DNA of 64,000 bases, from positions 7,629,241 through 7,693,240 of the forward strand of contig OZ316899.1 of the NCBI GenBank assembly GCA_973895155.1, written 5' to 3'. Both the position numbers and the translations under genes were made by a program. Every line of letters begins with the position of its first letter. The first letter of the stretch is position 1. Source of the DNA: Marsupella aquatica. Its lineage: Eukaryota; Plantae; Marchantiophyta. Positions 1 to 64,000 of the stretch are shown piece by piece. The notes under the pieces were generated by a model. That model had not been told where the DNA came from and did not search any database. It worked only from the letters and a program-made list of their open reading frames with translations.

Positions 1-144
1 GTTCGTTTTCCGGATACATAGTTTGGAAGGACGTTTAGGGTTATTGTCTTCAAATTGACAACGTTACATTGATTCTGGCAGGTTTTTTGTTATTTCCCAA
101 TCACTCTCTGACTTCAGCACTTATCCACACTACAGACTTGGCAT

Positions 145-463
145 GTGGAGAACAAATCCCCACCAGGGATAGTGCGATACCACCAAGATAGTCTAGCATG
201 GAAGCACATTGATGCCACTTGGCCGGATTTTGCCCAGGAGCCTAGGAATGTTTGTTTGGGGTTGGAAATTGATGGAGTGAACCCATATAAGCAACGACAG
301 AAACCTAAGTCCATCTGGCCTGTTCTTTTGATAAATCAGAACATCCCTCCATGGTTGGCAATGAAGAAGGGTCATGTGCTTTTATTAGCTATAATTCCAT
401 GACCCAAGGCCTGTAAGAATCCTGATATCTGTTTGGCTCCAGCTTATGAAGAGCTACATAATC
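145..463 (+). pseudogene. Fragment of a CACTA/En-Spm TnpD transposase (Transposase_21-like), interrupted by the CACTA end at 464
   Basis: DSLAWKHID..WPDFAQEPRNVCLGLEIDGVNP..SIWPVLLINQNIPPW..MKK motifs, homologous to the TnpD segment at 16108-16608; premature stop at 400-402. Confidence 0.85.
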
Positions 464-499
464 CACTACTACACTATCATCCATTTTTGCAAACCCAAA

Positions 500-1030
500 A
501 ATATCGCAACTAACAAAGAACTCTACATCAAGAATTCTACGTGTTGCGATTAAATGCGCATCGCAACACCTTCGCCACTTGCAAACCTAAATGCTTCGCA
601 ATTGGACCATCGCAACACCATCGCAACGACTTCGCAATTACCCAACCACATAGCCTCGCAATTTGCCGTACCTGTGTGATGTTTTGTGTATCGCATGCAG
701 TTCGCAAAGCCCCACACCAACGCCGCTGCGGTTGTTCAAATTTGCGAATGCTTTTGCTTCACAGATGGTTTGCGGTATTAGTTGACTCAGAATCTGAGAT
801 ACTTTTAGGTTCATAAGTTGCCGTTGCATTTGTATCGCAGATACTGGAGTGTTTTGCTTCAAATAGAATGAATCAATTGCGTTCGCAATTAGCAAAGAGA
901 GAAGAATGGGATAGTTATGAACTAGATTGAATGTAAAAGTGTGATGCAATGTTGCTCACAGGTTGCAAGGTAAATGAGCTGGTTAGTTTTGAAGTTTAGG
1001 AATTCTCAACCGGTTCGCAATTGTTTGAAA
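500..1030. repeat. CACTA subterminal repeat region (TCGCAA/TTGCGA in both orientations)
   Basis: Many direct and inverted copies immediately inside the CACTA terminus; the motif recurs at 1910-2090 and 3440-3650. Confidence 0.75.
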
Positions 1031-1261
1031 GCACAAGCTTCAATAAACATTTTGCAAGGTATTCCTCTTGGGTATGGACCCAATGTATTGGAAGGCAAAA
1101 TTGGTGTTTATAAGATGAGAAATAGGTGCATGTACAAAATGTAGGAGTTCAAGGAACCCTATTCATAAGAAGGGTGGCATATGTGATGCCAAGTGGACCC
1201 TACTAACCATATCCTACCTCTTCCTATCCTAAGCTCTTACATGGCTAGTCACTCAAACTTA

Positions 1262-3293
1262 CTAAAATGGGCTCTTTCTACCCCTCTTGGCCGGCTTCTT
1301 GCCCTTATCCTTTCGGGAACGTATATCCTGCTGCTGACGGGTGCGCAGGGCCCGTGGGTGCTCCTGCTCCTCCTCCTGTTCCTCCTGCCCCTCCTGCTCA
1401 TCCTCATCGTTGTCACCTGCCTCCTGCTCCCCCTCATCATCAACCTGTCTCGCTGACGCAAGACTAGTGCGACTGCCATGATGGGATGAACCGCCCTCAT
1501 GGCTATTGTCTCCCCCCTAAGCACCACTAGTAAGGGGCTGATCCTCATCATCACTATTGCTCACATCAGCACCCGACCTCTCAGGCTCATCCGAATCCTG
1601 CATCCATATACTCAATGAGTTTATGCAAAATTAAAGGGTCCCCAACAATGTTTGCATGACAACTAAAAAATTGTCAAAACTAAGATACTCACAGTAGCCA
1701 ACTCGGCATCTACCATCGCAAAGAGGTACTTTTGTCCATGCTCCATTGCTGTCTCAATATATTTCTTTGATATCTTTCTCTTGTATTTCCAGTACTGTCA
1801 TGCATGCCACCAAAAATTAAACACAAAAAAATAAAACCTAGCTTATAGCCTAAAACTCACCCTAATTAAACCCCACAAAAGCAAACCTCATTCCAAGGGA
1901 ATTCATAAACTTTGCGAAGCTAATAGGTTGACAACATGGGAAGGCCAATATTTTGCAAACTCATTGCGATGTTCGTTGCGATGCGCGTTCCTTCGCAACG
2001 GGTTTGCAACTGGGGAAAAACAAAAGTCCATAATAGAGTTTGCGAACAGGTTGCGAAGGGATACGCATTGCAACGGGTTCGCAAACTGTTTTCCCAAGAG
2101 TTTTTAAAAAGGTGCCCAAAATTCTAAGTGTCAAACATGACCTAAAACAATACACAAGCAAAGCACATGAGAGCTTCAACATTCATGGGATTCCATTCAC
2201 TTGCATTGCCCCACTGGGAAACTAAGTTGGAAAGAGAGTACGAAGGGGAGGAGGCACTCACGAAGTGAGCCTTGAGGCCGGGGAGCCCGCCTTGACCCAA
2301 CCTGTAGATTGGATTGGGGGTGGCCTTTACTCGCTTGGCTGCATCCGTGAATCGCTTGGGTGGTCTTCCTTCTTGATCAACCACCTTCTGCACATCAGCC
2401 ACCTTCTGTTCGAGTCCCTTCAAGTCGTGGTCAGGGGAGAGCTTCCCGGCCTCCTTTGCCTTCAAGGCTCGAGCCAATGCATCCTTCCACTGATCTAACT
2501 CACCAGCTGCTTTGATCTGATCTGCACCTCAATCTTGTAAAATGCATTCCAAATGTCCTCGGTGAAATGGAGGGGTCTACGCAAATTCCTGTACGATCTC
2601 AAGTCTTTCAGGTGGGCTCTGATCTTCATCCTGTCATGGTATCTCACTTGAGACATAGAATTTGAAATCTTGTCTCCCAGCCATTGCTCATCTATGTCAG
2701 GTCCGTTGCAAAATGCATCCTTGATCTGATTGATCACCCTCTTTCGTTCTGCCTTCTCAACCTTTCCCCACTGCATGCCTCGTGAGAAATTGCTTGTGAT
2801 GATCTGCTTGATTGTGCTCTTAGCCCCTGCATAGGCTAGCTCTGTTGGAGTTCCACTTGTCTCCAAGGCAATGAATGGCAACTTTTTCCTTGGTTCCTCT
2901 TTTTGACGTTGCTCATCCCTCTGTTTTCAAATTGCATCCCTCTCCTCTCTTCTCTTCTTTTTTTAAGGGCTTGAGGAGAAGCAACTCCCGATTTATCCCT
3001 CTCCTCTCTCTTCCTTTTTTTTCTCTAGCTTTCTCCTCAGCTGCGGCCCTTTCCTCCTCCCCTCTAGTAGCCTGCCTAGCTAGAATTCCTGTCTGCAAAA
3101 TCTGCCCTAGAATGCTTGTCAACGAGGCAAGCCCTACTGGAGTATTCAAATTCACTTCGCCCAACTGTGCAGCATTGAGATGTTGGGCCACTAAATCTGC
3201 AAATGCATTCCCCTCCTTCTCTTGATTCGTCCCATTGCCACTACCACTAGCACCACTAGCACCATGTTGTCCACTTCCCTCACCACCAGCCAT
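1262..3293 (-). pseudogene. Spliced TnpA-like (Transposase_24/Ptta-type) accessory gene; exons about 3293-2262, 1794-1693 and 1597-1262
   Basis: RPLHFTEDIWNAF and YRLGQGG motifs resemble En/Spm ORF2 proteins; GTGAGT donors at 2261 and 1692, CAG acceptors, a 102-nt in-frame middle exon and an acidic/basic last exon; frameshift and stops present. Confidence 0.6.
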
Positions 3294-3659
3294 AGCCTTC
3301 CACCTCTCAAGTCTCTTTCTTCTCCTTGCGCGCAGCTACACTACCCTCTCGCCTTCTCCGCTCGTTCTCTCGACAAAACATAGGAATGAGCTCAACGCGA
3401 GCTCCCACCGACACTTACGGCATTCAAAAAAAAGGGTGTTGCGATCAGATTCGCATGGGAAACTCCCATCCTATACGCTTCGCAAACCATTTCGCAAATT
3501 GCGACCTTGTTGTGAAGGTTTAGTCATCGCAAGGCAATTGCAACCTGCAGAAGGGACCAAAATTTGCTCTTGGCCTCTATTTTTGCGAAGTTGTTGCAAA
3601 GCGTAGAGGTTTGCAAAAATTCTCTCTAAGTTGTGAACTAATTTGCGAGGCAGGTGATA

Positions 3660-4235
3660 TCGGTTTAGGGTGATATCGGTTTAGGGTGGGAAACGACCCC
3701 GAGTACATTAAACGGCTTTAGAAGGGTAAGTTGCATAAACCCACAACTCTTGTGATTTGCCAAGTTAGGAAAATATAATTGGGTTTTGAGTCAAGGTGTT
3801 TTGTGTTTAATTGAGGGACTTAATTTTTTTTTGTCCAATGTAGGGGTTTAATGTAGGGGTTAGGTTTTAATGTAAGGGTTGGCTTTGACTTCTAACTTAG
3901 GGTTTTTGCACTATATTGAAGTTTAGGTCATGGTCTATTTAATTGAGGGCTTTGGGTTAGGGTTTCATGGGAAATGCTTTGGGTTAGGGTTTAAGGTAAG
4001 GGTTTTGGTTAGTAAGGTTTTACCTTTGAAGTTTGGGTGTGGGTTTAAGGTAGGGGTTCCTATTACTTAGGTTTTACCTTTGAAGTTGTGTTAGGGTCTA
4101 GGGTAGGGGTTTGAGTTAGGTTTTAATAGAGGTTTTGTTTATTTTCTAATTGAGGGTTTACTTTGGGTTAGGGTTCACTAAGGGTTTAGGGTTAGGGTCT
4201 AGGGTAGGGGTTTGGGTTAGGTTTTCATTTAGGGT
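3660..4235 (+). repeat. Degenerate telomere-like/telobox array (TTAGGG, TTTAGGG, TAGGGTT)
   Basis: Numerous interrupted G/T-rich TAGGG units, all on one strand. Confidence 0.7.
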
Positions 4236-4464
4236 ATGCTTTCATTTTTCCATTAACATAAAGGGTTGGAACACTCTAGGACTACTTGCACGACACTTCC
4301 GCATCTTTTTCAAAGTTTTGGCTAATGCATATGCATTGCGAGAGCCCGGGCATCTGAAAGGTACAACTTGTTTTAAAGCCTTTTGGTTTATATTGGAACT
4401 ATTGAGGGTTATAGTCTATCATCCCTTTCTCTACTTGATCATGAGTCATGGCTTATAATGTATT

Positions 4465-4595
4465 TGTTCAACATCACAATAATGTAAACACTTTATTCAT
4501 CTCCATCTATATACATAGTAGGTTGCTAAGGGAGTTGGTTGTGTAACCGCCTTAGTCCTAACCTTTGAGTAGACCTAACCTAAGGGATTATAACA
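4465..4595 (-). repeat. 3' LTR of copia-1 (131 bp)
   Basis: Direct repeat of 13746-13876; adjacent PPT at 4596-4606. Confidence 0.95.
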
Positions 4596-5157
4596 CTCCC
4601 CCTTGGATGCATTGTTTGTTGTGGTAAACATGCAGACATTGAAGGTCTAACGTTGATAGGAAACTTAAGTGTTTCCTATGTTTGGTGATTGTTTGTGACG
4701 CCGCCGGTACGGTGAGTAATGAGTAATTCGGTCTAAACCGTGCCTAGCACGCGCGTTAGGGGTATCTTAGGCCGCTATGATTAGCATAACGACAGTATTT
4801 AGGTAGCCATTATGAGTAGGAAATCATTAGTCAATAAGGGGAATTCATGTTCGGGCTGGCGGCGCGTCGCCATTCGCACGCCCGGGTTACGAGCGTGGAG
4901 GGGCCCCTCCCTCTGGTCCGTATAACAAACTTCGGGAGGCGTCCACTGACACGCGGTGACTCAGACCGGCGGAGTGGCCGGTACACTACAAACATGAACG
5001 GTTCAGCCTATAGGCAACGAGGAGATGTCGGGGGATCGACAAGCCCTCAAGGTAAAAGGGAGCCGACCCTTTGGAGTGCACCAGTCCATCAGTCCACGCG
5101 CCAGCTTTGACCCCAGCTCTCTCGTTCGCTCTAAGTCGCCACTACTATCTCCTCTGA

Positions 5158-5919
5158 ATGTCACACACGATCCTCTCCAGTTCGGCCATTCAATTCTGGA
5201 CGCAGTTCCTATCTACCGGAAGACACTTGGCCGACTCATTGAAACATGCCAACCCACGCCGATACGAAATCGAACGCGAGTATGAGAGAGCCATCCGCCT
5301 AGCAGGACGACACCACTACATCCTTAAATTTGACTACCCGTCTCAGAGCGAGCTTTACCGACCAGCAGAGGTATCTGGGTACTTCTTCAACGAAGACAAA
5401 TATATTGGTTTCTGGGAAGCATTGCTTCGGCTTCCGGACGAGATCTTCAATATCCCGGGTACGATCGACTTGCAACGACATCACTTTGACCACATCCCTG
5501 CTCAGGTTCGGGCTATCATCAACAGCGAGTCCAGCACTACCCGTTCGACAAGGTCGTCTACACTTGCTTCGGAGAACTTCTACCAGCACCTGCAGAGCTT
5601 CATGGGAACTAGATCCGCAACCACCGGTGCCAGCCCAGTGGACCCATACCCGTACCCGTACCAACGCAGACTCAGGCTCAGGCTCAGCTTTAGGCTCAGC
5701 TTCAGTCTCAGCCTCAACCTAGCCAACCCCCACCACCGATCGCCCCGCCAACAGTACAAGTACGCTCCGTCATCAACGCTGTGGACCTTAGTGATGACGA
5801 CGAGGCTACCCCACCCTTGCTCAGGCGGCCCAGAGGAGCAAACACTCAAGGGGCCGACACTACATCATCCCCTCCCCATGCTCGGACCCAAGGAGTGGCT
5901 CCAGCAGACAACACGGTGA
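5158..5919 (+). pseudogene. N-terminal part of the LTR-A protein, frameshifted relative to 5781-7814
   Basis: In copy 2 the same peptide (RLPDE..ENFYQHLQSFMG) is in one frame with the downstream ORF (49983-51338). Confidence 0.7.
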
Positions 5920-7814
5920 CCGTGGCCGCCCCGGGACCAATACTAACGGCGGTAGCACTACCTATGCCCGATCGAGAGGATGGGGAGGTGTCACCTTCCC
6001 CGAGCCAGTCACGGGGGAAGAAGAGGAAGGAACCCGCCACTGCATCTGGGTTACCATTGGCCACGGTAGCCGTGGTCGAGGTGACAATGCACCGCATGGG
6101 GGAAAACGTGCATAAGAACATCCTCCATCCCAAGCATGCGGTGTACCTGAAGACTCAGGGATTCGAGCACCTTGCCGCTCTGCCCTGGAACACTTGCAGG
6201 TACTACGGGGAGGACATGACAGAATTGGTCAAGAATTATGATGACGCACGTCAGCATACTCAGCTACGGGGAAGGAATATGTCCCTCACGGAAGAACGGC
6301 TCAAGATGATCTTCAGATTACCCGAAGGTGACCATCGAGTCAAATCATGGGCTCCCGTGGGCAAGGGAGCCAAGTACCAATCCTCAAGTTTTCCCTCAAA
6401 AGGAGCAGTGGACAACGGGTTCGTGATGAGGACCTGCCTCATCCTCGAGATAGCTGAGCGACTGGAGTTCCAAAGGTACGCCCTCCACATGATGGAGCCC
6501 CGGGGGGAGATCTCCGCCGCCCAGGTTATCCAGGTCGAGAACTATCGACCTAGGAAGTGGGCATCGTACTTCGCTAAGAAATTCCATGAAGAGATGGAGC
6601 GGCGAAGGAAGACGCTGTACATTGGCAGGAAGGCGTATTTCGCTAGCCACATTGAGATCATTCTTGAGTGGTACGCTCGGTTTGATCGACGAACCCTTCC
6701 CCGTGTCAACGTTACAAAGCTGGTCCCAGCTAGGTGGGTTTTTCCGGCCTTGGAGAGACGGCCCCAACTCGAGGCCCGAAGTCCAGCGGACACGCAAGCT
6801 TCACCCACCCCACCTCCACAAGTAGCTGTAGTCATAACCGAGGAGGTACCGGATGGGTCGGTTATTGCAACCGTTGATGCGATCCAACAGGCCGGGCTAA
6901 GTACAGAAGTCGGTACAACGGAGGTCTTACTCGAGCCCGGGTCTCCAAAAGACCCACCGATGGCTATTCCGGAGAACCGGACATTGCTGCAGGAGGACAC
7001 TCCAGCCCCTTCCAACATTACGTCCCCAGGGCTGGATGTTACTGCCCCGGCCCCCGCTCGTGTTGACGTCTGCCCGTGCCCAACTCCGGACAGGCACAAC
7101 CTGGACCACCCGGAACTCTTCGTACCGGGTACATTTCTGAACGGGCTTCTGGGAGATTTCTCTCATCAAATTGCCCGGGATACCATGGAGTTCATGGCCC
7201 GGAAGGTAGCCTGTTTCTTCAATCAGGAGTTAGTTGCTGCAGTAAAGGCAGGTCGGGCCCAGTCAGAGGCCCTTCAGAGGATAGAGCGGTACCGGGTGGA
7301 GTCCGTATACTTAAAGAACAAAGTTGCGGCTCAAGAGGCTGAGCTTCTGCAACTACGACCCAAAGTTGCAGCCGCCGATGATTTGTTAGCAAAGGCGCAC
7401 GCCCTTACCGCCCTAGCCGAGCAGGCCAAAGCTGGGAATGAGGCCGAGATTGCACGACTCCGGAACCAGATTGACAGTTTGAAGAATCAAACTGTCATCT
7501 GGCAGAAGGACCTGGAGGAGGCCAAAGAACGGGCCCAACGGGACACTGCGGAGATAGCCACGCTACAGGCCGAAGTGGCACGGCTCCAAACCAAAGCCGA
7601 GAAGCAGGACCAGCTGGCGGGCAAGCTGACGAGCGACGCCCAGCAGCTGGAGGAGGCATGCCAGGAGGCAGCGGAGGAGACGGACGCGGCGAAGCGAGAG
7701 AACGAATCTTTGCTGGACCAGGTCCAGCTCCTCAAGGCAGACAACGACAGACTTCGTAAGCAACGGGATGGCCGCTTCCACTCGGGCGGCTCTGGCAAGC
7801 GTGCCAGGCATTAA
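5781..7814 (+). CDS. LTR-A-encoded protein: PMD/Athila-ORF-like plant transposon domain plus C-terminal coiled coil
   Basis: 677-aa ORF; GFEHLAALPW..ELVKNY..LRGRNMSLTEERLKMIFRLPEG pattern; heptad-rich last ~170 aa; basic NLS-like RGKKRK. Confidence 0.75.
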   Translation: MDLSDDDEATPPLLRRPRGANTQGADTTSSPPHARTQGVAPADNTVTVAAPGPILTAVALPMPDREDGEVSPSPSQSRGKKRKEPATASGLPLATVAVVEVTMHRMGENVHKNILHPKHAVYLKTQGFEHLAALPWNTCRYYGEDMTELVKNYDDARQHTQLRGRNMSLTEERLKMIFRLPEGDHRVKSWAPVGKGAKYQSSSFPSKGAVDNGFVMRTCLILEIAERLEFQRYALHMMEPRGEISAAQVIQVENYRPRKWASYFAKKFHEEMERRRKTLYIGRKAYFASHIEIILEWYARFDRRTLPRVNVTKLVPARWVFPALERRPQLEARSPADTQASPTPPPQVAVVITEEVPDGSVIATVDAIQQAGLSTEVGTTEVLLEPGSPKDPPMAIPENRTLLQEDTPAPSNITSPGLDVTAPAPARVDVCPCPTPDRHNLDHPELFVPGTFLNGLLGDFSHQIARDTMEFMARKVACFFNQELVAAVKAGRAQSEALQRIERYRVESVYLKNKVAAQEAELLQLRPKVAAADDLLAKAHALTALAEQAKAGNEAEIARLRNQIDSLKNQTVIWQKDLEEAKERAQRDTAEIATLQAEVARLQTKAEKQDQLAGKLTSDAQQLEEACQEAAEETDAAKRENESLLDQVQLLKADNDRLRKQRDGRFHSGGSGKRARH

Positions 7815-8030
7815 TGGCGGAGTAGGAATAGAATAGGGTTAGGAGTAGCTAAGTCAGGCTATTGGGACAGGCACCTGCCTTAGTTACAGCAGCACTGCCA
7901 TGCTGTCCAGCCTGCGTAGATTAGGATCTTCTAATAAGACACAGCCATTTTTTGGCCTGACAGTCAGATTAGTTAGGACCTAAGTCAGCGAATCTTCGGG
8001 CGGGAGGACACTCCGTTCCCCGGCCCTTAG

Positions 8031-8075
8031 TATTTAGTGCACCCCTCGGTAGAGGCAAGGGGGGGTTTTAGTCTC
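8031..8075 (+). promoter_or_regulatory. Putative LTR-A core promoter (TATA-like TATTTAG plus CGGTAGAGGCAAGGGGGGG)
   Basis: The same motif follows TATATAG in the different LTR at 63931-63967. Confidence 0.45.
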
Positions 8076-8875
8076 AGAGTTGGACATCCGTGGTATGCGC
8101 GGGGAGTCCCGACCTCTGGGAGTGAAAGAGTACCAAGGGGAGGGGGTAGGACTAAGCTCGCCAGGTGAGTGCGGAGCCGAACTCCATTGTAGTATACTCT
8201 CTTGGCCTTGAACCTGTTCATTTTGGAGCTGTTGGGTCAACCAAGTGTACGCACATGTCCCCTATGTAGTAAAATCCTTTCCCATTATTTCCTTCGTGTA
8301 AATTGAGATTGTATGCTTGTACGCGTGTATGTGTGTGTGAATCTCGTGTATAGGTGGCAACGCCGGGCCGAACGCACTACCCAAGTCGTGCACGGGGTGC
8401 AGCTTGCGGGTATGTGGTTGCGAGCACGGGTTGAGGACCTGTATCATTGAATCCGGATCGAAGGCAGACAACACGAAGGCTTAGAAGTCCTTAAGCCGGG
8501 GTCGATCCTGTTATCGACTAAGGTACGTTCCGGCGGCAGAACATAAACCATACCTAGGAGATGTCCGTATCTAACAGTAGGCGCACTTAGTGCTAGTTTA
8601 CGTGAATTAGGTGCATTACGCGCTTCCCTCCCTGCCCGAACCCTCATATTTACGAAGGAGGTGCCCGTTTAAAGCTGAAGCCCGAGTTAAGGCCAAGGCT
8701 GATGATGTGACATTGTTGAAGTGATTGTCTAGTAGGGTGATATAAATTAGGGTGTAACCTCATTAAAACCCCCCTCCTTTCTTGTGGGGAAAAAAGAGTG
8801 TTACCACCCTGTCCTTATATGTCCTGGAATCAGCGTTTATAGAGTAATTGGGTGTTAATCATGTCTGGGTTAATG

Positions 8876-11800
8876 TTATAAGTCGTAGGTGGTCGGTAAT
8901 GTAACTGGAGGTAGGGACTTGGTGAATAGGTCTGCGCTGTTCTCAGGGCCGGGGATCCATTTCACATCAATTGTATTGCCCAGTTGTTCGTGTGCAAAAA
9001 AGAACTTAGGAGCTATGTGCTTCGTCTTATCTCTTTTAATGAATCCGGCTAATATTTGTTCTACGCATGGTCGATTATCTTCATAGATTATCGTAGGCAA
9101 ATTGAGTTTAGGCATACCTATGGTCTCTTGAATGTAATCAATGACGTTTCGTAACCAGATACATTCCCTGCTTGCTTCATAAAGGGCAATAATCTCTGAG
9201 TGGTTCGAAGAGGTAGTAGTCAGAGTTTGTTTCGTGTTGCGCCAAGAGATTGCTGTGGGTCCGATGCGGAAGATATATCCGGTCTGTGATTTGGCATCTG
9301 CCGGGTCAGACAGATAGCCCGCGTCTGCATATCCTGTGAGTGTTAGGTCCATGGTGGTGGGATAAAATAATCCGAGGTCGATTGTCCCACTCAGGTAGCG
9401 CAGTATTTGTTTGAGTCCGTTCCAGTGCCTAATCGTAGGCTACGAGCTATGGCGGGACAGCAGGTTGACAGCAAAAGCGATATCTGGGCGAGTCTGGGAA
9501 GCTAAGAAAAGTAGTGCCCCTATAATGGACAAGTATGGTTTTTCGGGACCAAGAAGTGGCTCCTGTTCGGTTCTTTTCCGAAAGATGTCTTTCTCTTTAT
9601 CCAGTGAACGTAGGTCCATTGGTGATTTCATTGATTTTACTGTATGCATGTTGAATTGTTTCAGCATCCTGCGGGTATAAGTTGATTGGTGGAGGAATAC
9701 TCCACTCATAAGGTGTTCGAACTGCAGTCCGAGGCAGAATGCAGTTCTGCCTAGATCTCTGGTTTCAAATACCCTATTCAGCTGTTTAATTGTGTCATGT
9801 AGGATCTTTTCTGTGCCAAATAGGTTTAGATCGTCCACGTAGATGGCCACAATGATTATTTCATGTCCTTCATGTTTAATGAATAGGCACGGGGTGATGT
9901 CTGATGTCTTGAAACCCATGGCCAACATCTCATGTTTGAAATGTTTATACCAGGTGCGTCCACTCTGCTTCAAGCCATACATGGATCGGAGGACCTGGAC
10001 AGCAAAACGAGTTCTTGCATGAAGTGCTTTCTCGTTCAGTTTGGGCTTAGTAGACGCTCGCCATCCTATTGCTTTTGCAGTGTTGTATAACAATGTTTTG
10101 TTTGTGTGGCCAAAAGGGCCTTCGCTCATAGTGTTTGTGTCTGGATGCCCCTTCTCCCCCTCAATGTGGTAGTTTACTCTGGTTATAAGTTCAGGAGGGG
10201 CTTCCATATAGATTGTAGTATCAAGGTGACCGTATAGGTAAGCGGTCACTATGTCCAGTTGATGCATTATAAATTAATGGTGTATGGCGAATGCTATTAG
10301 GTATGTGTACGTTATCACGTCCATGACCGGTGAGTAAGTTTGGTCATAGTCTCTGCCTGGGAGTTGTGTGAATCCTCTGGCTACTAATCTGGCTTTGTAT
10401 CTCACAATCGCTCCCTCGGCATTCCTCTTTTTGATGAATGTCCATTTGTAGCCCGTGAGGTGAACTTTCGGTGGAGCTGGTTTAATCGGGCCGAACACTT
10501 GCTGTGAGATCAAGGAGTCGAGTTCAGAGTTGATTGCACTTTGCCATTCTGGCCAGTCTTTTTGCTGGCATGCTTCATTGATGGTCATGGGATCAGGTAA
10601 GTCCGCTATTATCGCTTGTGAGATTTGGTATGCAAATATGCTATCCAATAATACTTTAGATCTGTCCCAGATGTTGCCAATGTGATTATAGTTAATTGCT
10701 ATCTCTTCGTTTTTTGTTGGTGTAGGTATAGCAAGTACCGTGGGTGCTGATGTCGCTTGTGTATTTTGCAGGACCCTTCTCTGGCGTGGTTGTTTGTCTC
10801 CAGCTCCTATGGGTTGTCCTCTCTTCTTCCTCGGTTCAGCAGTCATAGCAGCTTGTCGTTCCATTTTGATTCTGGAGGGGGCATTGGTAGCAAGTACGTG
10901 GGACCTGGTGATCTGTGCTACATCAGCAAACGCATCAGGTAATTGTTCCATGATTCTAGTGAGGTGGAGTATTCGCTGGACCTCAGTATCGATTTGTGCA
11001 GTTCTTGGGTCGTTCCAGAATTGCGAATTAATTTGCCATGCTAGGTCTTTAGTTGAGGCGTTAGTCTTATTCTCTCATGTACTCAAGCTTGGGAATGTAT
11101 CCTCATAAAAGTTGCAGTCCACAAATCTTGCTTTGTATACATCTGCGGTGGTAGGTTCCAAGTATCGTATGATTGATGCTGAGTCGTATCCAATGTAAAT
11201 TCCCTTTTGTCTTTGAGGTCCTAGCTTGGTCCGCTTGGGTCCCATTATCGGGACCAGAACCTGGCATCCGAATGTTCGGAGGTGTGCCAGGTTTGGCGTG
11301 GTACCAAATGCTAGTTTGTGTGGGGAGCTCGAGTTGAAGGCCGATAGGTGATATCTTAGTAATGCTGCTGCATGTAGGATGGCATGGCCCCAGGCTGTTG
11401 ATGGTAAATTTTTCTGCATCAGTAGTGGTCTCGCTATAGATTGCAGCCATTCAATCAAGGATTCAGCTATTCCATTTTGAAAATGGACATAGGCGACTGG
11501 GTATTCCACCTCTATGCCCGTTGCTACGCAGAAGTCATCGAATGTCTTTGATGTAAATTCTCCCGCATTGTCCACTCTGATTATTTTGATGGGATGGTCA
11601 GGGAACTGGGATTTCAGACGTAGGATATGTGCTAATAGGCGTGGGAAGACCAAGTTTCGTGTGGAGAGGAGGGAAACCTGGGACCACTTGGATGATGCGT
11701 CAATTGTTGCAAGGAAGAATCGGAAGGGGCCACTGGGGGGGTCTACAGGGCCACAGACGTCCGCATGGATTCGCTCAAGAAATTGGGGTATGCGCTTGTC

Positions 11801-13363
11801 AGTTGTGGAGGGTGATGGTCGGAGTGTAAGTTTGCCTTGTGAGCAGGATAAACAGGGGGATTTCAATGAAGTGGCGTGCACCGTATGTGGAATACCCTGT
11901 GTATCTTTAATAATTTTGTGGAAAGTCTGTGTGCCAGGGTGACCCAATCGGCGGTGCGATATCTTAGTGAGGGTCTGTCGGGGGCTATCTATGTAGAAGG
12001 TATGTATTCTGACAGCATAAAATCCCAGTGGGAAAGCTATGAGGGTTTCTTTGATCTCCATGCCCCGTGAGGTTTGGGCTAGAATGTGTAGCACCTCTTG
12101 AGTTTCGTATATGCTGGTGTGAATGTGCAGGCCAGTCTCACAAATGTCCTTGAAACTCAGGAGATTTCGTGTGGCCCTCGGGGCGTAAATGGCCGTCTTG
12201 ATATGGATAATTGTGCCTTTGGGTAGCATTCGCCTCTTCCAACTGGTGGTGTCCCATGATTGTTGTCACTCTTCTTTGGGATGGGATTATGTATTTAGAG
12301 TAAGCTTTGGTCCTTAAGATCGAGTGAGAGGTTCCACTATCTAGTATGCAGCAGTTTGGGTTGTCCAAAGCTTTAGACATCTCGGATTGAAAAGCAAGGT
12401 GCAATTCAGGTAATATTTCTGGGGTTTCTAAAAATGCTCCATGTGTTTCATATGCTAAGCTGTTTTGATCTTTCTGGTATAATGCAACGAGGTGTGCTGG
12501 GGCTCGACATGCTTTCTTAATATGTCCTTTAGTCCCACATCTGTGACAAGTTTGCGGGTTCTCGGACTTATCTGGATTGTAGTTGTTGCGAGTCCAGGTA
12601 TTCCAAAATCTGCCTGGTTGTGATCTCCCTCGGCCTCTTCCTCCCCAATATGAGCTTCTTCCTCCACGTTGGAAGGAGTTGCCACGTCCACGGTAGGTTT
12701 GTCGTCCTCTATTGTTCCCTCTCCCTCCAAATGAATTGTTAGATCCACGTCTTGATGTGTTGAAATGGGTTTCAGGATTCGCTTGTGGAGGTAGAGTGCC
12801 GGGTGGTTGTTGCTTTGTATTTTGCAGCAGCAAGATCTGATATTTTTCTGCTAACAACATATGCGCGATTAACTCTGAATATGTTGTGAATCTCATATTC
12901 TGGTATTGTGTGGATATTACCAGGTTCGTTGAGTGAAAAGTCGAAAGGGTCTTCTCAATTTGTTCTTCTTCATTAACCGGGTGGCCGTAGATTGCCAATT
13001 GCGAAATGATGCGAAACAATTTGCTGTTGTATTCTGCAATCATCTTGTAATCCTGTACATGTAGGTTAATCCAATCGTGCCGCGCTGCAATGAGGAAGAT
13101 AGTGCGAGTGTGGTCAAATTTGGCGTGGAGATCATCCCAAAGTACTCTAGGATTATATGCATTCATATATTGGCATTTCAAGGAATCGGCAAGATGATGG
13201 CGAATCAGGATTAGAGCCTTTGCCTTCTCTTGTAGCGTGGGGCCATTGTTCGTCAAAATTGTATCCTCTAGGTTCTTAGATGCAAGGTGGGCCTTGACAT
13301 CTAGTGTCCAAGACAAGAAATTAGAGCCATCAATGCATAGTGCTTGGAAGTAAAGTTCTCCAT
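8876..13363 (-). pseudogene. copia-1 gag-pol polyprotein, broken by stops and frameshifts
   Basis: Zinc knuckle CHRCGTKGHIKKAC; PR LDSGTSHS; INT HRRLGHPG and DNAGEF; RT YKARLVARGF and YVDD; RH YADAGYLSD and YEDN. Confidence 0.93.
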
Positions 13364-13732
13364 GGTGTTAGTAGTCATTGTGCCCGAATATAGATTTACG
13401 TTGGGGAGTAGGCCTTCACCGCTCAGTTATGTCTTGTGATGTTTAACTATTGGCAGTTCCTCTGCCTGTAATCAATGTGGGGAATTTTTCTCGGAGATTT
13501 TTAAAAGATCAATGTAGGATTGCAACAATGGAATGATGCAAGAATTGATGAGGATTGATTATACCCAAATTCGCCTTTTGTCTTGACAAATCTGGTGTAG
13601 AATTACTGTCTATGGTTGGTAATGGGGTTCACAGACCTCTGGCTGAGATCTCCACTGATCCGCTTACACCCATCCAAAATCAAAGCTCTCCCGAATCAAT
13701 GTCGCCCTTAGGAAAAAATTGATGAGCACCTT

Positions 13733-13745
13733 TGTGCTGATAACG
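13733..13745 (-). promoter_or_regulatory. PBS of copia-1 (CGTTATCAGCACA; Bianca-type, internal tRNA-Met priming)
   Basis: Abuts the 5' LTR; near-identical CGGTATCAGCACA in copia-2 at 27148-27160. Confidence 0.7.
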
Positions 13746-13876
13746 TGTTCAACATCACAATAATGTAAACACTTTATTCATCTCCATCTATATACATAGT
13801 AGGTTGCTAAGGGAGTTGGTTGTGTAACCGCCTTAGTCCTAACCTTTGAGTAGACCTAACCTAAGGGGTTATAACA
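13746..13876 (-). repeat. 5' LTR of copia-1 (131 bp)
   Basis: Direct repeat of 4465-4595. Confidence 0.95.
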
Positions 13877-14085
13877 GTATTATATATTTGCAGATTTTTC
13901 CCTCCTACTTCCAGATTGGGTTCATCAAGTTTGAGCCTGAAGACCTATAGGCATTGCTGAGCCCGGGTCTCAAAAATGGTAATATTCATTTCACTTCAGT
14001 TTAAAGTGTACTTAGGGTTTAAAAAGGATGGTTTTGGGAATTTTTTTACTAACTCCAGACTCCAAACATTTGTTGCATTTGCCAG

Positions 14086-14319
14086 ATGTCTTCATCCTCT
14101 ACAACTTCCACCACATCGGACTCCTCCTCCGATGAAGACATTCCTCCTCCTCCTGAGCCTGAACCAAGTGTACGTCAACTTAGTGGTCCACCACGTCAAC
14201 TTTGTGGTTGTAAAAAATGTGTGGGGATGATTGTCCGAAAGTCATATGTATGTGCGGACCACATTGTAAGATATGGACAACATCGAGGTCTTACACCGGG
14301 AGCCTCTTCATCCCATATG
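14086..14319 (+). CDS. Exon encoding the CACTA transposase-associated zinc-binding domain
   Basis: CGCKKC-x10-CADHIVRYG resembles the CPCxxC..HL..G motif; preceded by CAG; phase-0 donor GTGAGT at 14320. Confidence 0.7.
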
Positions 14320-14426
14320 GTGAGTTGTAAAGTTACCTTGTTTGTTTCTATGTTATAAATCTACCTAGCATGACTTAGGTTTTGGGAAGTTGTTCACATT
14401 TACTTTGTTGGATTTTTTTCATATAG

Positions 14427-15242
14427 GTATCCACTAGGCCTACACCCACGGCACCAACACCCTATGTTCCCTCACAAGGAGTTCTAGATGCTATAGGATT
14501 GGCCCTTTCACAAGCTTTTCGTCTAGTTGCAACAGGGCAAGGAAGTGTTGGGACAGCTGAGGGTGTTGGTATTGTTACAAGAGGGAAAAAATGATCTAAA
14601 AGGAAGCCGAGAGGGGAAGTTGATCAGTATACCTATAGGGTTGATGGTAGGTGGGGACCTTGTACCTTCACAGGGAAATGTGTGCCTATCATAGAGGATT
14701 GGAATCCTGATTGCCTTGGTTTGCCATGTGATATAACCTATGGTGAGGAGATAGAGGTTTGGGGAAGGCATTGGGTTGTCAAAAGTTCTACACTAGGGGA
14801 GAGACATGGGTATGGATTTTTTTCTTGTGAGGACATCATTGTGGATGATATGGGTGGAAAAGGGCGGTCTCCAGATGGACCAACGTTGTTCCCATATGGT
14901 GGACCCATTTACAAGAGGAGACATTGGAACATGATCCTTGTACAACACCCTAAGTGGAAGACTTATGCATTGGACATGGATACTTTTGATGGTTGCACTA
15001 GAAAGTATAGTGAACAACGTATAATTGATGGAGATCCCATCCGTAGTGGGAATATAGCCGGTTTCATAAACAGTACTGTGGGGTCCCGGCCCAAGCGTAG
15101 GCAAAATTGTGAGTGGGTTTTTGTTGATGGTCCCCCTCCAGCACCATATGGACAGAGATATCATCATGACCATTGTCTGGTTGTGGCTACAAGGACCATT
15201 AAGGCCGGAGAGGAGTTGTTTACTCATTATGAGTGGGATTAG
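14427..15242 (+). CDS. SET-domain protein (putative lysine methyltransferase) exon; one in-frame TGA at 14592; open SET core 14682-15242
   Basis: VKSS..HGYGFF, YGG, IDG..SGNIAGFINS and LVVATRTIKAGEELFTHY are SET motifs in the expected order. Confidence 0.85.
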
Positions 15243-15400
15243 GCTTAGTTATTTTAGGAACACTCATGTATTACATATTCATTCATTGCGTGTGAACATA
15301 TTTTTGTAAGCTACCCATGTCCTTTTCATATTATTAATAACATATTTGTCTCACTATTATTTGGAGTTTGATTGCAAATGCTTTATTGTGTTGTCCATAG

Positions 15401-18400
15401 AATGTGCGACCTAGTCAAGATATGTTGTCAAGGAGGTTGAGAGCTACATATGATGAATGGGCATGCCACAAGACGGAGAAACATCATCAATAGATTCCTC
15501 ATCCAGTGACAATGACATTGAAGGTTCGGATGAAGGGGCACCTAGGATAGATTATGAGGTCATGCAGGACCAGGAGACAGCCATGGATGACTTCATGATA
15601 GATTGGTTTGGTGTGGACGTTGATGGTGAAGGACGTGGACCACCCAATGAAGGAGCTCCCCCACCAAATGCTGCACATGACCCCCGGCCTCAACATACAC
15701 CAGAAGGTCAACAACAATGGGAAGAAGCGGAGGCACATGCTAGAACACCTATTTATGGGGGTGCTTGCTTGAATAGACTCTCTGCCATCTTGGCATTGAT
15801 GAACCTTCAGGCAAAACACAAGGCAAGCAATGCCCTACTATCAGATTTGTTTGCAATTTGTCATGACCTCATGTTACCCAGTGACAATGTATTGCCAGGA
15901 ACTTGGAAGGAGGCAAAGAGAGTTTTATCATCCATTGGTATGGAATATCATATCATTCATGCTTGTGTGAATGACTGCATCCTATATCATGAGACCAATG
16001 CCAACAGGACTGAGTGTCCAATTTGTCATGAGCCTCGATATGAGGCCAACATGTTGACCTCAAAGGTGCCCAGGAAAGCTGCCCGTTGGTTTCCCATTAT
16101 TCCTTGATTGTTGCACATGTATCGATGTTTTGACTTGGCAGAATTGATGGTATGGCATAAGACACATCAATCAGAGGCTGGTGTCATGCGGTTGCCAGTT
16201 GACTCCCCTGCTCACAAGCATGTGGAGTCACAATGGCCAGAGTTTGCCAATGACCCTCGTCATGTGAGGTTGGGGTTGGCATCAGATTGGGTCAGCCCCC
16301 ATTCCCTTGGTGGGAAAGGATGCCCTACATCAGTTTGGCCGGTGGCTGTTATGAATTACAACCTTCCACCATGGTTGTCCATGAAAAAGGGCTTCTTATT
16401 GTTGTCATTGATTATCCCAGGTCCATCTAAGGTAAAAAACATGGACACCTACTTGGCACTATTGGTTGGGGAACTTCAAAAATTATGGGACGGTGTGTGG
16501 ACCTATGATGGTCGGAAAACTACAGGGGGATTATCGCGTGTCTTCAAATTAAAGGGAATCAATATGTGGACCATGCATGACTATCCTGGTAAGGTTTTCA
16601 TGTATTAAAGAGTTTGTTTTAGAGGAAGTCCCTCATATTTATGTATGTACATGAACTTTTTAAATCCTTTGACTCTAATTGAGAAAGTGGTTTGGGTTTG
16701 GGTTTGTTTCAGGGTTACAAAATCAAGGGTATAAGGCATGCTCCACTTGTGGTCCAAGCCTTGAAGATATGGCCAAGCACTCAAGATGGCTTCTTATGAT
16801 AATCTACCTTGGGCATATCAAGTTTCTTCCACTTGGACATGAGATGAGGTCTGACCCCCTTCTATTTTCAGACTTTGACATGATCAATGGTGATGAGCGT
16901 GACATACCTGAGCGTACATCCTTTGCACATTGGAAATCCATAGCTGATAGGGTGGCAGACCCTGATGACCCCATGACATTTGATGGAAGTGGGTTGACAC
17001 GGTGGACTATACTAGCCACTTTGCCGTATTGGCCTGAGTTGAAGATTCATCACTTGTTAGACCCCATGCATATAGAGGGAAACGTTGGGAAGGCTTTGAT
17101 TAAGCATTTTTATGGAGAAAAGGACCATAATTTTAGGGAGGCATGCCAAGATCTAGAACGACATCCAGATTTATGGATAACAGTTGATGAATCAATAGGG
17201 ATGGAACACCGTCCTTCAGCTCCTTGGGTTTTGAGTGTTGGTGAAAGAAGAGAGTTTCGACAACGCATAGGTCAGATGCGGTTTCCTACAGGCTATGGTG
17301 CCAATCTCTGGAAAACTTTTGGGATGGAGGACAGTCATAAGTGGCCAATGTATCTGAAGACACATGACTATCACCGTTTACTACAACATATACTTCCTGT
17401 GGCAATTATAGGCTTGGGCAGTGAAGAAGTGCAAGATGCCCTCTGGTCATTGGGCACTTTGTTGAGATGGATATGCTCAAAGGAAAGTATGAAGAAGAGA
17501 TCCCACGTATGGAGGTATTGGTAGCTGAGGTAGTTTGCAAGTTAGAGAAGGCCCTCCCTCCTTCCTTCTTTGATTGTCAAGTGCATTTACTTGTTCATCT
17601 TGTGAGGGAGGTTGCCATTGCTGGTCCAGTGCATTGTCGTTGGATGTATTGGTTGGAAAGGTACATGGCTGTGTTAAAGGCTTATGTACCGGAATCGTGC
17701 ACGAGTGGAGGAGAGCATGGCAACAGGATACTTGGCAGCTGAGAGTATGTTCTATTGCAGCAACATCTTAGCTACCATTGATCCTAGTTGTCCATGCAGT
17801 TGGATGGAAGAGAGAGAAATGGAGGAGGATTGTTTAATAGGAGCCAAAAAAACACGCTTACTGACAGGAGTTGAGTTGACACAGATGACTACTTTCATGT
17901 TGAGTAATAGCACTATTATGGAAGAATGGAGAGAGTTTTATGAGGATGCAAAGAGGGAGAGTCGTCGCCCAAGGATTTTTCCAAAGTTCCTTGAGTATAC
18001 GAGGGAGAAAGTACTTCAGTTGGATGCTATGGTGGCCCAAGGTGAGAGTGTATCACATTTTCCAGATATGACTCATGACGTTCGAACAATTGTTCATGGC
18101 CCTTTGAGACTTGTTCAGACCAGAACAGCAATGTGGACACAAGGGAGACATTTCAGGATTTCTGACCTTGATGAGAAGAGGGGTAGAACTTTTGACTGTG
18201 GAGTTCAAGGGCAGTTCATGCAGGATTCACAAAGTAGCCGCCATGACACCAATGTCATCCGAGATGTGGTGCCTCACTATGGGAAGATAGAGGAGATCTT
18301 GATTGTATCCTATGATGCGGATACAAAATTTGAAGAGTATGTCTTCAAATGTAAGTGGTTCAAAATTCACTTGGTTGGTGAGAATCGCACGGTACTTCTT

Positions 18401-18643
18401 GATGATTGTGGGTTTACTCGACTGAAGACATCAGCAACGAGCTTTCAACCATCTCATTGGCAAACATCTGAACCGTTTACATTCCCAAGTCACCTTGAGC
18501 AGTGTTTCTATATTCCATACCCACCAGACCCAGAGGAGTGGTCAGTTGTTATATCGTATGTGCCACGATCTCGTTCCATTATCTCAGAAAAACCTGAAGT
18601 TATTATTGTGTCAAACAGAGGAGAGGATGAGGACCAAGTTTGA
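15401..18643 (+). pseudogene. CACTA TnpD DDE transposase (Transposase_21 plus DUF4218/DUF4216-like C-terminus), decayed; intron from about 16589
   Basis: IHACVNDCILY, ECPIC, LASD, MHDYPG, LDPMH, LKTHDYH, HLLVHL, WMYWLERYM, FKCKWF and EPF motifs; stop at 16105 and frameshifts near 15455, 17490 and 17690. Confidence 0.95.
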
Positions 18644-19199
18644 TGCATCACTAGTAGTAAAACTTGTTGTGGGGCGTATAATTGTGATTATATTAACTAT
18701 CATGGTTTAATTTATATTTACCTATTTATTTTCTTCTTTTGTCTTACAAACACTTGGACTTTGAAATTTACCGCTATATATATATGCAACCCTAGCCACT
18801 AGAAAAGTTATCCTCATATATGCATGCCACCTTTTTGAAATCCCTAGCTTATAACCTAAACACATGCATTCTCCATCTTCTAAAGTATTCTCTCAAACAT
18901 TTCCATTCTGAAAACTTTGCAAACAACTCTCTTTACAAAACATTTTTTGAAGTAGCCGGGAAGGAATTTTTGGACCTCTTGTGAATAAAATTCCATCGGT
19001 CCTTCTGATACAAATTGGTATTGCGCACAATATTGTATTACAGTTTACAAATTTTACTACTCAAACATTGAGGGAACTTCATAAAAGGAAGAGTGCATTC
19101 TCCAAAAACCACAAATGCAAGCCTACTTTGGTCTCAGCAGTCTTAAACCAAAATCCTCCCGTAGAAAACCCGAGCTATACTTGAGTCAACATGGACTAC

Positions 19200-19584
19200 T
19201 CCTCATTCAAGACATCCAGACCAATGTACTTGACGTCTAACATGGCTTGGTTCATCTGAAATGTCCTATAGAACAACGTCACGTTGTTTACGACTCCTTC
19301 TACAACGTAAATATTAACGATGTGACACCCTACACACATTACGTCCTCTCCTACGTTGTTAATAACAAACGACTTTCAAAACAATGTTCAAGATAGCTCA
19401 TCCAATGACGTTATGTTTAACAGTGTTTCAAACGACTTAAGTTGGAGCAATTGGCTCTTAGATTTCTACGACATCTTAGTTACGTCAAACGTAGTTGTAA
19501 ACGTAGTCATGATAGTCGTTAATGATGTTGACGATGATTATTAGGAGGTATTGTTAGCATCCGACGCAACAAAATCTAGTAGTG
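19200..19584. mobile_element. Right terminus of a CACTA element (…TAGTAGTG) with AACGAC/ACGT subterminal repeats
   Basis: Ends TAGTAGTG at 19584, where unrelated coding sequence starts abruptly; repeats differ from those at the left end. Confidence 0.7.
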
Positions 19585-20941
19585 ACAAGGAATGTCGTTA
19601 TGCTTCCTTTAGATTGTCTGGGAGTAACTAGAGTGGTTACTTTCAAAGCAATGCTAACTTTCATGGATTCGAGCATAAATTTGTTATGCAAACTGGGGTA
19701 TTTTGTTTGCTTGGCGTCATTCCAAATCCGCTCATTGAGGTTTTTGTGGACTTCATAGATTGGTATTTGCTAGCATTCCAGAGTAAACAACATTTTGAGA
19801 GGTCCTTGAATCAAATGGATCAGTTAATGAAAAAAGCAGTAGGATTGATGATAAAACATGCTAAAACTTGGCAGAAGTCAAGACAGTTTCAACATTGTAA
19901 AAGTCCATGCCATGAGTCACCTAAAAGATTGTATCAAATGATGTGGGTTGCCTTTAGAATATGACAAAGGTATATTCAAACATCTTCACATTGCCCTCAT
20001 GAAGGTTCCATACAGACATAGCAACAAGAGGAATTTCATGGGGCAAATAGCAAGGCATAGCCAGAGGACTAGAATTTTACTAGACGAAGCGAGCTGTCAA
20101 GAAGACTTAAGAGTGCACGCAGAAGATGTTACTGCACTAGACTAGGTACTATTTCCCTTACCTCCCTCCCACTTCTGCTACACTTTCAGTTTGTACTTTC
20201 AGTGTAGCAACACATGTCACTTTACAAAGGATGTCTTGTAGGCACTTATGCATGTGCTTTATGATTTGATATGTGGAGGCTGTATTGACAGGACAAATCA
20301 CCCTATCTGGAAAGGATATAAGGGTGACATTGAGTTGGCTTGATGCAAGTAACAATGACTTTGTGCCTGTAGAAGTGAGTGAACTATTTCAGTGTCAACC
20401 AGAAATACAACTGCACCTCAGAGAAGCCTTTGTTATGCACTTGAATGATGAGAACTGTGCAGTTCCTGAGATAATACAACTTTGGAAAATCTTAGCAGTG
20501 CCTGCTGGGGAAGGCGTTCGATTTGGAGAATGGCCAATGTACACCCATGCCTGCAGAAGTTTCCATGGTAAAGAATGGTTTGGATTCGTCTCTCTTCAAA
20601 TGGAAGAAGTTGGCATTGATCCTGTAACATCTTATGGTCAACTAAGGTTGCTGATTTCTTGTGAAGTCATTGATGAGGGTGGCAAGAAGATCATGAAGCA
20701 TCTAGCATTTGTTAGAATGATGGAAAAGCTGCCAAGGGATGGAGATTGGAAGTTATTGCACTGCACAAAACTCCAGTGGGTTGATGAAGGCATGACAGCC
20801 TCTACAAGAAGAAAAGCACTTTACAGAAGATCCAAAGTGCCTTATATTGTTGTGGAGGTAGCAAACATTGCTAAAGTGATTCATTGTGTCCCTAATTTTG
20901 CTCAAGTTGGCACATATTTTGAAAACAGATTCAAACTTTAA
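19585..20941 (+). pseudogene. C-terminal part of a Plavaka-like (CMC superfamily) transposase
   Basis: Across a frameshift: F-IVKVHAMSH..I..G..EYD..FKHLHIALMKVPYRHSNKRNFMGQI; then SFHGKEWFGFV..YGQLRLL..HLAFVR. Confidence 0.6.
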
Positions 20942-21788
20942 TGGTGGACCATGCAATGCAGGTCAGTTCTTGGTTCCCAAATGTCCACATTTCTTGAGGG
21001 TCTGCTATTGACTAGTAGTCCGGGAAATACATTTCCATGAATCTCTTATGGCCAATCATGTTTCCATCTAGCACTCCTTTGTCTACAGTGAGTAACAATC
21101 TTGCTCTGCTCTTACCAGTGCATGATTTGTAGGTGTCTCACAATTTGTAGGTGTCTCTTGATCTCTGATTTAATTTTGTTCAAGACAGTATAGGATGTGC
21201 GGCATGCACTGGCAATGGTTTCAATGTTGGCCCCAGGAGATCCCTTTAGTGTTGCTATTGCAGTGGTAAGTTTTCTGAAATCTCATACCTTTGGAAGTCT
21301 CTCAAGGCATTGTCTAGCACTATTCATGTTTAGGATCCTAGATATCTTGCTGTTCAGATTGCCAGAGGGTTGCCCAATTGATCCCTTCATACTTGCATCA
21401 AAAGATTCTTTGCATCTAGCATATCTATGATTGGGGCTACCATTTTATCTAACAAATGAAGCTCAATGGGATTGTATTACCATTTGGGAATGAATGAATG
21501 AACTCACTTGTTATTATCTGCCTCGTCTCTAGCTCTTTGCAGTCAAGCTCTCTCTTGCAGGAGGTACTTCTTATTTCTCCCTCTTTGCTTTCAACCTGTG
21601 TATTCTCTATGAGGTTTTGTTGACTGGTTTTGTTGACCAGCTTTCATCATTCTTTCAAACTAGTGGAAATGTAATTCTCAAGGAACTAACCCAGTCAAGT
21701 AAGTGCTGAAGGAGATCGGTCAAGAATCCCAATAATTTTATTATTGATTGCTCATCCCAATGATCTTGGTTGAGATCATTGTAGGTTA

Positions 21789-21975
21789 TGTTAAATTATG
21801 AAATATATATACACCAACAAAAGATGATTGAAATTTCTCTGAAGCCAATGTGGCTTATTATATGTTGTACATTGGGGTAGTTGTAACTACCCTCTCCTAG
21901 TCTCGTGTCTCTTTATATCTAGGTATTGCATACCTCTTTGTATCATATGTACTAAGGGTTAAATATATTCTAACA
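21789..21975 (-). repeat. 3' LTR of copia-2 (187 bp)
   Basis: Direct repeat of 27161-27347. Confidence 0.95.
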
Positions 21976-22339
21976 CTCCCCCTTGGTTACTTTATGTTTC
22001 TTAAAGTAGCCATTTTGGAAATAAATTTAAGCCTAGTTCTGAATATAATGGAAAAACTCATTGGGGTATGACCTCATTAAAAACCCCCTGATTTCTTTTG
22101 GGGTAAAATGAGTGTCACTACCTTACATGTAATGAGTTAAAACTAGTAAGAAAGGAGTGTAATCATGTATGGCTAAATTTAAACGAGTGTTTGATAGGAT
22201 GTGTCGAAATGTTCGAGTATGGAGAACATACGTTCAGTAGAATATGCATAGAACAGAGGAAGTATCATGGGGAAACATAATGTTGTCGAGTCGCAATGGA
22301 ATAAGAAGTTTATGGAAGAGGTGGGGAAGTCAGATTGCA

Positions 22340-25300
22340 GTGAAGTCCGATAATCTACGGAGTCCTATTCCAGTCGAATGCGCTTCGTGGAGAATGCGAG
22401 GTAAGGGCTTCGTAAAAAGGTCAGCGCGATTATCTTTAGAAGGTATCCATTGAACATTGATTTGATCCCCGTGCTGTTCATGCGTGTGGAAAAATTTGGG
22501 GGCAATATGTTTGATTCGGTCGCCCTTGATGAAGCCCTTAACTATCTGGTCAACACAAGGCTTGTTATCCTCGTAGATGATAGTAGGCTTGGTAAGAATT
22601 GCATGGCCTGTAGACGATTGGATGTGATTGATAAGTTGTCAAAGCCACAGGCATTCTCGGCTGGCTTCGTATAGTGCTATGATTTCCGCATGGTTGGAGG
22701 ATGTGGTCGTCAAAGTTTGCTTGGTACTTTTCCAGGATATGGCTGTATGTCCTTGTAGAAATACATATCCCGTCTGGGATTTCGCATCATCGGGGTCCGT
22801 AAGGTAACCTGCATCTGCGTAACCAATCAATTCGTTAGGTACATCTTTAGGGTAATAGAGGCCAGTATCGATTGTACCTTGAAGGTAGCGCAATATCCTC
22901 TTAATGCCATTCCAATGTCTAATAGTCGGTTGGGAGCTATGGCGAGCAAGCAAGTGGACAGCGAAAGAGATGTCTGGGCGGGTTTGATTCGCCAGGTACA
23001 TCAAGGCTCCTATAGCAGAGAGGTAAGGTTTCTCTGGGCCCAAGATTGGTTCGTGTTCGGTCCTGCGCTTATACATATCTCTGGATGTGTCTGAAGATCG
23101 AATTTCCATAGGTGTCGTGACTGGATAGCTTTTGTCCATGTTGAATTGTTTTAATAGTTTTCTGGTATATGTAGATTGATGAATAAGAATACCGTTGGAT
23201 AAATGTTCGAATTGAATGCCAATACAAAATAGGGGTTGACCAATATCCTTCATTTCAAATATGCTCTTAAGTGTGGTAATGGTTTGATCCATAATGAGTT
23301 TAGTACCCATTAGGTTAATGTCGTCGACATATATGGCTATGATTATAAATTCAGTGCCATGTCTTTTGATAAAAAGGCAAGGGGCAATGTCCTCATTCAC
23401 AAAACCAAGTGCAAGCATCTCTGCACGGAAATGTTTATACCAGATGCGGCCACTGTGCTTTAAACCATAGAGTGACCTAAGAACCTGTACAGCAAATGCT
23501 TTCTCTGGTTTCTTGGCTTTATTGATTCTGTGGTGAACAGGATTTACCTCAGCGAGTAAGTCAGTATAATTCAATGGTAAATCCACTGACTGTTCACCAT
23601 TAGCAATTTGCTGGGCCTTTTTATTTTGGACCGTTGATGAGTCATGTATTTCAGCAGGTATCATCTGGCCTGAGTGAATGAGATGGTCTTGAAAGTCCTG
23701 TGTAGGGACAATCTTATCAATACCCGACTTTAGGTCCGGGGTTGGGGAGGTTGTATGCTCCCCCTTAATGTGGAAAATTACCCTCTGAATTAATTCAGGT
23801 GGAGCTTGCATTTGTATGTCAGTATCAAGTATACCGTAAAGGTAAACAGTTACCACGTCCATAAGATGCATACGAATTTGATGTGTGAGGGCAAAAGCAA
23901 TCAGATATCGGTAGGTAATGGAGTCCATGACCGGTGAATGAGTAAGGTCGTAATCTTTGCCATATATTTGTGTGTAGCCTCTAGCCACAAGTCTGGCTTT
24001 GTAGCGGATTACTTTACCTGCAGCATTATGTTTGCGTATCAATATAATCCTATACCCAGTTAGGTGTTGTGCAGCAGGGACGATTCAGAGTTCTCCAAAA
24101 ACTTGGCGAGATATCAGAGAATCAAGCTCAGAGTTAATAGCAGAGTTCCATTTGGGCCAGTCTGGTCGTTGTTGTGCTTCTTTAATTGTCCGAGGTTCTG
24201 GTAAATCTTTAGTTATATCCTGGGATATAAGAAAAGCAAAATGCTCATCTGGTTCAGTTAAATTTCGATGCCATAAATGTCCAGTATGCATATAGTGGAT
24301 GGATATTTCTTCATTGTCATCCTGTATAATTGGTGGTAATTGTAAGGATAAATGTGTTGATACAGGTGTCTTCTGTCGTGGTCTAGAGTCTTTGGAACCT
24401 GAAGGTCTGCCTCGTTTAGCCTTGGGAGCGAGGTCTGTGGCTCGTGTATCTGGTATATGAATTCTCGCAGGAGTATTGGCTGCATCTATATGTGATTTCG
24501 TTACATTTGTAGCATCATTAAATGCGTCAGGTATTTTCTCCATAATTTGATGGAGATTCAGAATGCGTTTCACTTCATCGTTTGTCAATTGAGTACGAGG
24601 ATCATTCAAGAATGGATCCTTTGTTGTCCATTCTAATGTGTGTGTTGAGACAGGCTGTTTGGAGAGTTGTGCTAGAGTTAGAAGTGTTGGGAAGATGTCT
24701 TCACAGAATTTATAGTCCTGGTATCAAGCTCGAAACACATCAGCAGTGGTGGGTTCGAGATACCTTATTATCGAGGGAGAGTCGTAGCCAACATAGATGC
24801 CACGTCGACGCTGTGGTCCCATCTTGGTGTGCTTGGGGCCAAGAATGGGTACTAGAACAAGGCAGCCAAACACTTTCAGGTGTGTAATATCTGGTATAGA
24901 GCCATATGCTAGTTGGTGTGGTGTGTAAATATTAAAAGCCGATGGTCTATATCGCAGTAGTGCAGCGCCATGGAGTATAGCATGTCCCTAGGCTGTAAGT
25001 GGGAGTTGTGTCTGTAATAGCATAGGTCTTGAGATCATCTGTAAACGTTTTATTAATGCCTCTGCAGTACCATTCTGGAAATGTACATATGGTACTGAGT
25101 ATTGGATTGTGATGCCCAGGACTTGACAGAAGTCATCGAATGTTGGTGATGTAAATTTGCCAGCATTATCAATTCGAATTATTTTGGTAGGAGAGTCAGG
25201 GAATTGAGTGCGAAGACGTATAAGCTGTGTTAGCAGTCTGGCAAAGACAAGGTTTATTGTGGAAATTAAAGAAACAGAGGACCATTTGGTGGAGGAGCAT

Positions 25301-26999
25301 ATCATTACTAGGAAAAACCTAAATGGTCCACTCAGTGGATCAATAGGTCCGCAGACGTCCACATTGATCTGTGAGAGGAAGTCAGGGATTTGATAGGTGT
25401 TCTTGGTGGAAGCTGGATGAGTGATAAATTTGCCTTGTGCACAGGGGATGCAAGTGTCTAACTTCGTGGATGGGTGTACTCCTTTTGGTATGCCAGTGGT
25501 GTTCTTCATAATTTTATGGTACATCCCTGGGCCTGGGTGGCCGAGGCGGATATGCCATAATTCTGTTGGGGATAATTGTTGTCGTTGGGAATTGTAAGAC
25601 ATGATCTTAGTGGCATAAACGCCAGGGGGATGGAGTGGTAATGTCTCTAGTGTGATGGGGCCATTATCAGTTTCTCGAAAAATCTGTAGAGAGTTTATGT
25701 GGTTGTCGGGTTCAGAGCGTATATGGAGATTGTTTTGACGAACATCATGGAAACTTAGTAAGTTCCGTGTCGCGAGTGGGGCATATATGGCAGATGAAAT
25801 TTTAATGGTTGTGCCTTGAGGAAGGGTAAGTTGGGCAGGTCCATGGCCTTCCTCTAATTGGTTTATACCTGTGATAGTAGTCACAAGTCTATTTGATGGG
25901 TATATGTGCTGGAAATAACATTTGTCTTTTAGGATTGAGTGAGAAGTGCCGTTGTCAAGAATGCAAATATCAGCACCCGCGAGAGATGTGTCATTTACTT
26001 CATGTGATATTATATGAACCTCTGGTGGGGGAGGTGTGAGCGTGTATTTGGAGAGATCGTCATCGATCTCCAAGTGATGTGCGGCAAGGTGTTGGATGTT
26101 GTGAGGGAGGCCTGGTATAGTTTGACTAGGTGAGCTTGAACTCTGCAATTCTTTTGGATATGCCCTGTCCCACCGCAACGGAAACACTTGGGCTGATTAT
26201 TTGTGGGATAACTCTGTGCAGGTTTATTTGGCATTTGATTGGGGTTACGATACCAAGAATTCATGGGGGGCTTGAAGTTTTTGCCTTTGTCTGTGCGAAA
26301 TTGTTGTCTCTTGTGGAATTTATTAAAACGACTTGGATTGCCTTTAAATTGGCCACGAGGTCGGTTGTAAGAGGAATTACCTCTATTGGTATTCGTGAAT
26401 TGTATTTCCGGTTTAGGAAGCGTGCCTGGTGGTCGCTCGCGAGAGTTCTTCAAAAGGAGGAGGTCATTCTTTTCAGCCAGGAGCATGACTGCAATCAAAT
26501 CTGAGAATTGGGTGAAATGGCGTTGTCTATAAATCTGCGATAACTGCATGTTCGCTGCTGAGAATGTAGAAAGAGTCTTTTCGATCTTTGCTGCTTCATC
26601 AATTGGTTCGCCGCAGGCTGCTAGCTGAGCAGTTATCCGAAATAAGGCGCTATTGAATTTGGCAATTGTAGGGTAGTCTAGAACTCGTAAATGAATCCAT
26701 TCATTTCGTGCAGCTGGTAGGGAAATTAGACGCAGATGGTCAAACCTCAATTTGAGAGCGTCCCATAGGGCTTAGGGATTAAACTCTGTAAGGTATTCAA
26801 GTTGTAGTTCGGCAGCGAGGTGATGGCGAATGATATATAGTGCCTGAGCCTTTTGTTGTAATGTGCCATTGATATCTGCTAAGATAATGTCGCCGAGGCC
26901 TTTCATGTTGAGAACAATTTCTGTATTCTGTGCCCAAGATAAATAATTGTCGCCATCTGTTGCGAGCAATGGGAATTGGAGCTTCTCCAATGTTGTCAT
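22340..26999 (-). pseudogene. copia-2 gag-pol polyprotein, broken by stops and frameshifts
   Basis: CFRCGGTGHIQKNC, LDNGTSHS, WHIRLGHPG, YKARLVARGY, YVDD and YADAGY motifs. Confidence 0.93.
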
Positions 27000-27160
27000 A
27001 GTCGATGAAAATTTTGTGGTGTACTTGGCGAAAGAAAAGAAAATGTGTCTTGGGGAATTTCGTTCGATGCTTCGTTCACAAGAAAAATAGGAAAAAATTC
27101 ACAAGAGGCCTATGAGTAGCTCGAGAGTTGTTGGAGGAGCAAAATCATGTGCTGATACCG

Positions 27161-27347
27161 TGTTAAATTATGAAATATATATACACCAACAAAAGATGAT
27201 TGAAATTTCTCTTAAGCCAATGTGGCTTATTATATGTTGTACATTGGGGTAGTTGTAACTACCCTCTCCTAGTCTTGTGTCTCTTTATATCTAGGTATTG
27301 CATACCTCTTTGTATCATATGTACTAAGGGTTAAATATATTCTAACA
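27161..27347 (-). repeat. 5' LTR of copia-2 (187 bp)
   Basis: Direct repeat of 21789-21975. Confidence 0.95.
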
Positions 27348-28379
27348 GGTTACTATATCTTGTAGCCTTTATATATCGCTTCTGTTTATTTGTGTTTTGA
27401 GTCAGCCTGCCAGGTCTATGCTGTTGATAATTTTTGATCTGGATTCATTTGACAGGAGAGGTAATTGAGTCTTTATGTGTGATTTGCTTTTCTCACATAA
27501 TTGTTGGGTTCACAGGATGGAGTCAGCGTCAAGAAGCAACTCAAGGCCAGTCCTTCATGGGGCAGTAAGGGTTGTGCAAGAGATAGGAAAGAGCCGTGCA
27601 GCAGCTTTTGCTGTTGGCCTTCAAATAGATGAATATGCTCATGTTCAGGTTTATGTGGAGCGGCCGGTGCCAGCTGACAATTTGTTGTCTTCAGACTGAG
27701 CAAAAGGGTAGTTAGTTGCAAATATGTTCTGGCAGTGAGGTCTTTCAAAGGTTACCACCGGTGAATGTCTCCAACCGGCTGTGATATCTTCACATGTTGA
27801 CACTTTAATGGAATTAGGTTATCTCTAGAAACAGTCAAACAAAACTGGCTGACAAAGCAAGACTATGGGAAATACTATGTAGTTTAGAGGAACAAAGTTT
27901 ATTGAAATAAAGTTTTCCCTTTCTCCTTACTTTAACTTCTATGAGAATTTTGTGGAAATCTTTCACTGCTTATTTTGGTTAAATATTTCCTCCAAAGTTT
28001 TTGAATTCAAAAGTTTTTAAAGCTTATTTGGTCAAAAATTTATGACAGTTATATATGTGTAGTTTACACACCAATTATAGATGGAACATAAGGTTTATAT
28101 CCAATAAATTAAAATGTCAATAGCAAATCTACATCAAAAGTATATATGTTTCATAATGTAATTAAATGAACTTTCAGCATTGCATAGACATCATTCGGAT
28201 ATAAAATAGATGAATTTGTTATAGCATATTAAGATGGCATGGTGTCATGCATAAAACATAAATTGGACATAGCCATTTGTAGCAATCACTCTTATATCCA
28301 ATAGATACAAAACAAACAAAATTTCAGTTTTGTGATGTGGGCGGAATGTCTTCAGCTCAGTGTCATGTGCTTTGGCGTG

Positions 28380-30410
28380 GCGAGGTTTGGGCCTCGTTGT
28401 TTTGGTCTTTTTTGCAGTCTTTGTCTTTGGCCTTGAGGATAATGGCATCCATTTTGGCGCCGGAGTATCAGACTCGCGCCCCTCTTGTTTGTCTTCTCCT
28501 TTGTCCTCTACCCGTTCATCTACTCCTTCATCCTCTACCCGTTCATCCTCTCCTTTGTTATCTACCCTACGTTGTCTGAATGATTTCCTCCTTGGGTTGC
28601 GTTCTCTCCTTGGGATGCGTCAGGCTCTTGTTGCTGGTCTACCATTGGCTCTGTCGAAGGCTGCACGCTTTGTTGCTCCACTTGCTGGTTGCCTTGTTGT
28701 AGTGTAGCCAACTCTCTCGTTGGTTCTGTAGTTGGTTCTATAGCCGGCTCTATGGTTGGCTGTGGAGCCTTCTCTATAATTGGCTTTGAAGCCACTTCTA
28801 CAACCTTGCTTTTTACAGAACCTAGTTCCTCCGGTATCTCCTTCAAACCTGGATAGATTGCAAAGCAATGGGGTTATTGATCCTAAGCTTCTCAATGAGC
28901 CTCGCCGACATGACATCCATAGACACTTGACATTATACTTCATCTCCAAGGGTCCGGACAATATTTGGCTGTTCTTCTCAACGAGCCTCGCCGAGATGAG
29001 ATCCATAGACACTAGACGTTATACTTTATCTCCAAGGGCCCGGACGACATTTGGATGTTCTTCTTAGCGAGCCTTGCCAAGATGAGATCCAAGGGTTTGG
29101 ACGAGATGCGACTGAAACTTGTTTGTTCTCAGCAAGCCTCGCTGAGATGAGATGCAGTCTATCTCAATGACCCCAAAATTGGTTCAGTACTATGTTAGCA
29201 AACCCAGCCAAGATGTAGTTCCAAATGAAACCACTATGCAGTGCAAAAGGAATCAAGTAATACCTGATGTTTTTCTTGGACTGGTTAGAGAGTCAGACTG
29301 ACTGATGTCACTCAATGGTTCCTTCTCAACCTTCCGTTCACCTTCTTTTCTGGCCTTCTTCCTGTCATAGGCAGGGTTAGTTGGGATAAGGGTCTCCACC
29401 TCTGTTGCCTCCGTTACTAAATCTGACAGTGGTCGCAACTTTGTTATATCGTAGTAATTACTAGGTTCCTGTGCTTGTTTGAGCAGGGATGCACTATCCT
29501 TCTTGGCAACCTTGAGAAAAGTGTTTCAATTGTCATACTCCATGTACCATGGGCAGTTCCTCCGTTCCCAATCCGAGAATACTCTGCCATGAGGCATGCG
29601 ACCATCACATGGATACATGCTAAGGCTACCTGTTGCCTCCATCCAAGATCTAATCGCCAATGGTAGTTGTTTCAACATTTTTGCATTCATGTTCTCCTGA
29701 TGTATGAGAAATCTTGTCACGCACCGCTTTGTTTGCTTTATCCATGCGTCCCAAAATGTCAATTTGGTATTCTCTTCATTCCAAATGTCACTGCCTACTT
29801 TTAAGGATTTCTCTTGCACATAAGATCGGTAAAGCTTTCTATAAAGCTCAGCAAATTCCTCTCGCGTTCCGCTAAAATTGCCAGGCTGGTAGGCCTTCTC
29901 AGCAAAATCGGTCAACAAGATACAACCAATGTAGTCAATGTAACACCACATTGACCACACTACTAGCCATGATCTAACTACTGAATCACTATTGCTACGT
30001 GGATGGTGATACCTACTCCTATCTTCCTCCGTTCCAAAATGATCCTTCAAAAGTTTTAATCTGAACTTTGCAGTTAACCAAGCCCCAGAAAACAAGCGGA
30101 TCCTGTCCAATCCAACCTGCACATTCATGACACCCTGCTTGGCCTCCTTTGCCAACTTGTGATAGAGCTGTCGACATGCCGGGATGAATTCAGCTCCATT
30201 GATTGGATTCACATAGGCCGCGAGCTTGGGGAACTTAGTGTCCTAGCTCTTGCATGCAACAGTAATCATTGCCTCAGTCTTGTGCTCAAGTCTCTTGGCA
30301 TTCCACGGGTGCCCACAAGCTGCGTCTTGTGCCATTTCCTTTGAAATATTGATTCGCCCTGCTTCAATGTTTGACCAGCTCATGAGGTACACAACTGCCT
30401 CTTTTGTCAT
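28380..30410 (-). pseudogene. Decayed gene of unknown function, cut at its 5' side by the gypsy LTR at 30411
   Basis: 228-aa ORF 29526-30212 extends through one stop up to the LTR edge; further K/E/R-rich ORF pieces downstream; no family recognised. Confidence 0.5.
28895..29155. repeat. About 86-bp tandem repeat (2 full and 2 partial copies)
   Basis: GAGCCTCGCCGAGATGAGATCCA-like starts near 28897, 28983, 29069 and 29133. Confidence 0.75.
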
Positions 30411-30764
30411 TGTGAGGCCAGTTTAATTAGTAAAATCAGGAGTGTACCCTAGGAAACACCTTAGTATAGTAACAAAAATAGGGAAATATAAACAATTAAG
30501 GGTGACTATGGAACCCGAGCCGAGGCCGAAAGTAAGGATGCCGGGAGAAACACAATTAGGGTTAGGGAGCGCTAAGTACCGGCGGCTACTAACGGGAAGG
30601 AAGACCAGCCAAGGGGGGGGGGGGGGTTAAGGACCGAGCGCAAGGACTGGCGGCTCATTTGCAAACACAAGCCAAGCGGACGACTATGGGAGGCCAACTG
30701 CTGTCCGCTGCTCAGGCAAGCACTCGGGGTGGAAGCAGATATCGACAATCAACTCAAGAAGGGT

Positions 30765-32600
30765 ATGAGCAACGTCAATCAAGCTACTCATTTTTGGGGA
30801 TGCCTGTTAGAACGGGCAATTGAGTACATTGGGACCTACCAGGACAAAGAATCAGAGAGAGCGGCTCGAGAACGGCAGGAGCTCGCTCGGCTGTGGGAGC
30901 TGCAGAAGTCTGCTTTCTTAGGAGGAAAACTCATTACGGCTGAATTCTTGTGGATGCCTACTGCCGACGAACTCGACAATCTTCTGTTTTGTGAGAACAA
31001 GATAGTCGGCATCCGGGAGGCCATCAACCGCTGCAACGACACACATTGGGAGTTGAAGGGTAGCACGGAGGGGTGGACGAAGGCAACCGTACTAGGAGAA
31101 ACATCCATGGCAGCCGCTATGAAGAGGAAAGGGAACAACAACGAAGAAGCCACCCCTGCAAAAAGAACGAGGTCGGCGGCACCCAAGAAACCAGCAGAGC
31201 AGGAAAGCAGGAGGCAGGCAGAAGCCGAAGAGGAGGAGGTCGACCCCGTCAATGTCGTTCCAACAAGAGATGACACCTAGAAAGGCTGGCGGCGACCCTC
31301 CCCAAGGAGGTGCTATTACACTTTGCGAGGGAAGAGGATGCATGCTTTACGCCTATGCAGACTCAGAAATACCAGGGCTTCATGGCCGGATCCGGCTTGG
31401 AAGCATTTGTAAAGTTACCATGGCTGAAGTCGAAGGTACCGGATTCAGACTTACTGGAATTCGTGGGATCATGGGAGCCCGAGACCAATTCCACAAGGGT
31501 GTATGGGAAGGATTTCTATCTCACTCCCTGGGTGATTGCCAAAGTGTTTGGCTTGCCGATGGGCAATAAGACCAAAGTAGATACCAAGAAGACCTTGCCA
31601 GACAAGGAGTTCCGGTCGTTTCCAGGGCCATCAACAAAGAATGGCTTCTTCCAAACACCTGCACCAACACGCACATAGGAGAAATGATTGATTTTTTGCG
31701 GGTGACCATGCATTGTAACTTGTCGAGGGCAAAGATCGGCAAGGCACAGGTCTATCTGGCGGAGAGGCCAGACCCAAGCCAAGACTACAACAGGTACCTC
31801 CTCACCCAACTAAAGAAGATCTTGAAGGAGGAACAGTTGGTGATCGGCATGGGAAGCGTGTCCCGACTTGGTTATCACATGTTGCTGTTGTGCCGGTATG
31901 CTCGAAGCCAGATATTTGCCCCGGTACTGCCCCTACAGGCAAGAGCACCAAAGGAGGTTCCGGAACCAAGGCCGGCAACAGAGAAACCAACCCAGCCCGA
32001 CAGTCCTACAATTGAGCAGGCGTTTAGGCCGAGGAAGGAGGACTTGCCAATGCAGCAACCAGGCATGCAAAATCTGCTGAAATTGCTGGAGAAGAAAAGG
32101 AGAACGGCAGCGGCAACGGGGCCAGTACAGAATACTGCTTCCAAGGTCGGCCTTAGCCAACTTACCAGGGAAAACCCCTTTACCGGAGCCAAGGAGAGAA
32201 GGAGGTCAAAACACGAGTCGGGAGTCCGAATGTATGTAGGAGCTTCAAGTCCCGAAGCCGAGGAGAAGCAGCCCGAGGCCCTTACTCATGATAGGGAGAA
32301 GATGAGATCAACGTGGAAGCTGGAGGAACCAGGACCCGTGATCTGTGGGGTTGTGTTCACGGGAGGACCAGGACAGCAGCGGGGGGAGCCGGTAGAACAA
32401 GCCGAGGAGGAGGCGGTAGAAGGCTACGACAATGATGACTCCGGCTACGGGTTGGACCATCATGTTCCAGGAATAAGGACCTGTGGCAGGTTCATCCCCA
32501 CTCTTCCAAGAGTAGTTTGAGGGGACCCAACCCAGTAGAGCAGCCCCCAGTCTCCCCCACTAGATGTTGCTCCCCCGAGTTTTGACGACATAAAACAGAC
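30765..32600 (+). pseudogene. LTR-B protein of B2, N-terminal half (stops and frameshift)
   Basis: Homologous to 48913-45572; interrupted at 32601. Confidence 0.85.
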
Positions 32601-33793
32601 TGTCACGTCGTCAGCCTTGGCCTTACTCCAGGCTTTGACTTAAATAGGCACACCCTTTGTCAAAATGAGGGTTTGGGCAGGGTGGGAGGCACATAATGCA
32701 CCCAACTTACGTAAAATAGCGCTAAGTGCGCCTATCATCATATACAGACACCTCCTAGGTATGGTTTGTGTTCGGCCGCCGGAACGTACCTCAATCGATA
32801 GCAGGATCGACCCTGGCTTAAGGGCTTCTAAGCCTTCGTATTGTCCACCTTCGATCCGGATTTTGATGATATGGGTGCTCAACCCGGGCTCGCAACCACG
32901 TACACGCAAGCTGCACCCCGTGCACTACTTGGGTAGTGCGTTCGGCCAAGCGTTGGCACCTATACACGAGATTCACACACATACATTCGCACAAGCATAA
33001 AATCTTGATTTACATGAAGGAAATAACGGGAAGGGATTTTACTCCATAAGAGACATATGCGTACACTTAGTTGACCCGAATGCTCTGGAGTGAACAGGTC
33101 CGAGGCCGAGGGTGTACACTACAACGGAGCCCGGTTTTGCACTTGCCCAACGAGCTTAGTCTTACACCCTTCCCTTGGTACTCTTTCACTCCCAGAGGTT
33201 GGGACTCCCCGCACATACCGCGGATGTCCAACACTGAGACTAAAAACCCCCCTGCCTCTACCGAGGGGTGCACTAAATACTAAGGGCCGAGGAACGGAGT
33301 GTCCTCCCGCCCGAAGATTCGTTGACTTAGGTCCTAACTAATCTGACTGTCAGGCCGCAAAACGGCTGTGTCTTATTAGAAGATCCTAACCTACGTAGGC
33401 TGGACAGCATGGCGGTGCTGCTCTAACTAGGGCAGGTTCCTGTCCCCATAGCCTGATTTAGCTATTCCTAACCCTATTCTATTCCTACTCCGCCGCTAAT
33501 GCCTGGCACGCTTGCCAGAGCCGTTTGAGTGGGAGCGGCCATCCCGTTGCTTACAAAGTCTGTCGTTGTCCGCCTTGAGGAGCTGGACCTGGTCTAGCAG
33601 AGATTCGTTCTCTCGCTTCGCCGCGTCCGTCTCCTCCGCTGCCTCCTGGCATGCCTCCTCCAGCTGCTGGGCTTCGCTCGTAAGCTTGCCCACCACCTCG
33701 TCCTGCTTCTCGGCTTTGGTTTGGAGCCGCGCTACTTTGGCCTGTAGCGTGGCTATCTCCGCAGTGTCCCGCTGGGCCCGTTCTTCGGCTTCC

Positions 33794-36700
33794 TGTGGTG
33801 CGTCCCATGGCTCCCTAAACCCAAGAAACCCCCCAGCTCAAGCCGATTCCCGCAGGTTTCGTGCTTGGCGAGGCCGTTTCCGCGGCTTAGCGGCATGGGA
33901 CGCTGCTAACCTTCTACTACTACTATTAACATTTTACACACATATACTGGACAGATCCTTCATCGGGTCATGAGATACGTAGCCGGCCTAATATAGGTCT
34001 TCCCCTGTCTTCCCCTGTCTTCCCCTCCGTCTTGTTAGGTATGTTTGGATTCCGCCGCCGGAATGATCCCCAATAGGCTTGGTTAAGCCGCTAAGACCTC
34101 TCTCAGCTCGACACATCCAACTCTCACTCCCCTGCTTACTTTCCTTCCTTCTGTTGATGTGGGCACTCTTCACACAAGTTAATGCGACACACAAATAGCA
34201 AAATGACTCATTCTGACTGAGTCATACCATGCACTTGCCATACAAACAGTACATCTCATACACCAGTTCTGCGAACTAAGCCGTGAGGCCAACTCTATTC
34301 AGCTCTTAGGCATGAGGAAACATGAATATACACAAGGGTCACTGTATGACTAACCGAGAGCTTCTCGTACTACTTGATCCCAGCCCGGCTGGTGCAAACT
34401 AAAAACTTGCTAAAGAAGAGGCCCTGAGCTCCCCGCTGCCCAGGTACTTATCCTGGTAGTGGATCCGCCATTCTTTGCATCGTAAGCCTAATCTACCTGA
34501 CAGTAATCTACTTGCCCGAATCTACCTATGTACAGCAAGGCAGGAGCACAAGTGTTGCTCCTACCAGTGGAACCGCAATCCCACTAAGCTAAGTGTCAGG
34601 GCCGCTCCTGGTTCTAATCCTAATCCTAAACGTGGAGATCCGCGCCCGCCCTGCCCACTCACGCCTCCTCCCTCCACGTCCGCCCTCCCTAAAAGGAACG
34701 GCGCCCTTGCACCGTCACGACACCGGTGGTGGATCCTCAATGGACGCCCCCAACACTTCCCCCTCAGCCACTGCCGTTGGCCCGCCTACTGACAGATTAC
34801 CTGCCCTTGACCGAGTCAACTCTCCCTCGGCCTGACTGGGTCCACCTTCGGCTTCAGCCTCGACACCGGCCTCGGCAATACCCACGGCTTCGGCCTCAGC
34901 CACTCCCACGGCTTCGGCCTCCCCTTCCCCTAGGGTAGTTGGATCCTTAGCCGTGACCCTGTCTGGGGTCGGTGCTGGGTCTACCTCCTTGATCACCACG
35001 GCCTGTGAAGTCGTATTACTCCTTGACCTTGAAGGTTTCCGCTTCTTCTTCGTTGGTGGCTCGGCATCTGGTCCCTTCCCCTTCCCACTTACTTCCGGCA
35101 CTGGTGCAGGTGGCGCGGCCTGTCCTTCGGCAATTACCACCCCTGGTAACTGGTTTGTCCCAACGGGAGATGGACCTGCTGCAGCTAAGCATTTAAATAC
35201 TGCGGCTTGTTTCTTCAGCCGCTCAGTTTGGTTGTCGGCCCGCCGCTGTAGGTTCTCCATCTTCCTCGTGATTTCCTCCAACTCCTCTTGGGTTTCATCC
35301 AGGTCCTTACGTGCCCCCTCCAGCTCGTTTTTGGCCTCCTCCTGGTCCCTGTGGGCTTCCTCCAATTCCTTCTTCAAGGTAGCCCTCTCCTCCTGGGTTG
35401 CTCTTAGCTCCTTGTCGAGCTCTGCAATGATGACAGACTCCATCTGATTCATCTTGGCGTAAGTCTGTTCGAGCATCTCGTCCTTCTCCCTTAGGTCGGC
35501 CTTGAAGCTGGCCGTCAGGGACGCAAGCTCCTGCTGCAGCGCCATAATCCCTTGATAGGATTTCCCTAACTCGGCCTCCTTCTGCTCAAGGGCTCCGCGG
35601 ATTTTCTCGAGCTCCCCTTTCAACGCCCATTCCTTTCTTTGGGTCTCCGCCATGGCCCGGCTGTTGGCTGTTATGTGGGCCTCCTCTGTATTCTTCAGCT
35701 CTTGCTTCCACTTCTCCCTCTCTTTGATCGTGTCGGCCAACTCTTCCTGCGTCTGAGTCAGTTTATCCTTGATATTCTGATTATCAGCCTGCGCGGTGTC
35801 CAACTGCCCCTGCATGATGTTCAGCTCATGTCGTTTAATCCGCAGTTCATCTTGGGCTTTCTTGGCCGCCCTTAGATCTTCAATCTCGGCTTCCATCCTC
35901 CTAAGCCGCCGAATGACCTCGTCCTTCTTGCTTCTCTCTAAAGCCACCGCTTCTTCTAATTGGTGCTTCTCCAACTGCTCCCTATGGAAAAAGGGTCCTA
36001 CCTCCAACTCCTCTCCAAAGATGCCGAGCGCAAGTTCCCCACACATCTCACCATACTCCATGGCTCTATTCTTAGCGTAGGTGGAGTAAGTAGAAGTGAT
36101 CGGCATCGCCCATTGTGGCCTCTGCTCCCAAGCCGTCCTGCGGATCTCTTCAATCGTGGCTAGAGGTTTGCTTCCTTTTTCGGCTAGCCGCCTGATGTCC
36201 TCCGGCCAATCTCCTCCTGGTAAATCCTTTTCCTTAGCCAGGGCGGCCTCCTCTTCCTGCTTGATTCGCTCCTGAAATTCCTGCACCGTCTGTTTTATGC
36301 CGTCGAAGCTCGGGGGGGCAACGTCTGGTGGGGGAGACTCAGGGCTACTCTGCTGGTTGGGGTCCCCTCGCACTACCCTTGGAAGTGTGGGGACAAACCG
36401 GCCACAGGTCCTTACTCCTGGAACGTGATGGTCCGACCCATAGCCGGAATTATCATGGCTGTAGTCCTCCACTGCCTCCTCTACCTCTTGGACGTCCGGC
36501 TTCTCCCTCTCCTCTTCGTCGGTAGGAGTTTCAGGCAATTCTGCCTCAGATTCGGAGCTTGAGGTTCCCACGTACATTCGAACACCTGGCTTGGATTTCG
36601 GCCTGATTCTCTCCTTGTCTCCAGCAAAGGGGTTTTCTCTTGTGAGCCGGTGTAGGCCTACCTCTGTAGTAGTGTCCTGCATTGTTGCCGTTGCCGTTGT

Positions 36701-38429
36701 TGTTGCCGATGCCGATTTCTTTTCTTTCTCCAGTAGTTTCAGCAGACTCTGCATGCCTGGTTGCTGCATCGGCAAGTCCTCCTTCCTGGGCCTAAACACC
36801 TGCTCGATCGTAGGACTAACAGGTGGTTGAGGCTTCTCAACCAACGGCCTCGGCGTTGGAGCTTCCTCGGGTGCCCTTACCTGCAGGGGAAGTACCGGGG
36901 CAAAAGTCTGACCTCTGGCATACCGGCACAACAGCGGCATGTGATAGCCAAGCCGCGACACGCTCCCCATGCCGATTACCTGCTGCTCCTCCTTTAAGAT
37001 CTTCTTCAATTGGTTGAGGAGGTACCCGTTGTAGTCCCGGCTTGGGTCTGGCCTTTCTGCCAGATAGACCTATGCCTTGCCGATCTCTGCCCTCGGCAAG
37101 TTACAATGCATGGTCACCCGCAAGAAGTCGATCATCTCTCCTATGTGCGGGTTGGTGCAGGTGTTCCGGAAGAAGCCATTCTTCGTTGATGGCCCGGGGA
37201 ACGACCGGAACTCCTTGTCAGGCAAGGTCTTCCTGGTATCAACTTTGGTCTTATTGCCTATCGGCAGGCCAAACACTTCGGCAATTACCTTGGGAGTAAG
37301 ATAGAAATCCTTCCCATATATCCTCGTGCAATTGGTCTCGGGTTCCCATGACCCCACGAATTCTAATAGGTCTGACTCCGGTACCTCCGACTTCAGCCAT
37401 GGTAATCTTACAAAGGCCTCCAAGCCGGATCCGGCCATGAAGCCTTGGTACTTCTTGGTCTGCATGGCCGTAAAGCATGCATCCTCCTCCCGTGCAAAAT
37501 GTAGTTGCACCTCCACCGGTAGGGTTGCCGCCCAGCCCTTCCAGGTGTCATCCCTGGTTGGAATGGCCTTGATGGGATCGACCTCCTCTTCTTCGGCTTC
37601 TCCCTGCCTCCTGCTCTGCTGCTCGGCTGGCTTCTTTGGTGCCGCCGATCTCGTTCTTTTTGCCGGGGTGGCTTCATCGTTGACGGCTCCCTTCCTCTTC
37701 ATCTCTGCTGCCGTGGAGGTTTCTCCTAGCACCGTTGCCTGGGTCCACCTTTCCGTGCTACCCTTTAATTCCCAGTGTATGTCGTTGCAGTTCTTGATGG
37801 CCTCTCGGATGCCGACGACGCTGTCTTTGCAAAACAGAAGATCGTCGAGTTGATTGGAAGTAGGCGTCCACAGGAACTCGTCCTTGATGAGTTCGCCTCC
37901 TAAGAAAGCCGTCTTCTGCAGCTCCCACAATCGAGCGAGCTCCTGCCGTTCTCTAGCTGCCCTTTCTGATTCCTCGTCCTCGTAAGTCTTGATGTACTCA
38001 GTTGCCCGTTCGAACAGGCATCCCCAGAAATGTGCCGCTTGATTGACGTTGCTCATACCCTCCTTAGGTTGATCGTCGGTATCTACTCTCTCCCCGAGTG
38101 CTTGCCTAAGCAGCTGACAGTAGTTGGCCTCCCGTAGTCGTCTGCCTAGTTCGTGCTCGCAAATGAGCCACTATTTCCTGCAAGCGCTCCTTACCCCTCT
38201 CCTTTGCCGGTCCTTCTTCCCGTTGATCCTTCCTAGCCGCCGACGCTTAACGCGCCCTAACCCTAATCGGGTTTTCACCCTTAGCCTTACCTCCGGCCTC
38301 GGCCCGGGTTCCATGGTTGCCCCTAATTGTTTATATTTTCCTTGTTTTGTCACTATACTAAGGTGTTCCTAGGGTGCCTTCCTGCTTTACCCACTTAACC
38401 GGCCGAGTGATTCCTGTCTAGGCATCACA
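33794..38429 (-). repeat. 3' LTR of B1 (4636 bp)
   Basis: Direct repeat at offset 10857; PPT AAGTGGGGAGCTA at 38430-38442. Confidence 0.97.
34715..38056 (-). CDS. LTR-B protein in the 3' LTR (about 1110 codons, single in-frame TAG at 37070-37072)
   Basis: The 328-aa and 764-aa ORFs share a frame; PMD/Athila-ORF-like domain GLEAFVRLPW..EFV..IYGK..LT..IAEVFGLP; ~270-aa coiled coil; KKKRK. Confidence 0.8.
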
Positions 38430-41400
38430 TAGCTCCCCACTTAATTGTGAAGCGTCCTCGCGAACAACTTCATCTTCGTCCATATAGTATTTCTTGAGGC
38501 GGTCATAATGGATGCGAACTGGATATACCTCTCCCGTAATGTTGGCCAATTGTACGGAGCCATTGGGGAACATCATGGTTACTCTAAAGGGTCCTAACCA
38601 GCGAGTGTAAAGCTTTCCTGGAAACCTACTATACCTACTGTCATAAAGTAGCACAAGATCACCGGTATGAATACTAACTACTTTTAACCTTTTATCATAC
38701 TGCTGCTTCATGATATTCTGTCTATATTCTACTCTCTCGGCTGAAATCATTCTCGCTTCCTCTAAAGCTTCTAACCTATATTCTCGCTCCTTTAGGCTCT
38801 CCTCCGCTGAGGCTCTTTCCTCAATTGTAACTTGAAATGTCGGTATCTCAAGTTGCGTGGGTACCAGGGCTTCTTGTCCAAAGGTTAAGAAGAAGGGTGT
38901 ATGACCGGTAGTGGATTTATAGGCAAGATTGTAAGCAAAAACAGCAGCAAACAATTTATCATCCCAATCGAGTTTGTTCTGAGCTACTGTCTTGTTCAAT
39001 ATCTTTCCTATAATTCCGTTTGCTCGTTCTGTCAACCCGTTTGCCTTTGGATGGTAGGGAGTAGTAGGCCTATGTTTAACTAAATACTGCTCATTTAAAC
39101 GACTAATTATATCATTCAAAAAATGGGTTCCTCTATCACTAACTAATTCTAGGGGTGCTCCATACCTGGTGAAGATCTGCTCATACATGAATCTAGCCGT
39201 AGTAATTGCATCATCCTTCGTTGTTGGTCTGGCCTCTACCCATTTAGTTGCATAATCCGTAGCCAGGATTATGTACTTGTTCCGTCGAGGGTGGGTCAGT
39301 GGTTTCAGAGGTCCAATGTAATCAATACCCCACTTCTCGAATGGTGCCAGAGGTAGAATAGGGTGCAGTGGATGCCTGGTGGACGCCCTTGGTCCTCCCG
39401 CTCGTTGACAAGGATCGCATTGTTTGATAAACTGATAGACATCTTTGTGCAAGGTGGGCCACCAGTAACCGGCATTTAATATCTTCTTAGACGTGGTTAC
39501 TGGGGCAAAATGTCCTCCGGCCTCCTCTCCATGCATGGCCCGTAGGACTCGTTTTACCTCTCTCTTTTCCAAACATCTTTGAATCGTGCCGTTGATTCCA
39601 TGCTTGTGCAGTATGCCTTTAATGCACTGATACTGTCTGACCTTCCGCACAAAGACTGCGGCTTGCTCTCGGCTTAATCCTGGCTGTAATCTGGAAGTGC
39701 TGAGAAATTGTAAAATCTCAGGGTACCATGTACCAGCTATTTCCACAACGAATAGCTCCTCGTCGGGGAATCGATCATCGATGCAATCCGTGGCAGGTTT
39801 ACCTGTGATCCTTGAAAAGAAGTCGGCATTGGCATGTAACTTTCCCGGCTTGATCCTCAGCTCATAGTCAAACTCCTGTAATAGCAAAATCCATCTTGCT
39901 ACTCTGCCTGTAAGGTCCGGCTTATTGACTAGGTACTTCAAACTTTCATGATCAGTATGAAAGATTACCTTGTACCCTAGTAAATAATGCCTAAACTTTT
40001 TACAAGAATAAATGACTCCTAATGCTTCTCTTTCCGTGGTAGAGTAGTTCCGTTCGGCATCGGCAAGCTGACGGCTTGCGAAGTATATGGGATGGTCCCT
40101 TCCTTTCTCATCCAACTGACTTAGTACTGAGCCAATACAGAAGCCCGAGACATCTACAAAAACATGAAAATCTTTGTTCCAGTCCGGTGCTATCATGACT
40201 GGGGCCTCTACTAACATCTGCTTCAATTCTACCACCGCTGTGACTCGTTCGGGTGTGGGTTCGAAGTCTGCTCCTGCCTTGAGCATATTGGTTAATGGTA
40301 AAGCTAGCTTGGCAAAATCCTTGATGAACCGGCGATAGTAACCAATGCATCCCAAGAAGGATCTTACATCCTTTATGTTCTTAGGTTGCATGATATCTAG
40401 CCATACTGCTAGCTTACCTTTGTCAATCTCAATGCCCTTCCTTGATACCTTGTGACCTAGTAGCACCCCCTCGGTTACTGCAAAAAAACATTTATCTGGG
40501 TGTAACTTGAGACCCACCTCTCTACATCTCATGAAGGTTTTTCTGAGGTATTTAGCATGTTTCGATGCCTTCCCGAATACTGCAAAGTCATCAATGAAGA
40601 TTTCCATGAACTTTCTCAAGTAATCATGGAAAATGTTCACCATTAATCGTTGGAACATAGCTGGTGCGTTGCAGAGTCCAAACGGCATACGATTGAAGAC
40701 ATAGATCCCCCATTCCGTGATGAAGGCCGTCTTGATTTGGTCTTCCTGCCGAATCCGGATTTGGTTATAACCAGAGTATCCATCCATGAATGAATATAGT
40801 TCATGACTGGCTACCATGTCTAGTACCATATCAGTAAACGGTAAAGGAAAATGGTCTTTTAATGTTGCTTCATTCAGCTTCCTGTAATCCTGACAAACCC
40901 GGATCTTGGGTTTACCATCGGGTCCAGCTTTCTTGGGAACTATCACAATTGGAGACACCCAGTCTGAATGCAGGACTGGAGTGATGAATCCAGCTTCCAC
41001 TAGTTTGTCGATTTCTGTTTTGACCAGCAGGGAATACTTCGGGTTCATCCTTCGAATTGGTTGTCGGAATGATTTGGCTCCCAGCATGAGATCAATTCGA
41101 TGTTCCCCTAGTGTTGGATCTACTCCCTTTAGATCTTGGTGACTCCATGCAAACACATCCTGAAATTCAATCAATAAGTCACTAATCTCTTTCTCGAGCT
41201 CAGGTGCTAGATTTCTCCCTAAGTTCAGTTCTCTTCCCTCTCCTAAGTCGAGCTTCCGATATTGCCGTGCTTGGATCATATTAATCTGCTTCTTCAAATT
41301 CGGGTCCAGTTCGGCTTCCAGTCTCTCTAATCTCATACCTCCATAAACTGGGATTTCGGCTGGACTAGCCGAGTCGGTCCCTTCCTTGGTGTCCATAGAT

Positions 41401-41684
41401 TGTCCCCTTACCGGTCTATTCGGTTTTGAATTAGTGGTCGGCTCCCCTTCCTGCCTTGGCTCTGGATCGTGTCTGTCCATCTCATCCACCTCTTGCTCCT
41501 GAGAGTTAGGCCGCTGTGCTCTCTCGGCTTCTAATAGGGCCTCAATTTGTTCTGCCCTCGTAATCAGCTTGTATGCCGATCCCTTGGTATTTAATTCCTT
41601 GCCGATGATCGATGGCGTTGTGAACCCTGCCGGCTCTGCCACAACGCCTGCAGAAAATTCACTGTCCCTGCTACTGCTCCCCAC
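38418..41684 (-). CDS. pol: Pol (RT, RNase H, integrase with GPF motif), in the -1 frame relative to gag
   Basis: MDGYSGYNQI, MPFGLCNAP, FIDD, DVSG, YWWP, WGIDYIGP, SDRG, NGLTER and WLGPF motifs; the ORF runs through the PPT into the LTR. Confidence 0.97.
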   Translation of the reverse strand: MGSSSRDSEFSAGVVAEPAGFTTPSIIGKELNTKGSAYKLITRAEQIEALLEAERAQRPNSQEQEVDEMDRHDPEPRQEGEPTTNSKPNRPVRGQSMDTKEGTDSASPAEIPVYGGMRLERLEAELDPNLKKQINMIQARQYRKLDLGEGRELNLGRNLAPELEKEISDLLIEFQDVFAWSHQDLKGVDPTLGEHRIDLMLGAKSFRQPIRRMNPKYSLLVKTEIDKLVEAGFITPVLHSDWVSPIVIVPKKAGPDGKPKIRVCQDYRKLNEATLKDHFPLPFTDMVLDMVASHELYSFMDGYSGYNQIRIRQEDQIKTAFITEWGIYVFNRMPFGLCNAPAMFQRLMVNIFHDYLRKFMEIFIDDFAVFGKASKHAKYLRKTFMRCREVGLKLHPDKCFFAVTEGVLLGHKVSRKGIEIDKGKLAVWLDIMQPKNIKDVRSFLGCIGYYRRFIKDFAKLALPLTNMLKAGADFEPTPERVTAVVELKQMLVEAPVMIAPDWNKDFHVFVDVSGFCIGSVLSQLDEKGRDHPIYFASRQLADAERNYSTTEREALGVIYSCKKFRHYLLGYKVIFHTDHESLKYLVNKPDLTGRVARWILLLQEFDYELRIKPGKLHANADFFSRITGKPATDCIDDRFPDEELFVVEIAGTWYPEILQFLSTSRLQPGLSREQAAVFVRKVRQYQCIKGILHKHGINGTIQRCLEKREVKRVLRAMHGEEAGGHFAPVTTSKKILNAGYWWPTLHKDVYQFIKQCDPCQRAGGPRASTRHPLHPILPLAPFEKWGIDYIGPLKPLTHPRRNKYIILATDYATKWVEARPTTKDDAITTARFMYEQIFTRYGAPLELVSDRGTHFLNDIISRLNEQYLVKHRPTTPYHPKANGLTERANGIIGKILNKTVAQNKLDWDDKLFAAVFAYNLAYKSTTGHTPFFLTFGQEALVPTQLEIPTFQVTIEERASAEESLKEREYRLEALEEARMISAERVEYRQNIMKQQYDKRLKVVSIHTGDLVLLYDSRYSRFPGKLYTRWLGPFRVTMMFPNGSVQLANITGEVYPVRIHYDRLKKYYMDEDEVVREDASQLSGELCDA

Positions 41685-44581
41685 TTAGCCGTTTCATCCA
41701 ATTGGTCTACATCCTTTACTTCCTCCGGAATTGCAGCTAAAAAGGTGGATTCTATTGTAAAGCAGTCCTCGACCTCTGCGTCTTCTTCTTCCAAGTCACC
41801 TTCCATTGGTTCCTGCCATAATCCGCTGGGGGGTACCTCAGGTCCAAAGACACCTTCTTCGGTTAGGTTAGTGAGGCATTCTAACCAACGTACTTCATCG
41901 GCTGACTCCAGTCCACTGTCGTACCCATCTACTTCCCTTATGCTTTTCCTACGGTCATCCTTAGTGTCCCAGGATACTGTGATAGAGGGGGTCCCGAAAG
42001 TGAACTGCTTTTTACCCCAATCTTCTATTACCTCGGCTAGGTACAGCCATGGCCTACCAATCAATAGCCGGAATGACGTAGGGTTTACCGGCTTCATTAC
42101 TACATAGTTAATGCTAAAGAAGATACCTCCTATCTCTGTCTTGATGCCGGTTAACACTCCCGTAGGAATGACCTGATATCCATTGGCCATGTTCAACACT
42201 CTTCCAGTCATCTCCGGTGTTAGACCCCACCCTTTTGCTGTTGAATCAATCATAATACATACCCCTGATCCTCCATCGATGGGTACCCGTAGTAATAATT
42301 CTCCTTGAATCATTAATGGTAATGCTGGGGCTCCTTGATCTTCTTCTATCATTAGTACGTCGGATCTGGTTGCTACCTTGGGTAATCTCGGCTTGCCGAG
42401 AATAGCCTTCCTTAATTGCTTCCGGAAGTACGGGCTATTTTTCAATAGTTGACCTACTGTTGCCGAGACTCTAGATTCTAGTACATCTTTAGCCAGGTCA
42501 TAGGGAACAATCGGCTTCTCCTCTGGTGGTGTTTCCTTGGATTCGGCCAGTTTTGCCACGCTAGTCTCCACAGCTGTTGGGTCTTCCGAAGCAAACAATG
42601 CTTTTGCTCGTTTTACATCTTTGGCAATGGCTTCGGTATTCTCCAGGGTTTCTAATTCTCTTAGTTGTTCCTTAACACTAGCCGTAATAGAGGGGTAGAA
42701 CAACTTAGGATGATCTCGATTGAAGTCGCTATCTTGTGAAGGATTGGGTTCATTGGTGGGCTCATGGCTTACCTGTATTGCCGGAGCCCTCCCTTCTCCT
42801 TCTGTTGATGTTGACGAAGAGTCGATCCTTTCCTCCGTAACCTTCCCTTTATTTTTGGCCAGCCCATCCCACCTTTCCTTCCTTCTGGTAGATCGAGTAG
42901 AGACCCGGTAGCAATCATGATCTAAATCCTCCTCTGAGAAGGTTGATAGGGCTTCGGCCTCATCATCAGATGGTACGAACTCTGCCTCGGCATCCTCTTG
43001 CCATCCTAGTTCGATGTGGTTGATTTGAACTCCTCCGGGGGTAGTACTTGGCGGTAAGATCTTGATCGGCAAAAGCTTATGATTTGCGGCCAGGCCTGCC
43101 AACCAAGTAGGACATTGCCCTAGCATATGACCTTCCTGTCGGCATCCCATACATAGCTGAGCTGGTTGTCCATCACCCTGTTTGCGTGCATTCGGGCATT
43201 CTCTAGCAAAATGGCCAGGTTGACCACAATTATAGCACGCCGCAAATCTTTGCACATTCGGCCTAGGAGGTACTGACGGGTTCTGAATAATCCGAGGATA
43301 CATCTCTCCTGGATTGTTCCTTAACCCTGACCACAGAGATGCAGGTCTGTTGGATAGGTCTCGTGCTCCAATCTCACTGATGCCGAAAACACTATCAGCG
43401 GCATCTCCTAAAAAGTACTCTACTTCTCCCTGACATGGTCTGATCTCGGCCACATGCCGAACATGATTAGTATTAAGCTTAGGACACGCATCTTTATGGT
43501 GTCCGGTTTTATAACATAAGGCACACCATACAGAGCTATCCTCCTGTACTACCTTCTTCTTTGGTTTTACCTCTGCAATGATAGCTTTAAGTTGCTCGGT
43601 AAGGGCTACGATGTTATCTGGTGGCTTAGCCTCCATCTTGACTTTCATCTTCCCTCTCCTTCTGCCCTTCCTTTTCCTAGTTTCTTCTTCTTCAGAACTA
43701 GAAGATGACTCACTCTTGCTACTCCCACTATTCGAGCTTGACTTATCACTTCTAGACTTCTTGGAATGTTTCTTCTTCTTATCTTTTTTCTTATGGGGTG
43801 ATCCCTCCTCTGATGAGGAACTCTCAGACTTAAGCTGTTTCTTCCGGCTTGTGATATCTGCATTAATGTATAATTGAATATCCTTAATTGCTTCGGCTAA
43901 AGTCTCCGGGTTCTCCTTCCTAATTGCAAAACTCATCTTCTGTGGCAAAGCATTCACCAACCATTGAAGTTGCATACCTTCAGATGCATTGGTCTTTGTA
44001 CGTCTTACCAGTTTCTGAAAGCGTTGCAAGAACTTCCTGAAGGATTTATTCTCCTTGAACCGAAGTTGTCCCAACTTCAGCACTGCTAGTTCTGAAGTTC
44101 CAATGGGTCGAAACTCCTTAACAAAGAGTGTTTTGAAGATATCCCAGATGGCTTGATCTTCCACATCTAATGCTCTGTACCAAGGCCTAGCCTCACCCTT
44201 GAACAGGCCGGGAAGAATCTGCATCTTGATGGCCGATTCTACATTTGCTGCAGCGGTTCCCTCGAAATCATCCAACCATTCGTCCGGATCCTCATCTCCT
44301 CTCCCATGAAATGCCTTGTAATGTATGCGCGACCGCTGGCTCAATCTGGTCCCTGACCTCTCGTCTGGCCGTGCCTCTGGTTCCCTCATGTCGGTTGTAG
44401 ACTCACTTCTCCTTACCGACTCTTCTTCTGGTATGTCTTCTTCGATGCCACTTCCAGTTTCGGAGCTACCAGCTCTTTCTGCCCCTCTCAGTCGCTGTGT
44501 ATCATGCCACCCGGCGAGCTGCTGCAGTCGAGCTCTCTCCCGTTGAATCACTCTTTCTTCCCTCGGCGTAAGGTCAGTCAT
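41591..44581 (-). CDS. gag: Gag (capsid, three CCHC knuckles) plus aspartic protease
   Basis: FHGRGDEDPDEWL; CALCYKTGHHKDAC, CYNCGQPGHFAREC and CMGCRQEGHMLGQC; IDGGSG and LLIGRPWL. Confidence 0.95.
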   Translation of the reverse strand: MTDLTPREERVIQRERARLQQLAGWHDTQRLRGAERAGSSETGSGIEEDIPEEESVRRSESTTDMREPEARPDERSGTRLSQRSRIHYKAFHGRGDEDPDEWLDDFEGTAAANVESAIKMQILPGLFKGEARPWYRALDVEDQAIWDIFKTLFVKEFRPIGTSELAVLKLGQLRFKENKSFRKFLQRFQKLVRRTKTNASEGMQLQWLVNALPQKMSFAIRKENPETLAEAIKDIQLYINADITSRKKQLKSESSSSEEGSPHKKKDKKKKHSKKSRSDKSSSNSGSSKSESSSSSEEEETRKRKGRRRGKMKVKMEAKPPDNIVALTEQLKAIIAEVKPKKKVVQEDSSVWCALCYKTGHHKDACPKLNTNHVRHVAEIRPCQGEVEYFLGDAADSVFGISEIGARDLSNRPASLWSGLRNNPGEMYPRIIQNPSVPPRPNVQRFAACYNCGQPGHFARECPNARKQGDGQPAQLCMGCRQEGHMLGQCPTWLAGLAANHKLLPIKILPPSTTPGGVQINHIELGWQEDAEAEFVPSDDEAEALSTFSEEDLDHDCYRVSTRSTRRKERWDGLAKNKGKVTEERIDSSSTSTEGEGRAPAIQVSHEPTNEPNPSQDSDFNRDHPKLFYPSITASVKEQLRELETLENTEAIAKDVKRAKALFASEDPTAVETSVAKLAESKETPPEEKPIVPYDLAKDVLESRVSATVGQLLKNSPYFRKQLRKAILGKPRLPKVATRSDVLMIEEDQGAPALPLMIQGELLLRVPIDGGSGVCIMIDSTAKGWGLTPEMTGRVLNMANGYQVIPTGVLTGIKTEIGGIFFSINYVVMKPVNPTSFRLLIGRPWLYLAEVIEDWGKKQFTFGTPSITVSWDTKDDRRKSIREVDGYDSGLESADEVRWLECLTNLTEEGVFGPEVPPSGLWQEPMEGDLEEEDAEVEDCFTIESTFLAAIPEEVKDVDQLDETAKWGAVAGTVNFLQALWQSRQGSQRHRSSARN
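41614..41660 (-). promoter_or_regulatory. Putative -1 ribosomal frameshift signal
   Basis: G_AAT_TTT, 5-nt spacer, then a 9-bp stem GGCGTTGTG/CACAACGCC inside the gag/pol overlap; conserved in B2. Confidence 0.75.
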
Positions 44582-44627
44582 TACCTACGCTTCCGTTCTA
44601 ACTTCATATCTCACGGCTTAAGAAATG

Positions 44628-44646
44628 CCCCCTCCATCTAGCGCCA
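44628..44646 (-). promoter_or_regulatory. PBS TGGCGCTAGATGGAGGGGG (probably tRNA-Asn)
   Basis: 4 nt from the 5' LTR; complementary, with one mismatch, to the plant tRNA-Asn 3' end as recalled. Confidence 0.7.
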
Positions 44647-44650
44647 AAAA

Positions 44651-47600
44651 TGTGGTGCGTCCCATGGCTCCCTAAACCCAAGAAACCCCCCAGCTCAAGC
44701 CGATTCCCGCAGGTTTCGTGCTTGGCGAGGCCGTTTCCGCGGCTTAGCGGCATGGGACGCTGCTAACCTTCTACTACTACTATTAACATTTTACACACAT
44801 ATACTGGACAGATCCTTCATCGGGTCATGAGATACGTAGCCGGCCTAATATAGGTCTTCCCCTGTCTTCCCCTGTCTTCCCCTCCGTCTTGTTAGGTATG
44901 TTTGGATTCCGCCGCCGGAATGATCCCCAATAGGCTTGGTTAAGCCGCTAAGACCTCTCTCAGCTCGACACATCCAACTCTCACTCCCCTGCTTACTTTC
45001 CTTCCTTCTGTTGATGTGGGCACTCTTCACACAAGTTAATGCGACACACAAATAGCAAAATGACTCATTCTGACTGAGTCATACCATGCACTTGCCATAC
45101 AAACAGTACATCTCATACACCAGTTCTGCGAACTAAGCCGTGAGGCCAACTCTATTCAGCTCTTAGGCATGAGGAAACATGAATATACACAAGGGTCACT
45201 GTATGACTAACCGAGAGCTTCTCGTACTACTTGATCCCAGCCCGGCTGGTGCAAACTAAAAACTTGCTAAAGAAGAGGCCCTGAGCTCCCCGCTGCCCAG
45301 GTACTTATCCTGGTAGTGGATCCGCCATTCTTTGCATCGTAAGCCTAATCTACCTGACAGTAATCTACTTGCCCGAATCTACCTATGTACAGCAAGGCAG
45401 GAGCACAAGTGTTGCTCCTACCAGTGGAACCGCAATCCCACTAAGCTAAGTGTCAGGGCCGCTCCTGGTTCTAATCCTAATCCTAAACGTGGAGATCCGC
45501 GCCCGCCCTGCCCACTCACGCCTCCTCCCTCCACGTCCGCCCTCCCTAAAAGGAACGGCGCCCTTGCACCGTCACGACACCGGTGGTGGATCCTCAATGG
45601 ACGCCCCCAACACTTCCCCCTCAGCCACTGCCGTTGGCCCGCCTACTGACAGATTACCTGCCCTTGACCGAGTCAACTCTCCCTCGGCCTGACTGGGTCC
45701 ACCTTCGGCTTCAGCCTCGACACCGGCCTCGGCAATACCCACGGCTTCGGCCTCAGCCACTCCCACGGCTTCGGCCTCCCCTTCCCCTAGGGTAGTTGGA
45801 TCCTTAGCCGTGACCCTGTCTGGGGTCGGTGCTGGGTCTACCTCCTTGATCACCACGGCCTGTGAAGTCGTATTACTCCTTGACCTTGAAGGTTTCCGCT
45901 TCTTCTTCGTTGGTGGCTCGGCATCTGGTCCCTTCCCCTTCCCACTTACTTCCGGCACTGGTGCAGGTGGCGCGGCCTGTCCTTCGGCAATTACCACCCC
46001 TGGTAACTGGTTTGTCCCAACGGGAGATGGACCTGCTGCAGCTAAGCATTTAAATACTGCGGCTTGTTTCTTCAGCCGCTCAGTTTGGTTGTCGGCCCGC
46101 CGCTGTAGGTTCTCCATCTTCCTCGTGATTTCCTCCAACTCCTCTTGGGTTTCATCCAGGTCCTTACGTGCCCCCTCCAGCTCGTTTTTGGCCTCCTCCT
46201 GGTCCCTGTGGGCTTCCTCCAATTCCTTCTTCAAGGTAGCCCTCTCCTCCTGGGTTGCTCTTAGCTCCTTGTCGAGCTCTGCAATGATGACAGACTCCAT
46301 CTGATTCATCTTGGCGTAAGTCTGTTCGAGCATCTCGTCCTTCTCCCTTAGGTCGGCCTTGAAGCTGGCCGTCAGGGACGCAAGCTCCTGCTGCAGCGCC
46401 ATAATCCCTTGATAGGATTTCCCTAACTCGGCCTCCTTCTGCTCAAGGGCTCCGCGGATTTTCTCGAGCTCCCCTTTCAACGCCCATTCCTTTCTTTGGG
46501 TCTCCGCCATGGCCCGGCTGTTGGCTGTTATGTGGGCCTCCTCTGTATTCTTCAGCTCTTGCTTCCACTTCTCCCTCTCTTTGATCGTGTCGGCCAACTC
46601 TTCCTGCGTCTGAGTCAGTTTATCCTTGATATTCTGATTATCAGCCTGCGCGGTGTCCAACTGCCCCTGCATGATGTTCAGCTCATGTCGTTTAATCCGC
46701 AGTTCATCTTGGGCTTTCTTGGCCGCCCTTAGATCTTCAATCTCGGCTTCCATCCTCCTAAGCCGCCGAATGACCTCGTCCTTCTTGCTTCTCTCTAAAG
46801 CCACCGCTTCTTCTAATTGGTGCTTCTCCAACTGCTCCCTATGGAAAAAGGGTCCTACCTCCAACTCCTCTCCAAAGATGCCGAGCGCAAGTTCCCCACA
46901 CATCTCACCATACTCCATGGCTCTATTCTTAGCGTAGGTGGAGTAAGTAGAAGTGATCGGCATCGCCCATCGTGGCCTCTGCTCCCAAGCCGTCCTGCGG
47001 ATCTCTTCAATCGTGGCTAGAGGTTTGCTTCCTTTTTCGGCTAGCCGCCTGATGTCCTCCGGCCAATCTCCTCCTGGTAAATCCTTTTCCTTAGCCAGGG
47101 CGGCCTCCTCTTCCTGCTTGATTCGCTCCTGAAATTCCTGCACCGTCTGTTTTATGCCGTCGAAGCTCGGGGGGGCAACGTCTGGTGGGGGAGACTCAGG
47201 GCTACTCTGCTGGTTGGGGTCCCCTCGCACTACCCTTGGAAGTGTGGGGACAAACCGGCCACAGGTCCTTACTCCTGGAACGTGATGGTCCGACCCATAG
47301 CCGGAATTATCATGGCTGCAGTCCTCCACTGCCTCCTCTACCTCTTGGACGTCCGGCTTCTCCCTCTCCTCTTCGTCGGTAGGAGCTTCAGGCAATTCTG
47401 CCTCAGATTCGGAGCTTGAGGTTCCCACGTACATTTGAACACCTGGCTTGGATTTCGGCCTGATTCTCTCCTTGTCTCCAGCAAAGGGGTTTTCTCTTGT
47501 GAGCCGGTGTAGGCCTACCTCTGTAGTAGTGTCCTGCATTGTTGCCGTTGCCGTTGTTGTTGCCGATGCCGATTTCTTTTCTTTCTCCAGTAGTTTCAGT

Positions 47601-49286
47601 AGACTCTGCATGCCTGGTTGCTGCATCGGCAAGTCCTCCTTCCTGGGCCTAAACACCTGCTCGATCGTAGGACTAACAGGTGGTTGAGGCTTCTCAACCA
47701 ACGGCCTCGGCGTTGGAGCTTCCTCGGGTGCCCTTACCTGCAGGGGAAGTACCGGGGCAAAAGTCTGACCTCTGGCATACCGGCACAACAGCGGCATGTG
47801 ATAGCCAAGCCGCGACACGCTCCCCATGCCGATTACCTGCTGCTCCTCCTTTAAGATCTTCTTCAATTGGTTGAGGAGGTACCCGTTGTAGTCCCGGCTT
47901 GGGTCTGGCCTTTCTGCCAGATAGACCTATGCCTTGCCGATCTCTGCCCTCGGCAAGTTACAATGCATGGTCACCCGCAAGAAGTCGATCATCTCTCCTA
48001 TGTGCGGGTTGGTGCAGGTGTTCCGGAAGAAGCCATTCTTCGTTGATGGCCCGGGGAACGACCGGAACTCCTTGTCAGGCAAGGTCTTCCTGGTATCAAC
48101 TTTGGTCTTATTGCCTATCGGCAGGCCAAACACTTCGGCAATTACCTTGGGAGTAAGATAGAAATCCTTCCCATATATCCTCGTGCAATTGGTCTCGGGT
48201 TCCCATGACCCCACGAATTCTAATAGGTCTGACTCCGGTACCTCCGACTTCAGCCATGGTAATCTTACAAAGGCCTCCAAGCCGGATCCGGCCATGAAGC
48301 CTTGGTACTTCTTGGTCTGCATGGCCGTAAAGCATGCATCCTCCTCCCGTGCAAAATGTAGTTGCACCTCCACCGGTAGGGTTGCCGCCCAGCCCTTCCA
48401 GGTGTCATCCCTGGTTGGAATGGCCTTGATGGGATCGACCTCCTCTTCTTCGGCTTCTCCCTGCCTCCTGCTCTGCTGCTCGGCTGGCTTCTTTGGTGCC
48501 GCCGATCTCGTTCTTTTTGCCGGGGTGGCTTCATCGTTGACGGCTCCCTTCCTCTTCATCTCTGCTGCCGTGGAGGTTTCTCCTAGCACCGTTGCCTGGG
48601 TCCACCTTTCCGTGCTACCCTTTAATTCCCAGTGTATGTCGTTGCAGTTCTTGATGGCCTCTCGGATGCCGACGACGCTGTCTTTGCAAAACAGAAGATC
48701 GTCGAGTTGATTGGAAGTAGGCGTCCACAGGAACTCGTCCTTGATGAGTTCGCCTCCTAAGAAAGCCGTCTTCTGCAGCTCCCACAATCGAGCGAGCTCC
48801 TGCCGTTCTCTAGCTGCCCTTTCTGATTCCTCGTCCTCGTAAGTCTTGATGTACTCAGTTGCCCGTTCGAACAGGCATCCCCAGAAATGTGCCGCTTGAT
48901 TGACGTTGCTCATACCCTCCTTAGGTTGATCGTCGGTATCTACTCTCTCCCCGAGTGCTTGCCTAAGCAGCTGACAGTAGTTGGCCTCCCGTAGTCGTCT
49001 GCCTAGTTCGTGCTCGCAAATGAGCCACTATTTCCTGCAAGCGCTCCTTACCCCTCTCCTTTGCCGGTCCTTCTTCCCGTTGATCCTTCCTAGCCGCCGA
49101 CGCTTAACGCGCCCTAACCCTAATCGGGTTTTCACCCTTAGCCTTACCTCCGGCCTCGGCCCGGGTTCCATGGTTGCCCCTAATTGTTTATATTTTCCTT
49201 GTTTTGTCACTATACTAAGGTGTTCCTAGGGTGCCTTCCTGCTTTACCCACTTAACCGGCCGAGTGATTCCTGTCTAGGCATCACA
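44651..49286 (-). repeat. 5' LTR of B1 (4636 bp)
   Basis: Direct repeat of 33794-38429. Confidence 0.97.
45572..48913 (-). CDS. LTR-B protein in the 5' LTR (single in-frame TAG at 47927-47929)
   Basis: Four amino-acid differences from the 3' LTR copy. Confidence 0.8.
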
Positions 49287-49291
49287 CTTCC

Positions 49292-51617
49292 TCCAGGTCT
49301 TTCTACCAGATGACAGTTTGATTCTTCAAACTGTCAATCTGGTTCTGGAGTCGTGCAATCTCGGCCTCGTTCCCAACTTTGGCCTGTTCGGCTAGGGCGG
49401 TAAGGGCGTGCGCCTTTGCTAACAACTCATCGGCGGCTGCAATTTTGGGTCATAGTTGTAGAAGCTCAACCTCTTGAGCCGCAACTTCGTTCTTTAAGTA
49501 TATGGACTCCACCCGGTACCGCTCTATCCTCTGAAGGGCCTCTGACTGGGCCCGACCTGCCTTTACTGCGGCAACCAACTCCTGATTGAAGAAACAGGCT
49601 ACCTTCCGGACCATGAACTCCCCGGTATCCCGGGAAATTTGATGAGAGAAATCTCCCAGAAGCCCATTCAGAAATGTACCCGGTATGAAGAGTTCCGGGT
49701 GGTCCAGGTTCTGCCTGTCTGGATTTGGGCACGGGCAGACGTCAACATGCACGGGGGCCGGGGCAGTGACATCCAGCCCTGGAGACGTAGTGTTGGAAGG
49801 GGTTGGAGTGTCCTCCTCCAGCAATGTCCGGTCCTCCGGAATAGCCACCGATGGGTCTTCGGGACACCCGGGTTCGAGTAAGACCTCCTCTGTCCCGATT
49901 TCTGTACTTGGCCCGGCCTGGTTGATCGCATCTACGGTTGCGATTACCGACCCATCTGGTACCTCATCGGCCACGGCTACAACTACTTGTGGAGGTGGGG
50001 TGGGTGAAGCTGCGTGGCTGCTGGACTTCGGGCCTCGGGTTGGGGCCGTCTCTCCAAGGCCGGGAAAACCCACCTAGCTGGGACCAGCTTTGTTACGTTG
50101 ACACGGGGAAGGGTTTGTCGATCAAACTGAGCGTACCACTCGAGAATGATCTTGATGTGGCTAGCGAAATACGCCTTCCCGTCAATGTATAGCGTCTTTC
50201 TTCGCCGCTCCATCTCTTCATGGAATTTCTTAGCGAAGTACGACGCCCACTTCCTAGGTCGATAGTTCTCGACCTGGATAACCTGGGCAGCGGAGATCTC
50301 CCCCCGGGGTTCCATCATGTGGAGGGCGTACCTTTGGAACTCCAGTCGCTCAGCTATCTTGGGGATGAGGCAGGTCCTCATCACAAACCCGTTGTCCACT
50401 GATCCCTCGGAGGGAAAACTCGAGGATTGGTACTTGGCTCCCTTGCCCCTGGGAGCCCGTGATTTGACTCGGTGGTCATCTTTGGGTAACCCAAAGATCA
50501 TCTTGAGCCGTTCTTCCATGAGGGACATATTCCTTCCCCGCAGCCGAGTATGTTGATGTGCGTCGTCATAATTCTTGACGAATTCTGTCATGTCCTCCCC
50601 ATAGTACCTGCAAGTGTTCCAGGGGAGAGAGGCGAGGTGCTCGAATCCCTGAGTTTCCAGGTACACCACATGTTTGGGATGGAGGATGTTTTTATGCACG
50701 TTTTCCCCCATGCGGTGCATTGTCACCTTGGCCATTGGTAACCCGGATGCAGCAGCGGGTTCCTTCCTCTTCTTCCCCCGTGACTGGCTCCGGGAGGGTG
50801 ACACCTCCCCATCCTCTCGATCGGGCATAGATAGTGCTACCGCCATTAGTATTGGGCCCGGGGCGGCCACGGTCACCGTGTTGTCTGCTGGAGCCGCTCC
50901 TTGGATCCGGACATGGGGAGGGGACGATGTAGTGTCGGCCCCCTGAGTGTTCGCTCCTCTGGGCCGCCTGAGCAAGGGCGGGGTAGCCTCGTCTTTGTTG
51001 CTAAGGTCCACAGCGTTGATGACGGAGCGTACTTGTACTGGCGGGGCGATCGGCGGTGGGGGTTGGCTAGGCTGAGCCTGAGCCTGAGTCTGCGTTGGCG
51101 CGGGTATGGGTATGGGGTCGATTGGGCCGGCACCGGCGGTTGAGGGTCTAGTTCCCATGAAGCTCTGCAGGTGCTGGTAGAAGTTCTCTGAAGCAAGTGT
51201 AGACGGCCTTGTCGAACGGGTAGTGCTGGACTTGCTGTTGATGATAGCCCGAACCTGAGCAGGGATGTGGTCGAAGTGATGTCGTTGCAAGTCGATCGTA
51301 CCCGGGATATTAAAGACCTCGTCCGGAAGCCGAAGCAATGCTTCCCAGAAACCGATATATTTGTCTCCGTTGAAGAAGTACCCTGATACCTCTGCTGGTC
51401 AGTAAAGCTTGCTCTGAGACAGGTAGTCAAAGTTAAGGATATAGTGGTGTTGTCCTGCTAGGCGGATGGCTCTCTCATACTTGCGTTCGATTTCGTATCG
51501 GTGCGGGTTGGCGTGTTCAATGAGTCGGCCAACTGTCTTCCGGTAGATAGGAACTGCGTCCAGAATCGAATGGCCAAACTGGAGAGGATCGTGTGCGACA
51601 TTCAGAGGAGATAGCAA
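49292..51617 (-). pseudogene. LTR-A protein of copy 2 (C-terminal end at 33496-33793)
   Basis: Homologous to 5158-7814 with different lesions. Confidence 0.85.
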
Positions 51618-52073
51618 TGGCGACTAAGAGAAAACAAGAGAGTTGAGGTCAAAGCTGGCGCGTGGACTGATGGACTGGTGTACTACAAAGGGTCGGCTCC
51701 CCTTTTATACCTTGAGGGCTCGTCGATCACCCGACGTCTCCTCGTTGCTTATAGGCTGAACCATTCACGCTTGTAGTGTATCGGCCACTCCGCCGGTCTG
51801 AGTCAGCGCGTGTCAGTGGCCGCTTCCCTAAGTTTGTTATATGGACCCGAGGGAGGGGCCCCTCCACGCTCGCAACCCGGGCGTGCGAATGGCGACACGC
51901 CGCCAGTCCGAACATGAATTCCCCTTATTGACTAATGATTTCCTACTCATAATGGTTACCTAAATACTGTTGTTATGCTAATAATAGCGGCCTAAGATAC
52001 CCCTAACGCGCGTGCTAAGCACGGTTTAGACCAAATTACTCATTACTCGCAGTACCGGCAGCGTCACACAGAT

Positions 52074-53655
52074 GGCACAGGAGTTTCAGGAACGACGCAG
52101 GGAGGAAGAGGAGGCAGCCCTCGCAAGGGAGAAGGATTTACCAGGAGGAGAATGGCCAGAGGACATCCGGCGGCTTGCAGGAAAACAAAGCAGCCCGCCA
52201 GCCACGATAGAAGAAATCTGCAAGGCTGCCTGGGAACAAAGGCCGCGGTGGATGATGCCAATGACTTCTGCTCACTCTGCCTATGCTAAAGAACTAGCCA
52301 TGGAGTATGGGGGGATGTGTGGGGAACTTGCGCTTGGCATCTTTGGGGAGGAGTTGGAGCAGGGACCTTTTTTGCAGAGGGAAATGTTGGTAAAGCACCG
52401 ATTAGAAGAAGCGGTGGCTTTGGAAAGAAGCAAGAAGGACGAGGTCATCCATCGGCTTAGGGCAAAGGAAGCCGAGGTAGAAGACCTGAAGGCGTCCAAG
52501 AAAGCCCAAGATGAGCTGCGGATTAAGCGGCATGAGCTCAACATCATGTAGGGGAAATTGGATACCGCGCCGTCTGATAATCAGATTATCAAGGATAAAC
52601 TGACTCGGACCCAATGTGATCTGGCCGATTCGATCAAGGAGAAGGAGAAGTGGAAGCGAGAGCTGAGAGATGCAGAGGAGGCCCACATAGCAGCCAATAA
52701 TCGGGCCATGGCGGAGACTCAGAGAAGGAAAAGGGCATTGAAGGGGGAACTCAAGGATATCCGCAGAGCCCTTGAGCAGAAGGAGGCCGAGTTAGGGAAA
52801 TCCTATCAGGCGATTATCGTGCTGCGGCAAGAGCTTGCATCCATGACGGCCAGCTTCAAGGCCGACCTCTGCGAGAAAGACGACCAACTGGACCAGACTT
52901 TTGCCAAGATGAATAAAATGGAGTCTGAGGTCGTTATGGAGCTCAACAAGGAGCTGAGAGCAACCCAGGAGGAGAGGGCAACCTTAAAGAAGGAATTAGA
53001 GGAAGCCCAAAAGGAGCGGGAGGAGGCGTGCAAGGACTTGTATGAATTACAGGAGGAGTTGGAGGAAAGCACGCGGAAGATGGAAAACTTACAGCGGCGA
53101 GCCGACAACCAAACGGAGCGGCTGAAGAAACAAGCCGCAATATTTAAGTGCTTGGCTTCCTCAGGACCAACTCCAATTGGGGCAAGCAAGTTACTTGGTG
53201 TAGTACTGGCCGAAGGACAAGCCGAGACACTCGCACCGGTGCCGGAGGTAAGTTGCAAGGGGAAGGGGCCAACTACTGAACCAAAGAAGAAGAAGAAGCA
53301 GAAACCTTCTGGGTCAGGGAGTAATACGGCTCCTCAAGCCGTCATGACCAAGGAGGTAAACCCAACACCAACCTCAGGCAGGGTCACGGTAGAGGATCCA
53401 ACTACCCTAGAAGGCGGGGATGATGAAGCCGGGGCCAGGATACTCGGTGATGGAGCCGGGGTACCGGATCCATCACTAGAACATGCCGGGGAGGCCCTGG
53501 CCGATGCTGAGGCCGAAGCCGAGGGTGGACCCAGTCAGGCCGATGGAGAGTTGACTCGGTCAGGAGCAGGTAATTTGTTAGAGGACGGACCTACGGTAGT
53601 GGCTGCAGAGGAAGTGTTGGGGGCGTCCATTGAGGACCAGACACCACTGCCATGA
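52074..53655 (+). pseudogene. LTR-B protein of B2, C-terminal coiled-coil half
   Basis: Resumes exactly after the CAGAT TSD; one TAG at 52549. Confidence 0.85.
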
Positions 53656-54630
53656 TGGTGGTGGAGGGCCGCTCCTTTTGAGGAGGGCGGACATGGAGGG
53701 AGGAGGCATGAGTGGGCAGGGCGGGCTCAAATCTCCAAGTTTAGAATTAGGATTAGGACCAAGGGGCGGCCCTGACACTTAGCTTAGTGGGATTGCGGAT
53801 CCACTGGTAAGAGCAACACTTGTGCTTGTGCCTTGCTGTACATACGTAGATTACAGTTAGGTAGATTAGGCTTACGCTGCAAGGAATTAGGCGGATCCAC
53901 TACCAGGATAAGTACCTGGGCAGCGGGGAGTTCAGGGCCTTCTTCCTTAGCAAGTTTTTAGTGCACCAACAGGGCTGGGATCAAGTAGTTAAAGAAGCTC
54001 TCGGTTAGTTATACTGTGACCCTTGTGTATATTCATGTTTCTTCATACCTAAGAAATGAATAGAGTTGGCCTCACGGCTTAGTTTGCAGATCTTGTATAT
54101 GAGAAGTACTGTTTGTATGGCAAGTGCATGGTATAACTCAGTCAGAAGGAGTCATTTTGCTATTTGTGTGTTGCATTAACTTGTTTGAAGATTGCCCGCA
54201 TCAACCAAGAAGGGAGTGAGCAAGGTAGTAAGAGTTGGATGTGTCGAGCTTAGAGAGGTCTTAGCGGCTTACCCAAGCCAGTTGGGGATCATTCCGGTGG
54301 AGGAATCCAAACATACCTAAAGGAAAACCAAGAGAGGAGGACAAGGGAAGGCCGAGAATAGGCCGGCTACGTATCGCATGACCCGATGAAGGATCTGTCC
54401 AGTATTTGTGAGTAAAATGTTAATAGCAATAGTAGTAGAAGGAAGTTAGCAGCGTCCCATGCCGCTAAGCCGCAAAATCGGCCTTGCCAAGAGCGAAACC
54501 TGCGGGAATCGGCTTGAGCAGAGGGGTTTCTTGGGTTTAGGGAGCCGTGGGACGCACCACATTTTTGGGGCTAGATGGAGGGGGCATTTCTTAAGCCGTG
54601 AGATATGAAGTCAGGGAGGAAAAGTAGGTA

Positions 54631-57600
54631 ATGATTGAAACTACGCCAAGGGAGGAAAGAGCAATTCAACAGGAGAGAGTTTGTTTGCAGCAGCTCGCCG
54701 AGTGGCATGATACGCAACGACTGAGAGGGGCAGAAGGAGCTAGTCATTCCGTAACTGAAAGTGGCGTCAAAGAAGACATACTAGAAGAGGAGTTGGTAGG
54801 GAGAAGTGAGTCCCCAACTGACATGGGGGAACCAGAGGCACGGCGAGAAGAGAGGCCTGGGACCAGACTGAGCCAACAGTCGCGCATTCATTACAAGGCA
54901 TTTCATGGAAGAGGAGATGAGGATCCGGATAAATGGTTGGATGACTTCAAAGGGACCGCTGCAGCAAATGGAGAATCGGCCATCAAGATGCAGATTCTTC
55001 CCGGCCTGTTCAAGGGTGAGGCTAGGCCTTGGTACAGAGCATTGGATTTGGAAGATCAAGCCATCTGGCATACCTTCAAATCACTATTTGTAAAGGAGTT
55101 TCGACCCATTGGAACCTCAGAGCTAGCAGTGCTGAAATTGGGACGACTTCGGTTCAAGGAGAACAAATCCTTCAGAAAGTTCTTGCAACGCTTCCAAAAG
55201 CTGGTAAGACGTACAAAGACCAATGCATCTGAAGGTATGCAACTTCAATGGTTGGTAAATGCTTTGCCACAGAAGATGAGTTTTTCAATTAGGAAGGAGA
55301 ACCCAAAGACTTTAGCCGAGGCAATTAGTGATATTCAATTATACATTAATGCGGACATCACAAGCCGGAAAAAACAGCTCAAGTCTGAGAGTTCCTCATC
55401 GGAGGATGGATCACCCCATAAGAAAAAAGATAAGAAAAAGAAACATTCTAAGAAGTCAAGAAGTGATAACTCAAGCTCGGATAGTGGAAGTAGCAAGAGT
55501 GAGTCATCTTCTAGTTTTGAAGAAGAAAAATCTTGGAAAAAGAAGGGTAGAAGGAGGGGGAAGTTGAAAGTCAAGTTAGAAGCTAAAATGCCAGATAACA
55601 TCGTAGCTCTTACCAAGCAACTTAAAGCTATAATAGCAGAGGTAAAACCAAAGAAGAAGGTAGTACTCGAGGATAGCTCTGTATGGTGTGCCTTATGTTA
55701 TAAAACCGGACATCATAAAGACGCATGTCCTAAACTTAATACTAGTCATGTTCGGCATGTGGCTGAGGTCAGACCATGTCAGGGAGAAGTAGAGTACTTT
55801 CAAGGGGATGCCGTTGATAGTGTTTTCGGCATCAGTGAGACTGGAGCACGAGACTTATCCAACCGACCTGCATCTCTCTGGTCAGGATTAAGGAACAATC
55901 CGGGAGAAATGTATCCTCGGATTATTCAGAATCCGTCAGTACCTCCTAGGCCAAATTGCAATGATTTGCGGCATGCTATAATTGCGGTCAACCTGGCCAT
56001 TTTGCTAGAGAATGCCCGAATGCACGCAAACAAGGTGATGGACAACCAGCTCAGCTATGTATGGGATGCCGACAGGAAGGTCACATGCTAGGACAATGTC
56101 CTACTTGGTTGGCAGGACTTGCCGCAAATCATAAGCTCTTGCCGGTCAAGGTCTTGCCTCCGGGTACTACCCCAGGAGGAGTTCAAATCAACCACATCAA
56201 ACTCGGATGGCAAGTGGATGCCAAGGCAGAGTTTGGACCATCTGATGATGAGGCCGAGGCCCTATCAACATTTTCAGAAGAGGATTTAGATCATGATTGC
56301 TATCGGGTCTCTACTCGATCCACCAGAAGGAAAGAAAGGTGGGATGGGCTGGCCAAAAATAAAGGGAAGGTTAAAGAAGAAAAGATCGACTCTTCATCAA
56401 CATCAATAGAAGGAGAAGGAAGGGCGCCGGCAACACAGGTAAGCCATGAGCCCACCAATGAGCCCAATCCTTCACAGGATAACGACTTCAATCAAGATCA
56501 CTCTAAGTTGTTTTACCCCTCTATTACGGCTAGTGTTAAGGAACAACTGCGAGAATTGGAAACCCTAGAGAATACCGAAGCCATAGCTAAGGATGTGAAA
56601 CGAGCAAAAGCGCTGTTTGCTTTGGAGGATCCAAGGGCTGTGGAAACTAGCATGAAAAAACCGGTAGAAGCCCATACAGAGACACCGGCAGAAGAGAAGC
56701 CGATAGTCCCCTATGACTTGGCTAAAGATGTACTAGAATCTAGAGTCTCGGCAATAGTAGGTCAACTATTGAAAAATAGCCCGTACTTTCGGAAGCAGTT
56801 AAGGAAGGCCATGCTTGGCAAGCCGAGATTACCCAAGGTAGCAACCAGATCCGACGTGCTGATGATAGAAGAAGAGCCAATGGATTTTCCTCAGGCGTTG
56901 TGGCAGAGCCGGCAGGATCCACAACGCCGTCTATCATCGGCAATAAAGTAAATACCATGGGATCGATATACAAGCCAATTACAAGGGCAAAACAAATTGA
57001 GGCCCTATTAGAAGCCGGAAGAGCACAGCGACCTGACCCTCAGGAGGCAGGAATGGATGAGATACACAGAAATAAACCAGAGCCTAGGCCGGAAGGGAAG
57101 CCGATCACCAATTCAAAACCAAATAGTCTGGCAAGGGGACACTCTGCGGATAACCAGGTAGAGACCGACTCGGCTAGTACGGCCGAGATTCCAGTTTATG
57201 GAGGTATGAGACTGGAGAGGCTGGAAGCCAAATTGGACCCAAACTTAAAGAAGCAGATTAATATGATCCAAGCACGGCAATACCGAAAGCTCGACTTAGG
57301 AGAAGGAAGGGAACTGAACTTGGGACGGGACCTGGCACCTGAGCTTGAGAAAAAAATCAGTGAATTACTGATTGAATTTCAGGATGTGTTTGCATGGAGT
57401 CACCAAGACCTGAAGGGAGTAGACCCAAAATTAGGAGAACATCGAATTGATCTCATGTTAGGGGCCAAATCATTTCAACAACCAATTCAAAGGATGAACC
57501 CTAAGTATTCCTTGATGGTCAAAACTGAAATCGACAAACTAGTGGAAGCCGGATTCATCACTCCAGTCCTACATTCAGACTGGGTGTCTCCAATTGTGAT

Positions 57601-57728
57601 AGTTCCCAAGAAAGCTGGACCCGATGGTAAACCCAATATCCGAGTTTGTCAGGATTACAGGAAGTTGAATGAGGCTACGTTAAAAGACCATTTTCCTTTA
57701 CCCTTTACTGATATGATACTAGACATGG
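54631..57728 (+). pseudogene. B2 gag and pol N-terminus; frameshifted, protease region deleted
   Basis: Colinear with B1 gag/pol except for a jump from DVLMIEE to the frameshift site near 56875. Confidence 0.9.
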
Positions 57729-60700
57729 TGTGATGCCTAGCCAGGAATCACTAAGCCCGGTTTACATGGTAAGCAGGAGTGTACCCTGGAAACACCTTAG
57801 TATAGGACCAAAAAACAAGGAAAATATAAACAATTAAGGGTGACTATGGAACCCGGGCCGAGGCTGGAAGTAAGGACGTCGGGGGAGAGAACACGATTAG
57901 GGTCAGGGCGCGCTAAGCGTTGGCGGCTAGGGGTGACCAACGGGAGGGGAGACCAGAGGAGGAGAGGGGTAAGGACCGCTCGCGAGGAATAGTGGCTCAT
58001 TTGCAAGAACGAACTGGGCAGACGACTGCGGGAGGCCAAATGCTGTGAGTTCCTTAGACAAGCACTCGAGGTGGGAACAGATACCAACGATCGACTCAAG
58101 GAGGATATGAGCAACGTCAATCAAGCGGCACATTTTTGGGGATGCCTGTTCGAACGGGCAGGTGAGTACGTCAGGACTTACGAGGACGAAGAATCGGAGA
58201 GAGCAGCTCGAGAATGGCAGGAGCTCACTCGACTCTGGGAACTGTAGAAGACGGCTTTCTTAGGAGGAGAACTTATCAAGGCCGAGTTCTTGTGGACTCC
58301 TACTGCCAATCAGCTCGACGACCTTCTGTTTTGCGAAAACAGAATCGTCGGCATCCGAGAAGCCATCAATCGCTGCAACAACCTACACTGGGAGTTGAAG
58401 GGTAACACGGAGGGGTGGACGAAGGCAACCTTGCTAGGAGAAACATCCACGGCAGCCAAGATGAAGAGGAAAGGAAACAACAACGAAAAGGCCACCCCGG
58501 CAAAAAGAACGAGGTCGGCGGCACCTAGGAAGCCAGCAGAGTAGCCGAGCAGGACAAGAGGAGAAGCCGATGAGGAAGAGGTCGATCCCATCAATGCCAT
58601 TCCAACAAACGATGACACCTGGAAAGGTTGGGCGGTGACCCTACCGGAGGAAGTGCAATTACACTTTGCACGGGAGGAGGATGCATGCTTTACGGCCATG
58701 CAGACCAAGAAGTACCAAGGCTTCATGGCCGGATCCAGCTTGGAAGCCTTCGTAAGATTACCATGGCTGAAGCCGGAGGTGTCGGACTCAGACTTGTTAG
58801 AATTCGTGGGATCATGGGAACCCGAGACCAATTCCACGAGGGTGTATGGGAAGGATTTCTATCTCACTCCCCCGGTGATTGCTGAGGTGTTTGGCTTGCC
58901 GATGGGTAATAAGACCAAGGTTGATACCAGGAAGACCTTGCTTGACAAGGATTTTTGGTCGTTCCCAGGACCATCAACGAAGAATGGCTTCTTCCGGAAC
59001 ACCTACACCAACCCGCACATCGGAGAGATGATTGATTTCTTGCGAGTGACCATGCACTGTAACTTGCCGAGGGCAGAGATCGGCAAGGCTCAGGTCTACC
59101 TGGCAGAAAGGCCAGATCCAAGTCGGGATTACAACGGGTACCTCCTCAACCAACTGAAGAAGATCTTGAAGGAAGAACAGCAGGTGATCGGCGTGGGAAG
59201 CGTGTCCCAGCTTGGCTATCACGTGCCGATATGCCAGAAGTCAAATCTTTGCCCCAGTACTTCCCCTATCGGCAAGGGCACCGGAGGAGGTCCCGGAGCA
59301 GAGGCCGGCACCAGAGAAGCCCAACCAGCCCGACAGTCCGGAGATCGAGCAGGTGTTTAGGCCAAGGAAAGAAGACTTGTCGATGCAGCAACCAAGCATG
59401 CAAAATCTGCTGAAATTGCTGGAGAAGGAAAAGAGAACGGTTCCGGCAACGGCAACGGCAACGGCACCGATACAGGACGCTGCCCCAGAAGTCGACCTCA
59501 GCCAACTCAGAAGAGAAGACCCCTTTACCGGAACCAAGGAGAGATTAAGGCCGGAACACAAGCCGGGAGTGCGAATGTACGTGGGAGCCTCAAGCCCCGA
59601 ATCAGAGGCAGAGGAGCCGGGAGTCCAAGTAGTGGAGGAGGCAATGGAAGGCTACAACAATGATAACTCCGGCTATGGGTCGGATCATCATGTTCCAGGA
59701 GTAAGGACCTGTGGCCGATTTATCCCCACACTTCCAAGAATAGTTCGAGGGGACCCCACCCAGCAGAGTAACCCCGAGTCTCCCCCACCATAGGTTGCTC
59801 CCCCGAGCTTTGACGGCATAAAGTAGACGGCACAAGAATTTCAGGAGCGACTTAGGGAGGAAGAGAGAGCAGCCCTGGCTAGGGAGAAGGATTTACCAGG
59901 AGGAGATTGGCCGGAGGACATCAAGCGGCTTGCCGAGAAAAGAAGCAACCCTCTTGCCACCGTAGAAGAAATCCGCAAGACGGCTTGGGAGCAGAGGCCG
60001 CGGTGGTTGATGCCGATGACTTCTAGTTACTCCACCTATGCTAAGGATAGAGCCATGGAGTACGGAGAGATGTGTGGGGACCTGGCGCTCAGCATCTTTG
60101 GGGAGGAGTTGGAGCAGGGACCCTTTTTCCAAAGGGAGATGTTGGAAAAGCACCGATTAGAAGAAGCGGTGGCTTTGGAGAGAAGCAAGAAGGACAAGGT
60201 CATCCGGCGGCTTAGGGAGAAGGAAGCCGAGGTGGAAGACCTGCAGGCGGCCAAGAAAGCCCAAGATGAGTTGCGGATTAAGCGGCATGAGCTAAACATC
60301 ATGCAGGGGCAGTTGGATACCGCTCAGTCTAACAATCAGATTATCAAAGATAAACTGACTCGGACCCAAGGAGAGTTGGCCGGCACAGTCAAGGAGAGAG
60401 AGAAATGGAAGCGAGAGCTAAGGGATGCAGAGGAAGCCCACTTAGCAACCAACAATCGGGCCATGGCGGAGAACCAGAGAAGGGAGAGGGCATTGAAAGG
60501 AGAGCTCGAAGATATCCATGGAGCCCTTGAGCAGAAGGAAGCAGAGTTAGGGAAATCCTATCAAGGGATTATTGCGCTGCAACAGGAGCTTGCATCCCTG
60601 ACGGCCAGCTTCAAGGCCGACCTGCGTGAAAAGGATGACCAGCTCGACCAGACTTATGCCAAGATGAATAAGATGGAGTCTGTGGTCGTCACAGAGCTCG

Positions 60701-61988
60701 ACAGGGAGCTAAGAGCAACCCAGGAGGAGAGGGCTACCTTGAAAAAAGAATTGGAGGAAGCCAATAGGGAGCTGGAGGAGGCGCGCAAGGACCTGGATGA
60801 GACCCAGGAGGAGTTGGAGGAAATTACGAGGAAGATGGAGAACCTACAGCGGCGGGTCGACAACCAAACGGAGCGGCTGAAGACACAAGCCGCAGTATTT
60901 AAATGCTTGGCTTCATCAGGTCCAACTCCAATTGGTGGAACCCAACCAGGGGTAGTATTGGCCGAAGGACAAGCCGTAACACTCACCCCGGTGCCGGAGG
61001 TAAGTGGCAAGGGGAAGGAACCGGCTCTCGAAATAGGGAAGAAGAAGAAGCGGAAACCTTCTAGGTCTGGGAGTTATACGGCTTCTCAAGCCGTTGTGAC
61101 CGAAAAGATAAACCCGGCACCAACCTCCGGCATAGGCACGGTGGTGGATCCACTAGTCCTAGGAAGTGGAGATGGCAAGGCCGAGGCCGGGAGAACCAGT
61201 AATGCTGCCGAGGTACCAGATCCTCCACTAGAACATGTCGGGGAGGCCGAAGCCGAGGGTGGACCCAGTCAGGCCGATGAAGAGTTGACTCGGTCAGGGC
61301 ATGTAATCTGTCAGAGGACGGACCAACGGTAGTGGCTGCGGAGGAAGCGTTGGGGGCGTCCATTGAGGACTAGCCACCGGTGTCGTGACGGTGTAAGGGC
61401 GCCGTCCCTTTTAGGGAGGGCGGACGTGGAGGTAGGAGGCGTGAGTGGGCAGGGCGGGCGCTGATCTCCAAGTTTAGACTTAGGATCAGGATCAGGAGAC
61501 GGCCCTGACACTTAGATTAGTGGGATTTTGGATCCACGGGTGTGGACGACACTTGTGCTCCTGCCTCGCTGTACTTAGGTAGATTACAGTTAGGTAGATT
61601 ACAGTAGGTAGATTAGGCTTACGCTGCAAGGAATCAGGCGGATCCACAACCAGGATAAGTACCTGGGCTGCGGGGAGTTCAGGGCCTCTTCTTTAGCAAG
61701 TTTTTAGTTGCACCAGCAGGGCTGGGATCAAGTAGTAAGAGAAGCTCTCGGTTAGTTACTTTCGGAAGACCAGGAGAGGAATACAAGGGAGGGACTAGAA
61801 TAGGCCGGCTAAGTATCTCATGACCCGATGAAGGATCTGTCCAGTATATGTGTGTAAAATGTTAATAGAGGATTAGCAGCGTCCCATGCCGCTAAACCAC
61901 GGAAACGGCCTCGCCAAGGATAAAACCTGCGGGAATCGGCTTGAGCAAGGGGGTTTCTTGGGTTTGGGGAGGCAGGGGACGCACCACA
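57729..61988 (+). mobile_element. Giant solo LTR of family B (B3, 4260 bp) inserted in the RT of B2
   Basis: TGTGATG...CACCACA; TSD CATGG at 57724-57728 and 61989-61993; RT resumes afterwards. Confidence 0.95.
58107..61372 (+). pseudogene. LTR-B protein of B3 (several stops and frameshifts)
   Basis: Homologous to the B1 LTR ORF over its full length. Confidence 0.85.
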
Positions 61989-61993
61989 CATGG

Positions 61994-63029
61994 TAGCCAG
62001 TCATGAATTATACTCATTCATGGATGGGTACTCTGGTTATAACCAAATCAGGATTAGGCAGAAGGACCAAATCAAGACGGCCTTCATCACGGAATGGGGG
62101 ATCTATATCTTCAATCGTATGCCGTTTGGACTCTGCAATGCACCAGCTATGTTCCAATGATTCATGGTGAACATTTTCCATGACTACTTGAGAAAGTTCA
62201 TGGAAATCTTCATTGATGACTTTGCAGTATTTGGAAAAGCATCGAAGCATGCTAAATACCTAAGGAAGACCTTCATGAGATGCAGAGAGGTAGGTCTCAA
62301 GTTACCCCCAGATAAATTTTTCTTTGGAGTAACAGAAGGTGTGCTGCTAGGGCACAAAGTATCGAAGAAGGGCATTGAGATTGACAAGGGTAAGCTAGCA
62401 GTATGGCTTGATATCATGCAACCTAAGAACATAAAGGATGTGAGATCCTTCTTGGGGTGCATTGGGTATTACCGCCGGTTCATCAAGGATTTTGCCAAGC
62501 TAGCCTTACCATTAACCAACATGCTCAAGGCAGGCGCAGACTTTGAACCCACAACAGAAAGAGTAACAGTTGTGGTGGAATTAAAGCAAAAGTTAGTAGA
62601 GGCCCCAGTCATGATAGCACTAGACTGGAACAAAGATTTTCATGTCTTCATAGATGTCTCAGGCTTCTGTATCGGCTCAGTATTAAGTCAGTTAGATGAG
62701 AAAGGAAGGGACCATCCCATATACTTTGCAAGCCACCAGCTTGCCGATGCCGAACGGAACTACTCCACCATAGAAAGAGAAGCTTTAGGAGTTATTTATT
62801 CATGTAAAAAGTTTAGGCATTATTTGCTAGGGTACAAAGTAATCTTTCATACCAATCATGAAAGTTTGAAATATCTAGTAAATAAGCCGGACCTTACAAG
62901 TAGGGTAGCAAGATGGATTTTGTTATTACAGGAATTTGACTACGAGCTAAAAATCAAGCCGGGAAAGCTACACGCCAATGCCGACTTCTTTTCAAGGATC
63001 ACAGATGAACCTGCCACAGATTGCATCGA
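61994..63029 (+). pseudogene. B2 RT/RNase H continuation
   Basis: FIDD, DVSG and YSTIERE motifs; stop at 62158. Confidence 0.92.
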
Positions 63030-64000
63030 TGTGACGTCGATGACATAGAGGTTAGCAGACACGGATAGCGGATATGGATAGAGGTTAGCGGACACGGATA
63101 GCGGATACGGATAGAGGTTAGCGGACACGGATAGCGGATACAGATAGAGGTTAGCGGACAGGGATAGCGGATACGGATAGAGGTTAGCGGACACGGATAG
63201 CGGATACGGATAGAGGTTAGCGGATACAGATACCGGATAGTGGCTAGTGGCTAGCGGATTTAGATTGGGGTTAGACTAAACCCGGGACAACGGATAGCGG
63301 ACAACGGATAGCGGACAACGGATAGCGGACAACGGACACGGACAACAGACACGGACAATGGATAGCGGACAACGGACACGGACAACGGACACGGATAGTA
63401 GACAGCAAGCACAGATAGCGAACATGGATAACGGACACGGACAACGAACACGGACACAGACAACTGACACGGACAACGGACACGGATAGCGGACACGGAC
63501 ACGGATAGCGGCTTAGCCCGAGGCCACGGGTTAACTCTTCTAAGGTTAGATAGGATAGCTAGGCTAGCCGAACTTGGGTTAGCTATGTAACTTGGGTTAG
63601 CGTAGCAATGAGTACCCCCTCTCGGTTGCGGGGGCATAACTTTATGTGTATTTGGCCAAATCGGCTATAATTGACCTCGTTGGAAAGAGGAGCTCAAGCC
63701 GCTTCCAACGCTGCTATCCACGCAGCAAATGGTTGAATAGAGAAATCGGGAGAGGAGGCGCAAGCTCGCAAAAACCATGGAGGAGGGCCAAATCCGAAGT
63801 ACGTAGCCAATTCGAGATAGAAATAAAGTTGCGAGTTAGGGTTCAGTAGTTAGAGATAGTGGCGGCTCTGTTAGGGCTGGGATGGGGCTCCAGCAGCGTA
63901 GTATCCACCCATTTGGGCTCAGTATGAGAGTATATAGAGTAGTCCCCCGGTAGAGGCAAGGGGGGGGACTTCAGTTGTGTGATCTCACTTAGACTGAGCA
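63030..64000 (+). mobile_element. Start of another LTR (family C) inserted in B2 pol
   Basis: TGTGACG start as in LTR-A; pol homology ends abruptly; shares a promoter-like motif with LTR-A; predicted TSD ATCGA. Confidence 0.75.
63045..63510. repeat. Tandem arrays: about six 33-bp units (63045-63240), then degenerate 14-bp and 6-bp ACGGATAGCGGACA/ACGGAC units
   Basis: ATAGAGGTTAGCGGACACGGATAGCGGATACGG with period 33. Confidence 0.92.

Follow-up and report, generated by a model that had tools for sequence, protein, structure and literature searches.

What is a SET domain doing inside the transposase gene of a DNA transposon? The question is raised by a CACTA element in the liverwort Marsupella aquatica, located in a stretch of 64,000 nucleotides (contig OZ316899.1, positions 7,629,241 to 7,693,240; hereafter the window), where a first-pass annotation had proposed that a SET exon lies in frame with the zinc-motif exon of the transposase, within the intron preceding the TnpD body. 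Our analysis leads us to read the locus, with a probability of roughly 70%, as a decayed copy of a bryophyte CACTA (En/Spm) element in which an extra terminal SET exon sits in a transposase intron and is most likely alternatively spliced from one donor. The window copy was compared with related loci, of which L001 comes from Calypogeia fissa and L002 from Sphagnum jensenii, while L004, L005, L008 and L009 are metagenome contigs. The gene itself is laid out as follows:

14086-14319, plus strand: exon 1, with its ATG at 14086 and 78 codons, common to both predicted isoforms.
14320-14426, plus strand: intron between exon 1 and the SET exon, 107 nt, with the donor at 14320 and the acceptor ATATAG at 14421-14426.
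14427-15242, plus strand: SET exon, a variable linker followed by the SET core, with its own TAG at 15240-15242.
14634-15239, plus strand: modelled SET fold with its N-flank (AlphaFold2 pLDDT 92.4, pTM 0.87).
15243-15400, plus strand: spacer of 158 nt 3' of the SET stop, ending in the second acceptor AG at 15399-15400.
15401-16602, plus strand: first exon of the TnpD body, with a conserved 19-codon lead-in, an acidic region and the N-terminal part of Transposase_21.
16706-18643, plus strand: other TnpD exons, with the C-terminal part of Transposase_21, DUF4218 and DUF4216, located by tblastn with pieces of L004 and L005.

The positions that the first-pass annotation had given for exon 1, its donor, both acceptors, the SET exon and the TGA were each verified in the sequence. 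Exon 1 encodes an acidic, serine-rich head followed by a CxCxxC...C..H zinc motif and terminates in phase 0 at the donor GTGAGT (14320); its match to Transpos_assoc is weak (E 0.007, profile positions 36-64) and falls under the Pfam cut-off. The open frame of the SET exon starts at 14427, immediately 3' of the in-frame TAG of the acceptor, and the TGA at 14592-14594 is the sole stop before the terminal TAG. Downstream of SET, Pfam recovers Transposase_21 (E 8e-39), DUF4218 and DUF4216, and the window transposase shares 71-78% identity with intact relatives. The 1-nt frameshift reported near 15455 is real: sister copies in four sequencing runs have an extra A after 15455, and once this base is restored the frame from 15401 continues into the transposase ORF, which matches the arrangement of the Calypogeia and Sphagnum loci. 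The earlier proposal that the TGA at 14592 is a decayed CGA is plausible, the aligned codon being CGT or AGA (Arg) in two relatives, but it is Ser, Gly or Val in others and belongs to a poorly conserved linker.

The SET assignment, originally made without database searches, is recovered by profile search: Pfam SET (PF00856) matches the window copy at 14595-15239 with an E value of 5e-7 and 30.5-30.7 bits, against a cut-off of 22.4. Among family members, 60 of 81 match SET at E<=0.01 and no other Pfam family, and some relatives score just under the Pfam SET cut-off. The window exon has 45 close homologues, and the Atlas neighbours of the SET protein are SET without exception. The confident AlphaFold2 model was built with 81 diverse relatives, a model from 27 close sequences reaching a pLDDT of only 37. 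Searched with Foldseek, the confident model returned 313 chains at E<=1e-3, SET proteins throughout among the matches listed, with Legionella LegAS4 as the top match (E 2e-7, 24-28% identity). VIA-align superposed the model on EZH2, Set1/COMPASS, SET7/9, ASH1L, LegAS4 and SETD8 with Z of 11-12 and rmsd of 2.3-3.0 over 120-136 residues, scores that are tied across SET enzymes and therefore assign neither subfamily nor substrate. A narrow SET profile found no match among solved structures in the PDB even at E 10, and a broader one matched LegAS4 along its entire core (E 4e-5) but other SETs at the last motif only. Judged by sequence comparison, the SET family is isolated.

Residues conserved down to members at 25% identity coincide with the GxG, YxG, IN(S), N.EW and E-L-x-x-x-Y motifs. 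Throughout the family, Ser stands in place of the canonical His of the NHS motif, so that catalytic activity is not guaranteed, and the protein stops a few residues past the terminal Tyr, without a post-SET region. Both features would suit a domain kept as a non-catalytic module binding histone tails or other proteins, for example to tether the transposition complex. We consider such a role distinctly unlikely, however, because the GxG, YxG, Asn and terminal Tyr positions show little or no variation in the family, including its members at 25% identity, and because LegAS4, the closest solved relative, carries the same kind of His replacement. LegAS4 has been reported to be active as a histone methyltransferase. 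Taken together, model and motifs indicate that the exon encodes a SET-type lysine methyltransferase fold, whose activity is predicted.

The first-pass annotation had itself raised the possibility that SET was a neutral capture present only in this copy. SET followed by Transposase_21 in the same orientation was instead found in seven loci (the window, L001, L002, L004, L005, L008 and L009), with SET identity down to about 35-40% in L008 and L009, and gene models of Riccia sorocarpa likewise contain both domains. Four DNA-like runs show the family to be present in very many copies, with SET and the Tnp2 core covered by reads to the same depth. The SET core is under purifying selection (pairwise dN/dS 0.09-0.29, maximum likelihood omega 0.167), as is the Tnp2 core (pairwise dN/dS 0.08-0.14, maximum likelihood omega 0.122), and the linker ahead of SET is nearly free of constraint (dN/dS 0.3-1.2). 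For the five loci that they share, the trees built from SET and from Tnp2 are congruent. A profile search of 1.84 billion representatives returned just 113 clusters, and every cluster with a name came from Sphagnum, Calypogeia or Riccia, none being a close host paralogue of SET; there is accordingly no sign of a host gene that could have been the source of a recent capture. CACTA elements do capture host fragments, and the SET of the window copy is broken, as might be expected of a passive passenger of the Pack-CACTA style confined to this copy or to a young subfamily. Such an origin is nevertheless barely credible: an omega of 0.17 across lineages with dS around 1, linkage to the transposase in seven loci over a wide range of SET identity, equal read depth and the lack of a close host paralogue among those representatives all speak against it, and as far as the data go the selection and linkage results refute it. 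These comparisons indicate that the element family has SET as a constant component maintained by selection.

The dS values among lineages are about 1, near saturation, so that horizontal transfer between mosses and liverworts cannot be judged from them. Calypogeia seems to have at least two SET-CACTA lineages, one of which, represented by L004 and P0041-like sequences, clusters with Sphagnum copies and away from the other Calypogeia lineage in both the SET and the Tnp2 trees. This grouping would reflect either old lineage sorting or moss-liverwort transfer.

How the SET protein is made is the second part of the question, and the comparison of loci supports the claim that SET is in frame with the zinc-motif exon of the transposase, within the intron before TnpD. 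The phase-0 donor of exon 1, GT(A/G)AGT, is conserved in L001-L004; in L001-L003 the homologous intron measures 89-116 nt and has an ATAG|G acceptor, and L001 and L002 keep the context of the second acceptor, ATAG|AAT, with a spacer of 147-174 nt. Both acceptors match the phase of the exon 1 donor. Liverwort and moss copies have also retained the 19 codons that follow the second acceptor and precede the first ATG in the TnpD frame. In four of six copies no ATG precedes the conserved GRWG flank of SET, which can therefore be translated only from exon 1. Since the window exons were searched separately, the joined form is represented by public annotated proteins: the gene models P0001 and P0005 splice exon 1 to SET at the same junction, giving proteins of 351 aa in Calypogeia and 343 aa in Sphagnum, the latter including JGI models of S. 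fallax.

Alternatively, SET could be a separate gene lying within the transposase intron, equipped with a promoter and start codon of its own, and would then have only its location in common with the transposase. Many Sphagnum models are indeed 263 aa long and begin at an internal Met near the start of the SET exon, so that an independent start is possible there, and the junction of exon 1 with SET is known from genome-annotation models only, no assembled non-genomic contig spanning it in our searches of Logan, JGI and SRC. No RNA run was found to contain the stretch, and the four DNA-like runs show no spliced joint. Yet the SET exon of the window, L001, L003 and L004 has its first ATG within or past the conserved N-flank; in several lineages the SET frame begins precisely at a conserved AG acceptor whose phase matches the exon 1 donor; and even the distant Riccia models have a CxCxxC head ahead of SET. 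We therefore regard a nested gene as unlikely. A joint of 14336 with 14414 seen in DNA-like contigs was considered as a splice and rejected, as 82 other letters lie between the two sides and represent a divergent intron. Given the conserved exon structure, both acceptors and the lack of an ATG before the SET flank in liverwort-type copies, the best reading is that the first exon is common to the SET protein and the transposase.

A single long SET-transposase fusion protein, comparable to SETMAR, might be suggested by four predicted models from Sphagnum and Riccia (P0092, P0118, P0191 and P0270) that link part of SET to the Tnp2 body. These models truncate SET ahead of its last motifs, however, and look like prediction artefacts on decayed copies. 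The SET exon keeps its own stop, a few residues past the catalytic Tyr, in all seven copies examined, and the phase of the second acceptor fits exon 1 rather than the end of SET, all of which makes a fusion very improbable beside two proteins that share their first exon.

The remainder of the element and its surroundings comprise the following features:

79-462, plus strand: Transposase_21 fragment of another, older CACTA element, with Tnp2 homology ending right at the left terminus at 464.
464-471, plus strand: left terminus, CACTACTA..., an exact octamer.
504-3643: subterminal array of TCGCAA/TTGCGA/GCGAAC motifs, in blocks 504-2079 and 3439-3643.
2145-3293, minus strand: conserved upstream gene, function unassigned, in three ORF pieces, divergent from the SET/TnpD unit.
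4466-13876, minus strand: nested copia LTR retrotransposon, with 131-nt LTRs 99% identical (4466-4596 and 13746-13876) and gag, integrase and RT ORFs.
19577-19584, minus strand: candidate right terminus, ...TAGTAGTG, the only exact right-strand match in the plausible range.
21789-27347, minus strand: second copia, with 187-nt LTRs 99% identical and the target duplication GGTTA.

Of the features that mark a CACTA/En-Spm element, a Tnp2/TnpD-type transposase, CACTA...TAGTG termini and subterminal repeats are present. Searches for CACTA/TAGTG pairs in the window without its two copia elements, in L001 and in L002 came back empty, and the terminus was obtained by comparing two Sphagnum jensenii copies, whose homology ceases at ...GTAGTAGTG; a metagenome copy has the same end. 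At 464 the window reads CACTACTACA, whose first 10 nt are identical to the end at which the homology between Sphagnum copies breaks off. Homology to the older CACTA stops exactly there, so that the SET-bearing element inserted into the older one, whose remaining transposase was not found downstream in the window. Together with the motif array that starts at 504, these comparisons give the left end at 464 good support. The region 504-3643 holds 32 of the 63 matches to TCGCAA/TTGCGA/GCGAAC in the window, together with the inverted pairs I11 and I18, and TCGCAA-type motifs also occur near the Sphagnum termini.

The right terminus at 19584 is a weakly supported candidate. Its pairing with the left end is limited to 8 nt, the TCGCAA array is absent near it, the Tnp2 of the older neighbour does not pick up again beyond it, and no 3-bp target duplication was found, the flanks being ATC and ACA, with no TAGTG+ATC junction in the window; since the right end may have been lost or misplaced, the missing duplication says little about the family. 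Taking 464 and the candidate 19584 as ends, the element measures 9,705 bp without the copia insertion. Just inside the candidate right terminus, 19250-19584 holds a dense array of ACGAC/ACGT-type motifs, unlike the TCGCAA array on the left, at a read depth 10-100 times below that of the coding core. Beyond it, a 222-aa ORF at 20273-20941 (plus strand) has no Pfam match and no homology in the related loci, and a tandem array of 13/20/33-nt units (GGATAGCGGACAC-like) lies at 63012-63512.

The upstream gene has 41 homologues and belongs to no Pfam family; its counterparts in the Calypogeia and Sphagnum loci, which occupy the corresponding position upstream of SET, are 59-65% identical to it in amino acid sequence, and it may be a second, TnpA-like gene of the family. 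In the Sphagnum locus L002, the 12-mer TGTCACTACTAT occurs at 3956, 4142, 6486 and 7923, in both orientations, around this gene, so that the terminal motif is used internally too, and an inverted pair of it bounds a 2.3-kb segment containing the gene. A motif of 40-100 nt just 5' of exon 1 is repeated in the window (4307-4369 and 13887-13989) and occurs five times in the Calypogeia locus L001 (8916-10002), and Sphagnum copies vary in their count of ~0.7-kb repeats upstream of exon 1. The repeats 5' of exon 1 may be promoter-proximal.

The window copy is dead and can make neither protein. Besides the TGA at 14592 in the SET linker and the 1-nt deletion after 15455, its lesions include a TGA at 16105-16107, where relatives read CGA, CGC or CAA; paired frameshifts near 17486 and 17689, where the switch of frame is directly visible and sister copies have an additional T after 17486 and one base fewer at 17689; and the copia insertion. 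Relatives mostly carry Arg codons at the sites of the two premature TGA stops (14592 and 16105), and among the differences to sister copies transitions outnumber transversions by ~3:1, as would be expected if methylated CpG had been deaminated in a silenced element. The SET exon has four well-supported private differences, of which two are synonymous and two non-synonymous, a split that fits neutral decay after insertion. The nested copia, which is foreign to the family, splits the element between the upstream gene and exon 1 and is flanked by the target duplication GTATT at 4461-4465 and 13877-13881; both copia elements look like recent insertions. An element spanning both was considered and rejected, the copia at 21789-27347 lying outside.

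In an intact element, splicing of the donor at 14320 to the first acceptor (14426) would yield a protein of ~350 aa consisting of the zinc motif, the linker and SET with its own stop, and splicing of the same donor to the second acceptor (15400) would yield a canonical transposase with the Transpos_assoc-like motif, Transposase_21, DUF4218 and DUF4216. The shared head could bring the methyltransferase to whatever the transposase head targets, be it the element ends or a partner protein, where it would modify a lysine of a histone tail or of a transposition factor. Splicing, catalysis, substrate and the direction of the effect, activating or repressing, are the steps that we infer, along with the anti-silencing or self-regulatory role proposed in the first-pass annotation. 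From comparative sequence evidence, the family seems to produce a protein or chromatin modifier of its own. A more specific and tentative proposal, which we hold to be possible rather than probable, is that the shared zinc head targets the element-encoded methyltransferase to the element's own ends or transposition complex, where its mark would license transcription or transposition or shield the element from silencing, and that this arrangement has been kept in liverwort and Sphagnum CACTA elements since before the split of these lineages or by way of transfer. If this were true, CACTA elements would carry a self-targeted epigenetic writer.

Among known systems, the maize element En/Spm produces TnpA and TnpD by alternative splicing. 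The bryophyte element resembles it in having one transcription unit from which two proteins are predicted by alternative splicing, and in combining Transposase_21 with Transpos_assoc, DUF4218 and DUF4216. The two differ in that the second product here would be a SET protein rather than the DNA-binding TnpA and would share a coding first exon with the transposase, and in that the bryophyte element has a further conserved gene upstream on the opposite strand. SETMAR of primates also has a SET domain and a transposase in one locus, but it is a domesticated host gene, present in a single copy, that arose when a SET gene of the host captured a transposase, whereas here a mobile, high-copy element carries a SET exon with its own stop. 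The closest solved SET domains are those of the Legionella LegAS4/RomA-type effectors (PDB 5czy, 8sr6 and 8swi). LegAS4 and the SET exon have in common the YIN-x-S form of NHS as well as the N.E(W/F)VE motif, but LegAS4 is a secreted bacterial protein with ankyrin repeats, and an identity of 24-28% provides no evidence for direct descent either way.

Accessory SET genes have been described in HarbingerS, in Phytophthora MuDR, in Helitron captures and as PAG2 of the red-alga Plavaka elements, which belong to the CACTA superfamily; in PAG2, SET is fused to an N6-adenine DNA methylase domain (PMC12730594; bioRxiv 10.1101/2025.02.11.637652). With these the bryophyte family has in common a SET lysine-methyltransferase domain kept as an accessory function of a DNA transposon. 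In those elements, however, SET resides in separate accessory genes, while here it is an alternative exon inside a land-plant Tnp2-type CACTA transposase gene. VANC of VANDAL (MuDR) is cited as an element-encoded factor proposed to act on the chromatin state of the element itself (PMC12730594). The SET protein would be alike in being encoded by the element and in its proposed action on the element's own chromatin; VANC is not a SET-type enzyme, and its anti-silencing role has been shown experimentally, whereas that of the SET protein is a proposal.

Our literature search found no paper on a SET exon in CACTA elements of bryophytes or other land plants. Accessory SET genes were already known, and what appears to be new here, no report of it having come to our notice, is a SET exon in a land-plant CACTA element that would share the N-terminal module of the transposase. 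Transposons with their own chromatin or protein modifiers are rare, and they reveal how mobile DNA copes with host silencing. Intact, annotated copies are present in the sequenced genomes of Sphagnum and Calypogeia, so that the substrate of SET, and whether it serves to counter silencing, are questions that can be tested directly.

Follow-up and report, generated by a model that had tools for sequence, protein, structure and literature searches.

The locus studied here raises the question of whether a plant retrotransposon can keep a functional gene inside its LTRs and, if so, what that gene does for the element. The focal element spans 33794-49286 on the minus strand of the window (the whole 64-kb stretch of DNA that was analysed) and is 15,493 bp long, with LTRs at 33794-38429 and 44651-49286 that form 4,636-bp direct repeats with 5 differences between them and take up 59.8% of its length. 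On the minus strand, each LTR starts with TG and finishes with CA; CTTCC stands on either side of the element as a 5-bp target-site duplication (TSD), PBS-like TTTTTGGCGCTAGA lies directly 3′ of the 5′ LTR, and a purine tract precedes the 3′ LTR. The earlier note had described 4636-bp LTRs making up about 60% of a 15.5-kb element with TSD, PBS and polypurine tract (PPT), which is accurate, all three features having been located.

A gene wholly inside the LTR

The features of the element and of its LTRs are as follows.

44651-49286, minus strand: 5′ LTR, 4,636 bp, TG...CA
33794-38429, minus strand: 3′ LTR, 4,636 bp, 5 differences from the 5′ LTR
33789-33793, plus strand: left TSD, CTTCC
49287-49291, plus strand: right TSD, CTTCC
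44628-44650, minus strand: PBS-like sequence after the 5′ LTR
38430-38442, minus strand: polypurine tract, immediately after integrase
41591-44581, minus strand: gag, with Retrotrans_gag and zf-CCHC (Pfam) and a protease-like motif; open
38418-41684, minus strand: pol, with RT, RNase H and integrase; open
45572-48913, minus strand: accessory gene of the 5′ LTR, 1,113 codons, premature stop at codon 329 (47927-47929)
34715-38056, minus strand: accessory gene of the 3′ LTR, identical premature stop (37070-37072)
47759-48403, minus strand: conserved core domain, codons about 171-385, dN/dS 0.10-0.11, predicted VANC21-like fold
46019-46813, minus strand: long acidic/basic region, codons about 701-965, read as coiled coil, dN/dS 0.20-0.25
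49187-49192, minus strand: TATA-like box (TATAAA, LTR position 95) lying upstream of the gene in 3/3 aligned family-B copies
44651-45571, minus strand: 3′ part of the LTR, non-coding, with 9% divergence from older copies

The domain order of gag, protease, RT, RNase H and integrase is that of Ty3/gypsy elements, with the protease called from a motif in the translation only and the other domains from Pfam matches. In pol, RNase H occupies residues 501-605 and integrase 707-879, and no Pfam match to an extra RNase H or a chromodomain was obtained; the frame shares a 94-base overlap with gag, terminates at the PPT and reaches 12 bases into the 3′ LTR. The element is a young Athila-like Ty3/gypsy retrotransposon. 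Athila elements have a PBS for tRNA-Asp or tRNA-Asn; the focal PBS may be of the Asn type and that of two distant relatives (L001 and L002, below) of the Asp type; no tRNA genes were found in the 64-kb window.

The gene in the 5′ LTR runs from an ATG at 48913 to a stop at 45572, its 1,113 codons occupying 72% of the LTR. Thus, the sense frame of about 3.3 kb per LTR that had been proposed stands in its extent but not in its continuity, being interrupted at codon 329 in both LTRs by a single stop within the conserved domain. This stop is private to the focal copy, since 96-100% of the family read depth has another letter at the site in all four runs (4 studies). The dN/dS values of the focal gene against older copies of the same family (family B), computed without transition correction, were 0.26 (0.21-0.32), 0.17 and 0.30, and this comparison, which the earlier note had called for, places them well below 1; the corresponding values were 0.16 for gag, 0.12 for pol and 0.38 for the gene of a second LTR family, family C. 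The LTR gene is under purifying selection, and is a real gene wholly inside a real LTR. The acidic/basic region of its product gave weak matches to coiled-coil families (Pfam), and a KKKRK motif lies at residue 1003, beyond that region. An envelope-like role was considered and rejected, as there is no transmembrane stretch (best hydropathy, 0.98). Any safeguard from two copies per insertion is weakened: the focal insertion has the identical null allele in both LTRs, so the second copy is no insurance.

The non-coding 3′ part of the LTR is constrained, because it diverges by 9% where silent sites have dS of 0.40-0.48. Among 6-9-mers, none was significantly over-represented in the non-coding LTR portions of family B or family C. 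A purine-rich stretch after the gene stop is conserved in 3/3 family-B copies. Its reading as a relic PPT of an older, shorter LTR is unsupported: it has no counterpart after the family-C gene, and the read depth of the LTR end is about that of the gene (ratios 0.94 and 1.19), which counts against that reading.

Other gene-bearing LTRs and distant relatives

Further gene-bearing LTRs lie in the window.

57729-61988, plus strand: family-B solo LTR with decayed gene, TSD CATGG
30411-32600, plus strand: 5′ LTR of a second, older family-B element, part one
52069-54561, plus strand: the same older LTR, part two, followed by a PBS of the same type and then gag
4694-8712, plus strand: family-C solo LTR, TSD TTGTT, with a homologous gene open at 5694-7814 and a frameshift upstream
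32601-52068, minus strand: another family-C solo LTR, interrupted by the focal element (pieces 32601-33793 and 49292-52068)

The older family-B LTRs hold the whole gene, with 5 stops in 57729-61988 and 4 in 30411-32600 plus 52069-54561, and with frameshifts in addition. Thus, the claim that the gene is kept in all four family-B LTRs is correct as to presence (4/4) but not as to integrity (0/4 unbroken), and all six gene copies in the window (families B and C) are broken. The family-C gene is homologous to that of family B (24-25% identity over about 205 residues; E 2e-13 and 2e-14), whereas the LTR DNA of the two families shows no significant similarity, and sharp read-depth edges mark where the family-C LTRs end. 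Three of the six gene-bearing LTRs are solo LTRs, each with its TSD, in agreement with the proposal that the gene survives LTR-LTR recombination.

A profile search with the LTR protein returned 59 proteins, of which 20 were looked up; nine of these bore a species name, in every case Calypogeia fissa. The named relatives thus indicate liverworts, and the focal element is likely a liverwort one. The focal RT-RNaseH region groups with Calypogeia elements (support 0.999), and the bryophyte-type clade is separate from angiosperm Athila-type sequences in a midpoint-rooted tree of those 98 of 122 sequences that cover 340 residues, built without REXdb references or outgroup; in RT-RNaseH, identity to the angiosperm Athila-type polyproteins is 37-51%. 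L001 and L002 are distant metagenome elements, with pol about 63% identical, in which pol is followed by PPT, TG, 510-660 non-coding bases and then an ORF that aligns to the LTR-protein profile (hhalign probability 60.6, E 8e-5). On this alignment, the ORF just inside the 3′ LTR is likely a homologue of the LTR gene. Because the family-C solo LTRs carry a homologue and L001 and L002 have this likely one, the gene-in-LTR layout looks lineage-wide. The earlier note had the gene absorbed into the LTR from the internal region, which these relatives do not bear out: the gene lies behind the PPT in both informative relatives, and none was found with it before the PPT.

Other searches added no relatives. 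Word-seeded protein searches with the LTR protein found nothing among proteins of 611-1946 and 1303-3720 residues, and a metagenome scan with the domain profile had 0/148 stretches confirmed. For PF20167 (Transposase_32, Athila ORF1 type), 2/62 members matched, the best at E 0.006, below the cut-off, and an Athila-ORF1 comparison with one Vicia sequence gave hhalign probabilities of 0.4 and 2.2.

Predicted fold and a family-specific DNA word

Structure prediction, proposed earlier for the LTR protein, was performed on the core from homologous stretches, 58590-59225 (family B) and 6060-6719 (family C), with a pLDDT of 92. The family-B model matched DNA-bound VANC21 with Z 7.5 and rmsd 4.0 over 195/212 residues, VANC21 being the sole chain at Z >= 2 among 48,161 solved chains, and the family-C model matched it with Z 8.0 and rmsd 4.4 over 205/220 residues, the next best being 2.5. 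VANC21 is the only match at Z >= 5 for both models, at 9-11% identity and with Z values of 7.5-8 that are moderate. With Foldseek, the family-C model reached E 0.13; for the family-B model, VANC21 was absent from the best 50 of 157 matches and was then found by a wide structural aligner. Sequence searches with the LTR protein against solved structures gave nothing significant, a viral structure library had no match at E 0.001, and the DUF1985/PMD signature had no Pfam match and was absent among the 25 of 57 families listed in a further comparison. The core domain is predicted to adopt the VANC21 fold, followed by a long coiled coil. A fold in common with VANC21 does not show function, because host PMD proteins act in silencing as well as against silencing, as described in PMC5418596.

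The coding DNA of family B is enriched at silent sites in a short GCCG-type word beyond amino-acid and codon use, with CGGCA at 27 versus 8.7 in the LTR gene and GCCGA at 19 versus 6.6 in gag; in family-B pol and both non-coding LTR parts it did not reach significance. L001 and L002 have TCCGGA where family B has the GCCG-type word, and no enrichment of either lineage's word was seen in the other. The enrichment was found throughout L001 and L002, with CCGGA in pol at 80 versus 35 and 100 versus 33, respectively, again beyond amino-acid and codon use, and at 63 versus 6.8 in the L001 LTR end. In family C, which has the gene, no word passed correction in 3/3 regions, and one of six coding controls (copia RT) likewise had a significant word. 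Moreover, silent C/G positions in family B were retained at 84/93 in GCCG against 85/141 in other CGs (p 2e-7), with 32/56 for other CCG and a non-CG baseline of 174/215; between L001 and L002, TCCG was retained no better than other CCG (48/79 versus 31/54). Of the CGs in family B, 34% fall in GCCG, compared with 6-9% for the copia and CACTA elements within the window, which argues against a genome-wide bias. The VANC-like fold, this family-specific word and the second LTR family are points that the earlier note missed.

Candidate function of the LTR gene

Taken together, the data describe an Athila-like Ty3/gypsy element in which each LTR has a conserved gene for a DNA-binding protein of predicted VANC/plant-mobile-domain fold, likely protecting its family from silencing, a reading that we hold with about even confidence. 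Each LTR would be a promoter-gene cassette, the protein of which would bind the family's own word along the element, lower methylation or other repressive marks at word-bearing element DNA and act in trans, so that a copy with a broken gene, such as the focal one, could still move, intact LTRs elsewhere supplying the protein. The VANC21-like predicted fold and the enrichment of the element in its own short word make the repeats likely portable self-protection cassettes, and the best reading of the locus is an LTR-borne, trans-acting, sequence-specific candidate anti-silencing gene that persists in solo LTRs. Rather tentatively, we extend this to a bryophyte retrotransposon lineage with a VANC-type anti-silencing system in the LTR, in which every LTR, including a solo one, would be a self-contained cassette, the protein would recognise the family word, host deletion would leave a counter-defence gene behind, and the VANC/PMD fold would have served retrotransposons long before the eudicot VANDALs.

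A regulator of the same fold might instead bind DNA and switch on or organise the promoter of its own element in the manner of a retroviral trans-activator, with silencing marks kept and the word either its binding site or unrelated. The same fold and selection data agree with this, the non-coding LTR end is constrained, and Retand TRP28 proteins have been proposed as regulatory DNA-binding proteins (PMC11963269); however, the word occurs throughout coding regions and its CGs are lost less often, a pattern more in line with lowered methylation than with a promoter site, and we consider promoter regulation unlikely. That the protein works off DNA, in particle assembly, integration targeting or chromatin tethering via the coiled coil, with the word reflecting a context bias of methylation or mutation, is improbable in our estimate: about 265 codons of conserved coiled coil, the lack of a word in family C and the modelling of Athila-domain and VANC proteins as coiled-coil oligomers (PMC13547354) agree with it, but the GCCG excess is seen in family B and not in copia or CACTA, with no genome-wide bias, and the sole structural match is a DNA-bound protein.

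Hardly credible is a segmental duplication, or a frame that is a functionless captured passenger, even though 6/6 gene copies in the window are broken. The TG...CA ends, TSD, PBS and PPT, together with solo copies that have their own TSDs, rule out the duplication, and the sharp depth edges of the family-C LTRs, dN/dS well below 1 and the same position of the gene in distant relatives point the same way; the element boundaries and selection refute this alternative.

Comparison with known systems

In vertebrate retroviruses, MMTV sag, HIV nef and the foamy-virus accessory genes lie in or overlap U3, and are, like the focal gene, protein genes within a terminal repeat, although much shorter and encoding unrelated proteins. 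With Athila (non-chromovirus OTA Ty3/gypsy in REXdb), as described in PMC6317226, the focal element has in common the 5-bp TSD, its large size, the lack of an extra RNase H and of a chromodomain, and an additional sense-strand ORF after pol. It differs in that this ORF sits past the PPT and within the LTR, where Athila has it in the internal region; the PPT overlaps the pol end, the internal region of the focal element is gag-pol only, and Transposase_32 similarity is below threshold. The main text of the REXdb paper (PMC6317226) does not name Marchantia. Phygy and Selgy are described as short, with a 4-bp TSD and no extra ORF, in contrast to the 5-bp TSD, 15.5-kb length and extra ORF found here, and the Tat group (TatI-III, Ogre, Retand) as having the extra RNase H that the focal element lacks. 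Ogre LTRs reach 1.9-6.5 kb (PMC6431247), similar to the focal ones, so LTR length alone is not new; the extra ORFs of Ogre lie in an 11-13 kb internal region, as described there, whereas the focal gene lies in the LTR.

Arabidopsis VANDAL DNA transposons are an established case of sequence-specific anti-silencing, in which VANC acts via family-specific short motifs (PMC5735166). VANC21 of VANDAL21 (PDB 9lnj, 9lnk; PMC5735166) has in common with the focal protein a fold of about 200 residues, predicted in the latter, a coiled coil (for VANC21, PMC13547354; 10.1101/2024.09.27.615353) and a family-specific enriched word, which here was found in the LTR gene and gag of family B and throughout L001 and L002. 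The VANC motifs, however, are 8-9 bases long and lie in non-coding tandem repeats (PMC5735166), whereas the candidate words here have 4-6 bases and, in the focal family, lie largely in coding sequence; the VANC carriers are Mutator-like DNA transposons, called dicot-specific (PMC13547354), and the focal carrier is a retrotransposon LTR. VANC and PMD have a common fold (PMC13547354; 10.1101/2024.09.27.615353), and a Gypsy-borne accessory protein of this fold, predicted in our case, is common to the focal element and to PMD-A of angiosperm Gypsy (Ogre), the plant mobile domain proteins also including host MAIN/MAIL1 (PMC5418596, 10.1101/2024.09.27.615353). No sequence-level match to PMD was seen for the focal protein, and PMD-A is described from angiosperms, in extra ORFs outside the polyprotein, as against a gene in the LTR of a bryophyte-type element.

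In our literature search, neither an LTR-embedded gene in a plant retrotransposon nor a retrotransposon protein resembling VANC came up, although an earlier description may exist. The role of the extra ORFs of plant retrotransposons is presented as an open question in PMC7264820 and PMC11963269, and the focal element supplies a candidate protein with a predicted fold, together with a candidate target word; since this word differs between lineages, a binding test has a clear prediction. PMC5418596 does not settle whether proteins of the PMD/VANC fold arose first among host genes or in Gypsy elements, and the focal element bears on this point too. Solo LTRs would be trans-acting regulators and not inert scars, provided that they express the gene. 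The read depth of the LTR was about 4x that of the internal region in two runs, a value that is not a copy number and hints at many solo LTRs.

Structure, age and selection of the LTR gene

The features considered are as follows (window positions).
33794-49286, minus strand: focal Ty3/gypsy element (family B)
33794-38429 and 44651-49286, minus strand: its two LTRs
30411-32600 with 52069-54561: split family-B LTR
57729-61988: solo family-B LTR
4694-8712, and 32601-33793 with 49292-52068: LTRs of a second family, C

The direct repeats of the focal element, each of 4,636 bases with 5 mismatched positions, start with TG and finish with CA on the minus strand, and a 5-base duplication lies on either side of the element. 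Between the repeats are a primer-binding site, a gag-protease frame and an RT-RNaseH-integrase frame, both open, and a purine tract (PPT) overlapping the pol end. The repeats account for 59.8% of the element's 15,493 bases, in agreement with the earlier note, which had described giant LTRs making up about 60% of a 15.5-kb gypsy element with target-site duplication (TSD), primer-binding site, and PPT. This anatomy identifies the element as a very young insertion and rules out a segmental duplication as the source of the repeats. All five inter-LTR differences are C/T transitions lying inside 630 of the 4,636 bases (46971-47600 and 36114-36743; chance about 0.0015), four of them in CG or CHG context, and may reflect local methylation or a conversion tract. 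The stretch 30411-63031 is nested at three levels, the focal element lying in a family-C solo LTR and the latter in the 5' LTR of an older family-B element, whose pol also hosts a family-B solo LTR; degenerate tandem repeats (63045-63511) directly follow the truncated end of this older element.

A 1,113-codon frame in sense orientation takes up 72% of each focal LTR, matching the frame of about 3.3 kb noticed earlier, and is interrupted at codon 329 by a single stop identical in both LTRs. Of the older family-B LTRs, one is solo and the other has been divided by insertions that came later; both can be aligned along the full frame, at about 82% DNA identity. Thus, the claim that all four family-B LTRs keep the gene holds for its extent but not for its integrity, the frame being broken in all four. 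The suggested comparison among LTR copies gave dN/dS values not near 1, namely 0.26 (95% bootstrap 0.21-0.32), 0.17, and 0.30 against the older copies (Nei-Gojobori, where the absence of a transition correction lowers the ratio and decay of old copies after insertion raises it), as compared with 0.16 for gag and 0.12 for pol. Within the gene, the ratio was 0.10-0.11 for codons 171-385 (the core domain), 0.20-0.25 for the coiled-coil part, and 0.49-0.57 for the tail. The LTR gene is a real, selected gene. Moreover, the codon-329 stop is private to the focal copy or a small branch, because 96-100% of the depth at this site reads a different letter in contigs of four public sequencing runs from four studies (X1 being read to 57%, and one run possibly being the window's own source). 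Over half of the words of the family-B LTR are present in six runs (X1-X6; four organism labels, four studies); X3 and X6 yield contigs that are more than 99% alike.

Lineage and position of the gene

The focal RT-RNaseH is 68-69% identical to sequences of Calypogeia, 53-59% to those of Riccia, and 37-51% to angiosperm sequences, and clusters with Calypogeia at a support of 0.999 in a tree of 98 of 122 sequences built with no references or outgroup. By the lineage traits in the REXdb table (supplementary file of PMC6317226), Phygy and Selgy, having a 4-base TSD and no extra ORF, were rejected for an element with a 5-base TSD and an extra ORF, as was Tat, whose extra RNase H is lacking here. 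The element appears Athila-like in TSD and domain content, although its extra ORF occupies a different position from that of Athila.

Family C is represented by a pair of solo LTRs, each about 4.0 kb long and with its own TSD, whose ends are marked by sharp depth edges in public runs. Its gene is also under selection (dN/dS 0.38) and shares 24-25% identity with the family-B gene across the core domain, whereas comparison of the LTR DNAs revealed no significant similarity. A core-domain profile matched 59 proteins among 1.84 billion; nine of the 20 looked up carried a species name, in all nine cases the liverwort Calypogeia fissa. Together with the RT-RNaseH relationships, this makes a liverwort the likely host of the element. 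Among five metagenome loci fetched with sister-clade pol, two (L001 and L002) extend past pol and show the order pol, purine tract, TG start mirroring the end of the 5' LTR, a non-coding stretch of 510-660 bases, and an ORF. This ORF can be aligned with the profile (probability 60.6, E 8e-5), and both contigs stop within it, before a full LTR comes into view. Judging from these sequences, the gene-inside-LTR layout appears to be lineage-wide. That the gene moved into the LTR from an internal position would rest on the Athila layout, with its internal extra ORF (PMC7264820), because no relative placing the gene ahead of the PPT was found among the two loci reaching past pol.

Genes within terminal repeats are known in retroviruses, and extra ORFs are common. 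Narrow phrase searches of the literature, with Repbase outside their scope, found no plant retrotransposon with a gene inside its LTR. In the parts consulted, reviews locate the extra ORFs of plant elements internally (PMC7264820, PMC11963269, PMC6431247), no LTR gene of this kind appears in PMC12885004, PMC11728184, PMC12844716, PMC12859917, PMC13317346, or PMC7466625, and LTRs of comparable length are already known in Ogre (PMC6431247; PMC6317226).

Predicted fold and candidate family-specific DNA words

A Pfam search of the LTR protein gave no domain above the cut-off, and Transposase_32 matched weakly in two of 62 aligned members. Outside the core, the protein consists of low-complexity sequence, a basic patch, and an extended stretch resembling a coiled coil; it has no transmembrane segment. 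AlphaFold2 modelling, of the kind that the earlier note had proposed, gave core models of families C and B with a pLDDT of 92 each and a structural match to VANC21, an Arabidopsis transposon anti-silencing protein. With the family-C model, DNA-bound VANC21 was the top Foldseek hit (probability 0.91, TM 0.57, E 0.13), the hit after it having a probability of 0.02; with the family-B model, it was absent among the best 50 of 157 matches. In an alignment-based search of 48,161 chains, VANC21 was the sole chain with Z >=2 for the family-B model (Z 7.5, rmsd 4.0, 195/212 residues) and led for the family-C model (Z 8.0, rmsd 4.4, 205/220 residues; next best Z 2.5), the Z values being moderate and the two models not independent because they share most of their alignment. 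The match nevertheless spans the whole modelled domain, with no rival. VANC and the plant mobile domain have a common fold (PMC13547354; 10.1101/2024.09.27.615353), the latter is also borne by angiosperm Gypsy elements (PMC5418596), and VANC proteins bind short motifs accumulating in their own element (PMC5735166).

Word enrichment was assessed by shuffling synonymous codons 300 times. CGGCA occurs 27 times in the family-B LTR gene (8.7 expected) and GCCGA 19 times in gag (6.6 expected; family-wise p 0.003 for both), with a weaker, non-significant excess in pol (13 vs 7.5). GCCG accounts for 34% of CGs in family B vs 6-9% in the copia and CACTA elements nearby, and silent C/G sites are conserved between family-B copies in 84/93 cases in GCCG, 85/141 in other CG, 32/56 in other CCG, and 174/215 at non-CG sites. 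In L001 and L002, CCGGA is enriched in all five coding and three non-coding regions (z 5-21), and, among the words listed, the word of one lineage shows no enrichment in the other; TCCG is no better kept between these two loci, where silent sites are near saturation. The strongest word load observed, about 20 CCGG per kb, is in L001 1-1393 and the whole of L002, and the L001 LTR end has 30 per kb plus a 219-base tandem duplication. One of six coding controls was positive, a copia RT region (22639-24723; GGTAA 13 vs 3.6 expected). No word survives correction in family C (three regions) or in either non-coding part of the LTR of family B; these results, like the control hit and the TCCG comparison, count against a family-specific word. 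The remains of two Ty1/copia elements, both decayed, and a transposase region of CACTA type (Transposase_21, DUF4216) occupy 8876-13367, 14500-21000, and 22600-26800. In 1-4690, TCGCAA occurs 28 times (1.4 expected) in clusters presumably resembling subterminal repeats of CACTA-type elements.

Proposed function and benefit of the LTR position

At position 95 of the LTR, upstream of the gene, all three family-B copies aligned keep a TATA-like box, and constraint is also seen in the non-coding 3' end, which is partly U-rich; each LTR may be a promoter-gene cassette. Its protein would recognise the family word with the predicted VANC-like domain, form oligomers by way of the coiled coil, and ward off methylation or other forms of repression over the length of the element, a reading to which we give an even chance. 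A DNA-binding regulator without anti-silencing would likewise draw on the VANC21 match, and seems rather unlikely. A role of the protein off DNA is less likely still. The recent insertion of a copy with the core domain cut in both LTRs but gag-pol open fits action in trans or, alternatively, a parent element with one LTR still whole.

Of the idea that each insertion delivers two copies and that the gene survives LTR-LTR recombination, the second half stands. The two copies give no protection past one generation, because reverse transcription makes both LTRs alike, as the stop shared by both focal copies shows. The benefit of the LTR position is survival of the gene in solo LTRs, which are three of the six gene-bearing LTRs in the window.
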